From NCBI GenBank assembly GCA_038247415.1, contig JBBRUX010000017.1:8910-72909 (forward strand): DNA of 64,000 nt. Reading direction: 5' to 3'. The translations under genes and the position numbers were made by a program. The notes below the pieces were generated by a model, which saw only the letters and a program-made list of their open reading frames with translations, was not told where the DNA came from and ran no database searches. Position 1 is the first letter of the stretch, and each line of letters begins with the position of its first letter. This document shows, piece after piece, positions 1 through 64,000 of the stretch. Source of the stretch: Chitinivibrionales bacterium. Its GTDB lineage: Bacteria; Fibrobacterota; Chitinivibrionia; Chitinivibrionales; WJKA01.

Positions 1-742
1 CTATCTCAATGTTCCATCCAAAGATTACCCTACAATCAATAGCGCGCTTGCGAAGGCACAAGTAGCCGATACCGTCATACTCGATGACGGAGTATATCAT
101 GAGCGGATACTCATCGATGCAGGACTTTGTGTGATGGCACGTAATCCACATAAAGCTATTATCGATGGTGGAGGTCGAGGGACTGTTGTTGCCATGAATG
201 ATGATTCTCGGCTCTTATCGGTTGTGGTAAAAAATGGCACTATTGGCGTTTTTACGCGCGCACGCAATGTTTTTATTTCGGATTGCTATATCCTCAATAA
301 TTACATGACCGGCATAATGTTCGTTCGTCAAATGCCAACAATAGTAGAAAATGTGATTGCTTTTAATGCCGGCAGTGGCATTCAAACCTGGGATGTAAAA
401 GGCTCGGGTGAGTCGTTGCATCATAATACTATTGCCTATAATCAAAATCATGGCATTTCTCTTGGCGGACAATCTACGTTTAAGATCGAATACAATATTA
501 TTGCGTTCAATAAAAATATGGCGATTAAAACATGGGGAAATTCAGGCAAGGTCGAGATTGTCAACAATAATTTTTACGATAATCTTATGCAAGATCTGCC
601 TGCTAACAATGCTTCCTACGACCCTGTCTTCAAATCCCCACGAATACACCTTAATTTCAGGGTAACAAGCAAGGATGCATGCAAAAATTGTGACAGCGAT
701 AAAGGGTATGGGGTTCAAAGCCTTCTGCCGGGCTCTTTTTGA
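1..742 (+). CDS. Right-handed parallel beta-helix (pectin-lyase-like/NosD-type) protein, 5'-truncated by window edge
   Basis: Frame is open from base 2 (YLNVPSKDYPTINSALAKAQVADTVILDDGVYHE...), a typical beta-helix N-cap; repeated N-N-x-I-x-x-N-x-x-x-G-I motifs. Confidence 0.75.
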   Translation, partial: YLNVPSKDYPTINSALAKAQVADTVILDDGVYHERILIDAGLCVMARNPHKAIIDGGGRGTVVAMNDDSRLLSVVVKNGTIGVFTRARNVFISDCYILNNYMTGIMFVRQMPTIVENVIAFNAGSGIQTWDVKGSGESLHHNTIAYNQNHGISLGGQSTFKIEYNIIAFNKNMAIKTWGNSGKVEIVNNNFYDNLMQDLPANNASYDPVFKSPRIHLNFRVTSKDACKNCDSDKGYGVQSLLPGSF

Positions 743-818
743 GTTTTGCAGGACTCAAAGAATTTATTGTTTGAAGAAATGCTTAGATCATAAATGTATT
801 TGTAAACGGGAGGGTAAG

Positions 819-3482
819 ATGATGACCTCACCACGAAATAACACCAGTGCTTTTTTTGTGTGGCTTTGTATGGCAATCATGGTTTTTGGATGTGCCTCTA
901 CAGCAGTATCGCAAACTAGTCGTTGCGAATTTGGCTTTACTGGATGCTTAAGCGACTTTAATGGTAAAACACTTGTGGTGTCGGATGATATTGTAGCGCT
1001 TACTGCGAAGGTGAAGTCGTGTACGCCAACTAAGACAACGGGGGATACGAGTTCGCCACCTGCAGTGATGTTTGTTATCGACCATTCCGGAAGCATGAGT
1101 TGGGCAGCCAACCCTAATGATCGCAATGGTGCTCGATTTATTGTTGCAAGTGGATTGGTTGATTCAATTTATAAGGTTTCGCCTGCTGCTGAAGTCGGTC
1201 TTGTTGTATTTAGAGAAATGCTCTATTTTGATACGTCAAAAACAAACCCAGATTTTTTTTACAGGAAGTTTTTTATTCCGCTCAATAATGCGCCTTCGCC
1301 GATAAGTCAATCGTACCTAATGCTCCTTAAATTGGACAGTACTTATGCGACATCATTGGGCAATAAGTTAGGACTAGATATTGTCAAGGAGGTGCTTAAA
1401 ACCAAAATTACTAATTCAAATGGAGCATCGTATACGGATTTGATTTACAAACCAAGCTTTACTACTGCTGGCGGTACCAATATAACGGTTGCTTTTGACG
1501 CAGCCAAACAAGGTTTTAAACAAACAACAATCAAAAAAGAAAGACAATTTATTGTATTTATATCAGATGGTGAAGCGAAAGCCCCGTCTGATAATAATGA
1601 GCGCCTAAGATTTCTCAAAGGGGATACTACCCCAACAACGTACACAGTCTTTTTCTCGCCCGATTCAACTCCGTCTGACACCTTAAAGATTATGACTCAA
1701 AATATTCGTACTAATGGCTACAGCACTACAAATGATTCAAGCAAGATATTTGCTCTTAAAGTTACCGATACCAAATCTCTTATGATTCTCATGATGAATT
1801 CAATCATGAAAACGGTACTTTCTGTATCCTATGGCAAAGCAAACCAGATGCAAATCAATACCATAATTTCGTCAACAACTCAGGATAGTTTCTTTCTATT
1901 TCAGAACCGGTATCCGCTCAATGCAGATACAACACGGCTCAAGTTTCTGGTTAATTACTCCTATTTCGACTCAACCCGCATGAAACAGATAGACACCTTT
2001 GCAACAACAAATATTCTTGTGAAGCGTCAACCAGGCGCAGCGCTTGATCCCGGCATTTCTAAAAGCTGTTGGGGTCTTCCTACCCTCGACATTTATTATC
2101 GGGATCAGCCCATTGTAGGGCCAATATACGAAACAATGGACACTCTCGAATACCGGTTCTCTTCGGGTTTATCAACTCTGAATGCTGCTTCGCTAATAGT
2201 AACTACTCAGGTAAGTCAGGATACCGAAAATGTTGGCCTCGTTAAAAATGGATCGTATTGGTCAATCGTCATGCCTCGTTCAATAAATTCATTTTCTACC
2301 AAGGGCGATAAAAAGATTCAGAATGCGATGACCGATAGCATTGTTTGCGTTTATCGGAATCCTCTCTTGCCGCTTGATACAATACGTATTGCAAAACCAT
2401 TTCGAATCTCTAAAGCAATTCATATTCAAAATGCAACGATATTCGATAAAAATGCTGATGGTTATTTTGATAGTATCTTTGTGTCAATGTCTGGAATCTT
2501 TGATGCCGCGGATATCGACCGTGTGAAATCAGGAATTCAGCTTCCGGCTGGACTTGGACTCACTTTAAAAACGTTGACAATAAGTGGTAATGGTCTAGGG
2601 CTTTCGGTACGTGCTGCACAACGAAACACCAAGGTTTCAATCTCCGATAAGATTGCATTTTCTGGCTTTGGAGATCCGCTACCCCATGGGGGGCTTCTTA
2701 TTGATACAAGCGTAACGCTCATAGATAAAGCTGCGCCGGTAATACTGCGTGCACGCGTTCTTGACGATGGATCGGTAGGGGATACTTTGGTTATTGTGTT
2801 TACCGAAAAAACCAATGGCTCATTTACGGCCGAACCATTTAAATTTATGGATACCTCAAAGACTTTGTATTCCGTATTTATTTCGTCTGCGTCGGGAACC
2901 GATTCTTGCAGATTCGTTATACAGTCGATTTCTCAGGGCAAAATAAACATCCAAAGAGGGGATTCCATTTGGATTAATCCAGCGGGCGCTGTAACCGATA
3001 CGGCTGGTGTTATTCAAATAAATCCTGACAATCGAAAAGTTGTGCTGACTGTGGATCTCAAACCTTATTCGGTAAGAATACAGACAAGCAATAATCCCTT
3101 TAATGCAAATGCTATCGAAACACCAATCTTTGTCAAGGATGTTATTGATCGCATCAAGCAGGCCGATCCGTCCGTTATCGTACCTCGAAATGGTATTGCA
3201 CTGCGTGTGGCGCCAGATTCTGCCAAGGTAGATCCTGTAACACTGCGAAACATAACTCGGCTTGAGGGGTATGTGTCGATATTTGATGTAGTTCAAAACG
3301 TAATTCTTAAGAAAACTAAATGTACTTTTGTTGCAGATCGCAAAGAGCTCTTATATGTATGGGATGGTCGCAATACACAAGGGCGTCTTGTAGCAAACGG
3401 AACATATTATGCGGTACTTGAGGTGTCGGGAGATCAGGGATATAAAACCCGTCAGATCAAGGCATTGGGAATCAAACGATAA
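819..3482 (+). CDS. Secreted vWA-domain protein with C-terminal FlgD-Ig-like tail
   Basis: GGGAGG upstream of ATG 819; hydrophobic signal; MIDAS DHSGSM..GGTN..ISDGE; C-terminal WDGRNTQGRLVANGTYY. Confidence 0.75.
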   Translation: MMTSPRNNTSAFFVWLCMAIMVFGCASTAVSQTSRCEFGFTGCLSDFNGKTLVVSDDIVALTAKVKSCTPTKTTGDTSSPPAVMFVIDHSGSMSWAANPNDRNGARFIVASGLVDSIYKVSPAAEVGLVVFREMLYFDTSKTNPDFFYRKFFIPLNNAPSPISQSYLMLLKLDSTYATSLGNKLGLDIVKEVLKTKITNSNGASYTDLIYKPSFTTAGGTNITVAFDAAKQGFKQTTIKKERQFIVFISDGEAKAPSDNNERLRFLKGDTTPTTYTVFFSPDSTPSDTLKIMTQNIRTNGYSTTNDSSKIFALKVTDTKSLMILMMNSIMKTVLSVSYGKANQMQINTIISSTTQDSFFLFQNRYPLNADTTRLKFLVNYSYFDSTRMKQIDTFATTNILVKRQPGAALDPGISKSCWGLPTLDIYYRDQPIVGPIYETMDTLEYRFSSGLSTLNAASLIVTTQVSQDTENVGLVKNGSYWSIVMPRSINSFSTKGDKKIQNAMTDSIVCVYRNPLLPLDTIRIAKPFRISKAIHIQNATIFDKNADGYFDSIFVSMSGIFDAADIDRVKSGIQLPAGLGLTLKTLTISGNGLGLSVRAAQRNTKVSISDKIAFSGFGDPLPHGGLLIDTSVTLIDKAAPVILRARVLDDGSVGDTLVIVFTEKTNGSFTAEPFKFMDTSKTLYSVFISSASGTDSCRFVIQSISQGKINIQRGDSIWINPAGAVTDTAGVIQINPDNRKVVLTVDLKPYSVRIQTSNNPFNANAIETPIFVKDVIDRIKQADPSVIVPRNGIALRVAPDSAKVDPVTLRNITRLEGYVSIFDVVQNVILKKTKCTFVADRKELLYVWDGRNTQGRLVANGTYYAVLEVSGDQGYKTRQIKALGIKR

Positions 3483-3543
3483 GTGGATTGACACACTCAG
3501 AAAAGTGTAGGTACTTTGAAAACTGGATTGGGGTGTTAGATTA

Positions 3544-5877
3544 ATGAAGAGATATAGTAAATCAACAACGTGGGTCTCTAAGGCTATCCAAAAAGCATGC
3601 GTAATGCTAATGCTTGTGTACACTATCCTGTGTACTAATGGGTTTGCAGCGGGTACTCCGGGCGAGGTTCTACTCTCCGATCAGTGGCGAAGTTTGTACG
3701 CCTATTATTCGCCTCTTACCAATCCGGCATTCATGACCGAGCGCATGTATACGGAGGCTCGCTTTGTAGCATACTTACCGCATGAGGCCATGGGCACTGT
3801 ATTTGAAGCCGGGCTTATTGTTCCTCTTGGTCTTTATCAATCGGCTGGTGGTACGTGGGTTGGTCAACAAGATGCGAAAGTTGTCGATGATATTTTTCAA
3901 ACGAGTCATCAGTTTTCATCAAATAACTTCACATTGTCATATGCGATTAATCCGTGGGATCGTTTAAGTTTTGGTGCAAATATTAATATTTCCCAACAAA
4001 ATATATTCGATTCAACAGGAACCTACGGCTACGGTATCGATGGCGGACTAAGTTATCATTTACTTAACCCATTTTGGGGGAAGAATGTTTTTGGGATAAC
4101 CTACCTTAATTTACTTGGGCAACAACAGGCATTTGTAACCACTATTTCCAAATCTGACCCGCTCTACATTCCACAGGAATCTGGTTTTGCTTCTCAGCTC
4201 AAAATTTTTCATCATATCGAGGTTAAGGAAGGTGTTTTCGAAAACAATATTCAATTCTCTCTTACCGATTTTACTGCCCCTGCAGCAGTTTTTAAAAATG
4301 GGGCAAAATCCCCATGGGCTTTGGCTGAACATGTCATATTTCGATTCGCTCGAATTTTTTCGTTTCATGCAATTGCTGGATTAGAAAATGCTGCTTTTTC
4401 GTATGCTGGTGTTGGTCTCGGATTTAATTTTCCAACGCTTTCTGATGGACGCGACCTTGAAGCCATGTATCAATTTCGCAATGCTGCCAATACAGAGCTT
4501 GCTCAATCCAGCTCTATTTATGCGCGCGCTCAAATGGGACCACATCGAGAAGAAGTGTATGCGCACCGCATGGCTTCGCAAATGGATGCAACGCCGGCCG
4601 ACCTTTACAACAAGGCATTGACTTTGTATAGCGCACAAAAATATTGGGATGCCTTTTTTATATTTAATCGTATTATTCGTCAATTTCCAGATTTCTTTAA
4701 AAACGATTGGGTGAGCTACTATTCTCATAGCTGTCAAGAAAAACTCGACATGAGGAAAATTGCTTCGGCGGGCTATGCAGAAGTAATCAATGGCTATCAA
4801 AGCAGTACGGTTATGCCCTATGCAGCACTAGGTGCGCTACGAATTGCGTATCGGGAAGGTGATAACGAAGCAATAGACAATCAGTTTAAGACGCTCTTCC
4901 AGATTACCGTTCCGGATAGTTTGCGATTTCATGCTGCCTACATCATGGGTCAAACCTATATGAATCAGCAGTATTATTCTCGCGCAGTTCAAATGTTCAT
5001 GCTTATTCCTCCACAACATCCAGTGTTCCTTTTTGCGCAGCATTCGATGGCCGTTGCAGCAATGAACAATGGAAATAAAGAGGAGGCACGGCGATCCTTG
5101 GAAAACTGCGCTGGACATCTTAATGAGCCCGGTCAAACGATCGATCAAAAAGAGATAATTAACCGGTCACTGGTATTGCTTGGATATCTTTTTTACGAAA
5201 ATGGATTCATGAGCAAGGCTGTTACGGCACTACGGCTTGTTCCTATTACGAGCTATTACTATGAAGATGCATTGCTTGGGCTCGGTTGGGCTGCGCTTAA
5301 ATCTGCTCAGTGGACCGATTGCGTTGCTGCCGCAAAATCTTTGCAGCGGGTATCTCAGCGTCCACTGGTGATTGCTGATGGCATTTTGCTTGAGGCATAC
5401 TCGGCCTCGGTCAATAACGACTGGGTTAATTCTGTTGCCCTGCTGCGTAATGGCCAAAAGCTTCTTGAAACTGCAAATATGCCCAGTGATGATTCACTTG
5501 CTGCAAAGAGAAGAACCTACGTTGATGACCGGTTTACCTATGATAAGTTTAGCAGGGATGTATTAGACGTGTCTCGCGCTTCGGTGACAAGCACTAGTCC
5601 GGCTCTAATCGATAGCTTGCATCAGGCTCAAATTGAAATGAAAAAAACACTTTCTAAATTTACAACCTACGCCGATGAATTTGAACGTACACGTCTTTTT
5701 AATCGCACTCTTGCCGATGTAAAGCAAGATATTAACTATGCCCTCATAATTGCCGAAAGAAAAACGTCAACAACAAAGAGCGATAAAGAAGGTGATGCCA
5801 CAGCTAAAGAGCAGCAGAATGTAGATAAAGAGATCGAAAAAGTGCAGAAGCAGATGCAAGATCTTAAGAGTAAATAA
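3544..5877 (+). CDS. Signal peptide + PorV/FadL-like beta-barrel N-half fused to TPR repeats
   Basis: NPAF motif and alternating aromatic/Gly beta-strands (FTLSYAIN, LSFGANINI, YGIDGGLSY); C-half TPR-like helices (LYNKALTLY..YWDA, ALLGLGWAAL). Confidence 0.55.
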   Translation: MKRYSKSTTWVSKAIQKACVMLMLVYTILCTNGFAAGTPGEVLLSDQWRSLYAYYSPLTNPAFMTERMYTEARFVAYLPHEAMGTVFEAGLIVPLGLYQSAGGTWVGQQDAKVVDDIFQTSHQFSSNNFTLSYAINPWDRLSFGANINISQQNIFDSTGTYGYGIDGGLSYHLLNPFWGKNVFGITYLNLLGQQQAFVTTISKSDPLYIPQESGFASQLKIFHHIEVKEGVFENNIQFSLTDFTAPAAVFKNGAKSPWALAEHVIFRFARIFSFHAIAGLENAAFSYAGVGLGFNFPTLSDGRDLEAMYQFRNAANTELAQSSSIYARAQMGPHREEVYAHRMASQMDATPADLYNKALTLYSAQKYWDAFFIFNRIIRQFPDFFKNDWVSYYSHSCQEKLDMRKIASAGYAEVINGYQSSTVMPYAALGALRIAYREGDNEAIDNQFKTLFQITVPDSLRFHAAYIMGQTYMNQQYYSRAVQMFMLIPPQHPVFLFAQHSMAVAAMNNGNKEEARRSLENCAGHLNEPGQTIDQKEIINRSLVLLGYLFYENGFMSKAVTALRLVPITSYYYEDALLGLGWAALKSAQWTDCVAAAKSLQRVSQRPLVIADGILLEAYSASVNNDWVNSVALLRNGQKLLETANMPSDDSLAAKRRTYVDDRFTYDKFSRDVLDVSRASVTSTSPALIDSLHQAQIEMKKTLSKFTTYADEFERTRLFNRTLADVKQDINYALIIAERKTSTTKSDKEGDATAKEQQNVDKEIEKVQKQMQDLKSK

Positions 5878-5949
5878 CGAGATAGGTCTCTGGGATCGAT
5901 TCTCGCTTTGAACGGCGTGCGGGATACTAATGCATGCAAGATTATTACG

Positions 5950-7070
5950 CTAGAGCTGGAATTTGTTCATTGAGCTATTGAGGCTTTCAGAAAGAGATCG
6001 AAGCGCGACAGCATTCTCAGATGTATAGGATGCATCTTTTCGGGTACTTTCTACAACTGTTTCGATATTGCTTATGGTTGTAAGGACTTGCATACTTTTC
6101 TGAGACATTTCCGTAAGTCCAGTTGCCAAGGCGCTTGCAGAGTCGCTGGCGCGTTGCACCGAAGAATTAATTTCGCCTATTGTAGCAGATTGTTCTTCAA
6201 TTGCCGATGAATTCGTTCGAGAAATAGATGCAAATTGGTCTATTGAATTGCGAATTGAATCTACCCCGCTCACAGCCATTTTAACCTGATTTTGCATTGC
6301 ACTAATCTTCTGCTGAATTTGTTTTGCTGCGTCGGTGCTTTGGGTTGCCAATGCTTTAACCTCTGCTGCAACAACAGCAAATCCTCTTCCCGCCTCTCCA
6401 GCCGATGTCGCTTCGATAGTTGCATTGAGTGATAGAAGTCGTGTTTTGCTTGCTATTTCATTCATGAGCTTTAAAATCGACCCAATTTCATGAGATGCTA
6501 TCTCAAGTTTTGCCATATTGTCGGTAACCGCTGCAACGCTATTTGCACTTTCTTGGGCCATGTGTGCTTCGGTAACGCAGTTTTGTGCGATTTCGGAGAT
6601 GCTTTTTTTCATTTCGTCGAGTGCATTTGAAAAGGAGGTGGTCATCTGTGAGACCTGCTGCGCTTCTGAGGTTAATGTCAGCGCAAGTTCGTGCGCATCG
6701 TTGCCCGCCGAAGAAATAATGCCGGTTCCTGACGAAAGGGTATGCGCATCGGTAGTTAGCTGGGCCGAGATGCTTTGCATTGAGTCTGCTGATTTGTCTT
6801 AAGATCTGCTCCGGCTTTTTCGGGTGATAATCCAGCAAATGCGAGTGAAACTGCCTTAAATAAGGAGGCTTGCGTTTGTCCGAGCGTAAAGGTAACTTCT
6901 GCCAGATCGCGTGATTCAAGAAGTGCTTGCTGATACTCTTTTTGAAGAGTCTGCTGCCCTATAACACGGACGATCATTACACAACCACTTGCGATAAGCA
7001 CTGTGGTAATGATAATAGACGGCATTACAAGTTTGATCAGAAGCTTTTGTTTTAAATACCATTTATACAT
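5950..7070 (-). pseudogene. Methyl-accepting chemotaxis protein, split by frameshift/internal deletion
   Basis: 7070-6756 has TM1 and the start of a sensor domain; 6780-5950 has the signalling hairpin (IASKTRLLSLNATIEATSAGEAGRGFAVVAAEVKALA) in another frame; no TM2/HAMP. Confidence 0.75.
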
Positions 7071-7072
7071 AC

Positions 7073-7540
7073 TTATTTTTTTTCGCTATAAATACCGCAT
7101 GCGACAAACATATCCTTGCCCGGAACCCTCGTAAAGAATGAAGTTTTTGGCTCAATTTTTTTAGATTCTGGATTTTGGAAGAGATAATCTACTGAACCAG
7201 TTCCTTTTGTTTTAGCGAGATTTACCATTTCTTCGATATATTTTTTCCCATTTACATCTGCTACATCGATGCGATTTTTCCCAACGAGCTTTGGCTTTTG
7301 CCCGTGTGCCAAACATACACCACTAAAATCGTAGACGAATACATAGAGCTCGCCCTTAACAAATTCGCCGGTGGTATCCATGAAAGCAGGAAAAGCTTTT
7401 TCAACACCGTTTGTTTTTATATAGGTTATTGCTTTCGAAATCATCGCGGTTGCATCATCTTTAGTTGGGGCTGTTGCAAAAATCAGTGCGCTCGAAGCTA
7501 AAATGATGCTACCAACTGCTGCCTGCTTTAAAAAAGACAT
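7073..7540 (-). CDS. Stand-alone periplasmic single Cache (sCache_2-type) domain protein
   Basis: Signal peptide; GELYVFVYD..G..LAHG..PKLVGKN..DVNGK..I.EM...AK..G.G.VDY pattern. Confidence 0.85.
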   Translation of the reverse strand: MSFLKQAAVGSIILASSALIFATAPTKDDATAMISKAITYIKTNGVEKAFPAFMDTTGEFVKGELYVFVYDFSGVCLAHGQKPKLVGKNRIDVADVNGKKYIEEMVNLAKTKGTGSVDYLFQNPESKKIEPKTSFFTRVPGKDMFVACGIYSEKK

Positions 7541-7803
7541 AGAAAACCTCCCGGAATAAAGAAAAAGTAAAGAATTCAAAGCCTAAATTATTTTTTACCT
7601 ATGTATATGAAGCTTCCAGATAAAGAACAAAAAGTTATTATACCATAAGAAACTATCGTACTGCAACAAATATGGTTTGGAGCAATCGCCCCAAAAAGAG
7701 CTCGTAACCTATCTCGGTTGCCCAATATTGAAGAAAGCAAAGGCAAAACGTATATTTTCTATCCCTTATTTTTACTAATATATCAGAGAAAGAGCTCTCT
7801 ACT

Positions 7804-8100
7804 ATGACTCCAGAGATGCTGAGTTACATTGATCGACGCAAGGCGATTGTACAAAAATTCAAAGAAGAGCTCATTAAAAGGCTTAATTTGCCGTATACTC
7901 CGGCAGATCTCCACGAAGATGTATCGCTTCTGGGGGCGGGGCTTGGGCTCGATTCCCTAGACGCTCTCGAAATTGTATTATGTGTTGAAAGTTGTTTCGG
8001 GGTAAAAATCCCCGACCAAAATATCTCTATTTTGCGTTCCATCAACACTATTGTCGATTTTGTGATAGAAACGCAAGATGCCAAAGGAGGTACCCAATGA
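7804..8100 (+). CDS. Acyl carrier protein
   Basis: 98 aa, GLGLDSLDALE phosphopantetheine motif, SINTIVDFV helix. Confidence 0.9.
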   Translation: MTPEMLSYIDRRKAIVQKFKEELIKRLNLPYTPADLHEDVSLLGAGLGLDSLDALEIVLCVESCFGVKIPDQNISILRSINTIVDFVIETQDAKGGTQ

Positions 8101-9206
8101 GAGTCTCGCTCTTACACGAAATGTTGGCACACAAAGGGGCAACATGTGAGAACCGGTATGGGGTCGAAATCGTTTCGAAGTTTACCGAGTTGTCAACCGA
8201 ATATCATTTTGTTCGCGATACCATAGGGCTTACCGATTTTTCTCATATGCAGCGGTATTCTATACCCGAGGCAACTGCTGTAGATTTTTTTGATACGCTC
8301 GTGGCTGGAGCAGTGATTCGTACCCGATTTGGAAGAATGCTCCATACTTTTATAGCCGATGAGTCCGGTACTATACTTGCAGATTGTTTTGTGGCAAATA
8401 ATGATGATGAATATATTCTTTTATGCGAAAGTATTGTCGATGATGTCGCAATGGCAGAGATTATGCATAAGCATGGGGGAGCACAGGAGGGGTTAGTCGA
8501 TCTTTCTGCTGATACGGTATTGCTGAGTCTTGATGGCTTTTCTGCCTGGAAAGTTGTCAAGGAATTATTTGGTACCGATGTTCTTGGATTGCCCTACCTT
8601 TCGGTTGAAAATTATACTTACGAGAACGAAAAAATCCGTTTGTTTCGCACGGGGAAGACATCTGAATTTGGCTATCTTCTTATGGCCCCAAAAGCTATTG
8701 CAATAAAACTAACCGAGCATATTCTTGCCGAAGTCGAAAAGCATAAAGGCGGATTGTGTGGCTTGACTGTGCACGATACGCTTCGCCTCGAAGGACGTTT
8801 TTTTAATATCTTTGCAGAGGGCGTACGAGTGGGCGATCCACTTGTTTTGGGGTTGCAATGGATGATCGATTTTGACAAGAGTGCCTTTATTGGACGTCAA
8901 GCTATCATCGATCGAAGAGAAAAAGGCTTGACAAAAAAAATTATTGGCATTAAATCTGCTGCAGCCTCCGATCGCTGTGCGGTATCAGATTCAGTATGGG
9001 ATAATGAAAAAGAAGTTGCATCCGTTGTGGCAACCTGTTTTTCCGAAGTTCTTGATAGATGCGTAGGACTTGCGGTGTTTCCGGCCGACATTGCCTATTC
9101 CGGATTATCGTTTCACTTAAAAAGCGTTTCGGGTCCTACACTACACACCATTTCAATGCCTCCAATTATGCCAAAAAGTTTATCTCTTAAATTGGATGAA
9201 ATGTAA
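8097..9206 (+). CDS. GcvT-like aminomethyltransferase (folate-binding) family protein
   Basis: ATGA overlap with ACP stop, GGAGG RBS; DFSHM, RTGKTSEFGY, DTLRLEG, FIGRQA motifs. Confidence 0.85.
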   Translation: MRVSLLHEMLAHKGATCENRYGVEIVSKFTELSTEYHFVRDTIGLTDFSHMQRYSIPEATAVDFFDTLVAGAVIRTRFGRMLHTFIADESGTILADCFVANNDDEYILLCESIVDDVAMAEIMHKHGGAQEGLVDLSADTVLLSLDGFSAWKVVKELFGTDVLGLPYLSVENYTYENEKIRLFRTGKTSEFGYLLMAPKAIAIKLTEHILAEVEKHKGGLCGLTVHDTLRLEGRFFNIFAEGVRVGDPLVLGLQWMIDFDKSAFIGRQAIIDRREKGLTKKIIGIKSAAASDRCAVSDSVWDNEKEVASVVATCFSEVLDRCVGLAVFPADIAYSGLSFHLKSVSGPTLHTISMPPIMPKSLSLKLDEM

Positions 9207-9207
9207 C

Positions 9208-9975
9208 ATGACTGTTGCTGTTCAGGATGTTGATTCCCGCGCACTCTCGGGCAAAATTGCACTTATTACAGGCGGATCTCGCGGGATTGGGGCAGCAATT
9301 GTAGAGCGTTTTTGTGCGCTTGGTGCAATAGTTTACTTTACGTATCGTCGTGATGCCGATGCTGCCACGGCATTGGCGAATAAGACTGGCGCACACGCAT
9401 GTTGCTGCTCGCAAAATGACGACCCTGCTATCGAAGCGCTTATTGCCACACTCCTTGATGCGCATCAAAAAATTGATATTCTTGTCAATAATGCGGGTAT
9501 TACAGACGACCAATTTCTCATGCTCATGCCGCCATCTTCGTGGGACACGGTACTAGATACTAATTTAAATGGTGCCTTTCGTTTTTGTAAACATACAAGT
9601 CGGCCTATGATTCAAAATAAGAGTGGCTGCATTATTAATATGTCGTCGGTTTCGGCCCTGGTTGGCATTGGAGGGCAAACTAATTACGCAGCATCTAAAG
9701 GTGCGCTTTTGGCGTTCACTCGTTCATTGGCTGCAGAACTTGGTCCACGCGGTATTAGAGTCAATGCAATTGTTCCAGGATTTATCGAAACCGAAATGAC
9801 CGCAAAAATGTCCCGTCAAATTAAGCAGCAGAATAAAGAACGAATAGTGCTTAAACGATTTGGGACTGCCTACGAAGTTGCTGATGTTGCTGTTTTTTTG
9901 GTTTCGGATGCTGCAACTTATATTGTCGGTCAATCCATTGTGGTTGATGGCGGACTTTCCTCGACCGTGATATGA
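9208..9975 (+). CDS. fabG: 3-oxoacyl-ACP reductase (SDR)
   Basis: TGGSRGIG, NNAGITDD, YAASK, PGFIETEMT motifs. Confidence 0.85.
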   Translation: MTVAVQDVDSRALSGKIALITGGSRGIGAAIVERFCALGAIVYFTYRRDADAATALANKTGAHACCCSQNDDPAIEALIATLLDAHQKIDILVNNAGITDDQFLMLMPPSSWDTVLDTNLNGAFRFCKHTSRPMIQNKSGCIINMSSVSALVGIGGQTNYAASKGALLAFTRSLAAELGPRGIRVNAIVPGFIETEMTAKMSRQIKQQNKERIVLKRFGTAYEVADVAVFLVSDAATYIVGQSIVVDGGLSSTVI

Positions 9976-10913
9976 CCTGTACCATAGCCGGACTTTTTCC
10001 AGGACAAGGCGGTATTGCGGTAGGCGATGCTAAAGTCATTCTCGAAGCAAGCGAATATACCAGATTTCTTTTTGAAAAAGCCTCCCAGTATTGCAATACC
10101 GATCTTGTAGAACTTTCTACGCACGGCCCCGAAAAAACACTCCTCCTTTCACGCACTGTTCAACCTGTTATTGTTGCGCTTTCATTAGGGTTGCTCTATG
10201 AATTTAGAGCTCACAAGGGGGAATTGTCGGTTGTTGTTGGTCATTCTTTAGGTGAGATTTCGGCACTTGCAGCAAGTGGCGTAATATCGGACGATAAAGC
10301 TCTTGTGTATGCTATCGAGCGTGGAATTCGCATGGATGAAGCCGCTTCGACCTGTGGAGGAGGCGGGATGAGAGCTGTGGTTTTTACTCCTCTTGAGAAC
10401 GTACGAAATCTTATTGCCGAACTTTTCGAAACCTACCCCATCTATTTAGCTAATGTAAACGCACCAGAACATTGCGTCGTATCAGGAACGCACGAATCCC
10501 TTGCTGTTTTTGCAAAGCTCCTCAAAGAACGAGGCCTTGGTAAATGTCAACCTGTTAGGGTGCGTGGGCCGTGGCATACCCCCTTAATGATACAGGCACG
10601 GCAATCCTATGCCCGTTGGGTAGAACATGAAACATTTGCTGCTCCCCGCATTCCCCTTATCCTTAACGAAAACGGGAGCGTCTTGACAGATGCTCATGAG
10701 ATCAAGCAATCACATATTAATCAGTTAGTTAATCCCGTCCAGTGGCAAGCGTGCATGACAACGCTCATCGAATTAAATCCACTGATGCTTGTGGAGTTTG
10801 GTCCTGGGCGGATGCTTACAGGACTTGCTCGTGTCAATGGCTTTAAGCGAGGATCGGTTGTGGTATCGGGTGCAACAGTATCCTCGATTATTGTTGCTTT
10901 AAACAATACGTAG
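9972..10913 (+). CDS. fabD: ACP S-malonyltransferase-like acyltransferase
   Basis: FPGQG, GHSLGE, ERG..M, N.N.P..VVSG, GPWHT, EFGPG motifs. Confidence 0.8.
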   Translation: MTCTIAGLFPGQGGIAVGDAKVILEASEYTRFLFEKASQYCNTDLVELSTHGPEKTLLLSRTVQPVIVALSLGLLYEFRAHKGELSVVVGHSLGEISALAASGVISDDKALVYAIERGIRMDEAASTCGGGGMRAVVFTPLENVRNLIAELFETYPIYLANVNAPEHCVVSGTHESLAVFAKLLKERGLGKCQPVRVRGPWHTPLMIQARQSYARWVEHETFAAPRIPLILNENGSVLTDAHEIKQSHINQLVNPVQWQACMTTLIELNPLMLVEFGPGRMLTGLARVNGFKRGSVVVSGATVSSIIVALNNT

Positions 10914-11085
10914 TGTCAAACGCTTGCATTGCTTTTTTCCTTCAACCAGTTTCTACGTTGCGGTTGCATGGATCATACAAAATCGCTATATTACTTAGAC
11001 GCTTCCCTGCTATAAAATTTTAGAACTGAAATAGCTTGTTACCTTATTTACTAGGTTTCTTTTGAGACCCAAGGGACTATTCTGC

Positions 11086-12819
11086 ATGATTCATCGAAAA
11101 ATAAGAATAATTTCGCAGGTGTTCTTTCTCTTTCTTTTCTTTGGCACTTTCTTTTTATTGACTACCTATAGCAACGCAGTATCGTTTAAGAGTGCATGGT
11201 TTTTGCAATTAAACCCCTTAACGTCCCTCTGCGTTATGATTGCTGCGCGATCGATGGTTTGGCCGCTTCTTATCGGGAGTGCGCTTGTGTTTACGCTTAC
11301 CCTCATTTTTGGTCGTTTTTTTTGTGGTTTCATCTGCCCACTGGGAACACTTATAGATGCAAGTGACAAATATCTTTTCGGGCATACCCCGCCCTTTAAA
11401 GCGCAAGTTCTCCCGAGTAAATTAATCCGAGTAAAATATCTTCTCTTGATTGCACTTGGTGTTCTGGCTCTTTTTTCCTCTCTTGTTCCGCTCTTTTTCG
11501 ATCCGATTTCTTTGTTAACGCGCATTGCTACTATAATTCTTGTTCCCTTATTTTCTATTGTGCGAGCCGACAGCACTGCATTTTTGCAGCAGATTTCTTC
11601 TGGTGCTCTCAGTTTCCCTGCCTTTAAGGTTCCTCTTTATTATGCAATAGGCGAAGCCCTTATTCTTGTTGCCCTTATTTTTTTTGGGGCCTTGTGGGCA
11701 CCTCGTTTTTATTGTCGGGTTCTATGTCCAAGCGGTGCTTTTTTTGGGATCGTTGGTCGCTTTGCACTTTTTCACCGGCGCTCACATGCTGCAACGTGTC
11801 ATTCCTGCGGTTTGTGTGCAAAATTGTGTCCAACCAATGCAATTATTAATAAGAACGGCGATACAACAATTCAGAGCGAATGTATTGTGTGCGGAGTCTG
11901 CACCTCAAAAAAACATGTTGCGTGCAATCGATTTGTTTTTGGGAAGCCTTCACTCGCTTTTGTTAAAGGTCCCGACCTTTCTCGTCGTAGTCTTGTTGCG
12001 GGTGCCGGCATTGGTGCGCTTTTGGTGCCACTCGTTCGAGCAGATGCACTTGTCAAGCAAGATGGGCAGGGGAGGCTTATACGGCCGCCTGGTGCAATCG
12101 AAGAAATTGATTTTGTCAAGAAGTGTATTGGGTGCGGTGCGTGCTATAAAGTATGTCCCACAAATGCCATTCAACCATGCACTTTTTTGGATGGCGCACT
12201 ACGGCAGTTTTCCCCAAAAATTGTTCCGCGTATCGGCGGATGCGAAGAAAAATGTTTTGCATGCGGACATGTGTGTCCAACAGGTGCTTTACGGCCGCTT
12301 GTGTACGAGAGTAAAAAGTATGCGAAAATAGGAACTGCTGTTATTCATCGGCAAAAGTGTCTTGCATGGTCTCAAAAACGCGAATGCCTTGTGTGTGATG
12401 AAACGTGTCCGTATAATGCCATTGAGGCGAGTGTACAGGAAACTACCAAAGGTCCTTTTAAAGTACCAATTGTCTACGAAAGTCTTTGCACTGGTTGCGG
12501 AATGTGCGAAATGCATTGTCCTATCAAAGGGGATGGTGCAATAGTAGTATATAAATTTGGAGAAAATAGGCTATCCAAAGGTGAGTATCTTACGCAGTGG
12601 CAGAAGAAGAGCTTTGATGAGCAACGTCAGAAATCTGACAGCAAAGGGATGATGGGAACTGCATCTTCATCGTCTGCAGATACACCTCTCACGGGTTTCG
12701 AAAATACCGGATTTGTATCACAATCGTCAGGTTCTGAATTAGTTGACACAGCAAAGTTTGCTCCGCAGAATACAAAAAGCACCTCTTCTGGGAGTGCTCT
12801 TCCTGCAGGATTTGAATAG
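11086..12819 (+). CDS. Membrane-bound polyferredoxin (NapH/MauN-like TM region fused to NapF/NapG-like 4Fe-4S domain)
   Basis: GRFFCGFICPLG and RFYCRVLCPSG motifs; SRRSL..G; IRPPGA; multiple CxxCxxCxxxCP. Confidence 0.85.
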   Translation: MIHRKIRIISQVFFLFLFFGTFFLLTTYSNAVSFKSAWFLQLNPLTSLCVMIAARSMVWPLLIGSALVFTLTLIFGRFFCGFICPLGTLIDASDKYLFGHTPPFKAQVLPSKLIRVKYLLLIALGVLALFSSLVPLFFDPISLLTRIATIILVPLFSIVRADSTAFLQQISSGALSFPAFKVPLYYAIGEALILVALIFFGALWAPRFYCRVLCPSGAFFGIVGRFALFHRRSHAATCHSCGLCAKLCPTNAIINKNGDTTIQSECIVCGVCTSKKHVACNRFVFGKPSLAFVKGPDLSRRSLVAGAGIGALLVPLVRADALVKQDGQGRLIRPPGAIEEIDFVKKCIGCGACYKVCPTNAIQPCTFLDGALRQFSPKIVPRIGGCEEKCFACGHVCPTGALRPLVYESKKYAKIGTAVIHRQKCLAWSQKRECLVCDETCPYNAIEASVQETTKGPFKVPIVYESLCTGCGMCEMHCPIKGDGAIVVYKFGENRLSKGEYLTQWQKKSFDEQRQKSDSKGMMGTASSSSADTPLTGFENTGFVSQSSGSELVDTAKFAPQNTKSTSSGSALPAGFE

Positions 12820-12846
12820 TTTTTTACCGATAAAACGGGGGTTGCC

Positions 12847-13755
12847 ATGGATCTATCTCGTCGTGAATTTGTTAAATCTTCTGCAGTTGCATCATTGCTT
12901 GCAGTGCCGGTAGTAGCTCTTGATCAAGCAGCATCTGCAAAAAGTGAAGTTTTTGTGGGAAAAGGAAATGCAGAGATTGTCATTCCAAAGATACTTGCGA
13001 AAATGGGTGGGATAGGGCGTTTTGTAAAGCCTGGAAGTCGCGTTGTTATTAAGCCGAATATGAGTTTTGCTAATCCACCCGAATGGGGAACGACAACCTC
13101 CCCAGAAGTTGTGGCAATACTCGCAAAGCTCTGTTTAGATGCTGGTGCTAAGCGGGTTATTGTATGTGATAATACCTTGCGTGATCCACAAATTTGTAAA
13201 GCGCAAACTGGCATTGGGGCGGCACTCAAAGATCTCAAGGGTGTGGTTATCTTTACGCCACAACAGGTGGATTCTTTTTATGAGGAAAAGAGTCATCCTA
13301 AGGCTTTGGAGCTTACTCGTACCGAAGTGGTTAAAGAAGTACTTGCCGCCGATGCTCTTATTTGTCTTCCTGCTGCTAAATCTCACTCTGCGGGAGGCGT
13401 ATCTTTTGGCATTAAGGGCTTAATGGGTCTGGTTAAAAATCGTGGGCGTTTTCACTCCGAAATGGATTTACACAAAGCAATTGCGGAACAGCTTTACTAT
13501 ATGACTCCCACGCTCACACTTATCGATGCAACACGTGCGCTGCTTGACAATGGCCCTGCTGGTCCTGGCAAGGTTGTTACTCTTAATACCTATGTGGCGG
13601 GAACCGATCCTGTAGCTACCGACAGCTTTGGCGTTTCTCTTGCGCCCTGGTATGGGAGAAGTTTTGATGGCAAACAGGTAACGCATCTTCAGCATGCGAG
13701 CGCACTTGGTTTTGGAAATGTAGATTCGGCAAAAATTTCGGAAATTACTGTGTAA
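12847..13755 (+). CDS. DUF362-family Fe-S protein with Tat signal
   Basis: SRREFVK twin-arginine; VVIKPNM, P.AKSH...GV..GIKGLMG, DPVATD motifs. Confidence 0.85.
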   Translation: MDLSRREFVKSSAVASLLAVPVVALDQAASAKSEVFVGKGNAEIVIPKILAKMGGIGRFVKPGSRVVIKPNMSFANPPEWGTTTSPEVVAILAKLCLDAGAKRVIVCDNTLRDPQICKAQTGIGAALKDLKGVVIFTPQQVDSFYEEKSHPKALELTRTEVVKEVLAADALICLPAAKSHSAGGVSFGIKGLMGLVKNRGRFHSEMDLHKAIAEQLYYMTPTLTLIDATRALLDNGPAGPGKVVTLNTYVAGTDPVATDSFGVSLAPWYGRSFDGKQVTHLQHASALGFGNVDSAKISEITV

Positions 13756-13779
13756 TAGGTGAGCAGACGTAGAGTAGCA

Positions 13780-13824
13780 GCAATCACTGTGGTATAGCTG
13801 TGAAGGCATTTCCAAAGTGATTGC
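13780..13824. terminator. Inverted repeat between convergent genes, possible terminator
   Basis: GCAATCACT...AGTGATTGC; no clear U-tract. Confidence 0.4.
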
Positions 13825-13835
13825 AGTGTAGCGTT

Positions 13836-14504
13836 TTATATGTTGAGAATTCCCCGAATTATTCCCAGGTACTCTTCTCGCCGCGTATCGAAGTCAACAG
13901 GCTTTTGGAAAAATTCAAAGAAACGGTTCTGTCGAAGCGTTCTGTAAAGAAGATTGTTGTCGTTTTCTGGATTGCCTGTAATCAGAATAAAAGCCATAGA
14001 GGGAACGAGTTTTTTTACTTCGGTGCAGAGCTCGTTGCCTCGCATTCCCGGCATTACTTCATCGGTAATAACTAAGCCCACTTCGGGGGTTTCCTTGATA
14101 AATGCAAGCGCTTCAAAGGGATTGGTGAATGTTTGCAGCTTAAAATATTTGCTGAATTTGCGTTTGAAAACAAAGATGTTTTGTTCTTCATCGTCAACGT
14201 ATACAACAATGGGTTGCTTGAGTGAATGTGGCTTTTGAGCCTTGAGCATATGGTCGATAATATCCCCAATGGTTAGGGTATTAAACCGTTCGGGTACCAG
14301 CATGCTCTCCATTTCTAGAGATGGAATTTTAAGTCGAATTTCGAGGTCGCGTATTATTTCTCCAAAAGTAGCGATATCCACTCCATACGCCTGAAGTTGC
14401 TTCGTTGGCTCGGCTATTTCTTCGAAATGTATAATCTCATCGTTTCTATCGATGATACGTTCAGCGGCTGCACGGAGCAGATTGTAAGCAGAGGTCTTAT
14501 CCAT
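13836..14504 (-). CDS. ACP-like domain (Ser-less) fused to response-regulator receiver domain
   Basis: N-term YGVDIATFGEIIRDLEIRL...TIGDIIDHM resembles the ACP fold; C-term YVDDE, ITDEVMP, ITG, QKP receiver motifs; ATG overlaps upstream stop by 8 bp. Confidence 0.8.
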   Translation of the reverse strand: MDKTSAYNLLRAAAERIIDRNDEIIHFEEIAEPTKQLQAYGVDIATFGEIIRDLEIRLKIPSLEMESMLVPERFNTLTIGDIIDHMLKAQKPHSLKQPIVVYVDDEEQNIFVFKRKFSKYFKLQTFTNPFEALAFIKETPEVGLVITDEVMPGMRGNELCTEVKKLVPSMAFILITGNPENDNNLLYRTLRQNRFFEFFQKPVDFDTRREEYLGIIRGILNI

Positions 14505-15705
14505 TGGAACCTTTCTTGCCAGGAAACCGTGATTCGAGGCCAAATTTTTTAAGCGCAGCAATAATTTCTGCACCTATTAAATCAATATCGTTTTCGGAGA
14601 GATCGGAATACAAAGAAAATCTGAGTAAACTTGATCCCGACGGAACTGCAGGCGGGAGAAATACCGCTGTAAGAATATTTTTTTCGAGCAGTTCGCCATA
14701 CATGAGGCATGCGTCATCTGTCCCTTTAAATCGCAGAGAAACAATCTGGCATTCGCTTGGACCAGTATCAATATTTTGTGCTGTCAAAAGCTCTCGTAAA
14801 CGCTTGGCCATTGCATGAACATGAGCTGCACGATGTGGCTCTCGCTCAATAATTGCAAGTGCTGCACTATTTCCAGCAGAATTTGCAGGAGGAGGAGCAG
14901 AACTAAAAATGCTTGGTCGCATCCAGAACGGTAGCGCTTGCCCAGCATACTTGGAAGTTATGATGAGTCCTCCGCTACCACCTAATGCTTTGGCTAAACT
15001 GACGGTTCGGTAATGGATCGCGCTTTCGAGCCCTAATGCTACTGCAAGCCCTCCGCCATGTTCGCCGATCATGCCAAAACTATGAGCTTCGTCAAGAACC
15101 AAAACACAATTATTTTTTTGCGCTATGTCAGCGTACTGCTCAAGGGGAGAAACTGCTCCGCTTGTGCTGTAGTATGAGTCTATAATGACTATCCCCGGCC
15201 CGTAGGATTCAATGAAGCTCTCCAAAGCCTTTGGGCGGTTGTGACGAATAGGGACTATGCGACCTGCAGAAAGGCGGCCGCCATCCCAGAGTGAAGCATG
15301 TGCTGCCATGTCAATGTAAATGGGTGTGTCTTCGGTGGCAAGGGAACTGATCAGGCCGACATTTGCCGACCAGCCGCTGGTTGTGATCTGGATTCCATCG
15401 GGTCCGTCGACTTTTGATACGCGTGCTACACGTTCGCGAAATTCAGAATGGTAATCGTGTGCACCACCATAGGTCATGGATGCCATAGCACCAGAGCCTG
15501 TTTTTTCGGTTGCTGCATTTTTTGCAGCAATAACTTCTGGGTGTGCAGATAAACGCAAATAGTTGTTTTGATGACACGTAAAGTACCCTTTGATGTCTGC
15601 ATCGGGCGGAGGATCAAAAGGAAAAACCACCAGGGCGTTTTTTGATACGTAGAATTCATCGATACGTTTGCTGAGCCAATCGGGCATTGTGGGAACGTTA
15701 TTCAT
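14497..15705 (-). CDS. cqsA: CqsA/LqsA-like PLP-dependent alpha-oxoamine synthase (putative alpha-hydroxyketone autoinducer synthase)
   Basis: MPDWLSKRID N-terminus, QNNYLRLSAHP, SGWSANVGL, YIDMAAHASLWDG, GPGIVIIDSYYST.G, DEAHS, SLAK (PLP Lys), IFSS; matches remembered Vibrio CqsA motifs better than BioF/Kbl. Confidence 0.75.
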   Translation of the reverse strand: MNNVPTMPDWLSKRIDEFYVSKNALVVFPFDPPPDADIKGYFTCHQNNYLRLSAHPEVIAAKNAATEKTGSGAMASMTYGGAHDYHSEFRERVARVSKVDGPDGIQITTSGWSANVGLISSLATEDTPIYIDMAAHASLWDGGRLSAGRIVPIRHNRPKALESFIESYGPGIVIIDSYYSTSGAVSPLEQYADIAQKNNCVLVLDEAHSFGMIGEHGGGLAVALGLESAIHYRTVSLAKALGGSGGLIITSKYAGQALPFWMRPSIFSSAPPPANSAGNSAALAIIEREPHRAAHVHAMAKRLRELLTAQNIDTGPSECQIVSLRFKGTDDACLMYGELLEKNILTAVFLPPAVPSGSSLLRFSLYSDLSENDIDLIGAEIIAALKKFGLESRFPGKKGSNG

Positions 15706-15739
15706 CGAGCTGCCTTTTTGTATACTTAAAGAGTATTGA

Positions 15740-16801
15740 TTAATAGTAATTTTTTAAATCGGTTCGGCGATTCCATTGACCGGTGACCATTAATTTGATA
15801 CGGACCATCCACACGATTGCATCGCGCATGCCTAAACGATGGGCTGCATAGCGCATTGCTTTGAATGCACCATTGAGCCGATAATTTTTAAAGGGGCCTT
15901 TTCTTTTAATGTCTTGTTGAACAAAGAGTGGTGTATCGTATTGTATATCGTTGAGGTTGATATGATAAGTAAACCGCCCCTCTGTACGGGCCGCATCAAC
16001 AGATTTTTTATGGCGCGCCGTACTTGCAGGAGTCACTACCATTGCGAGCGCGTAATCCCCACTAATAGCACCACTTGGGCAATCCATCGAGCATCGAAAG
16101 CAGAAAATGCACGGTGACTGAATGCGTGGTGGGTTAGAAAGCGGATCGATACCGCCAACAGGACAAATTTTAGCGCAGATTCCGCATGTGGTGCATCGAT
16201 TAGCATCGATATGTAAAGGAGGAAGCATTGCGCGTAACGTCTTAGGTTGATACAGATCGAGTTCTTTAAAAACCCATCGTTCCTCTTTTGGCAAAGGAGC
16301 CGGTTGCACCGAGGGAATGTCTTCTCCAGCACGGGCCCGTAGAGTCAAACGAGCGATACTTTTCCCAAACTCAGTGGATTCTTCGAGATCCAAAGTGTCG
16401 GGGTGTCCTGTGGTGAGGGTAGGATACGGATAATACGGGAGTCTTCCGTCGGCATAGCAATGATGACATCCTAACACTGTAGCAGCTTTATTTTTAAGAG
16501 AAAGAGTGATTGACTGAAGAGCAGTTGCCGGAATGGTTCCATGGGAGACAAAGGCAAACCAGAGAGCCCCATTTTGAGCAGGGAGTGCATTGATAAAATC
16601 GGTTACATTAAAAGGAATCTGATAATAAAAAACGGGTGATCCAATACCAATGACATCGTAGGATGCTAGTAACGTTGTGTCGATCGTGTGCATTTCAAAA
16701 AGGTCGACAGGAAGACCCGCGGCTTGAATTCCTGTTGCAATTGCCTGGGCAACTTTTTTAGTTCCGCCAGTTTGCGAAAAGTAAATTATTGCACATTTCA
16801 T
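15740..16801 (-). CDS. Flavodoxin + 2x[4Fe-4S] ferredoxin (EFR1-family)
   Basis: YFSQTGGT flavodoxin loop, GHPD..D, CTTCGICAKICP and CIFCFRCSMDCP; ATGA overlap with upstream gene. Confidence 0.85.
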   Translation of the reverse strand: MKCAIIYFSQTGGTKKVAQAIATGIQAAGLPVDLFEMHTIDTTLLASYDVIGIGSPVFYYQIPFNVTDFINALPAQNGALWFAFVSHGTIPATALQSITLSLKNKAATVLGCHHCYADGRLPYYPYPTLTTGHPDTLDLEESTEFGKSIARLTLRARAGEDIPSVQPAPLPKEERWVFKELDLYQPKTLRAMLPPLHIDANRCTTCGICAKICPVGGIDPLSNPPRIQSPCIFCFRCSMDCPSGAISGDYALAMVVTPASTARHKKSVDAARTEGRFTYHINLNDIQYDTPLFVQQDIKRKGPFKNYRLNGAFKAMRYAAHRLGMRDAIVWMVRIKLMVTGQWNRRTDLKNYY

Positions 16802-18327
16802 GTGGGAGTATCTTTCATCTGACTTTTGATGTTGCACTGTTTGAGAATAGCTTCTGCCGACCAATAGGCAGACATGCCAACACCCGAGATCCCTGCACCT
16901 GGGCTAACCCACGCACTTGTAAAATATAAAGCATGCTTTTTAAGATGAAAGGGAAATCGGTTTAGCCCGCCTTGAGAAATTCGCTGACATGCCCCATATA
17001 CTGCACCTTCGGGATTATTGCTATAGCGTTGCATTGTTTTTGGTGTGCTGATGTCAGCTACATCAATATGGTTTGTAAACCCTGGAAAGTGCTTTTCAAC
17101 CTTGGCAATAAGTATGTCTGCTACCCGTTTCTTTTCGGCATTGTATGCAGCTTTGTCGGTAATTGCATTCCAGTAGGGTATCCGATCCACAGTGCAGATC
17201 GCGAGAACCGATTTGCCCTCTGGTGCAAGCGAATGGTCGAGGTTATACGATATGAGTGCTATACCTCTTTTGTCAAAATCAACGAGTTTTCCATCTGTTT
17301 TTGTCTCACTAATGTCGTCAAGTTCATTCAGAAAATAGCAATATTCATTGATCCCGAGCGATTTTGCATCAACATTCAAACCAATATATACCGAGAACAT
17401 TGAAGTGGAAATATGTGTCCTTGATGCTTTTTTCTGAATGCGAGCAGATACTGCCTTTGTGTTAATCAGTCCAGAAAAGAGCTCTGTTATTGGGCCATTG
17501 TAAACAACGGCATCGGCAGGGATGTGGTTGGTATCGATGCTTACACCGCATGCTTTTTTGCCTTTGAAGTCGATATGGTTAACACGAGAATTTGTATGAA
17601 TTTCGCCATTGTTTTCGGTTATAATAGTTCCAAGTGCTTTTGCAAGTTCGTGCGAAGTTCCAGAAATCCAGTACGCTTCGTTAAGAAATACATGGGTAGG
17701 CGCAGCAAAAAAAGGAACATTGAGATTTCTGACATCATCGGCAAAGTAATAGTAAAGCTGCCCGAGAATAGTACGCACTTTGTTATTGGCGATAGTTCCC
17801 CAAATGAGATCGTGCACAGTTTTATAGGAATACATCATCAGGGTTGGCATTTTAAAAGGTGCCTTGAGTAGTTCAAATCCTTTTGCATCCGAAAACCAGT
17901 CGAGTTCCGAAGATATTTTTTCGAGCACGGTAAAAAAGGTTGTTATCCCTTTTTGTTCTTCGGGAAATTGGTTTACAAGCTGGGCACAAAGTTCTTTTGA
18001 GGAATGGGGCAGGGTGAATTTAAAATCGCCTGTGATGGAGGTATACGGGGATTTGATAGGAAGCAAGGTGATACGTTCTTGCAATTTCAAATAGCGAAAA
18101 TAACGCGCTTTAAGTTTGTCGTTGAGAAAACCGTTAAGCTCGTGCAAAGATCCTTCCATTAAATAGTCTTTTCGTTTCCACGAAGTAGCAAAACCCCCAA
18201 TTTTTGGAAGCGCTTCAAAAATATGAACTTTGACGCCATGCTTCGCGAGCATTGCACCACAAAAGAGACCGCCTAAACCGCCGCCAACAATTGCAACAGT
18301 GGGTGGATTTGATCCTTGGGTTTTCAT
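16798..18327 (-). CDS. Phytoene desaturase/retinol saturase-family FAD oxidoreductase
   Basis: GGGLGGL..A..LAK.G..V..FE...IGG Rossmann motif; TPKT.QRY..N.EGAVYG; PGAGISGV. Confidence 0.85.
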   Translation of the reverse strand: MKTQGSNPPTVAIVGGGLGGLFCGAMLAKHGVKVHIFEALPKIGGFATSWKRKDYLMEGSLHELNGFLNDKLKARYFRYLKLQERITLLPIKSPYTSITGDFKFTLPHSSKELCAQLVNQFPEEQKGITTFFTVLEKISSELDWFSDAKGFELLKAPFKMPTLMMYSYKTVHDLIWGTIANNKVRTILGQLYYYFADDVRNLNVPFFAAPTHVFLNEAYWISGTSHELAKALGTIITENNGEIHTNSRVNHIDFKGKKACGVSIDTNHIPADAVVYNGPITELFSGLINTKAVSARIQKKASRTHISTSMFSVYIGLNVDAKSLGINEYCYFLNELDDISETKTDGKLVDFDKRGIALISYNLDHSLAPEGKSVLAICTVDRIPYWNAITDKAAYNAEKKRVADILIAKVEKHFPGFTNHIDVADISTPKTMQRYSNNPEGAVYGACQRISQGGLNRFPFHLKKHALYFTSAWVSPGAGISGVGMSAYWSAEAILKQCNIKSQMKDTPT

Positions 18328-18609
18328 ATTTCCTTAAATTATGGGTCGAAGAATTTATAAATGGCATTGAAAAGATAATCATTAATTGCCCAATTGGCAA
18401 AAAAAACATTTAACCTCGTATGTTCATAAACTTAGCATAAAGGGAATATACGCTGATACATAATGGTAACTGATTGATTCTTGATTCCTTGCGTTTAAGC
18501 TGGGTGTTCCTATCGCGATTAAACTCTTCAAATCTTGGTATTAGGGACGGTTTTTTGCAGGCAATCACAATTTAGGCAGAGAGGGTGATTATTTATTATT
18601 TTAGAACCC

Positions 18610-19581
18610 ATGTCTACTGTTGCCGAATTTGCAGCGCGCCTTCATCGTGCTCATCCATCTACCTTGCAAAGAACTCATATTCCTGCCATATATCAGGGGC
18701 GCGTTGAGAAGCTCTACGATATCAGGGCAATAATTTTTGATGTATATGGCACGCTTGTCGATTATTGGCAGCCGCATTTTGCCGATCCTACCATTAAAGA
18801 AGCTGCTCTGCTTAAGGCCTGTGATGCTACAATTAATCACTTTGGCTTGGAACCTTTTTTTGAAACCATGAATTCCGATGATACCCCAGCCAAAACACTT
18901 TTTGACTTATATCATGGGCTGATTGCTTTCTCGCACGATAAGGCTCGCGTAAAAGGAATCGAATATCCCGAAGTTATCATCGAAGAAATCTGGATGCTTA
19001 TTATCCTTATGCTTCGCCGGCACGGGTTCGATCCCGCAAGCCTGCACTATGGCACTGAGCGTGATTTAGCGAAATGCCTGGCCTATTACTATAACTCTAA
19101 GGCTTTAGGGAGAGGCTTCTTTCCCTCGGTAGTCCCTGCTCTTGACGCACTCAAGGCTCAAAACTTTCGCCTTGGCATTGTATCGAATGCTCAATTTTAT
19201 ACCCCAATCGATCTGAGTCTGTTTGTTCGCGATCAAGCACCAGAGGCATACGAAGATTATCTGGAACTCATTGAACCGGATCTTGCCATTTTTTCCTATG
19301 TAGAAGGTACTGCAAAACCCGGTCAAAAACTATTTCGTAAATTATACGATGCTCTGTATGAATATGATATTCTACCTGAGCAAACAGTGTTTGTTGGCAA
19401 CGACTTATTGCTTGATATTGCGGCAGCTCGCGAAGCAGGCATGAAAACCGCCCTTTTTTGTGGTGATCAGGAATCCCTCTTTGCCCACGATCTTGCTCAT
19501 GTCGAAATCCCCGATATCGTTTTTTCTGATTTTGCAGACTTGCCATCTAAGATTTCTTTTTATCAACCCGAAAGGAGCTGA
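18610..19581 (+). CDS. HAD-superfamily hydrolase
   Basis: IFDVYGTL, GIVSN, AKP, FVGND..LD motifs. Confidence 0.85.
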   Translation: MSTVAEFAARLHRAHPSTLQRTHIPAIYQGRVEKLYDIRAIIFDVYGTLVDYWQPHFADPTIKEAALLKACDATINHFGLEPFFETMNSDDTPAKTLFDLYHGLIAFSHDKARVKGIEYPEVIIEEIWMLIILMLRRHGFDPASLHYGTERDLAKCLAYYYNSKALGRGFFPSVVPALDALKAQNFRLGIVSNAQFYTPIDLSLFVRDQAPEAYEDYLELIEPDLAIFSYVEGTAKPGQKLFRKLYDALYEYDILPEQTVFVGNDLLLDIAAAREAGMKTALFCGDQESLFAHDLAHVEIPDIVFSDFADLPSKISFYQPERS

Positions 19582-19585
19582 TTTC

Positions 19586-22500
19586 GTGCGTATTTTTCGC
19601 AATACCATTATCATCATTGGTAGTTTTTGGTCATGCCTTTGCGCAATGACATTTGCCGTTGATTCTCTTATGTCGGTAGATGCAATACCTGCTGCTGTTC
19701 TTCGTGTTGCAGAAGAAGCCTACAATCTCAATAAAAAAGGGATAGATGCCCTCACCGCAAACGATTTGCCGGTTGCACAGGAATCATTCGAAAAAGCAAT
19801 GTCAATACTTCCGGGGTATACCGACGCAGAGAATAATCTGGGTGTTACCTGGTTTCGCAGGGGCAATATGGGCAAAGCAGAGCAGATTTGGGCAAATTTA
19901 ACAAACGCTAATCCTCATTACACCCTGGGTTTTCATAATAGAGGAGTAGCCGCTTTTTACGAAAGAAGCTACGATGTAGCGCAATCCTTTTTTGATAAGG
20001 CCCTTGGCCTCAATAAACAATTTATAGATTCTTATGTGTATAGTGGGCGGGTTTCCTTGGCCTTGGGTAATACCTCCCAAGCGCTCGAAAAATTTAAACG
20101 GGCCATTGCCATTAATCCTAAGCATCCGGGCGCATTTGGATATTATGCCTATGCGCTTGTTGCCGCAAAAGATACCGTTAAAGCTATAGCACTTTTACGC
20201 GAACGCCCCGATCATACGGGGGCATTAGAAATGCTCGGAACCATTTTGGCTGCCAAGGGTGATGTCAAGGAAGCAACTGAGGTGTTGCGAAAGGCTGTTA
20301 ATCGTGGGGCGTCGGCCGAAACATACCTAACACTTGCAACCGTATTGCTCGATGCGCATGATTGTTCGCAAGCACTTGCCATGGTAAAGGAATATTTTGC
20401 ACATGCGCCGGTTCCTTCTGCATCGGCATATATAAATGCTTCGGTTGCTGCAGGCGAGTGTAAAGAGAATGCACTGGCAGAATCGTATCTCACCGAAGGC
20501 GTAAAGCGGTTTCCTACCGATCCATTTATTCGCTATAACCTCGGAAAATTGTATTTCATTCGTAATGCTCTCGATGCTGCCGAATCGCAATGGAAAGTTC
20601 TCTCCGACTCGATGTACGATCCAGAGCTTTATTATCTGCGATCAACAATTGCTGTTGCCCACAATAGGTTGACCGATGCAGAAACCATGGTTCGAAAGTC
20701 TATTAGGTTAGATAAATCGTCTAAATCACTTCTTTTGCTGGGTAACATTCTTATAGCGCAAAACAAGAAAGATGCGGGAAAAGAAGCCTTTAAAGAAGTT
20801 CTTGCCCTCGATCCTTCTAATGGTAATGCAACCCTTAATCTTGCACTGCTGGATAAAGGCGGTGCCAATGCCGAATCGGCGCTTCTCAAAGCAAAAGCGG
20901 ATCTTGCATCGTGCAGCGGTAGTTGTGGGCGTCAAGCATTAACACTCTCTATCCTGTATGCGTATCAAAAAAAGTATCCAGAGGCCATCGCCACACTCGA
21001 AAAAATACCTGTTAAAGAACGGAATGTATCGGTATGTAAAGCATTAGGCGTTTACTATAAAGAAGCAGGGCAATGGGCTAATGCCATAGCAACGCTAGAA
21101 AAAGCCCGCATCGATGGTGGCATTAAAGATGCATCGCTTTTGTTTGACCTGGCAAGTTTGTATAGCACCACGGGCCACTACGAACGGGCCATCGACCTTT
21201 TTGGTATGGTAGAAAAAGATCCGGGCATCGAATCTTATAAGCTCCAGTATTCCTGGGGGTATGCGATTCTGCAACAAGGAAGGCTCGATGAGGCTCTGAT
21301 GCATCTGGAGAAAAGTCTAAAAAGTAAAGAAACACCCAGTGCATTGGGTCTTGTGGCGTATATCTATAATAAGCAAGGCAATGCAGCAAAAGCATCGGAA
21401 TTGTGGCAGAAAAACCTGAGGGACGACCCCGATAACTCTGTTGTTCTTGTCAACCTTGGGCTTGCGCAGCAACAGAGTGGTAAGCTTAGCGAAGCGCTCG
21501 ATTATTTTAAAAAAGCAGCACAAGCAAAAAATGCAGATGCTGCGGTGTATATCAATATTGGTTCGGTGCTCGATCTTATGGGAAAAAATGCCGATGCAGC
21601 AAAAGCCTACGAGAAAGCACTTGTGTCAAGTCGTCGAGATTGTGCAGCGTATAACCTATATGTGCATTCTGTAAAGAATTCAGATAAATCAATGCAAGCT
21701 TCCATGCAAAAGATCCTTACTGCAGAATTCCCAAAATCGCTTTATGCCTCACGTATTGCTGCAGAATCTGCAATCGAGCGTGGGGATACTGCCGCAGCAC
21801 AAGCAGCGCTTATGCGTATTCCCGATAAAGAAAAAGACGATGCCGATTGGTTACTCTTGGCGCGTATCGCTGCAGAATCGGGAGACGATGCAAAAGCGCA
21901 GGAAATACTAAATACCGTGTCAACAGATAGCGATGTCGCACGCGAAAAGAATCGGCTCTTGGGTCAAGCAGCGTTTACCGCTAAAAAATACGGGGATGCC
22001 TTTAAAATATGGAGCGCCAATCCCGATACGAGTATTGCAATTCGCTTTAATATGTGTGTTGCTGCTCTCAATGCCACCATGCCCGATTCAGCACGTTTTT
22101 ATACAAAAAAGTTGCTTGCCGAAAAGGGCCTCTCTGGCGATATCATTCAAAAGCTCTATCAGATTTCACTCAATGCTTCTACACTGCTTAAAGATTGGGT
22201 TGCTGTTGCAGAAGTGTCACAGGATATTGTTAAGCAGACTCCACGTAATGCGACTGCATGGTACAATGGGGCAGTTGCCTATTACAATCTTGGAAATGTA
22301 GAAAAGTCGTATGAGATGTACACTCGTGCTCAATCGATAGATTCTAAAATTGTCAATAAAGATATAGAAAATAGGTATGCTGCATCGCGTAAACCGACTA
22401 CCGAAATTCGCGACACCGTAGCCGATCCATTCGATATCGATTACAATAAAGCAGTTTCATTGCAGAGCTTAGGAAAGAACAAAGCTGCACTAGCGCTCTA

Positions 22501-22771
22501 TAAGAAAATTGTTGCGGCATCACCAACCTATTTTAGGGCTTGGAATAATATTGGGGCAATCTACGCGGCAGAAGGTAAGCTAGAAGAGGCTGTGGAGTGC
22601 TATTTGAAGGCTTTGGCGCAAACCCACGAATTGCCTGAAGCTTATGCAAATCTTGCGCTTGTCTATGTAGCGCTTGGGCAAAAAGATGATGCTCGTAAAT
22701 GTATTGCCGATGGTTTACAGTATAATCCAGGCAACGAAGTGCTGGTAAAAGTTTCTAAGATGGTAGAGTAA
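19586..22771 (+). CDS. Large secreted tetratricopeptide-repeat protein
   Basis: Many TPR motifs (AENNLGV, VNLGLA, AWNNIGAIY, AYANLAL); GTG start after AAGGAG; N-terminal hydrophobic segment. Confidence 0.85.
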   Translation: MRIFRNTIIIIGSFWSCLCAMTFAVDSLMSVDAIPAAVLRVAEEAYNLNKKGIDALTANDLPVAQESFEKAMSILPGYTDAENNLGVTWFRRGNMGKAEQIWANLTNANPHYTLGFHNRGVAAFYERSYDVAQSFFDKALGLNKQFIDSYVYSGRVSLALGNTSQALEKFKRAIAINPKHPGAFGYYAYALVAAKDTVKAIALLRERPDHTGALEMLGTILAAKGDVKEATEVLRKAVNRGASAETYLTLATVLLDAHDCSQALAMVKEYFAHAPVPSASAYINASVAAGECKENALAESYLTEGVKRFPTDPFIRYNLGKLYFIRNALDAAESQWKVLSDSMYDPELYYLRSTIAVAHNRLTDAETMVRKSIRLDKSSKSLLLLGNILIAQNKKDAGKEAFKEVLALDPSNGNATLNLALLDKGGANAESALLKAKADLASCSGSCGRQALTLSILYAYQKKYPEAIATLEKIPVKERNVSVCKALGVYYKEAGQWANAIATLEKARIDGGIKDASLLFDLASLYSTTGHYERAIDLFGMVEKDPGIESYKLQYSWGYAILQQGRLDEALMHLEKSLKSKETPSALGLVAYIYNKQGNAAKASELWQKNLRDDPDNSVVLVNLGLAQQQSGKLSEALDYFKKAAQAKNADAAVYINIGSVLDLMGKNADAAKAYEKALVSSRRDCAAYNLYVHSVKNSDKSMQASMQKILTAEFPKSLYASRIAAESAIERGDTAAAQAALMRIPDKEKDDADWLLLARIAAESGDDAKAQEILNTVSTDSDVAREKNRLLGQAAFTAKKYGDAFKIWSANPDTSIAIRFNMCVAALNATMPDSARFYTKKLLAEKGLSGDIIQKLYQISLNASTLLKDWVAVAEVSQDIVKQTPRNATAWYNGAVAYYNLGNVEKSYEMYTRAQSIDSKIVNKDIENRYAASRKPTTEIRDTVADPFDIDYNKAVSLQSLGKNKAALALYKKIVAASPTYFRAWNNIGAIYAAEGKLEEAVECYLKALAQTHELPEAYANLALVYVALGQKDDARKCIADGLQYNPGNEVLVKVSKMVE

Positions 22772-22791
22772 CGAAGCTTAAAAAAATGTAA

Positions 22792-22877
22792 TGCCCGGGG
22801 CCGGAATCGAACCGGCACGGCAGTTTCCCGCCAAGGGATTTTAAGTCCCTAGTGTCTACCTATTCCACCACCCGGGC
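22792..22877 (-). tRNA. tRNA-Leu(TAA)
   Basis: GCCCGGGTGGTGGAATAGGTAGACAC..GGGAC-TTAAAA-TCCC, long variable arm, GGTTCGATTCC, CCCGGGCA; CCA not encoded. Confidence 0.95.
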
Positions 22878-22944
22878 ATTCTTTTAAAGGTCAGAGAACT
22901 TTAAAAGTGTCTTTAAAATGTGTCAGGGGCCGAATAAAATCAAG

Positions 22945-22991
22945 AAAAAAGCCTGTCTGCAAGGGTAAAACATTGCAAACAGGCTTTTTTT
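22945..22991. terminator. Intrinsic terminator downstream of flgM (bidirectional shape)
   Basis: AAAAAAGCCTGTcTGCAA...TTGCAAACAGGCTTTTTTT. Confidence 0.8.
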
Positions 22992-23014
22992 GTTGAAATT
23001 GGATACCTAATAAG

Positions 23015-23311
23015 CTAGAGTATTCCTGCTCCGTGCATTTTTTCTAACGCATTATCAAATCGAACCGCAATAGGATAATCATTGTTTTTGATTCGTTCGC
23101 GTATTTTGTCCACGAGTTCTATTCTTACCTCGGGGAGTGCCTTTATGGTGTCTGAAACCTTTTGAACACTCTGCGAGGATGACGAAATCTCTACCGATTC
23201 CGAAGATTTGCCCGTTTGAGCTGGTCGGGGAGTCCCCGATGCACTCTTAGCGGGCGGTGCCTCAAAGGCCTTCTGGAGCCGATAGCTCTGGGTCATGAAT
23301 TGTATATTCAT
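23015..23311 (-). CDS. flgM: Anti-sigma-28 factor FlgM
   Basis: 98 aa; ESVEISS...LPEVRIELVDKIRERIKNNDY pattern; sigma-28 promoter upstream. Confidence 0.8.
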   Translation of the reverse strand: MNIQFMTQSYRLQKAFEAPPAKSASGTPRPAQTGKSSESVEISSSSQSVQKVSDTIKALPEVRIELVDKIRERIKNNDYPIAVRFDNALEKMHGAGIL

Positions 23312-23344
23312 AGCGACCACCCTGTTAAAGTGAAAAAGGGGTTC

Positions 23345-23412
23345 TCTTCCGTCCCTGGAAGATGCATCCGTCCCTGGAGTAGTCCCCCGCAAAAGCAGCT
23401 CCATCCTTGGAG
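23345..23412 (-). promoter_or_regulatory. Three GGA-loop hairpins in flgM leader (candidate CsrA sites)
   Basis: Minus strand CTCCA-AGGA-TGGAG, TCC-AGGGAC-GGA, TTCC-AGGGAC-GGAA. Confidence 0.6.
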
Positions 23413-23438
23413 TGGGACTGCTATCTAGTACATTCTAA

Positions 23439-23466
23439 GTATCGGTATATGTGTAGTCTTTCTTTA
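23439..23466 (-). promoter_or_regulatory. Sigma-28 (FliA/SigD) promoter of flgM
   Basis: TAAA-N16-ACCGATAC on minus strand. Confidence 0.7.
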
Positions 23467-23561
23467 ATTATTAATTGAGAGGGTAATATAAGAATGAATG
23501 CGTAAAATTTTGGGCGTATCGGGTTTGCCTTGATCACTAAGCAATGGTAAAATAAGATTTT

Positions 23562-23940
23562 GGGCATTCCGGTTTCACCGTCGCCCCTCTTTACGGACTC
23601 TGGCTTTGCCAGCCGGTCTTTCATGCCATGCGGCACAATGTGCCTGAGGCATTCAAGACTGAAAGCTTCACTCCGTTTCGCTTTCGCCCTCCAGTCCTGG
23701 CTAATGCTCTTGACATGAAAGGGGCCTGAACATGATTACAAGGATTATGCGATTACCATGATTAATTCGGACAGAAATCAAGATCATCAAGGTAATCATG
23801 TGAATCAAGGTTCAGACAATTGACTTTTGCGCCAGGCAGAACTGAAAGGTGTCGCCGTATGCGACAGTGCCCACTAAAAGCTTTGTCGCTTTGGACAAAG
23901 CGCTTTAATGGTGGCACCAAGGGCGATTGCCCGCGCCTGT
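23562..23940. repeat. Cluster of palindromic/structured elements (REP/MITE-like or ncRNA)
   Basis: Nested stems CGGTCTT/AAGACTG, ATGCC/GGCAT, GGCACA/TGTGCC, GAAAGC/GCTTTC; long imperfect palindrome CTGAAC..GTTCAG; TGTCGC/GCGACA, CTTTGTC/GACAAAG. Confidence 0.55.
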
Positions 23941-24160
23941 AAGGAGGGCCGGTACCGCAGATAGGCTCCCAGATGCTTACCCTGCTTAATTCCTAAGCTT
24001 GGCGCCCAAAATCAGCATTTAGAATTGGTTTATTAGCTCAAGGTACCCTGAATCAAGATTTTAGCAGTCCAAGCTCAATAATAGTTTCTTTTCTGAGTTC
24101 TACGGTGTATTTTAAGCACTACTAAATTACTGAGAGAACTACTTAATTAAGGGAGAAAAT

Positions 24161-24682
24161 ATGAATCTTGATGATGCCATCCGTAAAGTTCCCGATTTTC
24201 CTAAGCCCGGGATCCTTTTCTATGATGTGACCTCCATTTTTACCAACCCGCCAGCATTTCAGTTTGCAATTGACGAAATGATGAGACTTTACGAAGCGGA
24301 GAAGGTTGATGGTGTGATTGCAATCGAAAGTAGAGGGTTTTTATTGGGATCATGCTTTGCATATAAACGCGGAGTCCCCTTGGTTTTGGCTCGGAAAAAA
24401 GGGAAGCTGCCGGGCAAAACTATTACTCGAAGCTATGCGCTTGAATATGGTGAAGCAACGCTTGAGATTCATACCGCCGATATGCCAGCAGGGAAGCGAT
24501 GGCTTATTATTGACGACTTAATTGCTACCGGCGGTACTATTGAGGCTGTTGCAGGGCTTATTGAATCTCAAGGTTCTTCTGTTGCGGGCGTTTTTGGTGT
24601 AATCGGATTGCCTTTCTTGCACTATGGTAAAAAAATTGGCAAGTATAATCCCAAAACCCTGATCGATTATCACGCTGAATAA
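24161..24682 (+). CDS. apt: Adenine phosphoribosyltransferase
   Basis: PDFPKPGILFYD, ESRGF, RKKGKLP, YALEYG, IIDDLIATGGT. Confidence 0.97.
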   Translation: MNLDDAIRKVPDFPKPGILFYDVTSIFTNPPAFQFAIDEMMRLYEAEKVDGVIAIESRGFLLGSCFAYKRGVPLVLARKKGKLPGKTITRSYALEYGEATLEIHTADMPAGKRWLIIDDLIATGGTIEAVAGLIESQGSSVAGVFGVIGLPFLHYGKKIGKYNPKTLIDYHAE

Positions 24683-24702
24683 GTACTTTTAAGGTATACG
24701 TA

Positions 24703-26073
24703 ATGCAATCTGTTAAAGAAATTCTCGCAACAGCCCTTCTTGGTAGCGTTGTAACTGCAACGGGGTGGGTCAAAACACGGCGTGATGTCAAGTCATGTTC
24801 TTTTATAGAGTTGTCGGATGGAACATCTTTGGGTGGATTGCAGGCCGTGCTCGACTCGGGCATGGAAGGATATAAAGAGATTATCGAAAAGCTTACTACA
24901 GGTTCCAGTGTGCGGATTGAGGGCACTATTGTGGCTTCTCTTGCATCGGGGCAAAGAATAGAGCTTTCTGCTGTGTCTGTTTATATCTATTCGGTGTGTC
25001 CACCTGAGTATCCTTTGCAGAAAAAGCAGCACTCTTTTGAATTCTTGCGCGAGATTGCACATTTGCGTCCGCGCACCAATTCGATTGGGGCGGTTTTGCG
25101 CATTCGCAGCGTACTTTCTTTTGCCGTGCATCGTTTTTTTCAGGACCGTGGGTTCCAGTATGTTCATACGCCAATTATAAGCACATCCGATTGTGAAGGT
25201 GCTGGTAAACAATTTACCGTTACGACATACGATGCTCTCGGTTTTTCACCCAAAGAATCGTATGCAGATGATTTTTTTGGGGGTCACGCGCATTTAACGG
25301 TATCTGGTCAGCTTGAAGGTGAAATTTGCGCTTTGGCCTTGCGAAATATTTATACGTTTGGTCCTACCTTTCGTGCCGAGCTTTCTAATACTGCCCGACA
25401 TTTGGCTGAATTCTGGATGATTGAGCCAGAAATGGCTTTTTGCGAATTGGTAGACGATATGAATTGTGCAGAAGCGTTTGTGCGGTTTTGTGTTGGCGAA
25501 GTTTTGGCGCAGTGTCCTGACGAAATAGCATTCTTTACAAAACGCATCGATTCTGGATTAACAGAAAGACTCGAGGCTCTTGTCAAAACTTCTTTTGAGA
25601 GAATTTCGTATACCGATGCCATGATTATTCTAGAAAAAAATAATGCGCATTTCGAATATCCTGTCAGTTTTGGTTCAGATATTCAGTCGGAGCATGAACG
25701 TTATCTGGTTGAGGAAGTTTTTAAAAAGCCAACGATCGTTTACAATTATCCCTCTGAAATAAAAGCTTTTTACATGAAGGCAAATGACGATGGAAAGACT
25801 GTGCGGGCGATGGATCTTTTAGTTCCACGAATAGGGGAGCTTATTGGTGGAAGCGAACGCGAAGATAGACATGATGTTCTCAAAGACAAGATACTTGCTA
25901 TGGGCTTAAACCCAGAGGATTATTGGTGGTATCTTGACTTAAGAAAATACGGAAGCGTACCCCATGCCGGGTTTGGGCTCGGATTCGAACGTCTCATGCT
26001 TCTTGTTACGGGTATGCTCAATATCCGCGATGTCATTCCCTTTCCCAGGTACCCTGGAAACGCCGCATTTTAG
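24703..26073 (+). CDS. asnS: Asparagine--tRNA ligase
   Basis: HLRPRTN, LTVSGQL, FGPTFRAE.SNT.RHLAEFWMIEPE, GFGLGFER, RDVIPFPR. Confidence 0.97.
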   Translation: MQSVKEILATALLGSVVTATGWVKTRRDVKSCSFIELSDGTSLGGLQAVLDSGMEGYKEIIEKLTTGSSVRIEGTIVASLASGQRIELSAVSVYIYSVCPPEYPLQKKQHSFEFLREIAHLRPRTNSIGAVLRIRSVLSFAVHRFFQDRGFQYVHTPIISTSDCEGAGKQFTVTTYDALGFSPKESYADDFFGGHAHLTVSGQLEGEICALALRNIYTFGPTFRAELSNTARHLAEFWMIEPEMAFCELVDDMNCAEAFVRFCVGEVLAQCPDEIAFFTKRIDSGLTERLEALVKTSFERISYTDAMIILEKNNAHFEYPVSFGSDIQSEHERYLVEEVFKKPTIVYNYPSEIKAFYMKANDDGKTVRAMDLLVPRIGELIGGSEREDRHDVLKDKILAMGLNPEDYWWYLDLRKYGSVPHAGFGLGFERLMLLVTGMLNIRDVIPFPRYPGNAAF

Positions 26074-26104
26074 CTCATGCGCCGCATGTAGTGCAGCGCA
26101 TGAG
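26074..26104. terminator. Hairpin between convergent asnS and beta-helix gene
   Basis: CTCATGCGC...GCGCATGAG followed by TGTCTTTT. Confidence 0.55.
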
Positions 26105-26128
26105 TGTCTTTTCTGGTGCACTCTCTTC

Positions 26129-28240
26129 TTAGCGGTTTTTGGCCTGTGTTCCATCAAAGTAAACCCCGTCGGGGATCATGGTTGGATCGTTTAAGGATAC
26201 TCTTGACCGAGCTTGTTTGTTAATGGGTACTACGCGACCCGCAGCATTAACAGTGAGGTTTGTCGCACCGGTAAGCCTGCTGGCGGGTGTTACCAGAGGT
26301 GTATGCCAATCTGATATGCTCGTTGGAGCGCCACGAAATCCACTATACATGCCACAGTTCCATCGCTCAAACCCATCAGTTGCATTAGTGAGACTAAGGG
26401 AACGGGTGGTATCTGATCTGATTTCTGTAATTTTCACCTCAGTGGTTTGTTTTTGCGGAGTGTATTCCCGCATGGTAGTAAATGAACACTCTGCATCTTT
26501 TGTGTAAAAAATGGGCCTTGTGTCAAGTGGATCCGTCCCGGTACCAAAGTAAAAAAATCCAAGCGTTTCAGTTTTTCCTTTGTTAATAGTCTTGCACATG
26601 ATCCCATCACCTTCACTTTTGCGTCCTAAAATCCAGACATTTGCACCACTATTATATACAATGCCATCCACATAGGATCCTTCGGGGTTGAGCTGCCGTG
26701 CCCAAAGATTTTGGCCCGCTGTACTCATATGAATCCACCCAGAAAAATCTGTTACAAAAATATCGCCGGTGCCTCTGCCGAGAATGGAGCCTTCGCCACT
26801 TTCAAAGATCATTGTTTTACTTGTGGAACGATTTTCGTAGCCCATGAGGTTGCTACCAAAAACATGTAACCCTTGAAATTTGACAATGGGGGCAGAATTG
26901 TTGTCAACCACAAATCGTCCCATGGTTGCAGGGTACGCTGCTGGGCTCGATCCACTTATAAGTCTTGGAAAACCCAGGCCAATAATGTGTCGGACGGATC
27001 CTTTAACAAGGACTGTTCCATTGATATTATAGAGAGGATCTCCAGCAGCTCCCCTTACGTAAACTGTTGTTTTTCCAGCAGCAGCGGCCTTGTCGATTGC
27101 ATCCTGAAATGCTTTGGTGTCATCGACATTGTCGCCGGCCTTGGCACCAAAATCGTTGACACATACCCATTTGGCAAGGTCTGTTTCCCAGGGTACTTCG
27201 GGCTCCGACTTAATAGGTAAATCAAGCGATCGCGAAGGAGTATACGGAAAAAGAATGGTATCTTTGTGAGTACTATACAAGGGAATTGTAGGCCCGGCAA
27301 ATTCGCGCGTTCCATCCCAGAGTATGCCCCGCAAAGCCTGTGCATACCCTTGGGTCTTTACGTTACGGGCAAATATCACGCCTCTGTTGAGGATCCCGCA
27401 TTCTGTAGACGAGGTAGTTGTAAACGAAGAATTGATAAGAGTTACTAGTCCGCACCATTGTTGTTCGTTGGGGGGAAAGGTAATTTCCATGCCAATGCGA
27501 CAATTGGTAACGACAAGACTTTCGGCTGCCAAAACATTAGCGCTTACGCGAAGCCCCATAGAATCGCAATCGCGAATAGTAACGCGCGAAAGTGTTTGCC
27601 CCCAGAGCCAAGACGAATAAATTCCAAAATCAAAACCATCTATTTCTACATCTTGAATAAGGTTAGGGCCATTGTAAGCATTCTCGCTCACGATTCCATA
27701 CTTGCCCACTTTATTGCCTATGATACGAATATTTTTAAGAATACCTGCGTTATCTGAGAAAAAATTGATACCACTTACACCGGGGTTGTTTCCAATATTT
27801 ACGGTAAAATTATGAAACGTTCTCATGAACCAGTCGGCACTTCCAGGGAGCGTAGAAAAGCATCTAATGACCGAGCCGGTATCGGGCGCTGCATCATCAA
27901 GCTTGATTATTACACTATCACGCTGTTCTCCATATACAAAAGGGCCAATGCCATTTCCGCCGCCGCCATAGTTTACAATAAGAGATTTTGTAACCATGTA
28001 GGTTCCTTTAGGAATGTAAACTACTTTCATGGGTGATGCTGGAGGAGAGCAACTTGCATTGAAAGCATCTTGCAGAATTTTGGTATCATCGGTGACGCCA
28101 TCCCCCTTTGCTCCCATGGTTTTGACATTAACAACCATTGCATCATTGGGGAAAACTAAATGTGGAGGTTTTCGTACGGCAAATGTTACGAAGGAGAGGC
28201 TTATAATTAGGAGCAATGCTTTTGTTGCATCGAATTTCAT
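26129..28240 (-). CDS. Secreted pectate_lyase_3/GH55-like beta-helix glycan-active protein
   Basis: Signal peptide; two GAKGDGVTDDT / FGAKAGDNVDDT motifs; YIPKGTY; RQLNPEG. Confidence 0.8.
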   Translation of the reverse strand: MKFDATKALLLIISLSFVTFAVRKPPHLVFPNDAMVVNVKTMGAKGDGVTDDTKILQDAFNASCSPPASPMKVVYIPKGTYMVTKSLIVNYGGGGNGIGPFVYGEQRDSVIIKLDDAAPDTGSVIRCFSTLPGSADWFMRTFHNFTVNIGNNPGVSGINFFSDNAGILKNIRIIGNKVGKYGIVSENAYNGPNLIQDVEIDGFDFGIYSSWLWGQTLSRVTIRDCDSMGLRVSANVLAAESLVVTNCRIGMEITFPPNEQQWCGLVTLINSSFTTTSSTECGILNRGVIFARNVKTQGYAQALRGILWDGTREFAGPTIPLYSTHKDTILFPYTPSRSLDLPIKSEPEVPWETDLAKWVCVNDFGAKAGDNVDDTKAFQDAIDKAAAAGKTTVYVRGAAGDPLYNINGTVLVKGSVRHIIGLGFPRLISGSSPAAYPATMGRFVVDNNSAPIVKFQGLHVFGSNLMGYENRSTSKTMIFESGEGSILGRGTGDIFVTDFSGWIHMSTAGQNLWARQLNPEGSYVDGIVYNSGANVWILGRKSEGDGIMCKTINKGKTETLGFFYFGTGTDPLDTRPIFYTKDAECSFTTMREYTPQKQTTEVKITEIRSDTTRSLSLTNATDGFERWNCGMYSGFRGAPTSISDWHTPLVTPASRLTGATNLTVNAAGRVVPINKQARSRVSLNDPTMIPDGVYFDGTQAKNR

Positions 28241-28394
28241 AAATAGCGCCCTCCTTAAAGTTAAACGTTTAAATAAAACCTAAAATTGATATTTTTGGCT
28301 GTTCTAAGGTTCAATATAACCAAATTAAACCGATAATGCTGTAATTATGCCAAAATGGGGCGGTGGGCTTTTAAAAAAATGTTGAAATAATTCT

Positions 28395-29306
28395 TCAACG
28401 AGGTGTTTTATAATCCACAAATTCTCTAAATCGGTGGTGAAACCATCCAAACCAATGTTCTGGATACTGCCGTATCCATTCTGAAATAATGCGGTTATGC
28501 TCAGCCTGATAAGCATCGAGATAGGCATCGTGATTATCGCGCGATACACCGAGGTCGGCGGTTGTTTGGAGAAAAATTTCGTACGATCCTTTTTCGTTGA
28601 GAATTGCATAGGTGGGAAGAATCCCACAATCAGTTTTAAGAAGAAGCCCCGCAACCGTTCGAATCGTATTTGCTTGTTTGCCAAGGAATGGCGCCATGGT
28701 ACCTTGTTGCGCCGAATGTTGATCGATGAGGAGTGCCACCATCCCATTTCGCTTGAGCGCCGATAACGCTTTGCGCAATGCTTGATGCTGGTAAATGGTT
28801 TCTATTCCGGTTGCGGCTCTTTTTTTGCTGAGCCAACTCTCTACAACGCGATTACGCATGGGTTTTGCAAGAACGCTTAAATTGCTAATTTTAGATCCGT
28901 AAATTGCTGCAAGCATTTCCCAATTTCCAAAATGTGCCAAAAGCACAATAATGCCTTTGCCTCGTGTAAAGAGCGAATCAACAATTTCAAAATTATGCGT
29001 TACATAGGGAGGGAGGTTGTGCGATGGCCGTAAGAAGTCACTGCCATATCTACCAACAGTTTTATACAGCTTTTTTATAATGAGAATTTGTTCTTTTTCT
29101 GTCCAGAATCCCGTGTATCGTATGTTAATTTCAGCAACCGAGCGCTCTATACGAAGGTGATACAAGAGCATGCCGAAAAGACCCCCAAGCCAGAGCGTAA
29201 GCTTTCGGGGAAGAATACCCAGAACTGCTTGAACACAGAGCAACAGAACGTATTCTATCCGATGGAGAATAGGCTTGCTGGTTTGTATCACGGCTTTCGT
29301 TCCCAT
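28395..29306 (-). CDS. Lipid A late acyltransferase (LpxL/HtrB family)
   Basis: AHFGNWE, LIDQH, PFLG, IRQYPEHWFGWFHHRF. Confidence 0.9.
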   Translation of the reverse strand: MGTKAVIQTSKPILHRIEYVLLLCVQAVLGILPRKLTLWLGGLFGMLLYHLRIERSVAEINIRYTGFWTEKEQILIIKKLYKTVGRYGSDFLRPSHNLPPYVTHNFEIVDSLFTRGKGIIVLLAHFGNWEMLAAIYGSKISNLSVLAKPMRNRVVESWLSKKRAATGIETIYQHQALRKALSALKRNGMVALLIDQHSAQQGTMAPFLGKQANTIRTVAGLLLKTDCGILPTYAILNEKGSYEIFLQTTADLGVSRDNHDAYLDAYQAEHNRIISEWIRQYPEHWFGWFHHRFREFVDYKTPR

Positions 29307-31945
29307 TTGATTTCGGGTATCTTTTTGATATTGACAAGAAAGTTATAGCCGGGGTTAAATCCCGATGGACGCCAATTAAAGCGCAAATCCCAACATTCGA
29401 GATCGCAATAGAAATCTATCGAATGCCCAACAAGTTGATTGGTGGTAAAGTTATAATAGCTGTTCCAGGAAGCTGTCCAGTTACGCGCAAAACTTATGTT
29501 TGCCGATGTAGAGAGTTGATAATTCTGGGTTGTAATAAAAGGGGCGGTTCTGCTTGTTCGGGATTGCGAAAAACTATACGATGGCCGGAGTGAAAGCTGC
29601 CATGTCTGTTTCCCTGCTTTTGCATAGCGCAGTGGATCGGATTCACCTTTAAAACCAGAATACGTAAGAAGGTCTCCGTCCCAAAGGTTTCCGGTTGCGT
29701 TCATATTGATTTGCGGATTAAGATTTACGCTGTAGTAATTTAGCCCAGGAATATCAAATACTTCGTTTGTTTTGTCGGCGTAAACCCAGAACGCAGAACT
29801 AACGCTTATTGCAAGGAATTGATTTGCTGTAGAACCACTCAGGCTCAGGTCAGAAAATCCTTTGCGTCCTTTTTCTACATCGCACGAGATGCCAGCCGAG
29901 GCATCGAGTATATGAAATTTGCTCTCAACAGGTTTTATGGAATCTCCCTTGGTAAGCATTTTTCCATCGAAACTATTATTGAGCGAAAAAGACACAACCT
30001 GGGATTGTTTGAGTTGCCCAAATGTGGAAATGCCAACATCAAAAAATCTTTTGTCAAGATTTGCAGTACTCATTGGAGTAAAGGTGTAGTTGATAGATGG
30101 AGATAATGTGTGTCGCAGTCCAACAAAATTTAAAATGTGCACAGGCCAGATTCCATACAGCGTTGTTGCCATGGAGAATCCGCCATTCCAGGTTGCATCC
30201 GCTGCGCCAGAGTTATGGCTGGCGTAGATTTTGGTCGAATCTTTTTTAATCGAATCGTTATTGGCCACCACGAAAAAGGTATCGATAAATCCATTACGGT
30301 TTATTTGGGTAAAGGTATCGCGGATGCTGTATTGTTTAAGGCCGGTGTCTGAAATTGCAGATTGTGCAAGCGTATCAATGAGTGTGTCATTGGCAATGAG
30401 GAAATTTGAGGCGAGGGTATCCTTGTAAGCATCGACCCCATACATTCTAATGTTAATATTTGGGCTTATAGAAATATATTTGAAGAGCTTGGCATTATAG
30501 GAAAGCGATGCGTTTTGCTGCATTCCTGCATGTGTCCATTCGACCTCGTTAATCGCAAGCGCTTTTGGGCGTTTAATATGTCGAACAATCCCATTGACAT
30601 TGTAATTGTAATACACTTTTTCGTACCATGCAGGCTCTCCGGTGTCTGGATCCACAGATTGATCTCTATTTGACTGACGCGAATAAAGTGGCCGTGAGGG
30701 CAAACTAAAGGAGATTGACGGCAGGTCGTCGGTTATGTCGTTTGTGGTTAAGTTGTGTGTTCGGTTGGCGGTGGCAGAGATACTGGAGTTGATTTTGTCG
30801 AGCCGTTTTGAAAGACTCATATTTGCTGAAACTTGTTGATTGAGGAGATCTTCGGAACGATCCGAATTTTTAAGATAGAATTGCTGGCTACTCACAAGCG
30901 TGCCTCTTCCGCTTAACATAAACGAACGATCCGGGAGGAGGGTTTGGGTATGATTGTAATCCAGGGCGTAGAGTTGGGTCTGCCTGCTAAAATCACCGGC
31001 AAAGGAATAGCGCGCAGAAATACTACCCGAAAGCCAATAGCGGAGCGCATAATTTGAAGACGCCGACATCATATAATCTTTAAATTCTGCAATACGCGAA
31101 GACACTCTAAAGTCGAGATAATCGTTGATTGCCCAATAATAGCCAATATTTTCGAGGTAGCCGCCTGCTTGGGGCTGGCCACCAAAGCTTGGGGTGAGCC
31201 ATCCACTCGTGCGTTTTCGATCCAGCGGGAGGATAAAAAATGGAACAGTCGCAATGGGAACGCCGCCAATGTTAAAAACTGCAGGGCGGGCAATTGCTTT
31301 ATCGGAAGGAAGAACTTTTATATCTTTGGCATAAAAATAATAGTGCGGATCGTTCGGGTACGCGCAGGTAGTATAGTCTCCATCAACACAGTAAAAATTG
31401 TTGTCGGGAGATTTGATAATGGCAGCGGCATTAAGGTACGCATCATCCATGCGGGTAGTCGAATATTTGAGCACGCCTCGTTTTGTATTAATATTGTAAA
31501 CCATGAATTCGCCAACGGTCGTATCGGATCCTTCGATAAGTTGTGGTGAACCCACAGCAGTAAACTGATCGTTGTCTATTGTGTAGGTGATAGTGTCGGC
31601 GATAAGGGTCATATTTTGATATTGAACGTGGGCATTTCCTTTAAGATAGAGAATCTTTTCGTTTACCAAATAATCGATTTCGTCGGCTTGGTATTGGACA
31701 CTATCGCTCTCTTTGTTCTTGCTTGCTTGTGTGGTATCGCCAAGAATGGGGCTATCGGATTGCGCTGTTTTTAGGATCGCGCCTTTTTTTAGCGGCTTAG
31801 CGAAGGACTTCGATGAACTATCCAATGCGAGTGATGTCTGGGCTCCATAGAGTAGAGAAGCGCTCAAAATGAGGAGAAGTCCAAGCGTGCTCTTAAGGGA
31901 AATGGGGGAGTGCGGTAAGAAGTTCTTTGAAAGTGTGATATGCAT
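29288..31945 (-). CDS. lptD: LPS-assembly outer membrane protein LptD-like
   Basis: OstA-like N-domain, YTTC..PHYY, SGWLTPSFG, GYYWAIND, DLECWDL C-terminus. Confidence 0.85.
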   Translation of the reverse strand: MHITLSKNFLPHSPISLKSTLGLLLILSASLLYGAQTSLALDSSSKSFAKPLKKGAILKTAQSDSPILGDTTQASKNKESDSVQYQADEIDYLVNEKILYLKGNAHVQYQNMTLIADTITYTIDNDQFTAVGSPQLIEGSDTTVGEFMVYNINTKRGVLKYSTTRMDDAYLNAAAIIKSPDNNFYCVDGDYTTCAYPNDPHYYFYAKDIKVLPSDKAIARPAVFNIGGVPIATVPFFILPLDRKRTSGWLTPSFGGQPQAGGYLENIGYYWAINDYLDFRVSSRIAEFKDYMMSASSNYALRYWLSGSISARYSFAGDFSRQTQLYALDYNHTQTLLPDRSFMLSGRGTLVSSQQFYLKNSDRSEDLLNQQVSANMSLSKRLDKINSSISATANRTHNLTTNDITDDLPSISFSLPSRPLYSRQSNRDQSVDPDTGEPAWYEKVYYNYNVNGIVRHIKRPKALAINEVEWTHAGMQQNASLSYNAKLFKYISISPNINIRMYGVDAYKDTLASNFLIANDTLIDTLAQSAISDTGLKQYSIRDTFTQINRNGFIDTFFVVANNDSIKKDSTKIYASHNSGAADATWNGGFSMATTLYGIWPVHILNFVGLRHTLSPSINYTFTPMSTANLDKRFFDVGISTFGQLKQSQVVSFSLNNSFDGKMLTKGDSIKPVESKFHILDASAGISCDVEKGRKGFSDLSLSGSTANQFLAISVSSAFWVYADKTNEVFDIPGLNYYSVNLNPQINMNATGNLWDGDLLTYSGFKGESDPLRYAKAGKQTWQLSLRPSYSFSQSRTSRTAPFITTQNYQLSTSANISFARNWTASWNSYYNFTTNQLVGHSIDFYCDLECWDLRFNWRPSGFNPGYNFLVNIKKIPEIKWERKP

Positions 31946-32168
31946 ATCTATTTAAAATAAGACGTTACAATTCTGGATGGGGGCTTAAAATGCGCGGTTT
32001 AAAACCAAGTAAAATTACATTCTACCTAGACTCTATACAATATATTGGTAGGCTGGTCAAATCCTCTTTGAGCTGTGTTTTTTGCATTGAGTGTCACAAT
32101 TAATCATTTTAAACCACCATCGAGTTTTGGTGGCAAGAATATATACATTATATGTAGCGGAGATTATT

Positions 32169-32774
32169 ATGGGAGCAGTTCCAATTATTCGTGCCTTGGT
32201 GAGTGTATCCGATAAGAGCGGAATTGTTGATTTTGCTCGGGCATTGTCGGGATGTGGTATCGAAATTCTATCAACAGGCGGAACATCAAAGCTCTTAATC
32301 GATAATAGCATTCCAGTGCGGTCCGTAGATTCGTATACAGGGTTTCCTGAAATTATGGATGGCCGTGTAAAGACGCTTCATCCTAAAGTGCACGGAGGAA
32401 TCCTGGCAATCCGTGACAAGGATACTCATGTTCAGCAGATGGTTGCAAATAATATTGAGCCTATAGATCTTGTCATTATTAATTTATATCCTTTTAAAGA
32501 GACAATTAGTCGACCCGATGTAACTATCGAAGAGGCTATCGAAAATATTGATATTGGTGGGCCAGCCATGATTCGAAGCGCTGCTAAAAACAATGCATTC
32601 GTAACCGTTGTGGTCGATGCGCTCGATTATCCTGGAATCCTTGGCGAACTTAAAGATTCCCGAATGGTTTCTGAAGCGACACGCAAAAGGCTTGCGGCAA
32701 AGGCATTTGCTCATACCGCGGCTTACGATACCATGATAGCAGGATACCTATCCGAAAAATTTATGGGTGCATAA
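32169..32774 (+). CDS. purH: IMP cyclohydrolase (PurH N-terminal MGS-like domain only)
   Basis: [56 protein letters not shown]; stops after about 201 aa. Confidence 0.9.
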
Positions 32775-32868
32775 GCAATTCTTTTTCTTGATGATGGCTT
32801 TGAACAGTGTTACTATAACTCGGTATACAGCGATATGATGATTTTTTAAACGAAGGCAAGCAGACATT

Positions 32869-35127
32869 ATGGCTAAAAATCTTGTGATTGTGGAGTCTCC
32901 GGCAAAATGTCGGACAATTTCTAAATATCTGGGATCCAATTATACCGTTAAAGCAACCATGGGACATATCATCGATCTCCCCGAAAAGGAACTCGGTGTC
33001 GATCTCGAAAATGACTTTAAGCCCAAATATACTGTATCAAAAGGAAAGCGTCGTGTTGTCGCATCTCTCAAAGAAGAGGCGGCCAAAGCCGATATGGTCT
33101 ATCTGGCACCCGACCCTGACCGCGAAGGAGAAGCAATTGCCTGGCATGTTGCAGAAACAATTTCAAAAGTAAACAGCAATATCAAAAGGGTTTACTTTAA
33201 CGAAATCACAAAAAAAGCTGTTTTAGCAGCGCTTGAGAATCCTGGCGAATTGGAAATGAACAAGGTTAATGCTCAGCAGGCGCGCCGTATTCTCGATCGT
33301 ATCGTGGGTTATCAGGTTTCTCCGTTCTTGTGGAGAACCGTGTTTCGAGGACTTTCTGCCGGTCGTGTCCAGAGTGTCGCGCTTCGTCTTATTTGCGAAC
33401 GCGATGATGCAATTCATGCATTTAAGCAAGAAGAGTACTGGACTATCGAGGCGATGCTTGCCAACAAGGGTATCAACTTTCGTGCGAACCTTGTGCAAAT
33501 CGATGGCAAGAAAGCAGAAATTCCTAATCAAGATCGGGCCACAGCGCTGCTCGATCGTCTTGCAGGTGCAACGTATACTGTCAAGGATGTGCAAAAGACA
33601 GAAAAAGAGCGTAAACCGTATGCTCCGTTTATCACCAGTACATTGCAGCAAGAATCGGTTAAAAAATTAGGTTTTTCAGCAGCTAAAACAATGATGGTTG
33701 CACAGCAGCTGTACGAAGGTCTTGAGCTTGGTGAGCTTGGTACTACAGGTCTAATTACCTATATGCGTACCGACTCTACCCGCATCTCCGACGAAGCGCT
33801 TGTAGCGGCACGGGCTCTTGTGATCGAACAATATTCCGAGCTTCATTTGCCCGAAAAACCTCGCATCTATAGCAAAAGCAAAAATGCACAAGATGCTCAT
33901 GAAGCAATTCGCCCCGCTCAGGTAACAGCCGAGTTTTCTCCTGCACGCGTCAAGAAATATCTGACCATAGATCAATTTAAACTCTATGATCTTATCTGGA
34001 AACGTTTTCTCGCTTCACAAATGGCAAATGCTGTGTTTAACATGACACGTATTGATATGGATGCGAATGGGTGTACGTTTCGTGCTAATGGCCAGATCAT
34101 GAAATTTGATGGCTTTTTGGCACTCTACGATGAAACAGTAGAAGAAAAACCCGAAAGTGATGACGAATCGGATAACCGTTTGCCAGATATCGATAATGGT
34201 GTAGTGTGCGATTTTAAAAAGCTCGAAGATAAACAGCATTTTACCCAGCCTCCACCGCGCTACACCGAAGCCTCTCTTGTTAAGGAACTCGAGGATAAGG
34301 GCATCGGACGTCCAAGCACCTATGCGCAAATTATTGATACGCTTAAGAATCGCAAGTATGTAACCGTAGAAAATAAACGGTTTTTTCCTACCGAAGTCGG
34401 TATTATGGTTAAAACTATCCTTGTTCAGGAATTTCCCGATATCTTTGATGTTGGATTTACTGCTGCAATGGAACTTAATCTCGATAAGGTTGAAGCTGGT
34501 GAAGCTGATTGGGTGAAAACGCTGCGCGATTTCTTTGAGCCGTTCCAAAAAGGCATGGAAAAAGCCAAAGATCATATTGCCGATTTGCGGGCCCAAAATC
34601 AGGAAGTAACCGATCGTGAATGTCCCGAATGCAAAAAGTTCCCACTTGTTGTCAAGTGGAGTCGTAACGGTAAATTTTATGCGTGTCAAGGGTTTCCAGC
34701 ATGCCGTTATACCGAACCACTCGAAAAAGCAAAGCCAGCGGCAAGTAATGAAGTATGCGATAAGTGCGGGGCTCCCATGGTAGTTCTTGAGATGCGGGGT
34801 AACCGGTTTTTAGGATGCTCACGGTATCCAGAATGTCGCAGCACCCGTTCGTTCTCAACCGGAGTAGCCTGCCCAACGCCAGACTGCAAAGGTTCTCTTA
34901 TTGAACGGCGCACAAAACGTAATAAAACCTTTTTTGGCTGTAGTTCGTATCCTGGCTGTACCTTTGCAACATGGGATAAACCAATTCCTCAAAAATGTGA
35001 TGCGTGTAATTACCCATTGCTTATTGAAAAGGATACAAAGCGCAAAGGTATCTATCGGATGTGTCCGCAGTGCAAGGCAGAATATCCTGTGCCTGTCGTG
35101 GGTGTACAGGATCCCGCTGTTGTGTAG
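32869..35127 (+). CDS. topA: DNA topoisomerase I with C-terminal Zn ribbons
   Basis: LVIVESPAK, DPDREGEAI, SAGRVQS, ITYMRTDS, GIGRPSTYA, Cys4 ribbons. Confidence 0.98.
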   Translation: MAKNLVIVESPAKCRTISKYLGSNYTVKATMGHIIDLPEKELGVDLENDFKPKYTVSKGKRRVVASLKEEAAKADMVYLAPDPDREGEAIAWHVAETISKVNSNIKRVYFNEITKKAVLAALENPGELEMNKVNAQQARRILDRIVGYQVSPFLWRTVFRGLSAGRVQSVALRLICERDDAIHAFKQEEYWTIEAMLANKGINFRANLVQIDGKKAEIPNQDRATALLDRLAGATYTVKDVQKTEKERKPYAPFITSTLQQESVKKLGFSAAKTMMVAQQLYEGLELGELGTTGLITYMRTDSTRISDEALVAARALVIEQYSELHLPEKPRIYSKSKNAQDAHEAIRPAQVTAEFSPARVKKYLTIDQFKLYDLIWKRFLASQMANAVFNMTRIDMDANGCTFRANGQIMKFDGFLALYDETVEEKPESDDESDNRLPDIDNGVVCDFKKLEDKQHFTQPPPRYTEASLVKELEDKGIGRPSTYAQIIDTLKNRKYVTVENKRFFPTEVGIMVKTILVQEFPDIFDVGFTAAMELNLDKVEAGEADWVKTLRDFFEPFQKGMEKAKDHIADLRAQNQEVTDRECPECKKFPLVVKWSRNGKFYACQGFPACRYTEPLEKAKPAASNEVCDKCGAPMVVLEMRGNRFLGCSRYPECRSTRSFSTGVACPTPDCKGSLIERRTKRNKTFFGCSSYPGCTFATWDKPIPQKCDACNYPLLIEKDTKRKGIYRMCPQCKAEYPVPVVGVQDPAVV

Positions 35128-35139
35128 CTTGTATACAGC

Positions 35140-36483
35140 ATGAGCACGAAGGCTCACTCGGTTGCAATTGTTGGCGCAGGTCTCGCTGGCAGTGAGGCAG
35201 CGCTTGTGCTCGCTTTCTCAGGCATTCCTGTATCTATTTACGAAATGCGACCAGATCGAATGACCCCTGCACACCAGACTGCACATGCTGCAGAGCTGGT
35301 GTGCTCAAATTCGCTTAAAACAGATAAACTCCCCTCAGCACATGGGCTTTTAAAAGCAGAATTGCAGCGTTTGAATTCGCCGCTTCTTGCCATGGCATTG
35401 GCACAACGAATCCCCGCCGGTGCTGCCCTGGCCGTTGATCGCGACTGCTTTGGCGCTACGGTGACCCAGGCCTTAATGGCTACAGCAGGGATAGCGTTTC
35501 ATCGTCAAGAGATTACAACGTGTAACGATATTCCACTCCCTGCCATACTTGCTTCTGGACCACTCACCTCCGATGCATTGGCCGATTCTCTTATGCAGTT
35601 TTGTGGCACACAGCATCTTCATTTTTACGATGCTATTGCGCCCATTATTAGCGCCGATTCGGTTGATATGAATATCGCCTTTAGTGCAAGTCGATGGGAA
35701 AAAGGCGAACCCGATTATATCAATTGTCCATTTACAAAAGATGAGTATGAACGTTTTTTTACTGCGCTTACCACGGCAGATAAAACCCACCGCCGCCCGT
35801 TCGAAGATGAACGCTATTTTGAGGCGTGTTTGCCGGTTGAAGAAATTGCCGCGAGGGGAGAAAAATCTTTGGCATTTGGCCCTATGCGCCCGGTTGGGCT
35901 TATTGATCCGCGTACGGGCAGAAGACCATACGCAGTGTGTCAATTGCGACGCGAGACTGCCAATGGTGAAAGTTATAATCTGGTGGGTTTTCAAACGCGC
36001 TTGGCCTGGAAAGATCAGCAAGAAGTATTTCGTCTTATTCCAGGTTTGGCTGCGGCTGATTTTGAACGGTTCGGTTCAATTCATCGCAATACCTATATAG
36101 ATTCCCCACGTTTGCTTTCACCCTTGCTCGAATTTAAAAATGTGCCCGGCATGAGAATCGCGGGGCAGCTCTGTGGCAACGAGGGATATACCGAATCGAT
36201 TGCAACGGGCCACCTTGCCGCACTCTTTACTCTTGCTTCACTGAAAGGTGTTGAAATACCCCCTCCTCCCGTGCAATCCGCGCTTGGAGCTCTTTTAGCA
36301 CACGTTACACAATCTGCTACGGAACCATTTGCACCATCGGGTGTCAATTTTAGTTTGTTTCCATCGCTTGATATTCCTACAAAACCCAAAATGTCAAAAG
36401 AGAATAAAAAGCAGCTTTATTGCACACGAGCGCTAGAGCAGCTCGAGCTCTGGATTCAGAACATTCAACAGATCTGCGGGTAA
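35140..36483 (+). CDS. trmFO: FADH2/folate-dependent tRNA m5U54 methyltransferase
   Basis: GAGLAGSEAA, AELVCSNS, ALAVDR, FYDAIAP, NLVGFQT, HRNTYI, GQL.G.EGY.ES. Confidence 0.95.
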   Translation: MSTKAHSVAIVGAGLAGSEAALVLAFSGIPVSIYEMRPDRMTPAHQTAHAAELVCSNSLKTDKLPSAHGLLKAELQRLNSPLLAMALAQRIPAGAALAVDRDCFGATVTQALMATAGIAFHRQEITTCNDIPLPAILASGPLTSDALADSLMQFCGTQHLHFYDAIAPIISADSVDMNIAFSASRWEKGEPDYINCPFTKDEYERFFTALTTADKTHRRPFEDERYFEACLPVEEIAARGEKSLAFGPMRPVGLIDPRTGRRPYAVCQLRRETANGESYNLVGFQTRLAWKDQQEVFRLIPGLAAADFERFGSIHRNTYIDSPRLLSPLLEFKNVPGMRIAGQLCGNEGYTESIATGHLAALFTLASLKGVEIPPPPVQSALGALLAHVTQSATEPFAPSGVNFSLFPSLDIPTKPKMSKENKKQLYCTRALEQLELWIQNIQQICG

Positions 36484-36569
36484 TGCGGTTATATTTACCG
36501 TAGCACAGAGCCCCAAATGCTATTTTTAAGCCCACAATTACGATTAAGCTACTCTTTTAAAGGAAATTT

Positions 36570-37559
36570 ATGATAGCGGTAGGACTTCTTTCTGGCGGGC
36601 TCGATAGCACTATGGCCGCAAAAATGATGATAGATCAGGGTTTTACAGTGCATGCAGTCAATTTTGTTTCGCCGTTTTGCACCTGTACACCAAAAAGCGC
36701 TGGTTGTTCTGCCGTGGTTACTGCTGTAAAACAATTAGGGGGCATTCATTTAGAACGCATTGTTTTGGGTGATGAATACCTCGAAATGGTCAAGGCGCCT
36801 AAGCATGGGCACGGGCGTGGTCTTAACCCTTGTATCGATTGTCGCATTATGAAATTGCGGCGAGCAGGGGAGTATATGAAATCTGTTGGAGGAGAATTTC
36901 TCTTTACCGGTGAAGTTCTTGGTCAACGTCCAATGTCTCAGCATCGTAGGGCATTAGAAATCATCGAAGATGAGTCGGGCTTTAAAGGCTACGTGCTCCG
37001 TCCTCTTTCTGCACAATTTCTTGAACCTACTCTTCCCGAACTAAAAGGAATTGTTGATAGAAATAAGCTCTTAGATATAGCGGGTCGTTCACGTAAAGTT
37101 CAGCTTTCATATGCTGTTGAAAATGATATTACCGAATATCAATGTGCAGGGGGAGGTTGTTTACTCACCGATAGCACTTTTGCAGGTAGGCTTAAAGAGT
37201 ATCTTGCAATTACAGAAAAACCTTCTCGCAATGATATGCCTCTATTGCGTATAGGACGGCATATTGCTCTAGATAATGGAGAAAAGGCTGTTGTCGCCCG
37301 CACCGAAGAAGAAGGCGAAAAACTGATCCGTATTTTTTCCAATAAAGGGACACTCCTGCTCCCTCTCGAATTTTCTGGGCCTATTGTCTACCTTACGGGC
37401 TCAGATATACAAAGAGGAATTCAACTCCTAGTGAGCTATACCAACAGAGATATTCCCGACAATGCGCGAATATTGGTTAAAGATGGATTAAAAGAATATG
37501 AGGTTGCTCGCGCCCAGTGGCCAGAGCCTTCGGTGCGACCAGCTCCTGTTGAAAGTTGA
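36570..37559 (+). CDS. ThiI/MnmA-like PP-loop tRNA thiolation family protein
   Basis: SGGLDS PP-loop, NPCIDCRI, TGEVLGQRPMSQ, GGCLLTD. Confidence 0.8.
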   Translation: MIAVGLLSGGLDSTMAAKMMIDQGFTVHAVNFVSPFCTCTPKSAGCSAVVTAVKQLGGIHLERIVLGDEYLEMVKAPKHGHGRGLNPCIDCRIMKLRRAGEYMKSVGGEFLFTGEVLGQRPMSQHRRALEIIEDESGFKGYVLRPLSAQFLEPTLPELKGIVDRNKLLDIAGRSRKVQLSYAVENDITEYQCAGGGCLLTDSTFAGRLKEYLAITEKPSRNDMPLLRIGRHIALDNGEKAVVARTEEEGEKLIRIFSNKGTLLLPLEFSGPIVYLTGSDIQRGIQLLVSYTNRDIPDNARILVKDGLKEYEVARAQWPEPSVRPAPVES

Positions 37560-37641
37560 TTTTATGAGATCCTCCTTGGTTTTTCAATGAGGATTATAGT
37601 TTTAGCAGGCGATATACATGTGTTTATGGTAAGGGTGTATA

Positions 37642-39666
37642 ATGATGTTTATGAATATCAGAACAAGCTTAAGCGCTTTAATAGTTTTTCTGTGTATACA
37701 AACTGCCTCTCTAGGAATCAATCTACCAACCGATTGCATGACAAGCGTTAAAGATGCAAAGTATGGCGCTCAAGGTGATGGCAAAACCGATGACACGAAG
37801 GCGCTTATCGCAGCCTTTTGTGATGGTCGCAGCAAAGCAGATGCTGCATCAAAGCCAGATTTTTATTCACCCTACCCTAAGTCTATCTATCTGCCTGCTG
37901 GAACATATCTGGTAAGTGATTCTTTATCCTGGATTGGATGTGCAATGACGTTCCAGGGAGCAGGCGTGGGATCAACGGTAATCAAGCTTGTTGACTATTG
38001 TGCTAAATTTGCTAATTCCGCTCAACCGAAAGCGGTATTTGTTTCCCCCAATGGAAATTATTCGTTTCGTCAAAATTTTTATGATCTCACGATACATACC
38101 GGAATCGGAAACTCAGGAGCAATAGGCTTAGATTATATTGCAAATAATGTAGGATCTGTCAATAATGTTACCATTGTTTCTGGCGACAGGAAAGGTGTAG
38201 CAGGAATTGACATGAGTCGGTCGTGGCCTGGGCCGTGCCTTATTCGTAATGTCAAAATTACAGGCTTCGATTATGGCATTCGCGTTGGCTGTACCGAGTA
38301 TGGTCCAACATTTGAATCGATCGAATGTGTTAACCAAAATACGGCTGGTTTTTTTAACAATGGCAATATTTGTTCAATTCATGGGTTTAAAAGCACCAAT
38401 GCTGTTCCTGCTATTCTCAATAAAGTAGGACATGTTATTGTTATCGATGCATCATGTACGGGTGGAGGGGCCACTGCTGCTGCTATTGACAATGGTGGGA
38501 ATCTTTACGCGCGCAATGTTTCGACATCAGGCTATCAGTCTGCATTACGTACGAAAAAGGTAATGACTCCTCAAACGAGCATTCAGGAATTTATTTCAGA
38601 TACCGTGGTATCGCTTTTCCCATCTCCAAAACGTTCTCTCGGTTTGCCAATCCTTGCAATCCCGCCCACGGTTGATGATCCTGTTTCTAAGTGGGGAAAG
38701 ATTGTTATGCCAGGGTACTATGGAGATTCGCATACTTGGCAGGATACGTTTAATTCGGGAAAGTCGACAATCTATTTCCCTGCAGGAATTTTTCTGTGCA
38801 GCCTTTCGATTACTGTCCCCGCAACCGTTAAAAGAATTATTGGCTTTAATTCGCAAATGAACCGGTATAACGAGTCATCTCCCATTGCATTGAATCTTAA
38901 AGTAAGTTCATCAAGTACCGAACCGCTTATCATAGAGCGCTTTAATGGCGGGTTGTCAATAGAGCATACGAGTAACCGCACTATTGTTGTGTCAAATTCC
39001 GATGTCACGTATAAGGCAAAAGCAGGGGCGGGTAATGTTTTCTTCAATGATGTTGGGGGCGATAGTTTTGTGTTTTATCCCAATCAGAATATTTATGCCC
39101 GGCAACTTAATTCAGAAGGCGATAACGTCCATATTGTAAATAAAGGGGCAAATCTTTGGATCCTTGGTATTAAGACCGAAGGCAAGGGAATGGTAGTTCA
39201 GACAACTAACAAGGGGTGTACCGAAGTTCTTGGAACCCTTTTGTATCCGGTCAAGACATTTACGGCAGCAGATGCCCCTGCATTCGAATGCATTGATGCT
39301 AATATGTCGCTTATTTATAGATTGGCAACGTATATTAATAATGGTATATACCCTAAACAAATCATAGAAACTCGCGCAGGCCTCACTAAAACGTTTTCTT
39401 CAAATCCAAATATGTTTTATGAAATGGGACTCTTTTCAGGATTTGATAGCACAAAAATGAGTATCACGCCAGGAGTGCCAAAATCTTTGCCGTTTGTGCG
39501 TATACAACGCACTTCTTTGATGCCGGTTATGGCACCATCGATCATCAGTAAAGATGAGCGGTATCTGGTTAGTGGGCGTAAAGTAGTATCTGTCCGAAAG
39601 GGTGTTGTATCTGTAAAGCAGAAGGCTTCAAGTGGTATGTATGTTATGCCACAAGAGAAAAAATAA
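37642..39666 (+). CDS. Secreted pectate_lyase_3/GH55-like beta-helix protein (paralog of 26129-28240)
   Basis: YGAQGDGKTDDT, YLPAGTYLVS, RQLNSEG, ANLWILGIKTEG. Confidence 0.8.
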   Translation: MMFMNIRTSLSALIVFLCIQTASLGINLPTDCMTSVKDAKYGAQGDGKTDDTKALIAAFCDGRSKADAASKPDFYSPYPKSIYLPAGTYLVSDSLSWIGCAMTFQGAGVGSTVIKLVDYCAKFANSAQPKAVFVSPNGNYSFRQNFYDLTIHTGIGNSGAIGLDYIANNVGSVNNVTIVSGDRKGVAGIDMSRSWPGPCLIRNVKITGFDYGIRVGCTEYGPTFESIECVNQNTAGFFNNGNICSIHGFKSTNAVPAILNKVGHVIVIDASCTGGGATAAAIDNGGNLYARNVSTSGYQSALRTKKVMTPQTSIQEFISDTVVSLFPSPKRSLGLPILAIPPTVDDPVSKWGKIVMPGYYGDSHTWQDTFNSGKSTIYFPAGIFLCSLSITVPATVKRIIGFNSQMNRYNESSPIALNLKVSSSSTEPLIIERFNGGLSIEHTSNRTIVVSNSDVTYKAKAGAGNVFFNDVGGDSFVFYPNQNIYARQLNSEGDNVHIVNKGANLWILGIKTEGKGMVVQTTNKGCTEVLGTLLYPVKTFTAADAPAFECIDANMSLIYRLATYINNGIYPKQIIETRAGLTKTFSSNPNMFYEMGLFSGFDSTKMSITPGVPKSLPFVRIQRTSLMPVMAPSIISKDERYLVSGRKVVSVRKGVVSVKQKASSGMYVMPQEKK

Positions 39667-39681
39667 ATATTAGTGCAGATG

Positions 39682-40296
39682 CTAGGGCTTGGGAGAGGAT
39701 ACTTCCGCTTTCACGACCAAGGTACGCATAGAGAGCAAGTGCCCCGATTTGATTCTGCAGGTATAGGTACCGCCCGGCACCATCTTTCCGTTATTATCCT
39801 GTGCGTTCCACAAAAAAGTTCTCATTCCGCTGGCTCTGGTTCTATCGATAGCGGTTTTTACGAGCTTGTCGCGATCGTTGTAGATATTTATTTCTACAAT
39901 ATCGTGAATGGGAAACATGTACTTGATAGTTAAATTACCTTTAGAGCTATCTGCTTCGGTAGAAAGGTTATACAATGCTACATTGACAAATAAATTAGTA
40001 GTTCCAACCTCGCTTTGCGACGCAAGAATGGCTTTTTTCATCTGTCGCAGATAGTGTGAGGCATCTATCTTTAAAAAATAGGTGCCCGGAGAAAGTGTAT
40101 CTGTTTTGTAAATGCCCAAGTCGTTGGTGACTACAGTAACCCCTTTTTCCATAATGCGGACATTGGCTCCTTGGATAGGAACACCGGTAATAGCATCGGT
40201 GATGGTTCCTGAAATGGTTTGTGCCGAAACTACGCAGGGTAGCGCGACCATAGCAAGTGTTATCGAAATGTGTTTTGCAAAACTAGCGTGTTTCAT
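39682..40296 (-). CDS. Secreted carboxypeptidase-regulatory-like domain + FlgD-Ig protein
   Basis: ISGTITDAITGVPIQGANV, TNDLG.Y, PGTY; C-term WNAQDNNGKMVPGGTY. Confidence 0.8.
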   Translation of the reverse strand: MKHASFAKHISITLAMVALPCVVSAQTISGTITDAITGVPIQGANVRIMEKGVTVVTNDLGIYKTDTLSPGTYFLKIDASHYLRQMKKAILASQSEVGTTNLFVNVALYNLSTEADSSKGNLTIKYMFPIHDIVEINIYNDRDKLVKTAIDRTRASGMRTFLWNAQDNNGKMVPGGTYTCRIKSGHLLSMRTLVVKAEVSSPKP

Positions 40297-40332
40297 GTTG
40301 TTTCCTTTGTCTGTCGTAGCAGTGCGTGCAGC

Positions 40333-40932
40333 TTAAGCACTGTGGGTACAATTTCGATGTGCTGTCAATAATCGTTGAACCATAGTAATCCCCGCAAGGA
40401 CCGACAACGCTGCCAAACCATACAGCATATATTGTTTTCCTATGAGGAGCAAAAGACACAACGCAATGATTCTTTCGGGGCGCTGCATGAAACCTTTATT
40501 ACAGGTAACACCCGCCCCTTCGCATCGGGCTTTGATATAGCTTACCATTACTGAAAGCGAAAGTGCAATAAAGGAGATGGTTACCCCATATACCTGAGTG
40601 GTTTGTGTTGTGCACAGCAGGTAATACCATATCAGGCCGCCAAACCAGGCAATCTCGGTTACCCGATCGCACACCGAATCTAAAATTGATCCAAATTTAG
40701 TTTTTTGATCGTATTCACGTGCGAGCACGCCATCAAGGCCATCAAAAAGAGACCCGATCACAACAAAGGCCATGCCAGTTTTCCATCGGCCTGTGGCGAT
40801 CCATGGTGCCGCTAGAATAGAAATCCCGGTCCCCACAAGCGTTACCCCATTGGGAGTTAAACCCATTGCATGGAGGATCTTTGCAACCGGCCGTAGAGTT
40901 GCATTATAGAGCGGCTTAAGATTTTCAATCAT
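40333..40932 (-). CDS. CDP-alcohol phosphatidyltransferase (PgsA/PIP synthase-like)
   Basis: [15 protein letters not shown]...[24 protein letters not shown]. Confidence 0.9.
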
Positions 40933-41017
40933 GATGGTATCTTTCTTTGACTTGGGTATTTCAAAAATATATATTACTAGACTGTGTTTATTTAGAATTT
41001 TCCTTCAGGAGGATATC

Positions 41018-41200
41018 ATGTCGAGAGTTTGTGAAATCTGCGGAAAACATCCCCAGACCGGTAATACCATCAGCCATGCACATAATGTTAACAAACGCAA
41101 GTTTAATCCAAACATTCGTAATGTTAAAACCAAGGTGAGCGGCAATACGGTAACTACTAAAGTTTGTATGAAGTGCCTAAAGGCAACAGCCGTTATTTAA
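41018..41200 (+). CDS. rpmB: 50S ribosomal protein L28
   Basis: [29 protein letters not shown]...[16 protein letters not shown]. Confidence 0.97.
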
Positions 41201-41232
41201 TAGATTGTTTCGCTTAAGAGCATTACAATTTT

Positions 41233-41264
41233 AAGGCGATCTTCCGAAGGGATGATCGCCTTTT
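41233..41264 (+). terminator. Intrinsic terminator after rpmB
   Basis: AAGGCGATC...GATCGCCTTTT. Confidence 0.8.
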
Positions 41265-41310
41265 GTATTATTCTCTCCCATGTATCTGTTGGCGCCCGGT
41301 ATTTGTAGTA

Positions 41311-42171
41311 TCAATGCATCCCAAAAAGTGCTAAAATGCTTCTTCTGGAAATATTTGCTTGTGCAATCATTGCAGTAATCGATTGACTGCGGATATCTGC
41401 AGAGGTGTAGGCGGTCATCTCCTCTGCATCGTTGATATCGCTTATCGAGGAATCGACGCTCTTGATATTTTGAACAATCGTGTCGAGAACATTAGCCTGT
41501 GACTGCATCGAATTGACATACCCGCTTGCTTTTGACATTACCCCTTGTCCCCAGCTGGTTGCAGTAGCAACGGCGGTTGTTGCGCCGGCGATATCGCGGG
41601 TACCTGCAGAACTGATATCTACCGCTTGAAGTGGGGTAATAATATCAGCCGTTGTCGCATAATATGTTCCTACCCCTTTTGTTATTCTCATGTCAATACT
41701 CATGGTGGCAGATGCGTCGGGGTTTAAGTTAAAGGATATTACTTCAGAACCATCTGTGGCAGGCTTTAAAAGAGCTTTTCCCTGAAACACCGTTGTGTTA
41801 ACAATGTTTTGAAGGGTTGTTACATGCTGCTGAAACTCTGAATTGTATGCATCTTGCAATGAGTGGTCGGTAGTCTGGTTTGAGAGATTGACAAGATCGT
41901 TCAACCTGCTTATTTCTTTATAAGCATCTCCCGATGCGGTGCTGGCAACCTCCAATCCGCCGCTCCACGTTGTTAAATTGGTCTTGATATTTGCATAATC
42001 TCTTTCTTGCGTTTTGTAATTGGCGCTTCGAATAAATCCTACGAGATCGTCGCTGGGGGATTGAAATTTTTTTCCTGTGGCAAGCCGTTGATACGATCCT
42101 GCGAGGGATTGATTGTTTTGTTGATAGAGCGATGAAAGCTTGTACATGGTAGCAGAAAATGATGAGATCAT
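41311..42171 (-). CDS. Divergent short flagellin
   Basis: QRLATGKKFQSPSDD N-domain; SISDINDAEEM...AMIAQAN...ILAL C-domain; sigma-28 promoter. Confidence 0.85.
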   Translation of the reverse strand: MISSFSATMYKLSSLYQQNNQSLAGSYQRLATGKKFQSPSDDLVGFIRSANYKTQERDYANIKTNLTTWSGGLEVASTASGDAYKEISRLNDLVNLSNQTTDHSLQDAYNSEFQQHVTTLQNIVNTTVFQGKALLKPATDGSEVISFNLNPDASATMSIDMRITKGVGTYYATTADIITPLQAVDISSAGTRDIAGATTAVATATSWGQGVMSKASGYVNSMQSQANVLDTIVQNIKSVDSSISDINDAEEMTAYTSADIRSQSITAMIAQANISRRSILALFGMH

Positions 42172-42303
42172 AAGACACCTCCCTTGTTAATAGCTTCTGG
42201 GCATTGATACACCCGCTTCCCCTCGTGTGCGTCAATGGGAGCCTATGCATATGGTGATATGCAGTAATACCATGATAATTATGGTATAATAGCTCCAATT
42301 TTA

Positions 42304-42330
42304 GTATCGGCATTTTTCTAAGAAACTTTA
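42304..42330 (-). promoter_or_regulatory. Sigma-28 promoter of flagellin
   Basis: TAAAGTTT-N11-GCCGATAC, near-consensus FliA promoter. Confidence 0.85.
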
Positions 42331-42379
42331 ATTTTTTTTAATTTAAAACAGAGTGCTTATAATGCAGGGGGCAAAGGCG

Positions 42380-43141
42380 CTAGATTTTTCCGAGGGATGC
42401 GTCGGGTACCCAGCCACTAACGCCATTTTCCAGGCTTACCAGAGACCAATTATCGAGGCTTTGACGAATGCGAAATTTGGTGCCCTCATGCGCAGAAAAG
42501 AGTACAATGGTTCCGCTCGGCTGATTTTTGGCATCAACCGTTGGAGCAAGAACTATTGCTTCGTGGATGGTTTCGGAAGAATAAAGCTTAGCTCCTGCAG
42601 ATATTCCTATAGGTAGAATAAGAAATCCTAGAATCGCTATACCATATATAAACCAGAGGCGCATGTGTCTGCCTGCAAAAAGAAGCATGCTCGCAAACGC
42701 TAAAACCAAAGTCCAGAGAATAAGCAGCACCCAAAGCTCTCTGTTGAGTGGCAGTAGGTTATGGGCTCTGGAGAGGATTGCTGCCAGAAATCCTTGTGGC
42801 GCCATAACAATGGCATCGATTTGCCGAGATTTGAGAAATGTTACATTTGCTTTGATGTCGGGGTCGGAAGGTGAAAAGGTCATTGCCTTTTCGTAGGAGA
42901 GCCGAGCCATACCAATGTTATTGGCCCGGAAATAAGCATTGCCGAGATTGTAATAGATATCGCCATTTTCTGTTCCCGTTTCAATAACCCCACGATAGCA
43001 CGAAATTGCGCTATCAAAAGAACCTTGTTCATAAAAACGTGCTGCTTTCTGCATTGCAAAATTGGCTGAACTTGCAGATGTCTGCGCAGTTCCTATAAGC
43101 ATACAACTAAAAATAAGATGAGCAATCGTTACTAATTTCAT
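42380..43141 (-). CDS. batE: BatE (TPR + TM + SH3-like)
   Basis: YYNLGNAYFR..IG.A.LSYEKA; HEGTK...W......G.SGWV. Confidence 0.85.
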   Translation of the reverse strand: MKLVTIAHLIFSCMLIGTAQTSASSANFAMQKAARFYEQGSFDSAISCYRGVIETGTENGDIYYNLGNAYFRANNIGMARLSYEKAMTFSPSDPDIKANVTFLKSRQIDAIVMAPQGFLAAILSRAHNLLPLNRELWVLLILWTLVLAFASMLLFAGRHMRLWFIYGIAILGFLILPIGISAGAKLYSSETIHEAIVLAPTVDAKNQPSGTIVLFSAHEGTKFRIRQSLDNWSLVSLENGVSGWVPDASLGKI

Positions 43142-44952
43142 GATTTTTTCGCCTTGCGCGCAGCTTGCTCGAGCGTGAGAAGAAGGTTTTTGGCTAAGAC
43201 TATTATTTCACTTTGTGCGGTTTCTGTAAGAATTTCTCCCCCGAAACGGTAGCAATCTGTCTTGTTAAAAAAAGTGGTAAGCATATGCGATGCATTCGTT
43301 TGAAGACCGTGCTGGATAAGGGATTCAACCAATTCATCCTGTGTTTTGCCCAGAGCTACAAAGCTAAATGTATTGGTTATGTATTCTTCGAGTAAAGCTG
43401 CTAGAAATCCTAAGAATACCAGATTGTCGTGGGACGGATTTTTGGTTTTTAAATGGGCATCAAGTTTTTTATTGGCAATAACAAAAGCTTTACGCTTGAG
43501 CAATTTTGTTGGATCGGCGGCGTGTGATTGTTTCTGGATTTTATACACAAGGGCTGCAAAAAAGCCAAAGAGAGGAAAGGGGAATAAAAACCATACGATA
43601 AGCGGCGGACGATTAGATTGAGGTCGAGATGAGCCAGGACTCTTGATATAGCGTATATCTCGCCCGCGTTCTAAAATTTCCGATTGATTACGGGATGCAT
43701 AGGCAGGCTCTATCCGTTTAGCTCCGCTTCCCTTGGTAACCATGAGATTGAGCGAATCGGTGCCGATGGTTTTATATACCCCAAGGGTTGGATTGAAGTA
43801 GGTGAAGGTAAGTGGAGGGATAGTTAGTAGACCCTCTACCGAGGGAATAAGCAGATATTTAGAACTACGATGCGAAACTAGCCCATTGGCAGTAGTGTCG
43901 ACGCCGTTTTGCTTTTCGGGTGGAAAAACTTCACAATTGGCAATTGAGGGGAATTTAAGGTCGTCGATATTGCCAAGTCTGGTATTTCCTTTAAGCGCTA
44001 CTTTGATGGTGGCAGCATCTCCCTGAGCAACGGTTTTTGGGTCGATACTTGCATTCAACGTAAAGTCTCCTACGGCGCCATTAAAGTTGGCTGGTTGCGT
44101 GGGGAGTGCTTTAAGCGTTAGTGTAAGTGTATTTGATAAAGCAGATTTTGGGATCTGTTGCACACTACCTCCAAAAAAGTCATCGAAAAAAGGATCGCGC
44201 GAGCGCGATGCAACTCTTTGCTGCAAAACATACTCAAAAGGAATTGGTCCGATTGTGCTTGATCCAGGTTTAAGCGGGAAGAGGGCATAGCGAACTGCAA
44301 AAATGTGGTACATTTCGCCATCGATTCGTTCGGGCGCATCTTTGGGGATCTGGGAGAAGAGCCTGCTTACCGAAAAATCTGCCGCAAGTGATTTTTCGAG
44401 TTTGTCAAAACAGGGCATGAAATTGTCAATAGAAAGTGGTATGGGGGCACCATTTTTAAGTGCTACAGAAAAAGTGAAAATGAGTTGTTCTCCAACATAG
44501 ACGTCTTTACGAGGAACGCTCATACGAATGCGAACATCAGAATTTGCAATGGGTTCTTTAGTAACGGTTATGAGTACTGGTTGCGTTGAATGGGTAGTCC
44601 CATCGAGGGTAAATGAAAGTGCTGGGAAAGTAAATTGACCAGTTTTTTTTGGGGCTATATAATAGTAAATCATGTAATTAATCTGATTAATTTGGGTCAT
44701 TTGGCCATTGATAATAGAAATAGAAGAGTTTTGAGATTGATTCTGGTTTGTACGCATTACCGTAAATAAATCCGTTGGTGGAATTTCGGGGATTGGTACC
44801 TTTAATTGTTTGTTACTTTGGATACGTATCGTAATGAGGGCTTGTTCCCCCATGGTAATCACTGTGCGCTCTGCAGATGCGGATATCTCAGTTTCTCCAT
44901 AGGAAATGGTAGCTAACACTAAAAGCATAAGGGAGAAAGTACGAAGTCGCAT
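43138..44952 (-). CDS. batD: BatD
   Basis: True start ATG 44952 (MRLRTF..); SSISIING, VYVGEQ, DPFFDDFFG, GAVGDF, FTYFNP. Confidence 0.85.
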   Translation of the reverse strand: MRLRTFSLMLLVLATISYGETEISASAERTVITMGEQALITIRIQSNKQLKVPIPEIPPTDLFTVMRTNQNQSQNSSISIINGQMTQINQINYMIYYYIAPKKTGQFTFPALSFTLDGTTHSTQPVLITVTKEPIANSDVRIRMSVPRKDVYVGEQLIFTFSVALKNGAPIPLSIDNFMPCFDKLEKSLAADFSVSRLFSQIPKDAPERIDGEMYHIFAVRYALFPLKPGSSTIGPIPFEYVLQQRVASRSRDPFFDDFFGGSVQQIPKSALSNTLTLTLKALPTQPANFNGAVGDFTLNASIDPKTVAQGDAATIKVALKGNTRLGNIDDLKFPSIANCEVFPPEKQNGVDTTANGLVSHRSSKYLLIPSVEGLLTIPPLTFTYFNPTLGVYKTIGTDSLNLMVTKGSGAKRIEPAYASRNQSEILERGRDIRYIKSPGSSRPQSNRPPLIVWFLFPFPLFGFFAALVYKIQKQSHAADPTKLLKRKAFVIANKKLDAHLKTKNPSHDNLVFLGFLAALLEEYITNTFSFVALGKTQDELVESLIQHGLQTNASHMLTTFFNKTDCYRFGGEILTETAQSEIIVLAKNLLLTLEQAARKAKKS

Positions 44953-44956
44953 CGAG

Positions 44957-45841
44957 CTACCAATCCTTTTCTGGAGTGCCACTCTGCGAAGCTTTAAGCT
45001 TTTGCTGCGGTTTATTAAGTTTGTCTTGATCGTCTGCAAATTGTTCGATGAGTCTTTTGGCCTCTTCTTTTTGTTTTTCTTGTGCTGGGTCAAGCTTGGA
45101 TTGAGGCATTTGTTGCGATTGAGGATTTTTCTGATCCTGCTGATTTTGCTTATCGTCTTGTGGTTTGTTCTGATCCTGATTTTTTTGGTCGTCTTGCTTA
45201 TTTTGATCTTGATTAGGTTTATTCTGATCTTTGTTTTGATCCTTATTGTTTTTATCAGATTGATTCTGATCTTTATTTTGATCTTTCTGATCCTCGTTCT
45301 GGTCTTTTTTGTCATCTTTCTTTTGATCTTGCTTCTTCTGTTCCATGTTTTTAATTTGTTGTTGAGTCAATTGCACATTCCACTTGGCATCACGATCAGA
45401 GGGCGAGGCATCCAGAGCTGTTATGTATTTGTCAAGGGCTTGTTTAAAAGTTTCCTGAGCTTTAGAAGGGTCGTCCTGCGATTGTTCTTGAGCCTGTCGG
45501 AACAGTGTGTTTGCTTGGTTATAAGCTGCAGAGCCTTTAAGTTTGCCTTTTGCATTTTTTTGTGCAGCTTCAAAAGATTCCGAGGCTTTATCAAACTGCC
45601 CAAGTTTATAATGGGCGGATCCTTTGTTGAAAAGTAAAGCAGGATCGGATGGTGTTTGAAGAAGTGCTTCGTCGTAAAGTTTGAGCGCATTCGCATAATC
45701 GCCAGATTTCATAAGCGTATGAGCTTTTTCGTTGGTTGACCAGGTCTGATCGGCAAACGATAGCACTAGTGCACCGCTTACAAACAATATACAAATCGTT
45801 CTGTAAAGCTTAAAAAAGGCTGTATGTAGGCGTGCGGTCAT
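44957..45841 (-). CDS. batC: BatC (TPR with Q/K/D/N low-complexity tail)
   Basis: FNKGSAHYK, YNQANTLF, DAKWN, C-terminal EKDW. Confidence 0.85.
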   Translation of the reverse strand: MTARLHTAFFKLYRTICILFVSGALVLSFADQTWSTNEKAHTLMKSGDYANALKLYDEALLQTPSDPALLFNKGSAHYKLGQFDKASESFEAAQKNAKGKLKGSAAYNQANTLFRQAQEQSQDDPSKAQETFKQALDKYITALDASPSDRDAKWNVQLTQQQIKNMEQKKQDQKKDDKKDQNEDQKDQNKDQNQSDKNNKDQNKDQNKPNQDQNKQDDQKNQDQNKPQDDKQNQQDQKNPQSQQMPQSKLDPAQEKQKEEAKRLIEQFADDQDKLNKPQQKLKASQSGTPEKDW

Positions 45842-45842
45842 G

Positions 45843-46847
45843 TTACAACTTCCTGGCCCAAAAAGTATGCGCTACAAAAAATTCGGCAATAAGGAGGATC
45901 ATAGCGATGAACAAGAAAACCTGATATTGTTCTTCGAATGTGCTCATTGCATTGATGCCTAAATCCTTTTTTTCCATTTTCATGATTTCTGAATAGATAA
46001 GGGCGAGATCCAGATCTGTACCTGCATGAAAATAACGGCCATTACCAATGCGAGCTAAATCTTCTAGAATCTCAGGGTTGAGCTTAGAAAGAACAAGGTT
46101 CCCCGCATTATCTTTTTTGTAAATAACTGAGCCATTCCCCTTTTGTTCTGGTAGAGGAACGCCAGCGAGCGTACCAATACCAATGGTATATATTTTTGTC
46201 CCGTTTGCGGAAGCTTCTTTTGCGGCAGCAAGGGGATCGCCATCATGGTCTTCTCCATCGGAGATTATGATAAGCACTTTGTGTTTTTTTGTGGTGCTTG
46301 CAAAAGCTTTTTCAGATACATCGATAGCTGTTGCCAGTGCAGTTCCTGGAATGGGAATCCAATCGGGGGTAACCGCATCAAGAAACATTTTTGCTGCCCC
46401 GTAATCGAGTGTTAGTGGACATTGTACAAATGCATCACCTGCAAAAATCGTAAGACCTATGCGATCACCTTTTAATAGATCAAAAAATTTTGTTGTTTCG
46501 TAGCGTGCGCGTTCGAGACGGTTGGGCTTGATATCTTCTGCCAGCATGCTTTTTGAGATGTCGAGGCACACCATGATATCGATGCCTTTGCGCTCGAACA
46601 TCTCCATTTTAAGGCCAAATCGTGGACGGGCCAGGGCGATAATTGCAAAGAGAATAAAAAGAAGAATAAGCGTCCATGAAATAATACGTCGTGTTGTCAA
46701 AGAAATAGTAGTGAGTTTTGACAAAAGGTTTGCGTGCGCAAACCCCTGATGCGATCGGGATAACCTTTGGTAAATGTAAATAAAGTACCCAATCCCCAAG
46801 GGGAGTAAGAGCAGTAACCAGAGAAGATGTTGTGATCCAAAATTCAT
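45843..46847 (-). CDS. batB: BatB vWA protein
   Basis: ALARP.FG, DISKSMLAEDIKPNRL, PLTLDY, SDGEDH. Confidence 0.9.
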   Translation of the reverse strand: MNFGSQHLLWLLLLLPLGIGYFIYIYQRLSRSHQGFAHANLLSKLTTISLTTRRIISWTLILLFILFAIIALARPRFGLKMEMFERKGIDIMVCLDISKSMLAEDIKPNRLERARYETTKFFDLLKGDRIGLTIFAGDAFVQCPLTLDYGAAKMFLDAVTPDWIPIPGTALATAIDVSEKAFASTTKKHKVLIIISDGEDHDGDPLAAAKEASANGTKIYTIGIGTLAGVPLPEQKGNGSVIYKKDNAGNLVLSKLNPEILEDLARIGNGRYFHAGTDLDLALIYSEIMKMEKKDLGINAMSTFEEQYQVFLFIAMILLIAEFFVAHTFWARKL

Positions 46848-46874
46848 ACTGTGCCAGTTTAAGTTGTTGGTTTA

Positions 46875-47882
46875 CTAAGGAATTCTTCTGAAAACTGATG
46901 TGCCCAGAATAATTTCTACAAACAATAGTGCTATACCTGCAAACAACCATACATAAAAGCGGTCTGAATACGTTGTATAGGATTTAGTTTTAATGACTGT
47001 TTTTTCGAGCTTGTCGATTGTGCTAAAAATTTCTTTGAGCGTTTCGGTATTTTGTGCTCTAAAAAAACGTCCTTTTGTTACCTGGGCTATATCTGCCAGA
47101 AGCGGTTCGTCGATATCAGATTGCATCATCTGAATTTGAGTTCCCACAACCTGCCCTGTAAATTGGTTGATCATTTCCATAGGGTAGGGGACTTGGCCTT
47201 CTTTACCAATGCCAATGGTGTAAATGCGTATCCCCAATTCTCCGGTAGCTTTCGCCGCTGCAAGGGGGGCAATATCACCAAAGTTATTTGCTCCATCGGT
47301 AAGCAGAATAATAATCTTGCTTTTTGCGCGTGAATCTTTGATGCGATTTGCGGCAGTTGCAATGGCAGTACCAATTGCCGTAGCATCGCCAAAATCTTCG
47401 AAATCTGTCTTTTCGATAAAGTCACTCAAGATGCCATAGTCGAGTGTGAGTGGGCATTTGGTATAGGCGCGTTTTGCGTAAATGACAAGTCCAATACGAT
47501 CGTGGTTTCTCTTTTTGACAAATTCCTTGAGCGTTTCTTTTGCCACAAAGAGCCTGTTTTTTGGCTGGAAATCGAGGGCTTTCATGGAGAATGATACGTC
47601 GGCAAGAAGCATTATATCAACGCCTTCGGTAGACACTTCGTCTTCCGATTGCCCAAATTGTGGCCGGGCAAGTGCAATGGCAAGGAGAATGATGCCTATT
47701 ATTCGTAGTGTGAAGAGACTGTGACGAAAACGAACCCTCCACGAAGGAGTAATTTTTTTAAATGGCGAAAGGTCGGAAAATATGAGTGCTGGTCGTGTTT
47801 TTGTGAGTGATCGGAGATACATCCACACCATGGGGACAATAACAATTAATAATAATAGGGCGTAGGGATCTTTTAATCTCAT
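46875..47882 (-). CDS. batA: BatA vWA protein
   Basis: ALARPQ, DVSFSM.A.DFQPKNRL, TAIG, LTDGANN.G.I.P, IDKLEKT, FRRIP. Confidence 0.9.
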   Translation of the reverse strand: MRLKDPYALLLLIVIVPMVWMYLRSLTKTRPALIFSDLSPFKKITPSWRVRFRHSLFTLRIIGIILLAIALARPQFGQSEDEVSTEGVDIMLLADVSFSMKALDFQPKNRLFVAKETLKEFVKKRNHDRIGLVIYAKRAYTKCPLTLDYGILSDFIEKTDFEDFGDATAIGTAIATAANRIKDSRAKSKIIILLTDGANNFGDIAPLAAAKATGELGIRIYTIGIGKEGQVPYPMEMINQFTGQVVGTQIQMMQSDIDEPLLADIAQVTKGRFFRAQNTETLKEIFSTIDKLEKTVIKTKSYTTYSDRFYVWLFAGIALLFVEIILGTSVFRRIP

Positions 47883-48925
47883 GGTTCTTTACCAATCCCC
47901 GGTGATGCACCTGTGCTAGGAGCCGAAGATGCTGCGGCTCCTTTGTTTTGAGCTGCTGCGATAGGCGAGGGTCGCGTTGCATCAAAAAAAGCTCGGGCGT
48001 CACCAGAAAACCGTGTGAGTATTTCCATTGCGGGTATACTACGAGCAAACTTGACTGGATCGGTAGTTTTAAAAAACCATGAAAGGCGATTTTTTTCATC
48101 GGCAGGCAGTGGTGCAATTTCAATCCAACAAAGCATCTCTTCGGTAGTGTATTCTGAGGCGGGAATAGAAAAAGATCGTTCTATATACCGCTTGATAATA
48201 TCGGAAACTGCAAATGTATATTCACGAATGAGCCCAATGCTAAGAAATCCCTTCGAGAGGAGTGTTTCTAATGCCAGAATCGCTTCTTCGTAGGGGGGAA
48301 GCAGCGCTGCTGCGGCGTTAACCATCTCGATTTTTTTCTTGCGCCTTGACCATAGAAAAAGAATTGCTGCAACACCAATGAAACCGCAGGTTATCCAGAG
48401 CCACCACAAAGGTGCTTTGCCGGCAGACTGCAAGGGCTTTAAATCTTTGATATCAACCGTATCGCCTGTTACTACCGAAGAAACTCGAATGGGGTATGCT
48501 TGTGAAAGGAGTGTATCGGTTGTTGCTTGTTTTGTTTGCAAAAAAGTGAGCGCCGGAATAGTGCATGGTTCTACAGTATACAGCGTTAAAACATAGGTGT
48601 AGGTGAGGCTATCGGCATTTTTTAAACTCGTTTTTGTGGTGGACAAATCTTTGAGAGTAAATTTACCAATGCTTTTTTGAATGTCTGGCGGCGTAATGGT
48701 CGCATCTTGAGGAGCCAAAATAGAAATAGTGAGCGTTATTCGATCCCCTACAGTCATAGTGTCTGGATTGACGCTCGTATATACAATTGTTCCGAATGCA
48801 AATGCAGCCCCCATCAAGAGAATTCCAATAGTTCTGCAAGCAGTTCTGTTGATGTTACTACTCGTTTGGGGAGCTTGGTTACTCATGCACATGGTTGCAT
48901 TCTTGGCAGAAACAGGGTTATCCAT
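47879..48925 (-). CDS. Bat-operon membrane protein (Ig-like domain + TM + PYEEA..L tail)
   Basis: VGDRI, DIKDLKP, TM, PPYEEA..AL, EYTTEE, D.VKFA; start codon uncertain. Confidence 0.75.
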   Translation of the reverse strand: MDNPVSAKNATMCMSNQAPQTSSNINRTACRTIGILLMGAAFAFGTIVYTSVNPDTMTVGDRITLTISILAPQDATITPPDIQKSIGKFTLKDLSTTKTSLKNADSLTYTYVLTLYTVEPCTIPALTFLQTKQATTDTLLSQAYPIRVSSVVTGDTVDIKDLKPLQSAGKAPLWWLWITCGFIGVAAILFLWSRRKKKIEMVNAAAALLPPYEEAILALETLLSKGFLSIGLIREYTFAVSDIIKRYIERSFSIPASEYTTEEMLCWIEIAPLPADEKNRLSWFFKTTDPVKFARSIPAMEILTRFSGDARAFFDATRPSPIAAAQNKGAAASSAPSTGASPGIGKEP

Positions 48926-49143
48926 CCGGCGTCCTTTATCATCAGCAAGGAGCTTATATTTGTATAATGCTAAACTTATCGAAATTTACTACGCATCTGG
49001 TATAAAAATATTGTTTTTTTCAGATTCAGACACTGTACTGTGTAGCTTAAAATTTGATAAAATATAATTTCAGGTTAATATCTGTGTTGGCTTTATGCGG
49101 GTGATATTTCCTTCAAGGGCACACCATTGCGTATTTTAGAACT

Positions 49144-49623
49144 ATGGTGCGCCTCAATTTTTCATGGGTAATTCCTCATATGCTGGCGGGGTCTGCTGTT
49201 CCAGGAGGATTTGAATCTTCCGACGAACAAATGGTTCGCATCGATTTGAATTTTTTTAAATCTGAGGGTATCCATACTTTGGTCTCATTGCAGGAAATGG
49301 ATCCTCTGTGGGGGGCATGGTGCGCCGCTGCTGGCATTCGATGGATACATTATCCCATCCCCGATTTTTCGACCCCATCCGATATCGCAACATTCGATAC
49401 GCTGGTTCGTAGTCTCATAGAATCTCTTAACAATAAAGAACCAGTATGTGTTCATTGTCGCGCAGGAATTGGTAGAACCGGGATGCTACTTTCATGCATC
49501 ATGGGAAAATTCCTGCTGCTTTCTCCTAAGGCTGCTATTGCAGCAGTTCGCGCAACACGCATGGCTCTTGATACCCCTTTGCAAGAAAAATTTGTAGGGG
49601 AGTATCTTCGTGATCAATCTTGA
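49144..49623 (+). CDS. Dual-specificity/cysteine protein phosphatase
   Basis: FSWV, PIPDF, VHCRAGIGRTG (CX5R). Confidence 0.9.
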   Translation: MVRLNFSWVIPHMLAGSAVPGGFESSDEQMVRIDLNFFKSEGIHTLVSLQEMDPLWGAWCAAAGIRWIHYPIPDFSTPSDIATFDTLVRSLIESLNNKEPVCVHCRAGIGRTGMLLSCIMGKFLLLSPKAAIAAVRATRMALDTPLQEKFVGEYLRDQS

Positions 49624-49638
49624 AAATAGGATAATGCT

Positions 49639-50805
49639 ATGACAACCGTTTTTGATATTCAAAAATTTTTAATTGCAGACGAAGAAAAACTGAGCAGGTT
49701 TGCACGAAAAAGCTCCGAATCGTTAGGACGTAAATTTCCGATACGCAAAGACCCTTTTAGGCTCGAATTTGCCCGCGATGAGACGAGAATTCTTCATTCA
49801 CCCCCCTTTAGACGGCTTAAGCACAAAACTCAGGTATTTCTTTCTCCCAATAACGATCATATTTGCACACGCATGGAGCATGTTCTTCATGTGTCAAGTA
49901 TTGCAGCCGTAATTGGCAGATGCCTTCACCTCAATATCGATCTTATTAATGCCATTGCAAAAGGACACGATCTTGGGCATCCTCCCTTTGGGCATGCAGG
50001 AGAGCGAAAGCTCGATTTAATTGTAAAAAAAGAGGGCGTTCCCGAAGGCTTCAAACACGAAATGCATGGACTGCGGGTCGTTGACAAACTCACAAATTTT
50101 GGCGATGGACTTAATTTAACCTACGAAGTTCGCGATGGCATTATTACCCACTGTGGCGAGAAGTTTGAGCAATCTATTGTTCCCGATCGGCTCAGAGATC
50201 TATCCGAGCTTGAAACCATTGTCGATAGAACGTGGTATCCTGCAACGCTTGAAGGATGTCTTGTTCGCATGGTCGATAGAATTGCTTATTTGGGCAGAGA
50301 TCTCGAAGATGGCATTAAAGCTGGATTTATAAAAAAAGTAAATATTCCCTCAAGTGTTGCCAAGGGGCTTGGAACCGAAAATGGCCATATTATTGGGCGT
50401 TTTGTAAACGATACTATTGCACATAGTCTCGATGCTGACGCTATTTCAATGGGCGACGATATTTTTGAATTAATGCGGATTTTAAAAGATTTTAACTATC
50501 AATACATTTATACTAATCCCGAAGTTACCCAAAAGACCCTTAAATCAGATCGATTGTTAGAACTGATGTTTTACGAGCTTAAAGAGATTTACGAAAAATC
50601 TGAACAAGGGCGCAATGTTTCTTTTGTGGCAAACCTTATTCGCGAAGCTCCCTCTATGCAGATATTTTTTGATTTTGCAAAAAATTCAAACTATACCGAA
50701 TGTACTGGTGTGTGGAGGATTATAACCGATTATATTGCGGGAATGACCGATCTTTTTGCACAAAGAACCGGGGCCGAACTTTTTCTCCCTACCCCTGTTG
50801 TCTAA
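49639..50805 (+). CDS. dGTP triphosphohydrolase-like HD protein
   Basis: FRRLKHKTQVF, TRMEH, HDLGHPPFGHAGE, GLNLTYEVRDGI, DYIAGMTD. Confidence 0.9.
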   Translation: MTTVFDIQKFLIADEEKLSRFARKSSESLGRKFPIRKDPFRLEFARDETRILHSPPFRRLKHKTQVFLSPNNDHICTRMEHVLHVSSIAAVIGRCLHLNIDLINAIAKGHDLGHPPFGHAGERKLDLIVKKEGVPEGFKHEMHGLRVVDKLTNFGDGLNLTYEVRDGIITHCGEKFEQSIVPDRLRDLSELETIVDRTWYPATLEGCLVRMVDRIAYLGRDLEDGIKAGFIKKVNIPSSVAKGLGTENGHIIGRFVNDTIAHSLDADAISMGDDIFELMRILKDFNYQYIYTNPEVTQKTLKSDRLLELMFYELKEIYEKSEQGRNVSFVANLIREAPSMQIFFDFAKNSNYTECTGVWRIITDYIAGMTDLFAQRTGAELFLPTPVV

Positions 50806-50877
50806 ATCGTATTTTGTATACACGCTGATGTTCATAGTCTGAAAAACCTTCATTTGTTAGCTTGAATAAGAGGTTTT

Positions 50878-51135
50878 ATGCCGGCCGAACGCCGCAACGC
50901 AGAAAAACGACCGTCAATTCTTATAGAATTATGGAATTCTTTTTGGGAACATCCCCATGAAACCTGCCCCCGGTGCGGTGGTAAACATGTTGAATTTTAT
51001 GATCCTTTCTTCTTTTCGCCCGCGCGGACGCTCAAAGGACGACGTCGAATAAAATGTTGTGCGTGCAAATTTATATGGCGGCCCTCCAGCCGTGGCAAAT
51101 CTTTTATTGAGTCGCTCAATCCCTTTAAAAATTGA
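50878..51135 (+). CDS. Small Zn-ribbon-like hypothetical protein
   Basis: AAGAGG RBS; CPRCG...CCACK.IW. Confidence 0.6.
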   Translation: MPAERRNAEKRPSILIELWNSFWEHPHETCPRCGGKHVEFYDPFFFSPARTLKGRRRIKCCACKFIWRPSSRGKSFIESLNPFKN

Positions 51136-51412
51136 GCTTCCTAAGATTGCCATCGCCTTCCTTGAATCGGATTCCTCGTTAGCTTTGGATGATATAATAA
51201 ATATTTCGATGTGTGATGGTTATCACATTTTTGTGCTGCGCCTTGTTATATTTTGATAGAGAGAAATACCTGCTCGTGTTGTGTTGGTCAATGGCCGTCG
51301 CGGCGAGAGCGTAAACCTTTTTGTGGTATGGTGCACCGTGTTTGGAAATGTGATCGATTCCGAAAAATTTCTTACCTTCCCCTGCTGCGAATTATGCGTA
51401 CATGCGCCGTGC

Positions 51413-53518
51413 ATGAAATTAAGATTCGGTCCGATTCGCCCGCTCAAATTCTTATTAGTTCATCGCAGTCAGTTTTCTGCAGCTCGCATCGGGTGTCCTT
51501 TCTACGAATACGACAAAAACTCAATTGCACAACTTATTTCCACTATACCAACCATGCGGTTACGTCAAGTTTTCAGGAATGCTCTTGCGCTTCTTTCTGC
51601 TGCCGAGAAAAATAGGTTTGATAATGGGCAAAATCTGGTTAGTGAAGACGATCGCAATGGCGCAATAAGGTTTATTCAGGCACTTACAACATCGGGAATT
51701 CTTGCAGTAATTCGCATCCCGCAATGGTATGAATCGGATCCTGCGATGCGTAAATGGCTCTCCATCTACCAGCGGATCGATCAAAAGAAAGAGCAACCAT
51801 TGCGCGCTTTGGAATCAGCAGTTGAGGGTGTTGTAGAAAGTGCTGCGGCTGCAGCGCAAACATCGCTGCGGCCCTATATTGTTGCAAGCGCATGGGTTCA
51901 CGCTATCGCCGATGTTCTCCCGTTACGGCCCGACTTTGCAACCCTTGGAGACTCGGTAACACTTTCTGTTTCTACAAAAAATATCGATGATGGTACCTAT
52001 GTGCATTTCGATGTGTATGAGGGAGATCCTAAAAACGCTCAAATTGTAAAGACGATTGATGCTCTTGTACAGAGCAATAGTGCACAATGTATCTACGATT
52101 TGGCACAGGATAATCCACCCTCAACCGTTTTGAAAATTCGTATCGATGATTCTGCCAACACTCATGACACGTGCGTTATAAGCGATGATGCTGGAAATAT
52201 TCTCTCCGAGGCATCTTGTGGCAGTGCCCAAACAGATGAAAATGGGCGAGTGCTTACCGTAGAAAATGTTCCGCTGGGTAAACCTGTAATTGTTTCGATG
52301 CGCTGCGAATCGGATACTACACCCATAATTTCTAAGTGCGTGGTGGGAAAAATGGTTCCTCCGATCCTGCCTCTTGTCACCTTTGTTGTTCGTTGCGAAG
52401 AACTAACAAGCGGACGTCGATCGGTTCCGCTAAAAACTCCGCACGAGGCAGCCCGCATTGCTGCCGAAAAACAGGTTGCAGCCAACGCATCGGAGTCATC
52501 TGGCGCACCGGGCGATCTTGGGGGAACTTCATCTGCAGCCAGTTCAGCGCATGCCAAATCGATTGCTTCCTGCGCATGGACTTTTGCAGATGGTGAGAAT
52601 AGAGCACTGGCTGCAGGCGATGGGCTGATGCTTTCTTGTAAAGCCAATAACTTTTCAGATGGAGACGCTGTCCTGTTTGATATTGTCGATGCGAAAAATC
52701 CGAGTGCACCTATCGCTTCTTTGTCGGGGACAGTGGCGGCTGGGTATGCAAAGGTTCCTTGGGTTTTTGGCAATTCATCGCAGCAGCAGAATGTCCGGCT
52801 TGTTTTTTCGGATCCAATTGTGGGCGATCAACAATCTCAAGACTCCTTTACTATTCTATGTGCAGATGGAACAACATCCGTTGCACTGTCGTTAGGGGAT
52901 GCCAAACCTTCTGAATCTGGCATGAGCCTGGATATTGCATGTGGCACAGCACTTCCTTCACAATTACAGGTGTCTATTGGAACGCTGGGAAACCTTGTGA
53001 TAGGGTCGCTTGATACTGCTTCTACAGGCGAATCGTTACGATTTACAATATGTGCGTCTGCCGAGGCGTGTACCATGGTGCAATGCCAGGTGGTTGCAGG
53101 AAGCGCAGGAACTGTTTACAAAGAACCGTCTGCAGCTTCAACAACAACATCATCTTCACAGAATTCTGATTCTAGTTCTTCGAGCACTGCTTCAGAAGCT
53201 AATCCGCCACCAAAGGAAGCTGTGGCTGCAGCAGAAGTAGCTTCTTTACTTGCGGTTGGTGGCATAGTTGCAAGTGCTGCGCTTATTGAGGCTCTTAAAA
53301 AGAATACGGGCAGGGGAGTTCTTGTTACATCGCTTGCTGGAGGGGATGGCGCGGGAGACCATTTGTCTGTTAAAGCGTTAGGGTATACTAAAAAAATAAC
53401 GCTCTCTGATGCAAAGCCTCTTGTGTATACAGATATTCCGAAATCCGGTTTAATAACTCTCGAAGTTTTGGATCGGGATGGTTTTACTTATTCGATACCA
53501 TTAAAGGCCAAAGCCTGA
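51413..53518 (+). CDS. Hypothetical protein with duplicated Ig-like domain, in vgrG locus
   Basis: Long ORF (start uncertain, 51281-51413); two copies of AW...GD...LS....N..DG..V.FD; Ser/Ala linkers. Confidence 0.65.
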   Translation: MKLRFGPIRPLKFLLVHRSQFSAARIGCPFYEYDKNSIAQLISTIPTMRLRQVFRNALALLSAAEKNRFDNGQNLVSEDDRNGAIRFIQALTTSGILAVIRIPQWYESDPAMRKWLSIYQRIDQKKEQPLRALESAVEGVVESAAAAAQTSLRPYIVASAWVHAIADVLPLRPDFATLGDSVTLSVSTKNIDDGTYVHFDVYEGDPKNAQIVKTIDALVQSNSAQCIYDLAQDNPPSTVLKIRIDDSANTHDTCVISDDAGNILSEASCGSAQTDENGRVLTVENVPLGKPVIVSMRCESDTTPIISKCVVGKMVPPILPLVTFVVRCEELTSGRRSVPLKTPHEAARIAAEKQVAANASESSGAPGDLGGTSSAASSAHAKSIASCAWTFADGENRALAAGDGLMLSCKANNFSDGDAVLFDIVDAKNPSAPIASLSGTVAAGYAKVPWVFGNSSQQQNVRLVFSDPIVGDQQSQDSFTILCADGTTSVALSLGDAKPSESGMSLDIACGTALPSQLQVSIGTLGNLVIGSLDTASTGESLRFTICASAEACTMVQCQVVAGSAGTVYKEPSAASTTTSSSQNSDSSSSSTASEANPPPKEAVAAAEVASLLAVGGIVASAALIEALKKNTGRGVLVTSLAGGDGAGDHLSVKALGYTKKITLSDAKPLVYTDIPKSGLITLEVLDRDGFTYSIPLKAKA

Positions 53519-53540
53519 TAGAATACCGAAAGGAAATTTC

Positions 53541-55778
53541 ATGGCAGAGTACACTGCGGTAAAAGGCGATACAATGAAGTCGATTGCGCAACTCTTCTTT
53601 CTTTCCCAGAGCGTAGCCGAACAGTTGTGTAGTATCAATAATCTAACGGGAATTGATGCTCAAATATCTGAGGGAACCACAATCACGATTCCTCCCCGGC
53701 TCTATTCGGTTCTTTCGCAGCAACCGCAAGGCGATATTATGCTGATTTCACTTTCGACCCTTGTAAAGCAAGATGTGAGCTTTCCACCGGTTACCGATTC
53801 GCCTATGGTTTTCTATTCCCCTCGACAAGGGAAATATTTGGCCATTGGGCTTGATCATGCAACAAGTGAAATAACAACGCTTGTGCGCGAAGCTCAGCAA
53901 ATTGTCAATATGGCAAAACGCATTGCAACAGCCTGGGCAAGGACAGATATCTTTGCACTTATCGACGATGCGAAAAAGGCCGGAGAAGAATTAGTATCAA
54001 TGCTTCCTGCCATTGCAAAAGACCCCAAATCTGCCTTGGAAGAACTTGTTGTGGTTAAAACGAATACGGGATGGGAAGAGCTTCCCCAACGTTTTTTTGT
54101 ACGACCCGATAAACTCAGCGCGATTATTCCATCTCCCGCAGCCTGGAAAAGCACCGGCGATGCTCTCCTGCAAAAGATTTTATCAGAAATCCCAACAGCT
54201 CCTCCAGGATGTCAGGCAGCACTTACTGCGCTCTCGGCACTTACAGCAAATGTTGACGCATTGGGAAGTGCACCGCTGGATTGGAAATACGCTGCCGATA
54301 CCGCAACTGCTGCTGCGAAAAATGCATTTGCGACAACCCCTGCCGCGGCATTTTTACGTTTTTTAACGTCTGCCGATCCGATGGCTTTACTTTCTGAACA
54401 AGCTAAAAAACTTCAATTTTCCAAAATTGGCAATTTAGACTTGTCACTTGCAAGCGGGTCGATTTCTGGAAAATGGGCGATTCCTAGTGAAAATGGTCTT
54501 AATATTTTTGAGGTTTTTGGGGCACCAGCAGATATGGTGTGTCGTATTCGCCTGGGACTTGAGCTTGCCGCCCATATTTATGCAGATGTCAAGATTGCTT
54601 CAATTGCTTCCTTGCCCAATCTCTCGCTTGTTTCTGGTTCTGCACCTACTGCATCGGGAACTGCAACGGCCAGCGCAACGGCCAACCTTGATGCAGCAGT
54701 CGATATCACGGGAACAATCGATTGGAGTCCAGAATCCAGTGGCACGTTTCGCAATCTTGCCCTGGTTGATTTTGATGCATCGGTAGTTGCAAATGCCGAT
54801 GCTAAAGTGGCCATATCTTTTAAGGATGCTAATGTTCGATGCAGTTTGCCAGCTGCAAAGATTAAAGGATTAGCCGGAAAAGGGTCTTTAGTTGTAGATG
54901 TCAAAACCGATGAAGCAATTCTCTTATTTGAGCATCTCTTTAATACGGTTATTAATCATTATAAAAAAATGGCAACCGATAAAGCGTCGGGCGTACTCAA
55001 GTTACTGGGGACTAATGCAGATTCTGCATTGTTAAATGCCCAGCATAGTGCAGAAGAAATTGCCAATGCTGCTGCTCAATTTATCAAATATTTTTCGGTT
55101 GGCAAAGTAGTAGATGGAACTGCAAGTGGAACGTGGTATATTCCAGCAAAAGATGGATTTGATTGCGTATCACTTTTTGATAAAGTGCCACCGCTCAAAT
55201 TGCTTCTCAAAAAAGATAACCATTGTGTTGTACGATTTAAGTTCGATCTTGCAGGGTATTATTTTGCTTCGGCATCTGCACAAGGAAGTGCAACCGGATC
55301 GGCATCGGCAACGCCCGCCCAAGCGTCTACTGCAGGATCGTCAACGGGTAATGCTTCGGGGTCGGCTAGTGGAAAGTGTGAAGCAGTTGTGGAATGGTCC
55401 GATGCCCCTAATGGAGTTTATAAAACTCTTGGCAAAATTCTCATGACAGCCGATGCCGATGCCCAGGCTGCTGGCGCTGTCAAGGGTGGTGTAGGAATAC
55501 ATTATAAAAACAAAGAGCTTAAGTGCGCCCTGCCTTTATCGATTATCCCATCATTGGGCGGTGGGTCAAGTCATTCGGAAGCTATTATGTTTACCGCAAG
55601 TGGACCTGAGGCAGAAAATTTTGTCAATCATCTCTTTTCATCGCTTAATCTGGATCTTGGCGGATTGGGTGGTTTAAGCCTTGGAAATATCGGGCAAAAA
55701 ATTGGTGAAGGTGTTAAAGCGGTTGGCAATGTGGCAACTGGAGCAGGTAATGCGGTTAAAGGATTATTTGGCAAATAA
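53541..55778 (+). CDS. LysM-like N-terminus + duplicated unknown domain; candidate VgrG cargo
   Basis: YTAVKGDTMKSIA....L..INNL......ISEGTTITIP LysM pattern; AAGGA RBS; internal repeat. Confidence 0.7.
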   Translation: MAEYTAVKGDTMKSIAQLFFLSQSVAEQLCSINNLTGIDAQISEGTTITIPPRLYSVLSQQPQGDIMLISLSTLVKQDVSFPPVTDSPMVFYSPRQGKYLAIGLDHATSEITTLVREAQQIVNMAKRIATAWARTDIFALIDDAKKAGEELVSMLPAIAKDPKSALEELVVVKTNTGWEELPQRFFVRPDKLSAIIPSPAAWKSTGDALLQKILSEIPTAPPGCQAALTALSALTANVDALGSAPLDWKYAADTATAAAKNAFATTPAAAFLRFLTSADPMALLSEQAKKLQFSKIGNLDLSLASGSISGKWAIPSENGLNIFEVFGAPADMVCRIRLGLELAAHIYADVKIASIASLPNLSLVSGSAPTASGTATASATANLDAAVDITGTIDWSPESSGTFRNLALVDFDASVVANADAKVAISFKDANVRCSLPAAKIKGLAGKGSLVVDVKTDEAILLFEHLFNTVINHYKKMATDKASGVLKLLGTNADSALLNAQHSAEEIANAAAQFIKYFSVGKVVDGTASGTWYIPAKDGFDCVSLFDKVPPLKLLLKKDNHCVVRFKFDLAGYYFASASAQGSATGSASATPAQASTAGSSTGNASGSASGKCEAVVEWSDAPNGVYKTLGKILMTADADAQAAGAVKGGVGIHYKNKELKCALPLSIIPSLGGGSSHSEAIMFTASGPEAENFVNHLFSSLNLDLGGLGGLSLGNIGQKIGEGVKAVGNVATGAGNAVKGLFGK

Positions 55779-55829
55779 TAATACATACGATTTGGTAAAA
55801 CAACGAACTCCTTATTCGGTGGAGATTTT

Positions 55830-58016
55830 ATGTCAGTAAAAAAAGCCAATGAAGCTCAATTTTATTTCTTTTGTGGTCAACTTCCTCCAGAGACCTTTGA
55901 GGTCATGAGTTTTGAAGGGGTTGATGAAGTTAGTGAGCCCTATCTTTTTAATTTGTTGCTGCTTGCAGAGTCGGAAACGATTTCGGCAGATGATGTGATT
56001 AATAAGATTTCGACATTGTATATCTATCGTGATGGCGAATATTATCCGTTTTCTGGTGTGGCTATCGATTTCAGATTTCTGGGCAAAAATTACGACCACG
56101 CAAGCTACGAAATTACCCTCGCCCCGCGTTTATGGCTTTTGGGTCTTACTAAACAAACCCGTATTTTTCAAAATAAGAAAGCCACTCAAATTGTTAAGGA
56201 AGTTCTTGACGGTGCCAATTTAGCTAATTACTATACCATCAATGTTGATGTTTCAAAACTCCCCGATTTAGAGTATGTGGTACAATATCAGGAATCTGAT
56301 TTGAATTTCATTTCGAGGCTTTTGGAAGATAATGGTATATGGTATCAATTCAACGAAAACCCAATTCTTCGAGAAGAGCTCGATGGATCCGTTGGAGCTG
56401 AACACATCGTGATATCCGATAGACCAGCAACGTTTGATTTTATTGCTACAACCTCAGATATTCAATTCCGATCGCATTCTGGATTTACCGAGCGAGATGA
56501 CACCGAAGAAAAAGAATCGATTAATAGTTTACATTGTATTCGTCAAATTGCTCCAACCAGAGTGCTTGTTCGAGATTATAATTACCGAACCCCAGAGGTA
56601 GATCTTACAGGGCAAAAGCCAATTACAGGCGGTTCGGTGGGTACGGTTTATGAATATGGCACAAGCCATCTCAATGCCACCGATGGGCAGCGCCTTGCCG
56701 AAATTCGCGCAAATAGGCTTGCTGTGCGCATGTCTCGATACGATGGAAGTGGAAATTGCCGGGGATTTAGGGCTGGGAAAAGATTTACTTTAGAAAATCA
56801 TTTTAATAGTGCGCTCGATGGAGCCTATGTCCTCTTGCGTGTTGCGCATTTTGGCGCACACCCCATGAGTGGTGAGCGGGCTAATATGGTTACCTATACC
56901 AACGATTTTCAATTGATCACGGCAAGCAATGCACCTCTTTTTAAACCGGATGCCCGTGCCTATCATCCACGAATCGATGGTATTATGAGTTCGCAGATCG
57001 AAGCGAACGGCTCTAACTATGCGTCAATTGACGATAGCGGACGCTACAAAGTTCGAATGCCGTTTGATATGTCCAGTACAGCCAATAGTAGTGGTTCGTC
57101 ATTTATTCGGTTGGCATCGCCGTATTCGGGTCAAAATTATGGCATTCATTTCCCCTCCCACGAAGGTACAGAAATGTTGTGGGCCTGCGTTGATGGTGAC
57201 CCTAGCCGGCCTGTTGGAATTGCCACTATACCCAATGCCAATACTAAATCTCCGGTAACCGGACCCAATAAGCAAAATAATATTATAAGAACGGCTGGTG
57301 GCAATGAGCTTGTCATGGACGATACCGATGCCAAACAAAAAGTAAAGCTTAAAACCAGTGCAGCAAATAACTTGCTCTTTGATGACGAAAATAAAAAAAT
57401 TGCCATTACGACAACAAATAATAATGCGTTGCTTATGGACGATCAGAACAAAAAAGTTCAAATTAATGCCGATGCTAATACTATTGTCATGGATTATCAG
57501 AATAAATGCATAACCATTACAAGCGCTGGTGGGCATGTTGTAAAAATAGACGATCAGGGTAAAATGATTACCATCCAAAGTAAGGCAGGTAATGCATTCC
57601 AAATGGATGATAATGGTAAAAAAATTGTCATGAAAGATGCTGCAGGTAAAAACACCGTAACACTTGATGGCAACAAAGGGTTGGACCTTACCTCTACCGG
57701 AAAAATCACCATTAATGCATCGCAGGACCTTGAGATTAAAGGCGCAAATGTTAAAATAACCGCTAGCACTGGCAAAGTTGACGTCAAGGCAACCTCCGAT
57801 CTCACGCTGTCGGGAGGAAAAATTACCGGAAAAGCATCGGGTAACCTGAATCTCGAGGGGTCACAAATAGCTGCCAAAGGATCTATGGGAGTAAAAATTG
57901 CCGGCATGACCGTAGAGGTAAAAGCTGATATGTCGGCAAAAATTGAGGGCCTCACGACCGAACTGAGCGGTAGTGTAATGACTACTATCAAAGGTGGCGT
58001 TGTGATGATTAACTAG
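55830..58016 (+). CDS. vgrG: Type VI secretion/contractile injection spike protein VgrG (TssI)
   Basis: FEG.DEVSEPY, RIFQN, QYQESDLNFISRLLEDNGI, DDSGRYKV, G.HFP..EGTE, DGDPSRP; C-terminal MDD beta-repeats ending KGGVVMIN. Confidence 0.93.
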   Translation: MSVKKANEAQFYFFCGQLPPETFEVMSFEGVDEVSEPYLFNLLLLAESETISADDVINKISTLYIYRDGEYYPFSGVAIDFRFLGKNYDHASYEITLAPRLWLLGLTKQTRIFQNKKATQIVKEVLDGANLANYYTINVDVSKLPDLEYVVQYQESDLNFISRLLEDNGIWYQFNENPILREELDGSVGAEHIVISDRPATFDFIATTSDIQFRSHSGFTERDDTEEKESINSLHCIRQIAPTRVLVRDYNYRTPEVDLTGQKPITGGSVGTVYEYGTSHLNATDGQRLAEIRANRLAVRMSRYDGSGNCRGFRAGKRFTLENHFNSALDGAYVLLRVAHFGAHPMSGERANMVTYTNDFQLITASNAPLFKPDARAYHPRIDGIMSSQIEANGSNYASIDDSGRYKVRMPFDMSSTANSSGSSFIRLASPYSGQNYGIHFPSHEGTEMLWACVDGDPSRPVGIATIPNANTKSPVTGPNKQNNIIRTAGGNELVMDDTDAKQKVKLKTSAANNLLFDDENKKIAITTTNNNALLMDDQNKKVQINADANTIVMDYQNKCITITSAGGHVVKIDDQGKMITIQSKAGNAFQMDDNGKKIVMKDAAGKNTVTLDGNKGLDLTSTGKITINASQDLEIKGANVKITASTGKVDVKATSDLTLSGGKITGKASGNLNLEGSQIAAKGSMGVKIAGMTVEVKADMSAKIEGLTTELSGSVMTTIKGGVVMIN

Positions 58017-58042
58017 CAGGGCCCGTTTGTGTTCTTGTGCTT

Positions 58043-59890
58043 TTAAAAAGCTTTACGTTGTGTACTTGGAGAATTCTGTAAATAAGTCTCAATACATTCG
58101 ATAAAATCTTTCCCATAACGGTCGTATTTAGCGTTAGAAATTCCATGAATTTCAAGCATTCCCTTTTTGGATCGCGGCAATGTATCGCACATTGCGTGCA
58201 AAGTTCGGTCGGAGCAGACAATAAAAGGTGGAACGCCTCCTTCTTTTGCTAGGCGCATACGAACCGAACGCAATTGTGCAAATAATCCTCTGTCAACGGC
58301 CTGAGGGATGCGCGATTTGGTGACAACCTTGCGTTGGGTTTGTTCTTCTTCTTCTTGCTCTAGGTCGTACACTTTTCTTTTCCCGGAAAGAATCTCTCTA
58401 GCAGTATCCGAAAGTGTTAAATTATCTGGTTGAGAGGACGATACCGAGATGATTTTTCGGGATATGAGAAGGGCTATGACATCGAGCCACTCCGATTCTT
58501 TTTTATCTTTCCCTGCGCCAAAAGTCTTGATTCCTGCGTGATTGTGTAGCCTGATTTCTTCTGTATGTTTACCCGCTACGATCGCAGCGATATGGGCTTT
58601 ATTAAAAGCTTCACCAGTTCTTGCAATTGCCGAAAGAATTTTTTGTGCTTCAATGGTTACGTCAATGCCATCGGGTGGTGTCGCACAAATATCACAGGCA
58701 TTGCAGTTGGGTACGCCCGTTTGTTCCCCAAAATACGATAATAGTTGACGTCTGCGGCAGATCGTATGCAGAGCAAAGTCTATCATACGATTAAGATTTT
58801 TAAGAGCATGGCTTCTCTCTTTGCTATCTGGTATCTGGTCGATAAAGTACCGAAGCCTGGGGATATCTCCCTTGCCAAATAATAACAGGCAATGGGCAGG
58901 ATCTCCATCTCGTCCTGCTCTTCCCGTTTCTTGGTAGTACCCTTCGATATTTTTTGGCAAATCGCCATGGATAATATAGCGAACGTTCGATTTGTCTATT
59001 CCCATACCAAATGCAATGGTTGCAACAATAACAAGAATTTCGTCGTTGTTAAATGCTTCCTGATTGCGGGCCCTGATTTCCTGATCCAAACCTGCATGAT
59101 AGGGTAGGGCGGCGATACCCTTCGATTTTAAAAATGCAGCAGTTTTTTCTACGCCATCGCGCGTTGTGCGATAAATTATCCCTGCTTCGCTTGAGTGGTT
59201 GCGAATGAACGCTAAGATCTGGTCGTCTGGTTTACTTTTAGGCTTAACATGGTAAAAAAGATTAGGGCGATCAAAGGAGGCACGCACCAGTAATGGCGAT
59301 TTAAAATCGAGTTTAGACAGGATATCCTTTTGTACTCGTTCTGTTGCGGTTGCGGTAAAGGCTGCAATCGGGGTGTTTGGAAACCACGTGTGAAGATTTC
59401 CTAGTGTTAAGTAATCGGGCCTGAAATCGTGTCCCCATTCCGATATGCAATGGGCTTCGTCTATTGCAAAGAATGAGAGTGGAATCGATTTTAAAAGCGC
59501 TATAAAACTTTCGGAGGCCAGGCGTTCGGGGGCAACATACAGTAAGTGGAGTCGACGGTTGGCAATATTTCCATATACCCTGCTTCGTTCGGAACTTGTT
59601 TGGGAGCTATTCATAAATTCCACCGACAGGCCATTTTGTTTTGCCGCATCAACCTGATCTTTCATGAGTGAAATAAGCGGACTGATAACAATACACGTGC
59701 CAGGCAAGAGGTATGCTGGCAGTTGATAACAGAGAGATTTGCCACCACCCGTTGGCATGACTGCAAAAACGTCTTTTTTGTTAAGAACCGTTTCGACAAT
59801 CTCCTGCTGATTTGGCCTAAATTGAGTATAGCCGAAGATTTGTTTGAGCGGGGTAATGAGGTCGGAGGTCTTAGAAATCGAGCTTTCCAT
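58043..59890 (-). CDS. recQ: DNA helicase RecQ
   Basis: MPTGGGKSLCYQ, DEAHCISEWGHDFRP, QETGRAGRDG, Zn-RQC, HRDC. Confidence 0.97.
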   Translation of the reverse strand: MESSISKTSDLITPLKQIFGYTQFRPNQQEIVETVLNKKDVFAVMPTGGGKSLCYQLPAYLLPGTCIVISPLISLMKDQVDAAKQNGLSVEFMNSSQTSSERSRVYGNIANRRLHLLYVAPERLASESFIALLKSIPLSFFAIDEAHCISEWGHDFRPDYLTLGNLHTWFPNTPIAAFTATATERVQKDILSKLDFKSPLLVRASFDRPNLFYHVKPKSKPDDQILAFIRNHSSEAGIIYRTTRDGVEKTAAFLKSKGIAALPYHAGLDQEIRARNQEAFNNDEILVIVATIAFGMGIDKSNVRYIIHGDLPKNIEGYYQETGRAGRDGDPAHCLLLFGKGDIPRLRYFIDQIPDSKERSHALKNLNRMIDFALHTICRRRQLLSYFGEQTGVPNCNACDICATPPDGIDVTIEAQKILSAIARTGEAFNKAHIAAIVAGKHTEEIRLHNHAGIKTFGAGKDKKESEWLDVIALLISRKIISVSSSQPDNLTLSDTAREILSGKRKVYDLEQEEEEQTQRKVVTKSRIPQAVDRGLFAQLRSVRMRLAKEGGVPPFIVCSDRTLHAMCDTLPRSKKGMLEIHGISNAKYDRYGKDFIECIETYLQNSPSTQRKAF

Positions 59891-59914
59891 GAGGTAATAA
59901 CTTTTCTTGTATGG

Positions 59915-60886
59915 TTACGTTTTTTGATCGTGGTAGTTATTTCCAAGCATTGCTTTTGCTCGATCGTCAAGAAACGCATGAAGCCCGTGGGGGATGCCAT
60001 CTGCCATGCCAGATTGTTCCCAGACCTCGGCGCTTTCCATGCATAAGTAAAGCGGGGTCTCTGGATAGTGCATTCGTGCCCGTGTTCTGATTGCTGTATA
60101 AAATGCTGTTCTGATTGGGGCAAAATAGCGTAATTTTCCATCTTGACCGAGTATCATTTCCCCACAAAAGAGCGGGATGTGTTCGTTTGTTTGCATAAGC
60201 CGGTGTTTGAGCGAGGGCATTGTTCGAAACCCTCCCATAGACCACCATGCAATTTTTTGAGGGGTTTTAATAGCCTCAAAAACCATATCGATAAGCTCTG
60301 TGTAATCGCGTTCCCACGTAGGATACCAGACAATTGGATCGCAATGAAATGCAACATGAAAACCCATCGAAATGCACTCTGCTGCAGCCTTAAGCCGATC
60401 TGCCAACGGAGCTGTGCCCCGTTCCAGTTCTGCAATCATTGCAGGGGTATTAATCGAAAATCCTAGTATGACTTTTGATGGATCTTTAATGTGGGAGAGG
60501 TTTTTTATATGATTACTTTTTGTTTTGAACTCAACCACCGCATTGGGATAGGGCGCAAGCATAGCTGCAATAGATCGGGCCACAGGAAATTGATTTTCGA
60601 GAAAAAGGCTGTCGGCAAATTCCCCCGTGCCAAAACGTATGACGCCCTTAGTTTGTTCCATTTTCCGAGCAATTTCCTGCTCGCACGCATCGAGGTTGGT
60701 ATATACGACCTGGCTATGGTCATCGAAATAAGTCTGAAGAACGCAATATCGGCAATACATCCCGCATCCACGAGCCGGCGTAATGATTTGATAGCCGCAA
60801 CAGAGATATCCTGCGGTGGTACCCGGGCAGGGCTTGCAAAAATCCCCTTTGCAAATATCGGTTCGAATTGTAGCTCTGTTGTCCAT
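59915..60886 (-). CDS. Spore photoproduct lyase (SplB)-family radical SAM protein
   Basis: KPCPGT, CGMYCRYC.LQ, RFGTGEFADS, EFKTKS, DGKLRYF, YLCMES. Confidence 0.85.
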   Translation of the reverse strand: MDNRATIRTDICKGDFCKPCPGTTAGYLCCGYQIITPARGCGMYCRYCVLQTYFDDHSQVVYTNLDACEQEIARKMEQTKGVIRFGTGEFADSLFLENQFPVARSIAAMLAPYPNAVVEFKTKSNHIKNLSHIKDPSKVILGFSINTPAMIAELERGTAPLADRLKAAAECISMGFHVAFHCDPIVWYPTWERDYTELIDMVFEAIKTPQKIAWWSMGGFRTMPSLKHRLMQTNEHIPLFCGEMILGQDGKLRYFAPIRTAFYTAIRTRARMHYPETPLYLCMESAEVWEQSGMADGIPHGLHAFLDDRAKAMLGNNYHDQKT

Positions 60887-61000
60887 AGCTTATAAAAATA
60901 CTCTCTGGGGGCTTAAAACCTTGGCTAGTTTTTTAAAAAAGGAATGGGCGAGGTAGAGGTAACGTGGTTAAGCATAATTCTGGAAGTTTCCAGACTGAAT

Positions 61001-61255
61001 TTATGTTTCAACTAACATCCGATAAAGAGAATGCTGTGAGATCACAAATCTGAAATTGTGTTCAGGCATTTGTAAATGGGGGGAACGGATGGTTGATTCT
61101 TTGAGATTGGTGGAAAGAGAGTGGAGCGAATGCAAGCTTGATGATTTGCTGAGGTTATTAATTGAAATTCCTCCTTTTCTGGCACCGCGAGCATATTCAA
61201 CCATGATTTTTTTGATCCTGTTAGGGCGGAATCTAGCCGCTTTCTCATCAAACAT
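61001..61255 (-). pseudogene. Possible decayed tyrosine recombinase C-terminal fragment
   Basis: ...ISINNLSKSSSLHSLHSLSTNLKES resembles the K..S.HSLRHS.AT.L.E box with the Arg lost. Confidence 0.3.
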
Positions 61256-61495
61256 AATTCCCCACGTTAGGGCATCACCAAAGTATATTGCTAAAAGGAC
61301 ATTTTTTATTGGGGTGCAAGGATTATCTAGGAAGCTAAAGAATCAAAATTGCCTGGATATATTTGTAGGTAAGCAAAAAGGATCTTCAAGCAATAAATAG
61401 TGCAGGGGATTAGATAGCTTTCTAGGGCCCGCAGTCGGCTAAAAACAAAACGATGCATATGAGCTGCAAAACAAAATGAAGAAGGAAAATCTATA

Positions 61496-61730
61496 ATGAA
61501 AATGTCCCAACAGTGTATTTTGATACTTCTGTAATAGGGGGATGCTTTGATGATGAATTTTCAAAGTGGTCCATTCGATTGATGGAAGAATTAAAGAATG
61601 GGTTTTTTAAAGGGGCAACATCTGAAATTGTTGCAGCCGAAATTCAATTCGCACCAAAAGAAGTCAAAATACGATATGAATAGCATCAATGCTGTTAAAA
61701 TGGTTCGTGATAGTAGGGACAAAATGAGGT
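61496..61730 (+). pseudogene. Truncated PIN-domain toxin plus antitoxin remnant
   Basis: Frameshift after ATG 61496; PTVYFDTSVIGGCFDDEFSKWS..L...EI..AP then stop at 61683; followed by NAVKMVRDSRDKM. Confidence 0.65.
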
Positions 61731-61809
61731 GAAACCAAAATTACCTACAAACAAGTTGATTCTCCACAACGTATTCAAGAGGTATCCAAATTAAAGGAGC
61801 ACAATTATC

Positions 61810-62553
61810 ATGATGGTACGAGATATACTTCGCAGCGCGCTTTGCATGTGCGCTTTAGGGTTTGGTATGAATATGTTTGCTGCGGGGCCATCAATTCAGT
61901 TTGATGCCGAAATCGCGCAGGTTGGTTCGATTGCCGAAGGCAGTGTTTCTGAAATTAAGCATGAATATCATTACACCAATACGGGTGATGCAACTTTAAA
62001 GCTCACTGATGTGCGACCGGGATGTGGGTGTACGCTTGTTCGGTTTGATACGGTTATAGCGCCCGGAAAAACGGGGGTGCTTACCGCGCGTGTCAATATA
62101 ACTGCATTAAGCAATGGCCATTTTTCTAAATCTATCACCGTGCTTTCTAATGCTTCCAATAAGCCTACGGCAAGGCTTGAAATAAGTGGCACCTTTGCTC
62201 CTTATGTTGCAGCAACACCTGAATATATTCGCATTGTAAATAACAAAGAGGCGACGGTTATTACCATGACCACTACTTTGGCATCGTTTGAAGTAAAAAA
62301 GATAACGTTTAAACCTACTACCCGCAACGGGGCTGCAACCGATGTGGTCGCTTGGCAAGTTCCCTTGCCGGTGTTTGTTAATTTTAAACAAACCATGGTT
62401 GACAGCACAAAAACATCAGATTCTCATATGTACAAAATTGAGCTTTCCTCAGATGTCTCACAAACGCAGGAGATAGAGGGCTTATTTATAATTCAGACAA
62501 ATCATCCGCATAAAGAAGAACTTTCTATTCGGGGAAAAATCTATCCTCAATAA
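61810..62553 (+). CDS. Secreted DUF1573-domain protein
   Basis: Signal peptide; YTNTGDATLKL.DVRPGCGCT...IAPGKTG, FSKSITV.SN. Confidence 0.85.
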   Translation: MMVRDILRSALCMCALGFGMNMFAAGPSIQFDAEIAQVGSIAEGSVSEIKHEYHYTNTGDATLKLTDVRPGCGCTLVRFDTVIAPGKTGVLTARVNITALSNGHFSKSITVLSNASNKPTARLEISGTFAPYVAATPEYIRIVNNKEATVITMTTTLASFEVKKITFKPTTRNGAATDVVAWQVPLPVFVNFKQTMVDSTKTSDSHMYKIELSSDVSQTQEIEGLFIIQTNHPHKEELSIRGKIYPQ

Positions 62554-62591
62554 GAGCCGCACTACAACAATTTTTTAAAAAGTAGCAATTC

Positions 62592-63548
62592 ATGACGCTT
62601 CCAATTGAGCATTCATACAAACATCTTTTTGGGCCTATACAGTCCCGTCGACTTGGTGTGTCGCTTGGTGTTGATCCTATTGTGTTCAAGACCTGCACGC
62701 TCGATTGTGTCTACTGCGAATGTGGAGCCACAACGAATCTTACCGATCGGCGGTGCGAATATGTTGCTTTTCAGGAAATTATTGATGAACTGCGTGATTG
62801 TCTCGAAAAGCAACCGATTCTGGATTTTGTCACCTTTGGTGGAAGCGGGGAACCAACACTGTATTCCCGTTTGGATGATGTGTGCTCATTTATCAAAACA
62901 CAGTATCCTACCTATAAAACAGCTTTGCTCACTAATGGAACACTTTTTATAGATCCAGATGTGCGCAGCGCAAGTTGTTTATTTGATCGCGTGCTTCCAT
63001 CGCTTGATGCAATATCTCAGGATGTATTTGAAACGATAAATCGACCTGTTAAGCACATGGATAATAAGCGAGTCATTGAAGGTCTTATCGCTTTCTCGCA
63101 TGAGTATACCAAAGAATTATGGGTAGAGGTTTTTGTTATCCCTGGTGTAAACGATTCAGAAAGCGAGCTTGCTCGTTTTAAAGAGGTACTTACTCAAATG
63201 CGGTTGTCGCGGGTGCAGCTCAATTCGCTGGATCGGCCGGGTACCTGCGCAGATGTTAAGCCTGCGTCCGCAGAAAGACTTGGTGAAATCGCCAATTTTC
63301 TCCTTCCTTTGCCTGTTGAAATTATTTCCCGCAATCAAATGGTGTACAAGGCAATTGCCCTGCAAGATGATCTTATTAAAATCCTGTGCAGCACGCTTGC
63401 CCGAAGGCCCATGATGCTCGAAGAACTCGCGATTCTTACGGGCAGGCATATCAATGAAACACGTGAAATTCTTGCCGAATTGATCTCTCAAAAGCGTATC
63501 GCAGTGAGCCAAGTTGGTCCCTTCACGTTTTATCAAATTCCTACCTGA
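62592..63548 (+). CDS. Radical SAM protein
   Basis: FGPIQSRRLGVSLG, CTLDCVYC, GSGEPTL, LTNG, PSLDA, LDRP. Confidence 0.9.
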   Translation: MTLPIEHSYKHLFGPIQSRRLGVSLGVDPIVFKTCTLDCVYCECGATTNLTDRRCEYVAFQEIIDELRDCLEKQPILDFVTFGGSGEPTLYSRLDDVCSFIKTQYPTYKTALLTNGTLFIDPDVRSASCLFDRVLPSLDAISQDVFETINRPVKHMDNKRVIEGLIAFSHEYTKELWVEVFVIPGVNDSESELARFKEVLTQMRLSRVQLNSLDRPGTCADVKPASAERLGEIANFLLPLPVEIISRNQMVYKAIALQDDLIKILCSTLARRPMMLEELAILTGRHINETREILAELISQKRIAVSQVGPFTFYQIPT

Positions 63549-63656
63549 AAACATAAGTGTTCCGTTTTTTTGACCTCTTTCTTGACTCTTCGCGCTGAGT
63601 ATGAGATGATTGAATTATGAAACAATCATTGTATGTTCATTAGCGGGGAGATCAGT

Positions 63657-64000
63657 ATGGCTTGCAGTGCTGCAAAAGTGCTTGTGATAGCAGAAATCGT
63701 GCTAGTAAGCATGGTTGCGTTTTCTCTGGCAAATGAATCTACCGAAGGAATATCTCCCAATGAGGCCATAGCAAAGCTCATGGAAGGTAATCGTAGATTT
63801 GTAACCAATAAGCCAGCGCACCCTAACCAGAAATCAACCCGGCGGTATGAAGTTGCTGCGCATGGTCAAAAACCGTTCGTATCTATTCTTTGCTGTGCAG
63901 ATTCGCGCGTCCCTCCCGAGGTGATATTTGACGCGGGGCTTGGTGACCTTTTTGTTGTACGCGTAGCTGGTAATATCGCCGATCCTACTGAGCTTGGGTC
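63657..64000 (+). CDS. Beta-class carbonic anhydrase, 3'-truncated by window edge
   Basis: Not in ORF track; translated by hand: ..LMEGNRRFV..GQKPF.SILCCADSRVPPEVIFDAGLGDLFVVRVAGN; signal-like N-terminus. Confidence 0.93.
   Translation, partial: MACSAAKVLVIAEIVLVSMVAFSLANESTEGISPNEAIAKLMEGNRRFVTNKPAHPNQKSTRRYEVAAHGQKPFVSILCCADSRVPPEVIFDAGLGDLFVVRVAGNIADPTELG

Follow-up and report, generated by a model that had tools for sequence, protein, structure and literature searches.

Known outputs of response regulators act on transcription, second messengers, proteolysis adaptors and motors. In the PhyR-type regulators an N-terminal degenerate sigma-factor-like domain is joined to a C-terminal receiver, and the protein serves as a phosphorylation-controlled decoy for an anti-sigma factor. 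Two-component genes are also found beside the synthase gene in alpha-hydroxyketone quorum sensing, as for CqsA/CqsS in Vibrio and LqsA/LqsR/LqsS in Legionella. Here we describe a gene from a 64-kb window (the whole stretch of DNA that was analysed) for a response regulator that has a degenerate acyl carrier protein (ACP) as its output and not a DNA-binding domain.

The regulator shares with PhyR the layout of an N-terminal mimic and a C-terminal receiver, together with the decoy logic that we propose below. While PhyR aims a sigma-factor mimic at an anti-sigma factor, the window protein has a carrier-protein mimic with an enzyme as the proposed target, and the two N-terminal domains are not homologous. 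No ECF sigma-like domain was found in the N-terminal domain (N-domain) of the window protein, for which the best 50 structural matches are all carrier proteins. Like the CqsA and LqsA systems, the loci of this family pair a two-component gene with an alpha-oxoamine synthase (AOS) that is closest to CqsA. Unlike in those systems, the regulator consists of an ACP-like domain followed by a receiver with no LqsR-type output, and the synthase reaches 300 of the 428 bits set for alpha-hydroxyketone autoinducer synthases.

Compared with ACPs (PF00550), the N-domain likewise has four helices, a Gly-x-Asp turn before helix II and an acidic helix II/III face, and weak sequence matches to them recur among its family members. 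It differs by the absence of the phosphopantetheine serine and by its fusion to a receiver. A serine lost to a hydrophobic residue is also seen in the mitochondrial ACP (mACP) of P. falciparum, where the replacing Phe is needed for Isd11 binding, ACP stabilises Nfs1-Isd11, and the mACP acts as a pantetheine-less binding module (PMC8547962). The two proteins thus have in common a hydrophobic residue in place of the serine and a protein-binding role, proposed here and described there, with the replacing residue of the mACP helping to form the interface. The mACP is unlike the window protein in being eukaryotic and organellar, standing alone, having an LYR-protein partner and lacking phosphorylation control.

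Among AOS enzymes, SulA uses acyl-ACP and has an electropositive groove, formed by both protomers, beside the active-site entrance (PMC9304779), and the proteobacterial serine palmitoyltransferase (SPT) has a dedicated ACP (PMC9386255). The docking site predicted below is of the same kind as the electropositive ACP landing pad of SulA-type enzymes. The partners of SulA and of the proteobacterial SPT are genuine holo-ACP substrates, whereas the pseudo-ACP described here cannot be loaded. The literature searched, with most subscription journals outside its scope, gave no description of an ACP-like or PP-binding domain joined to a response regulator, in agreement with the first reading of the DNA, made from sequence alone, which knew of no characterised system with this architecture.

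The regulator gene and its surroundings

The regulator and its neighbouring synthase are encoded by the following features.

13836..14504, minus strand: gene for the pseudo-ACP and receiver protein, 222 aa, with a stop-free translation and the stop codon at 13836-13838
14217..14504, minus strand: N-terminal ACP-fold domain, residues 1-96, net charge -5 (AF2 and VIA-align)
13839..14213, minus strand: receiver domain and C-terminal helix, residues 98-222 (PF00072 and full-length model)
14497..14504, minus strand: 8-nt overlap ATGGATAA of regulator start and synthase stop, read from the sequence
14497..15705, minus strand: CqsA-like PLP-dependent AOS, 402 aa, PLP lysine K239 (PF00155, NF005526 and solved relatives)

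The 222-aa regulator has 204 homologues at E ≤ 1e-3, nearly all of them 219-227 aa long. Its start is the ATG at 14504-14502, and M1 is almost invariant among 40 aligned homologues. A longer frame from a GTG at 14573 was dropped, as the 40 aligned homologues begin at the ATG; the gene limits given in the sequence-only reading are therefore right, and the strings quoted there (YGVDIATFGEIIRDLEIRL, TIGDIIDHM and ITDEVMP) are all found in the translation. Two plus-strand open reading frames fall within the gene (13821-14075 and 13954-14238), and the minus-strand frame is the one with the 204 homologues. The 8 nt shared by the two genes imply that their translation is coupled.

The AOS gene adjoins the regulator gene upstream on the same strand, and its product has the class I/II aminotransferase fold (PF00155). 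Its best NCBIfam family is NF005526 (alpha-hydroxyketone autoinducer synthase) with 300.4 bits, under the equivalog cut-off of 428, and BioF comes next at 233.6 bits. The closest solved relative is CqsA of V. cholerae (5e-58), followed by SPT (1.7e-43) and BioF (3.5e-39). As both the best NCBIfam model and the closest solved relative point to CqsA, 'CqsA-like AOS' is a fair name; the earlier description of the neighbour as a CqsA-like enzyme holds in that sense, with a score below that of a NCBIfam equivalog. K239 and H136 are invariant in 17 aligned sequences.

Genes on both sides of the pair were annotated with Pfam.

15740-16864, minus strand: flavodoxin and 4Fe-4S fusion
16798-18327, minus strand: flavin amine-oxidase/desaturase-like protein
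7804-13755, plus strand: row of genes converging on the 3' end of the regulator gene

The two flavoprotein genes upstream of the AOS gene (15740..18327) lie on the same strand and probably belong to the same operon. The plus-strand row contains a true ACP (PP-binding; 7804-8100), a GCV_T-like folate-binding protein, a FabG-like SDR, a FabD-like acyltransferase, a 585-aa membrane polyferredoxin and a DUF362 protein, and could supply acyl-ACP to the synthase. No counterpart of this true ACP was found at E ≤ 1e-5 in the 28 related loci described below, and no histidine kinase was found within the 64-kb window.

Two other regions of the window deserve mention. Consecutive minus-strand open reading frames at 5950-7579 encode a Cache domain (7073-7579), a protein without a domain (6756-7070) and an MCP signalling domain (5950-6780), and have the appearance of a single chemoreceptor gene that frame changes or sequencing errors have broken up. 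On the plus strand at 51281-58016, two 745-aa proteins without a Pfam match are followed by a VgrG-like protein (Phage_GPD and base V), and the region may hold cargo of a type VI secretion or contractile-injection system.

The N-terminal domain has a carrier-protein fold

Pfam analysis of the 222-aa protein gave Response_reg alone and left the N-terminal half without any family; PF00550 did not match the window protein itself at E ≤ 0.01. Across the family, PF00550 was matched by 12 of 40 members at E ≤ 1, the best with 5.5e-6. The sequence-only reading had seen an ACP pattern in this half of the protein. An AlphaFold2 (AF2) model of residues 1-96, made with a 27-row alignment from the window and related loci, bears this out and gives a carrier-protein fold (pLDDT 87.9, pTM 0.78) with four helices (3-18, 44-58, 66-74 and 79-90), the first two being separated by a long loop.

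When the model was compared with 48,161 chains using VIA-align, carrier proteins were found in all of the 50 best rows listed. The best match among them is the T. maritima ACP 1vku_A, with an rmsd of 2.2 Å, 82/85 aligned and a Z of 10.2, a value of the kind that helical models can reach by chance according to the tool's own warning. The result counts because the matches are uniform and cover the whole domain, and not for the Z value alone. The top rows from Foldseek are also nearly all carrier proteins, with weak E-values of 0.15-2. As Foldseek gave nothing at E ≤ 0.001, the fold assignment rests on VIA-align and on the uniform identity of the matches. Look-alikes in the ESM Atlas all lie below 0.9 and are a lead only, with one cluster that is 24% PP-binding.

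Sequence profiles point in the same direction. NodF is fourth in a search of the PDB with the N-domain profile, matching over its full length with E 0.041; the leucine-rich-repeat proteins that top this search match in many short stretches over the 'LxxLPxxL' segment and were judged spurious. Against 1.84 billion representative proteins, the profile gave 34 matches at E ≤ 1e-3. Besides family members, they comprise some repeat proteins, again regarded as spurious, and several polyketide synthases in which 3-5 PP-binding domains stand in tandem. Short matches of 99-174 aa may be truncated genes. Alignment of the profile with the window's true ACP (7804-8100) using hhalign gave no support (probability 0.23, E 0.27), with a single-sequence target making this a weak test. 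From the fold matches together with the PF00550 and profile matches, we take the N-domain to be a diverged ACP homologue. It is acidic as well, with a mean net charge of -5.6, of which -4.5 falls in residues 41-76 on the helix II/III face.

The phosphopantetheine serine is lost throughout the family

To anchor the serine column we used the homologue P0006, in which an LDS is aligned to the ADS of the solved ACP 2n50. In the family alignment the Ser of P0006 falls in the column of Ile44 of the window protein, and D43-I44 lies opposite its DS.

14373..14378, minus strand: codons of Asp43-Ile44, the ACP 'DS' position where Ile replaces the phosphopantetheine serine (sequence, column counts and anchoring alignment)

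Among 119 homologues, the residue-44 column reads Leu (54), Ile (35), Val (15), Glu (5), Pro (4), Ser (2), Ala (2), Tyr (1) and Thr (1). The Ser is thus kept in 2/119, and Leu, Ile or Val is found in 104/119. The loss first noticed in the window protein, an Ile in place of the serine of GxDS, therefore stands at the anchored column and extends over the whole family. Other residues of the N-domain are kept, namely G41 (118/119), D43 (115/119) and R57 (118/119).

No alternative Ser/Thr column near residue 44 is conserved in the 119 homologues. Position 46 reads Ala (46), Thr (45) and Ser (14) among others, and position 48 Ser (55), Pro (36) and Gly (24). With the Ser column lost and no nearby Ser/Thr column conserved, the family as a whole would, on its sequences, be unable to carry phosphopantetheine at the canonical site.

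The receiver is intact

The match to Response_reg (PF00072) covers residues 100-206 with 43.8 bits against a cut-off of 30.2.

14061..14063, minus strand: codon of the phospho-acceptor Asp148 in ITDEVMP (sequence; D148 in 119/119)

D104, D105, D148, T176 and K201 are each present in 119/119 homologues, and F198 is at least 90% conserved among 40 aligned homologues. In the full-length AlphaFold2 model (pLDDT 88.0, pTM 0.59) the receiver has five strands alternating with five helices, (beta-alpha)5. A phosphorylation switch is not visible in this model, as the pTM of 0.59 leaves the domain placement unfixed. No domain follows the receiver, and the 222-aa protein has no DNA-binding or enzymatic output. 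The description of an intact receiver (DD, phosphoacceptor D, T and K) without a DNA-binding output is thus confirmed, with its signature residues invariant across the family.

The N-domain is predicted to dock at the active-site entrance of the synthase

The sequence-only reading had proposed that the ACP mimic could dock on the adjacent synthase. Complex prediction, run on a synthase dimer (from a 17-row alignment) together with the N-domain (from 27 rows), supports this at the level of a model. The AOS dimer with the N-domain scored 0.75 (0.74, 0.76 and 0.75 in the individual runs) and the best of three controls 0.01, where the score is the model's own confidence, and the self-made alignments and three chains lie outside the calibration of the tool. 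One of the controls, in which the AOS was swapped for an unrelated protein of likewise 402 aa, scored 0.01. In the benchmark for the complex score, the mark is reached by 116/157 solved complexes and by 2/215 mismatched pairs. The prediction runs agree, with at least 89% of contacts in common and a partner pLDDT of at least 76.

On the N-domain, the predicted interface is formed by residues 43-45, 47-48, 52 and 66-76, which is the canonical ACP recognition face. On the synthase it has two parts.

15205..15309, minus strand: docking patch, synthase residues 133-167 (predicted interface), flanking invariant D132/H136, with basic R144, R149 and R154
14638..14655, minus strand: second part of the docking site, synthase residues 351-356 (predicted interface), the PPAVPS loop before invariant R362

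Ile44 is predicted to contact P152 and M133, and residues 125 and 147 of the other subunit are also predicted to contact the N-domain. In the predicted complex, Ile44 and the acidic faces of helices II and III lie against basic residues next to the PLP site. We put the chance that the regulator binds the synthase at slightly better than even.

Co-occurrence with the synthase and distribution

The same genome carries a second copy of the regulator on another contig, where it shares 4 nt with the end of the AOS gene that belongs to it. Upstream of that AOS gene are genes for an AMP-binding enzyme and a radical SAM protein. Using receiver-motif patterns alone and one genome per species, we gathered 28 family loci, almost all of them labelled Fibrobacteria or Fibrobacterota. 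These loci hold 41 genes with the N-domain, and AOS genes are present in 18 of the 28. The association with the synthase that the first reading had looked to is seen for both copies in this genome and for 19 of the 41 genes, which directly follow a same-strand AOS gene. The link to AOS is not obligatory, with 11 of the 41 genes lacking an AOS in the fetched flank. By identity to the window enzyme, three groups of AOS partners can be told apart, at ≈47%, 27% and 18%.

The family loci also carry GAF-HATPase histidine kinases, class III cyclases and a second regulator subtype of 233 aa. Histidine kinases adjoin family genes in related loci, and homologues of these GAF-HATPase kinases lie ≈9 kb from the second copy in this genome, on a contig other than that of the window.

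In the 233-aa subtype (L003:4136-4837, L001:1382-2083, L010:4529-5230 and others), H-V-S/T/N-E/D replaces G-x-D-x and 9 residues are inserted ahead of helix IV. It usually precedes the AOS gene by one or two genes, with a class III cyclase or a ≈530-630-aa gene without annotation as its neighbour. Arg57 is the sole invariant N-domain residue common to both subtypes. It lies outside the predicted synthase contacts and may hold the Gly-x-Asp turn or touch the receiver. The island of the second pseudo-ACP regulator in this genome (contig C5) also contains a PilZ domain fused to a FeeM-type N-acyl amino acid synthase (L070:15835-17028, plus strand), which is another signalling domain joined to an acyl-signal synthase. 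This gene is located beside a methyltransferase and divergent from a class III cyclase.

At the level of the phylum, the N-domain was found in 22 of 296 genomes, a count that includes the unpublished genome G253. It occurs in 18 of the 32 genomes of one distant family (also counting G253) and in 0 of the 6 other genomes of the window's family. Close CqsA-like genes (E ≤ 1e-70) were found in 14 of the 296 genomes, and 8 of these 14 also have the N-domain. Six genomes from a further family have the CqsA-like gene and no pseudo-ACP match, and in the single one looked at, this gene lies beside a hybrid kinase, as in classical CqsA/CqsS. The patchy distribution of the N-domain hints at transfer or repeated loss of a synthase-regulator cassette.

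The two halves of the regulator differ in conservation, with a mean pairwise identity among the 119 homologues of 35% for the N-domain and 70% for the receiver. Across 15 AOS/regulator pairs, the AOS distance correlates with the N-domain distance with a Spearman coefficient of 0.75 and only slightly, at 0.26, with the receiver distance. Since the pairs belong to three related clades and are not independent points, the values are suggestive and not a statistical test. Such divergence is in keeping with adaptation of the N-domain to its own synthase, the receiver being kept constant by a shared partner.

A possible carrier-protein decoy

We tentatively read the regulator as a decoy for a carrier protein, switched by phosphorylation and seated in the acyl-donor port of the synthase with which it is paired, and put the chance of this a little short of even. 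The pseudo-ACP would have kept the fold, the Gly-x-Asp turn and the acidic helix II/III face, with a hydrophobic residue replacing the serine, and would carry no acyl group, as the phosphopantetheine serine is replaced. The regulator would be made together with the CqsA-like AOS, and its N-domain, a decoy carrier, would land on the basic pad by the entrance to the active site of the synthase dimer, with Ile44 at the mouth where the pantetheine arm would enter. Occupancy of the port would compete with the acyl donor (acyl-ACP or acyl-CoA), and signal synthesis would be throttled. A histidine kinase would phosphorylate Asp148 and thereby change the availability or avidity of the decoy; a possible route is that dimerisation of the receiver offers two decoys to the two symmetric ports. 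The outcome would be a direct post-translational two-component control of autoinducer production.

We infer three elements of this scheme: that the sign is inhibitory, what phosphorylation does and which kinase acts. Inhibition is favoured because the predicted site covers the entrance with the Ser-equivalent residue at its centre, and an inhibitory decoy is a possible reading, held at most as firmly as the decoy itself and perhaps less. CqsA of V. cholerae uses acyl-CoA, and an ACP port is therefore perhaps not physiological for this enzyme class.

The family could also act on a different target. The ACP-like output would then work on the neighbouring histidine kinases, on the class III cyclase or on some other ACP-dependent enzyme, and its adjacency to the synthase would reflect co-regulation of the island only. 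The islands with GAF-HATPase kinases, class III cyclases and the 233-aa subtype are in keeping with this, as are the family genes without an AOS in the fetched flank, and binding does not follow from gene adjacency alone. However, the complex prediction is specific for the synthase as opposed to the unrelated 402-aa protein, the divergence of the N-domain tracks that of the AOS, and stop/start overlaps are found at both copies in the genome. We consider another target unlikely.

An obligate structural or activating subunit is likewise improbable, if still worth weighing. Here constitutive binding would stabilise or activate the synthase and the receiver would fine-tune it, with no competition against the acyl donor. 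The same docking prediction applies to such a subunit, translational coupling suggests near-stoichiometric production, and a Ser-less ACP with the role of a stabilising subunit is already described in the mACP of P. falciparum (PMC8547962). The location of the predicted site at the active-site entrance (H136 and the 351-356 loop), with the Ser-equivalent residue central, suits occlusion better than activation, and CqsA-like enzymes occur without this partner.

The first reading had alternatively suggested that the N-domain itself binds the acyl signal, which gained no support. As an intracellular ligand sensor, the helical bundle would hold an acyl signal or intermediate non-covalently and inform the receiver, and ACP cores are known to shelter acyl chains. 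The family-conserved G41, D43 and R57 are surface-turn and helix II positions and not those of a pocket, however, and the input of a receiver is usually phosphotransfer and not an attached domain, which leaves a ligand sensor very unlikely. A true carrier protein with a non-canonical attachment site is hardly credible, with the canonical Ser in 2/119 homologues and a Thr46 close to Ile44 in the window protein on one side and no conserved Ser/Thr column at positions 46 and 48 on the other.

The decoy reading can be extended to the family. Each paralogue would have a fast-evolving pseudo-ACP tuned to the port of its own AOS, and a shared kinase would switch several synthases through the conserved receiver; we regard this extension as possible and somewhat doubtful.

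Implications

If the decoy reading is true, it would add a new mode of enzyme regulation, in which a two-component system controls a biosynthetic enzyme by directing a mimic of its substrate carrier at the substrate port. For cell-cell signalling it would mean a new kind of feedback, in which a quorum-sensing-like circuit is adjusted post-translationally through synthase activity rather than through gene expression. The N-domain would then be a bacterial case of an ACP without its prosthetic group that has turned into a pure binding module. The finding also draws attention to a signalling system, as yet unexplored, that combines AOS synthases with kinases and cyclases in one phylum, with relatives labelled Fibrobacterota.
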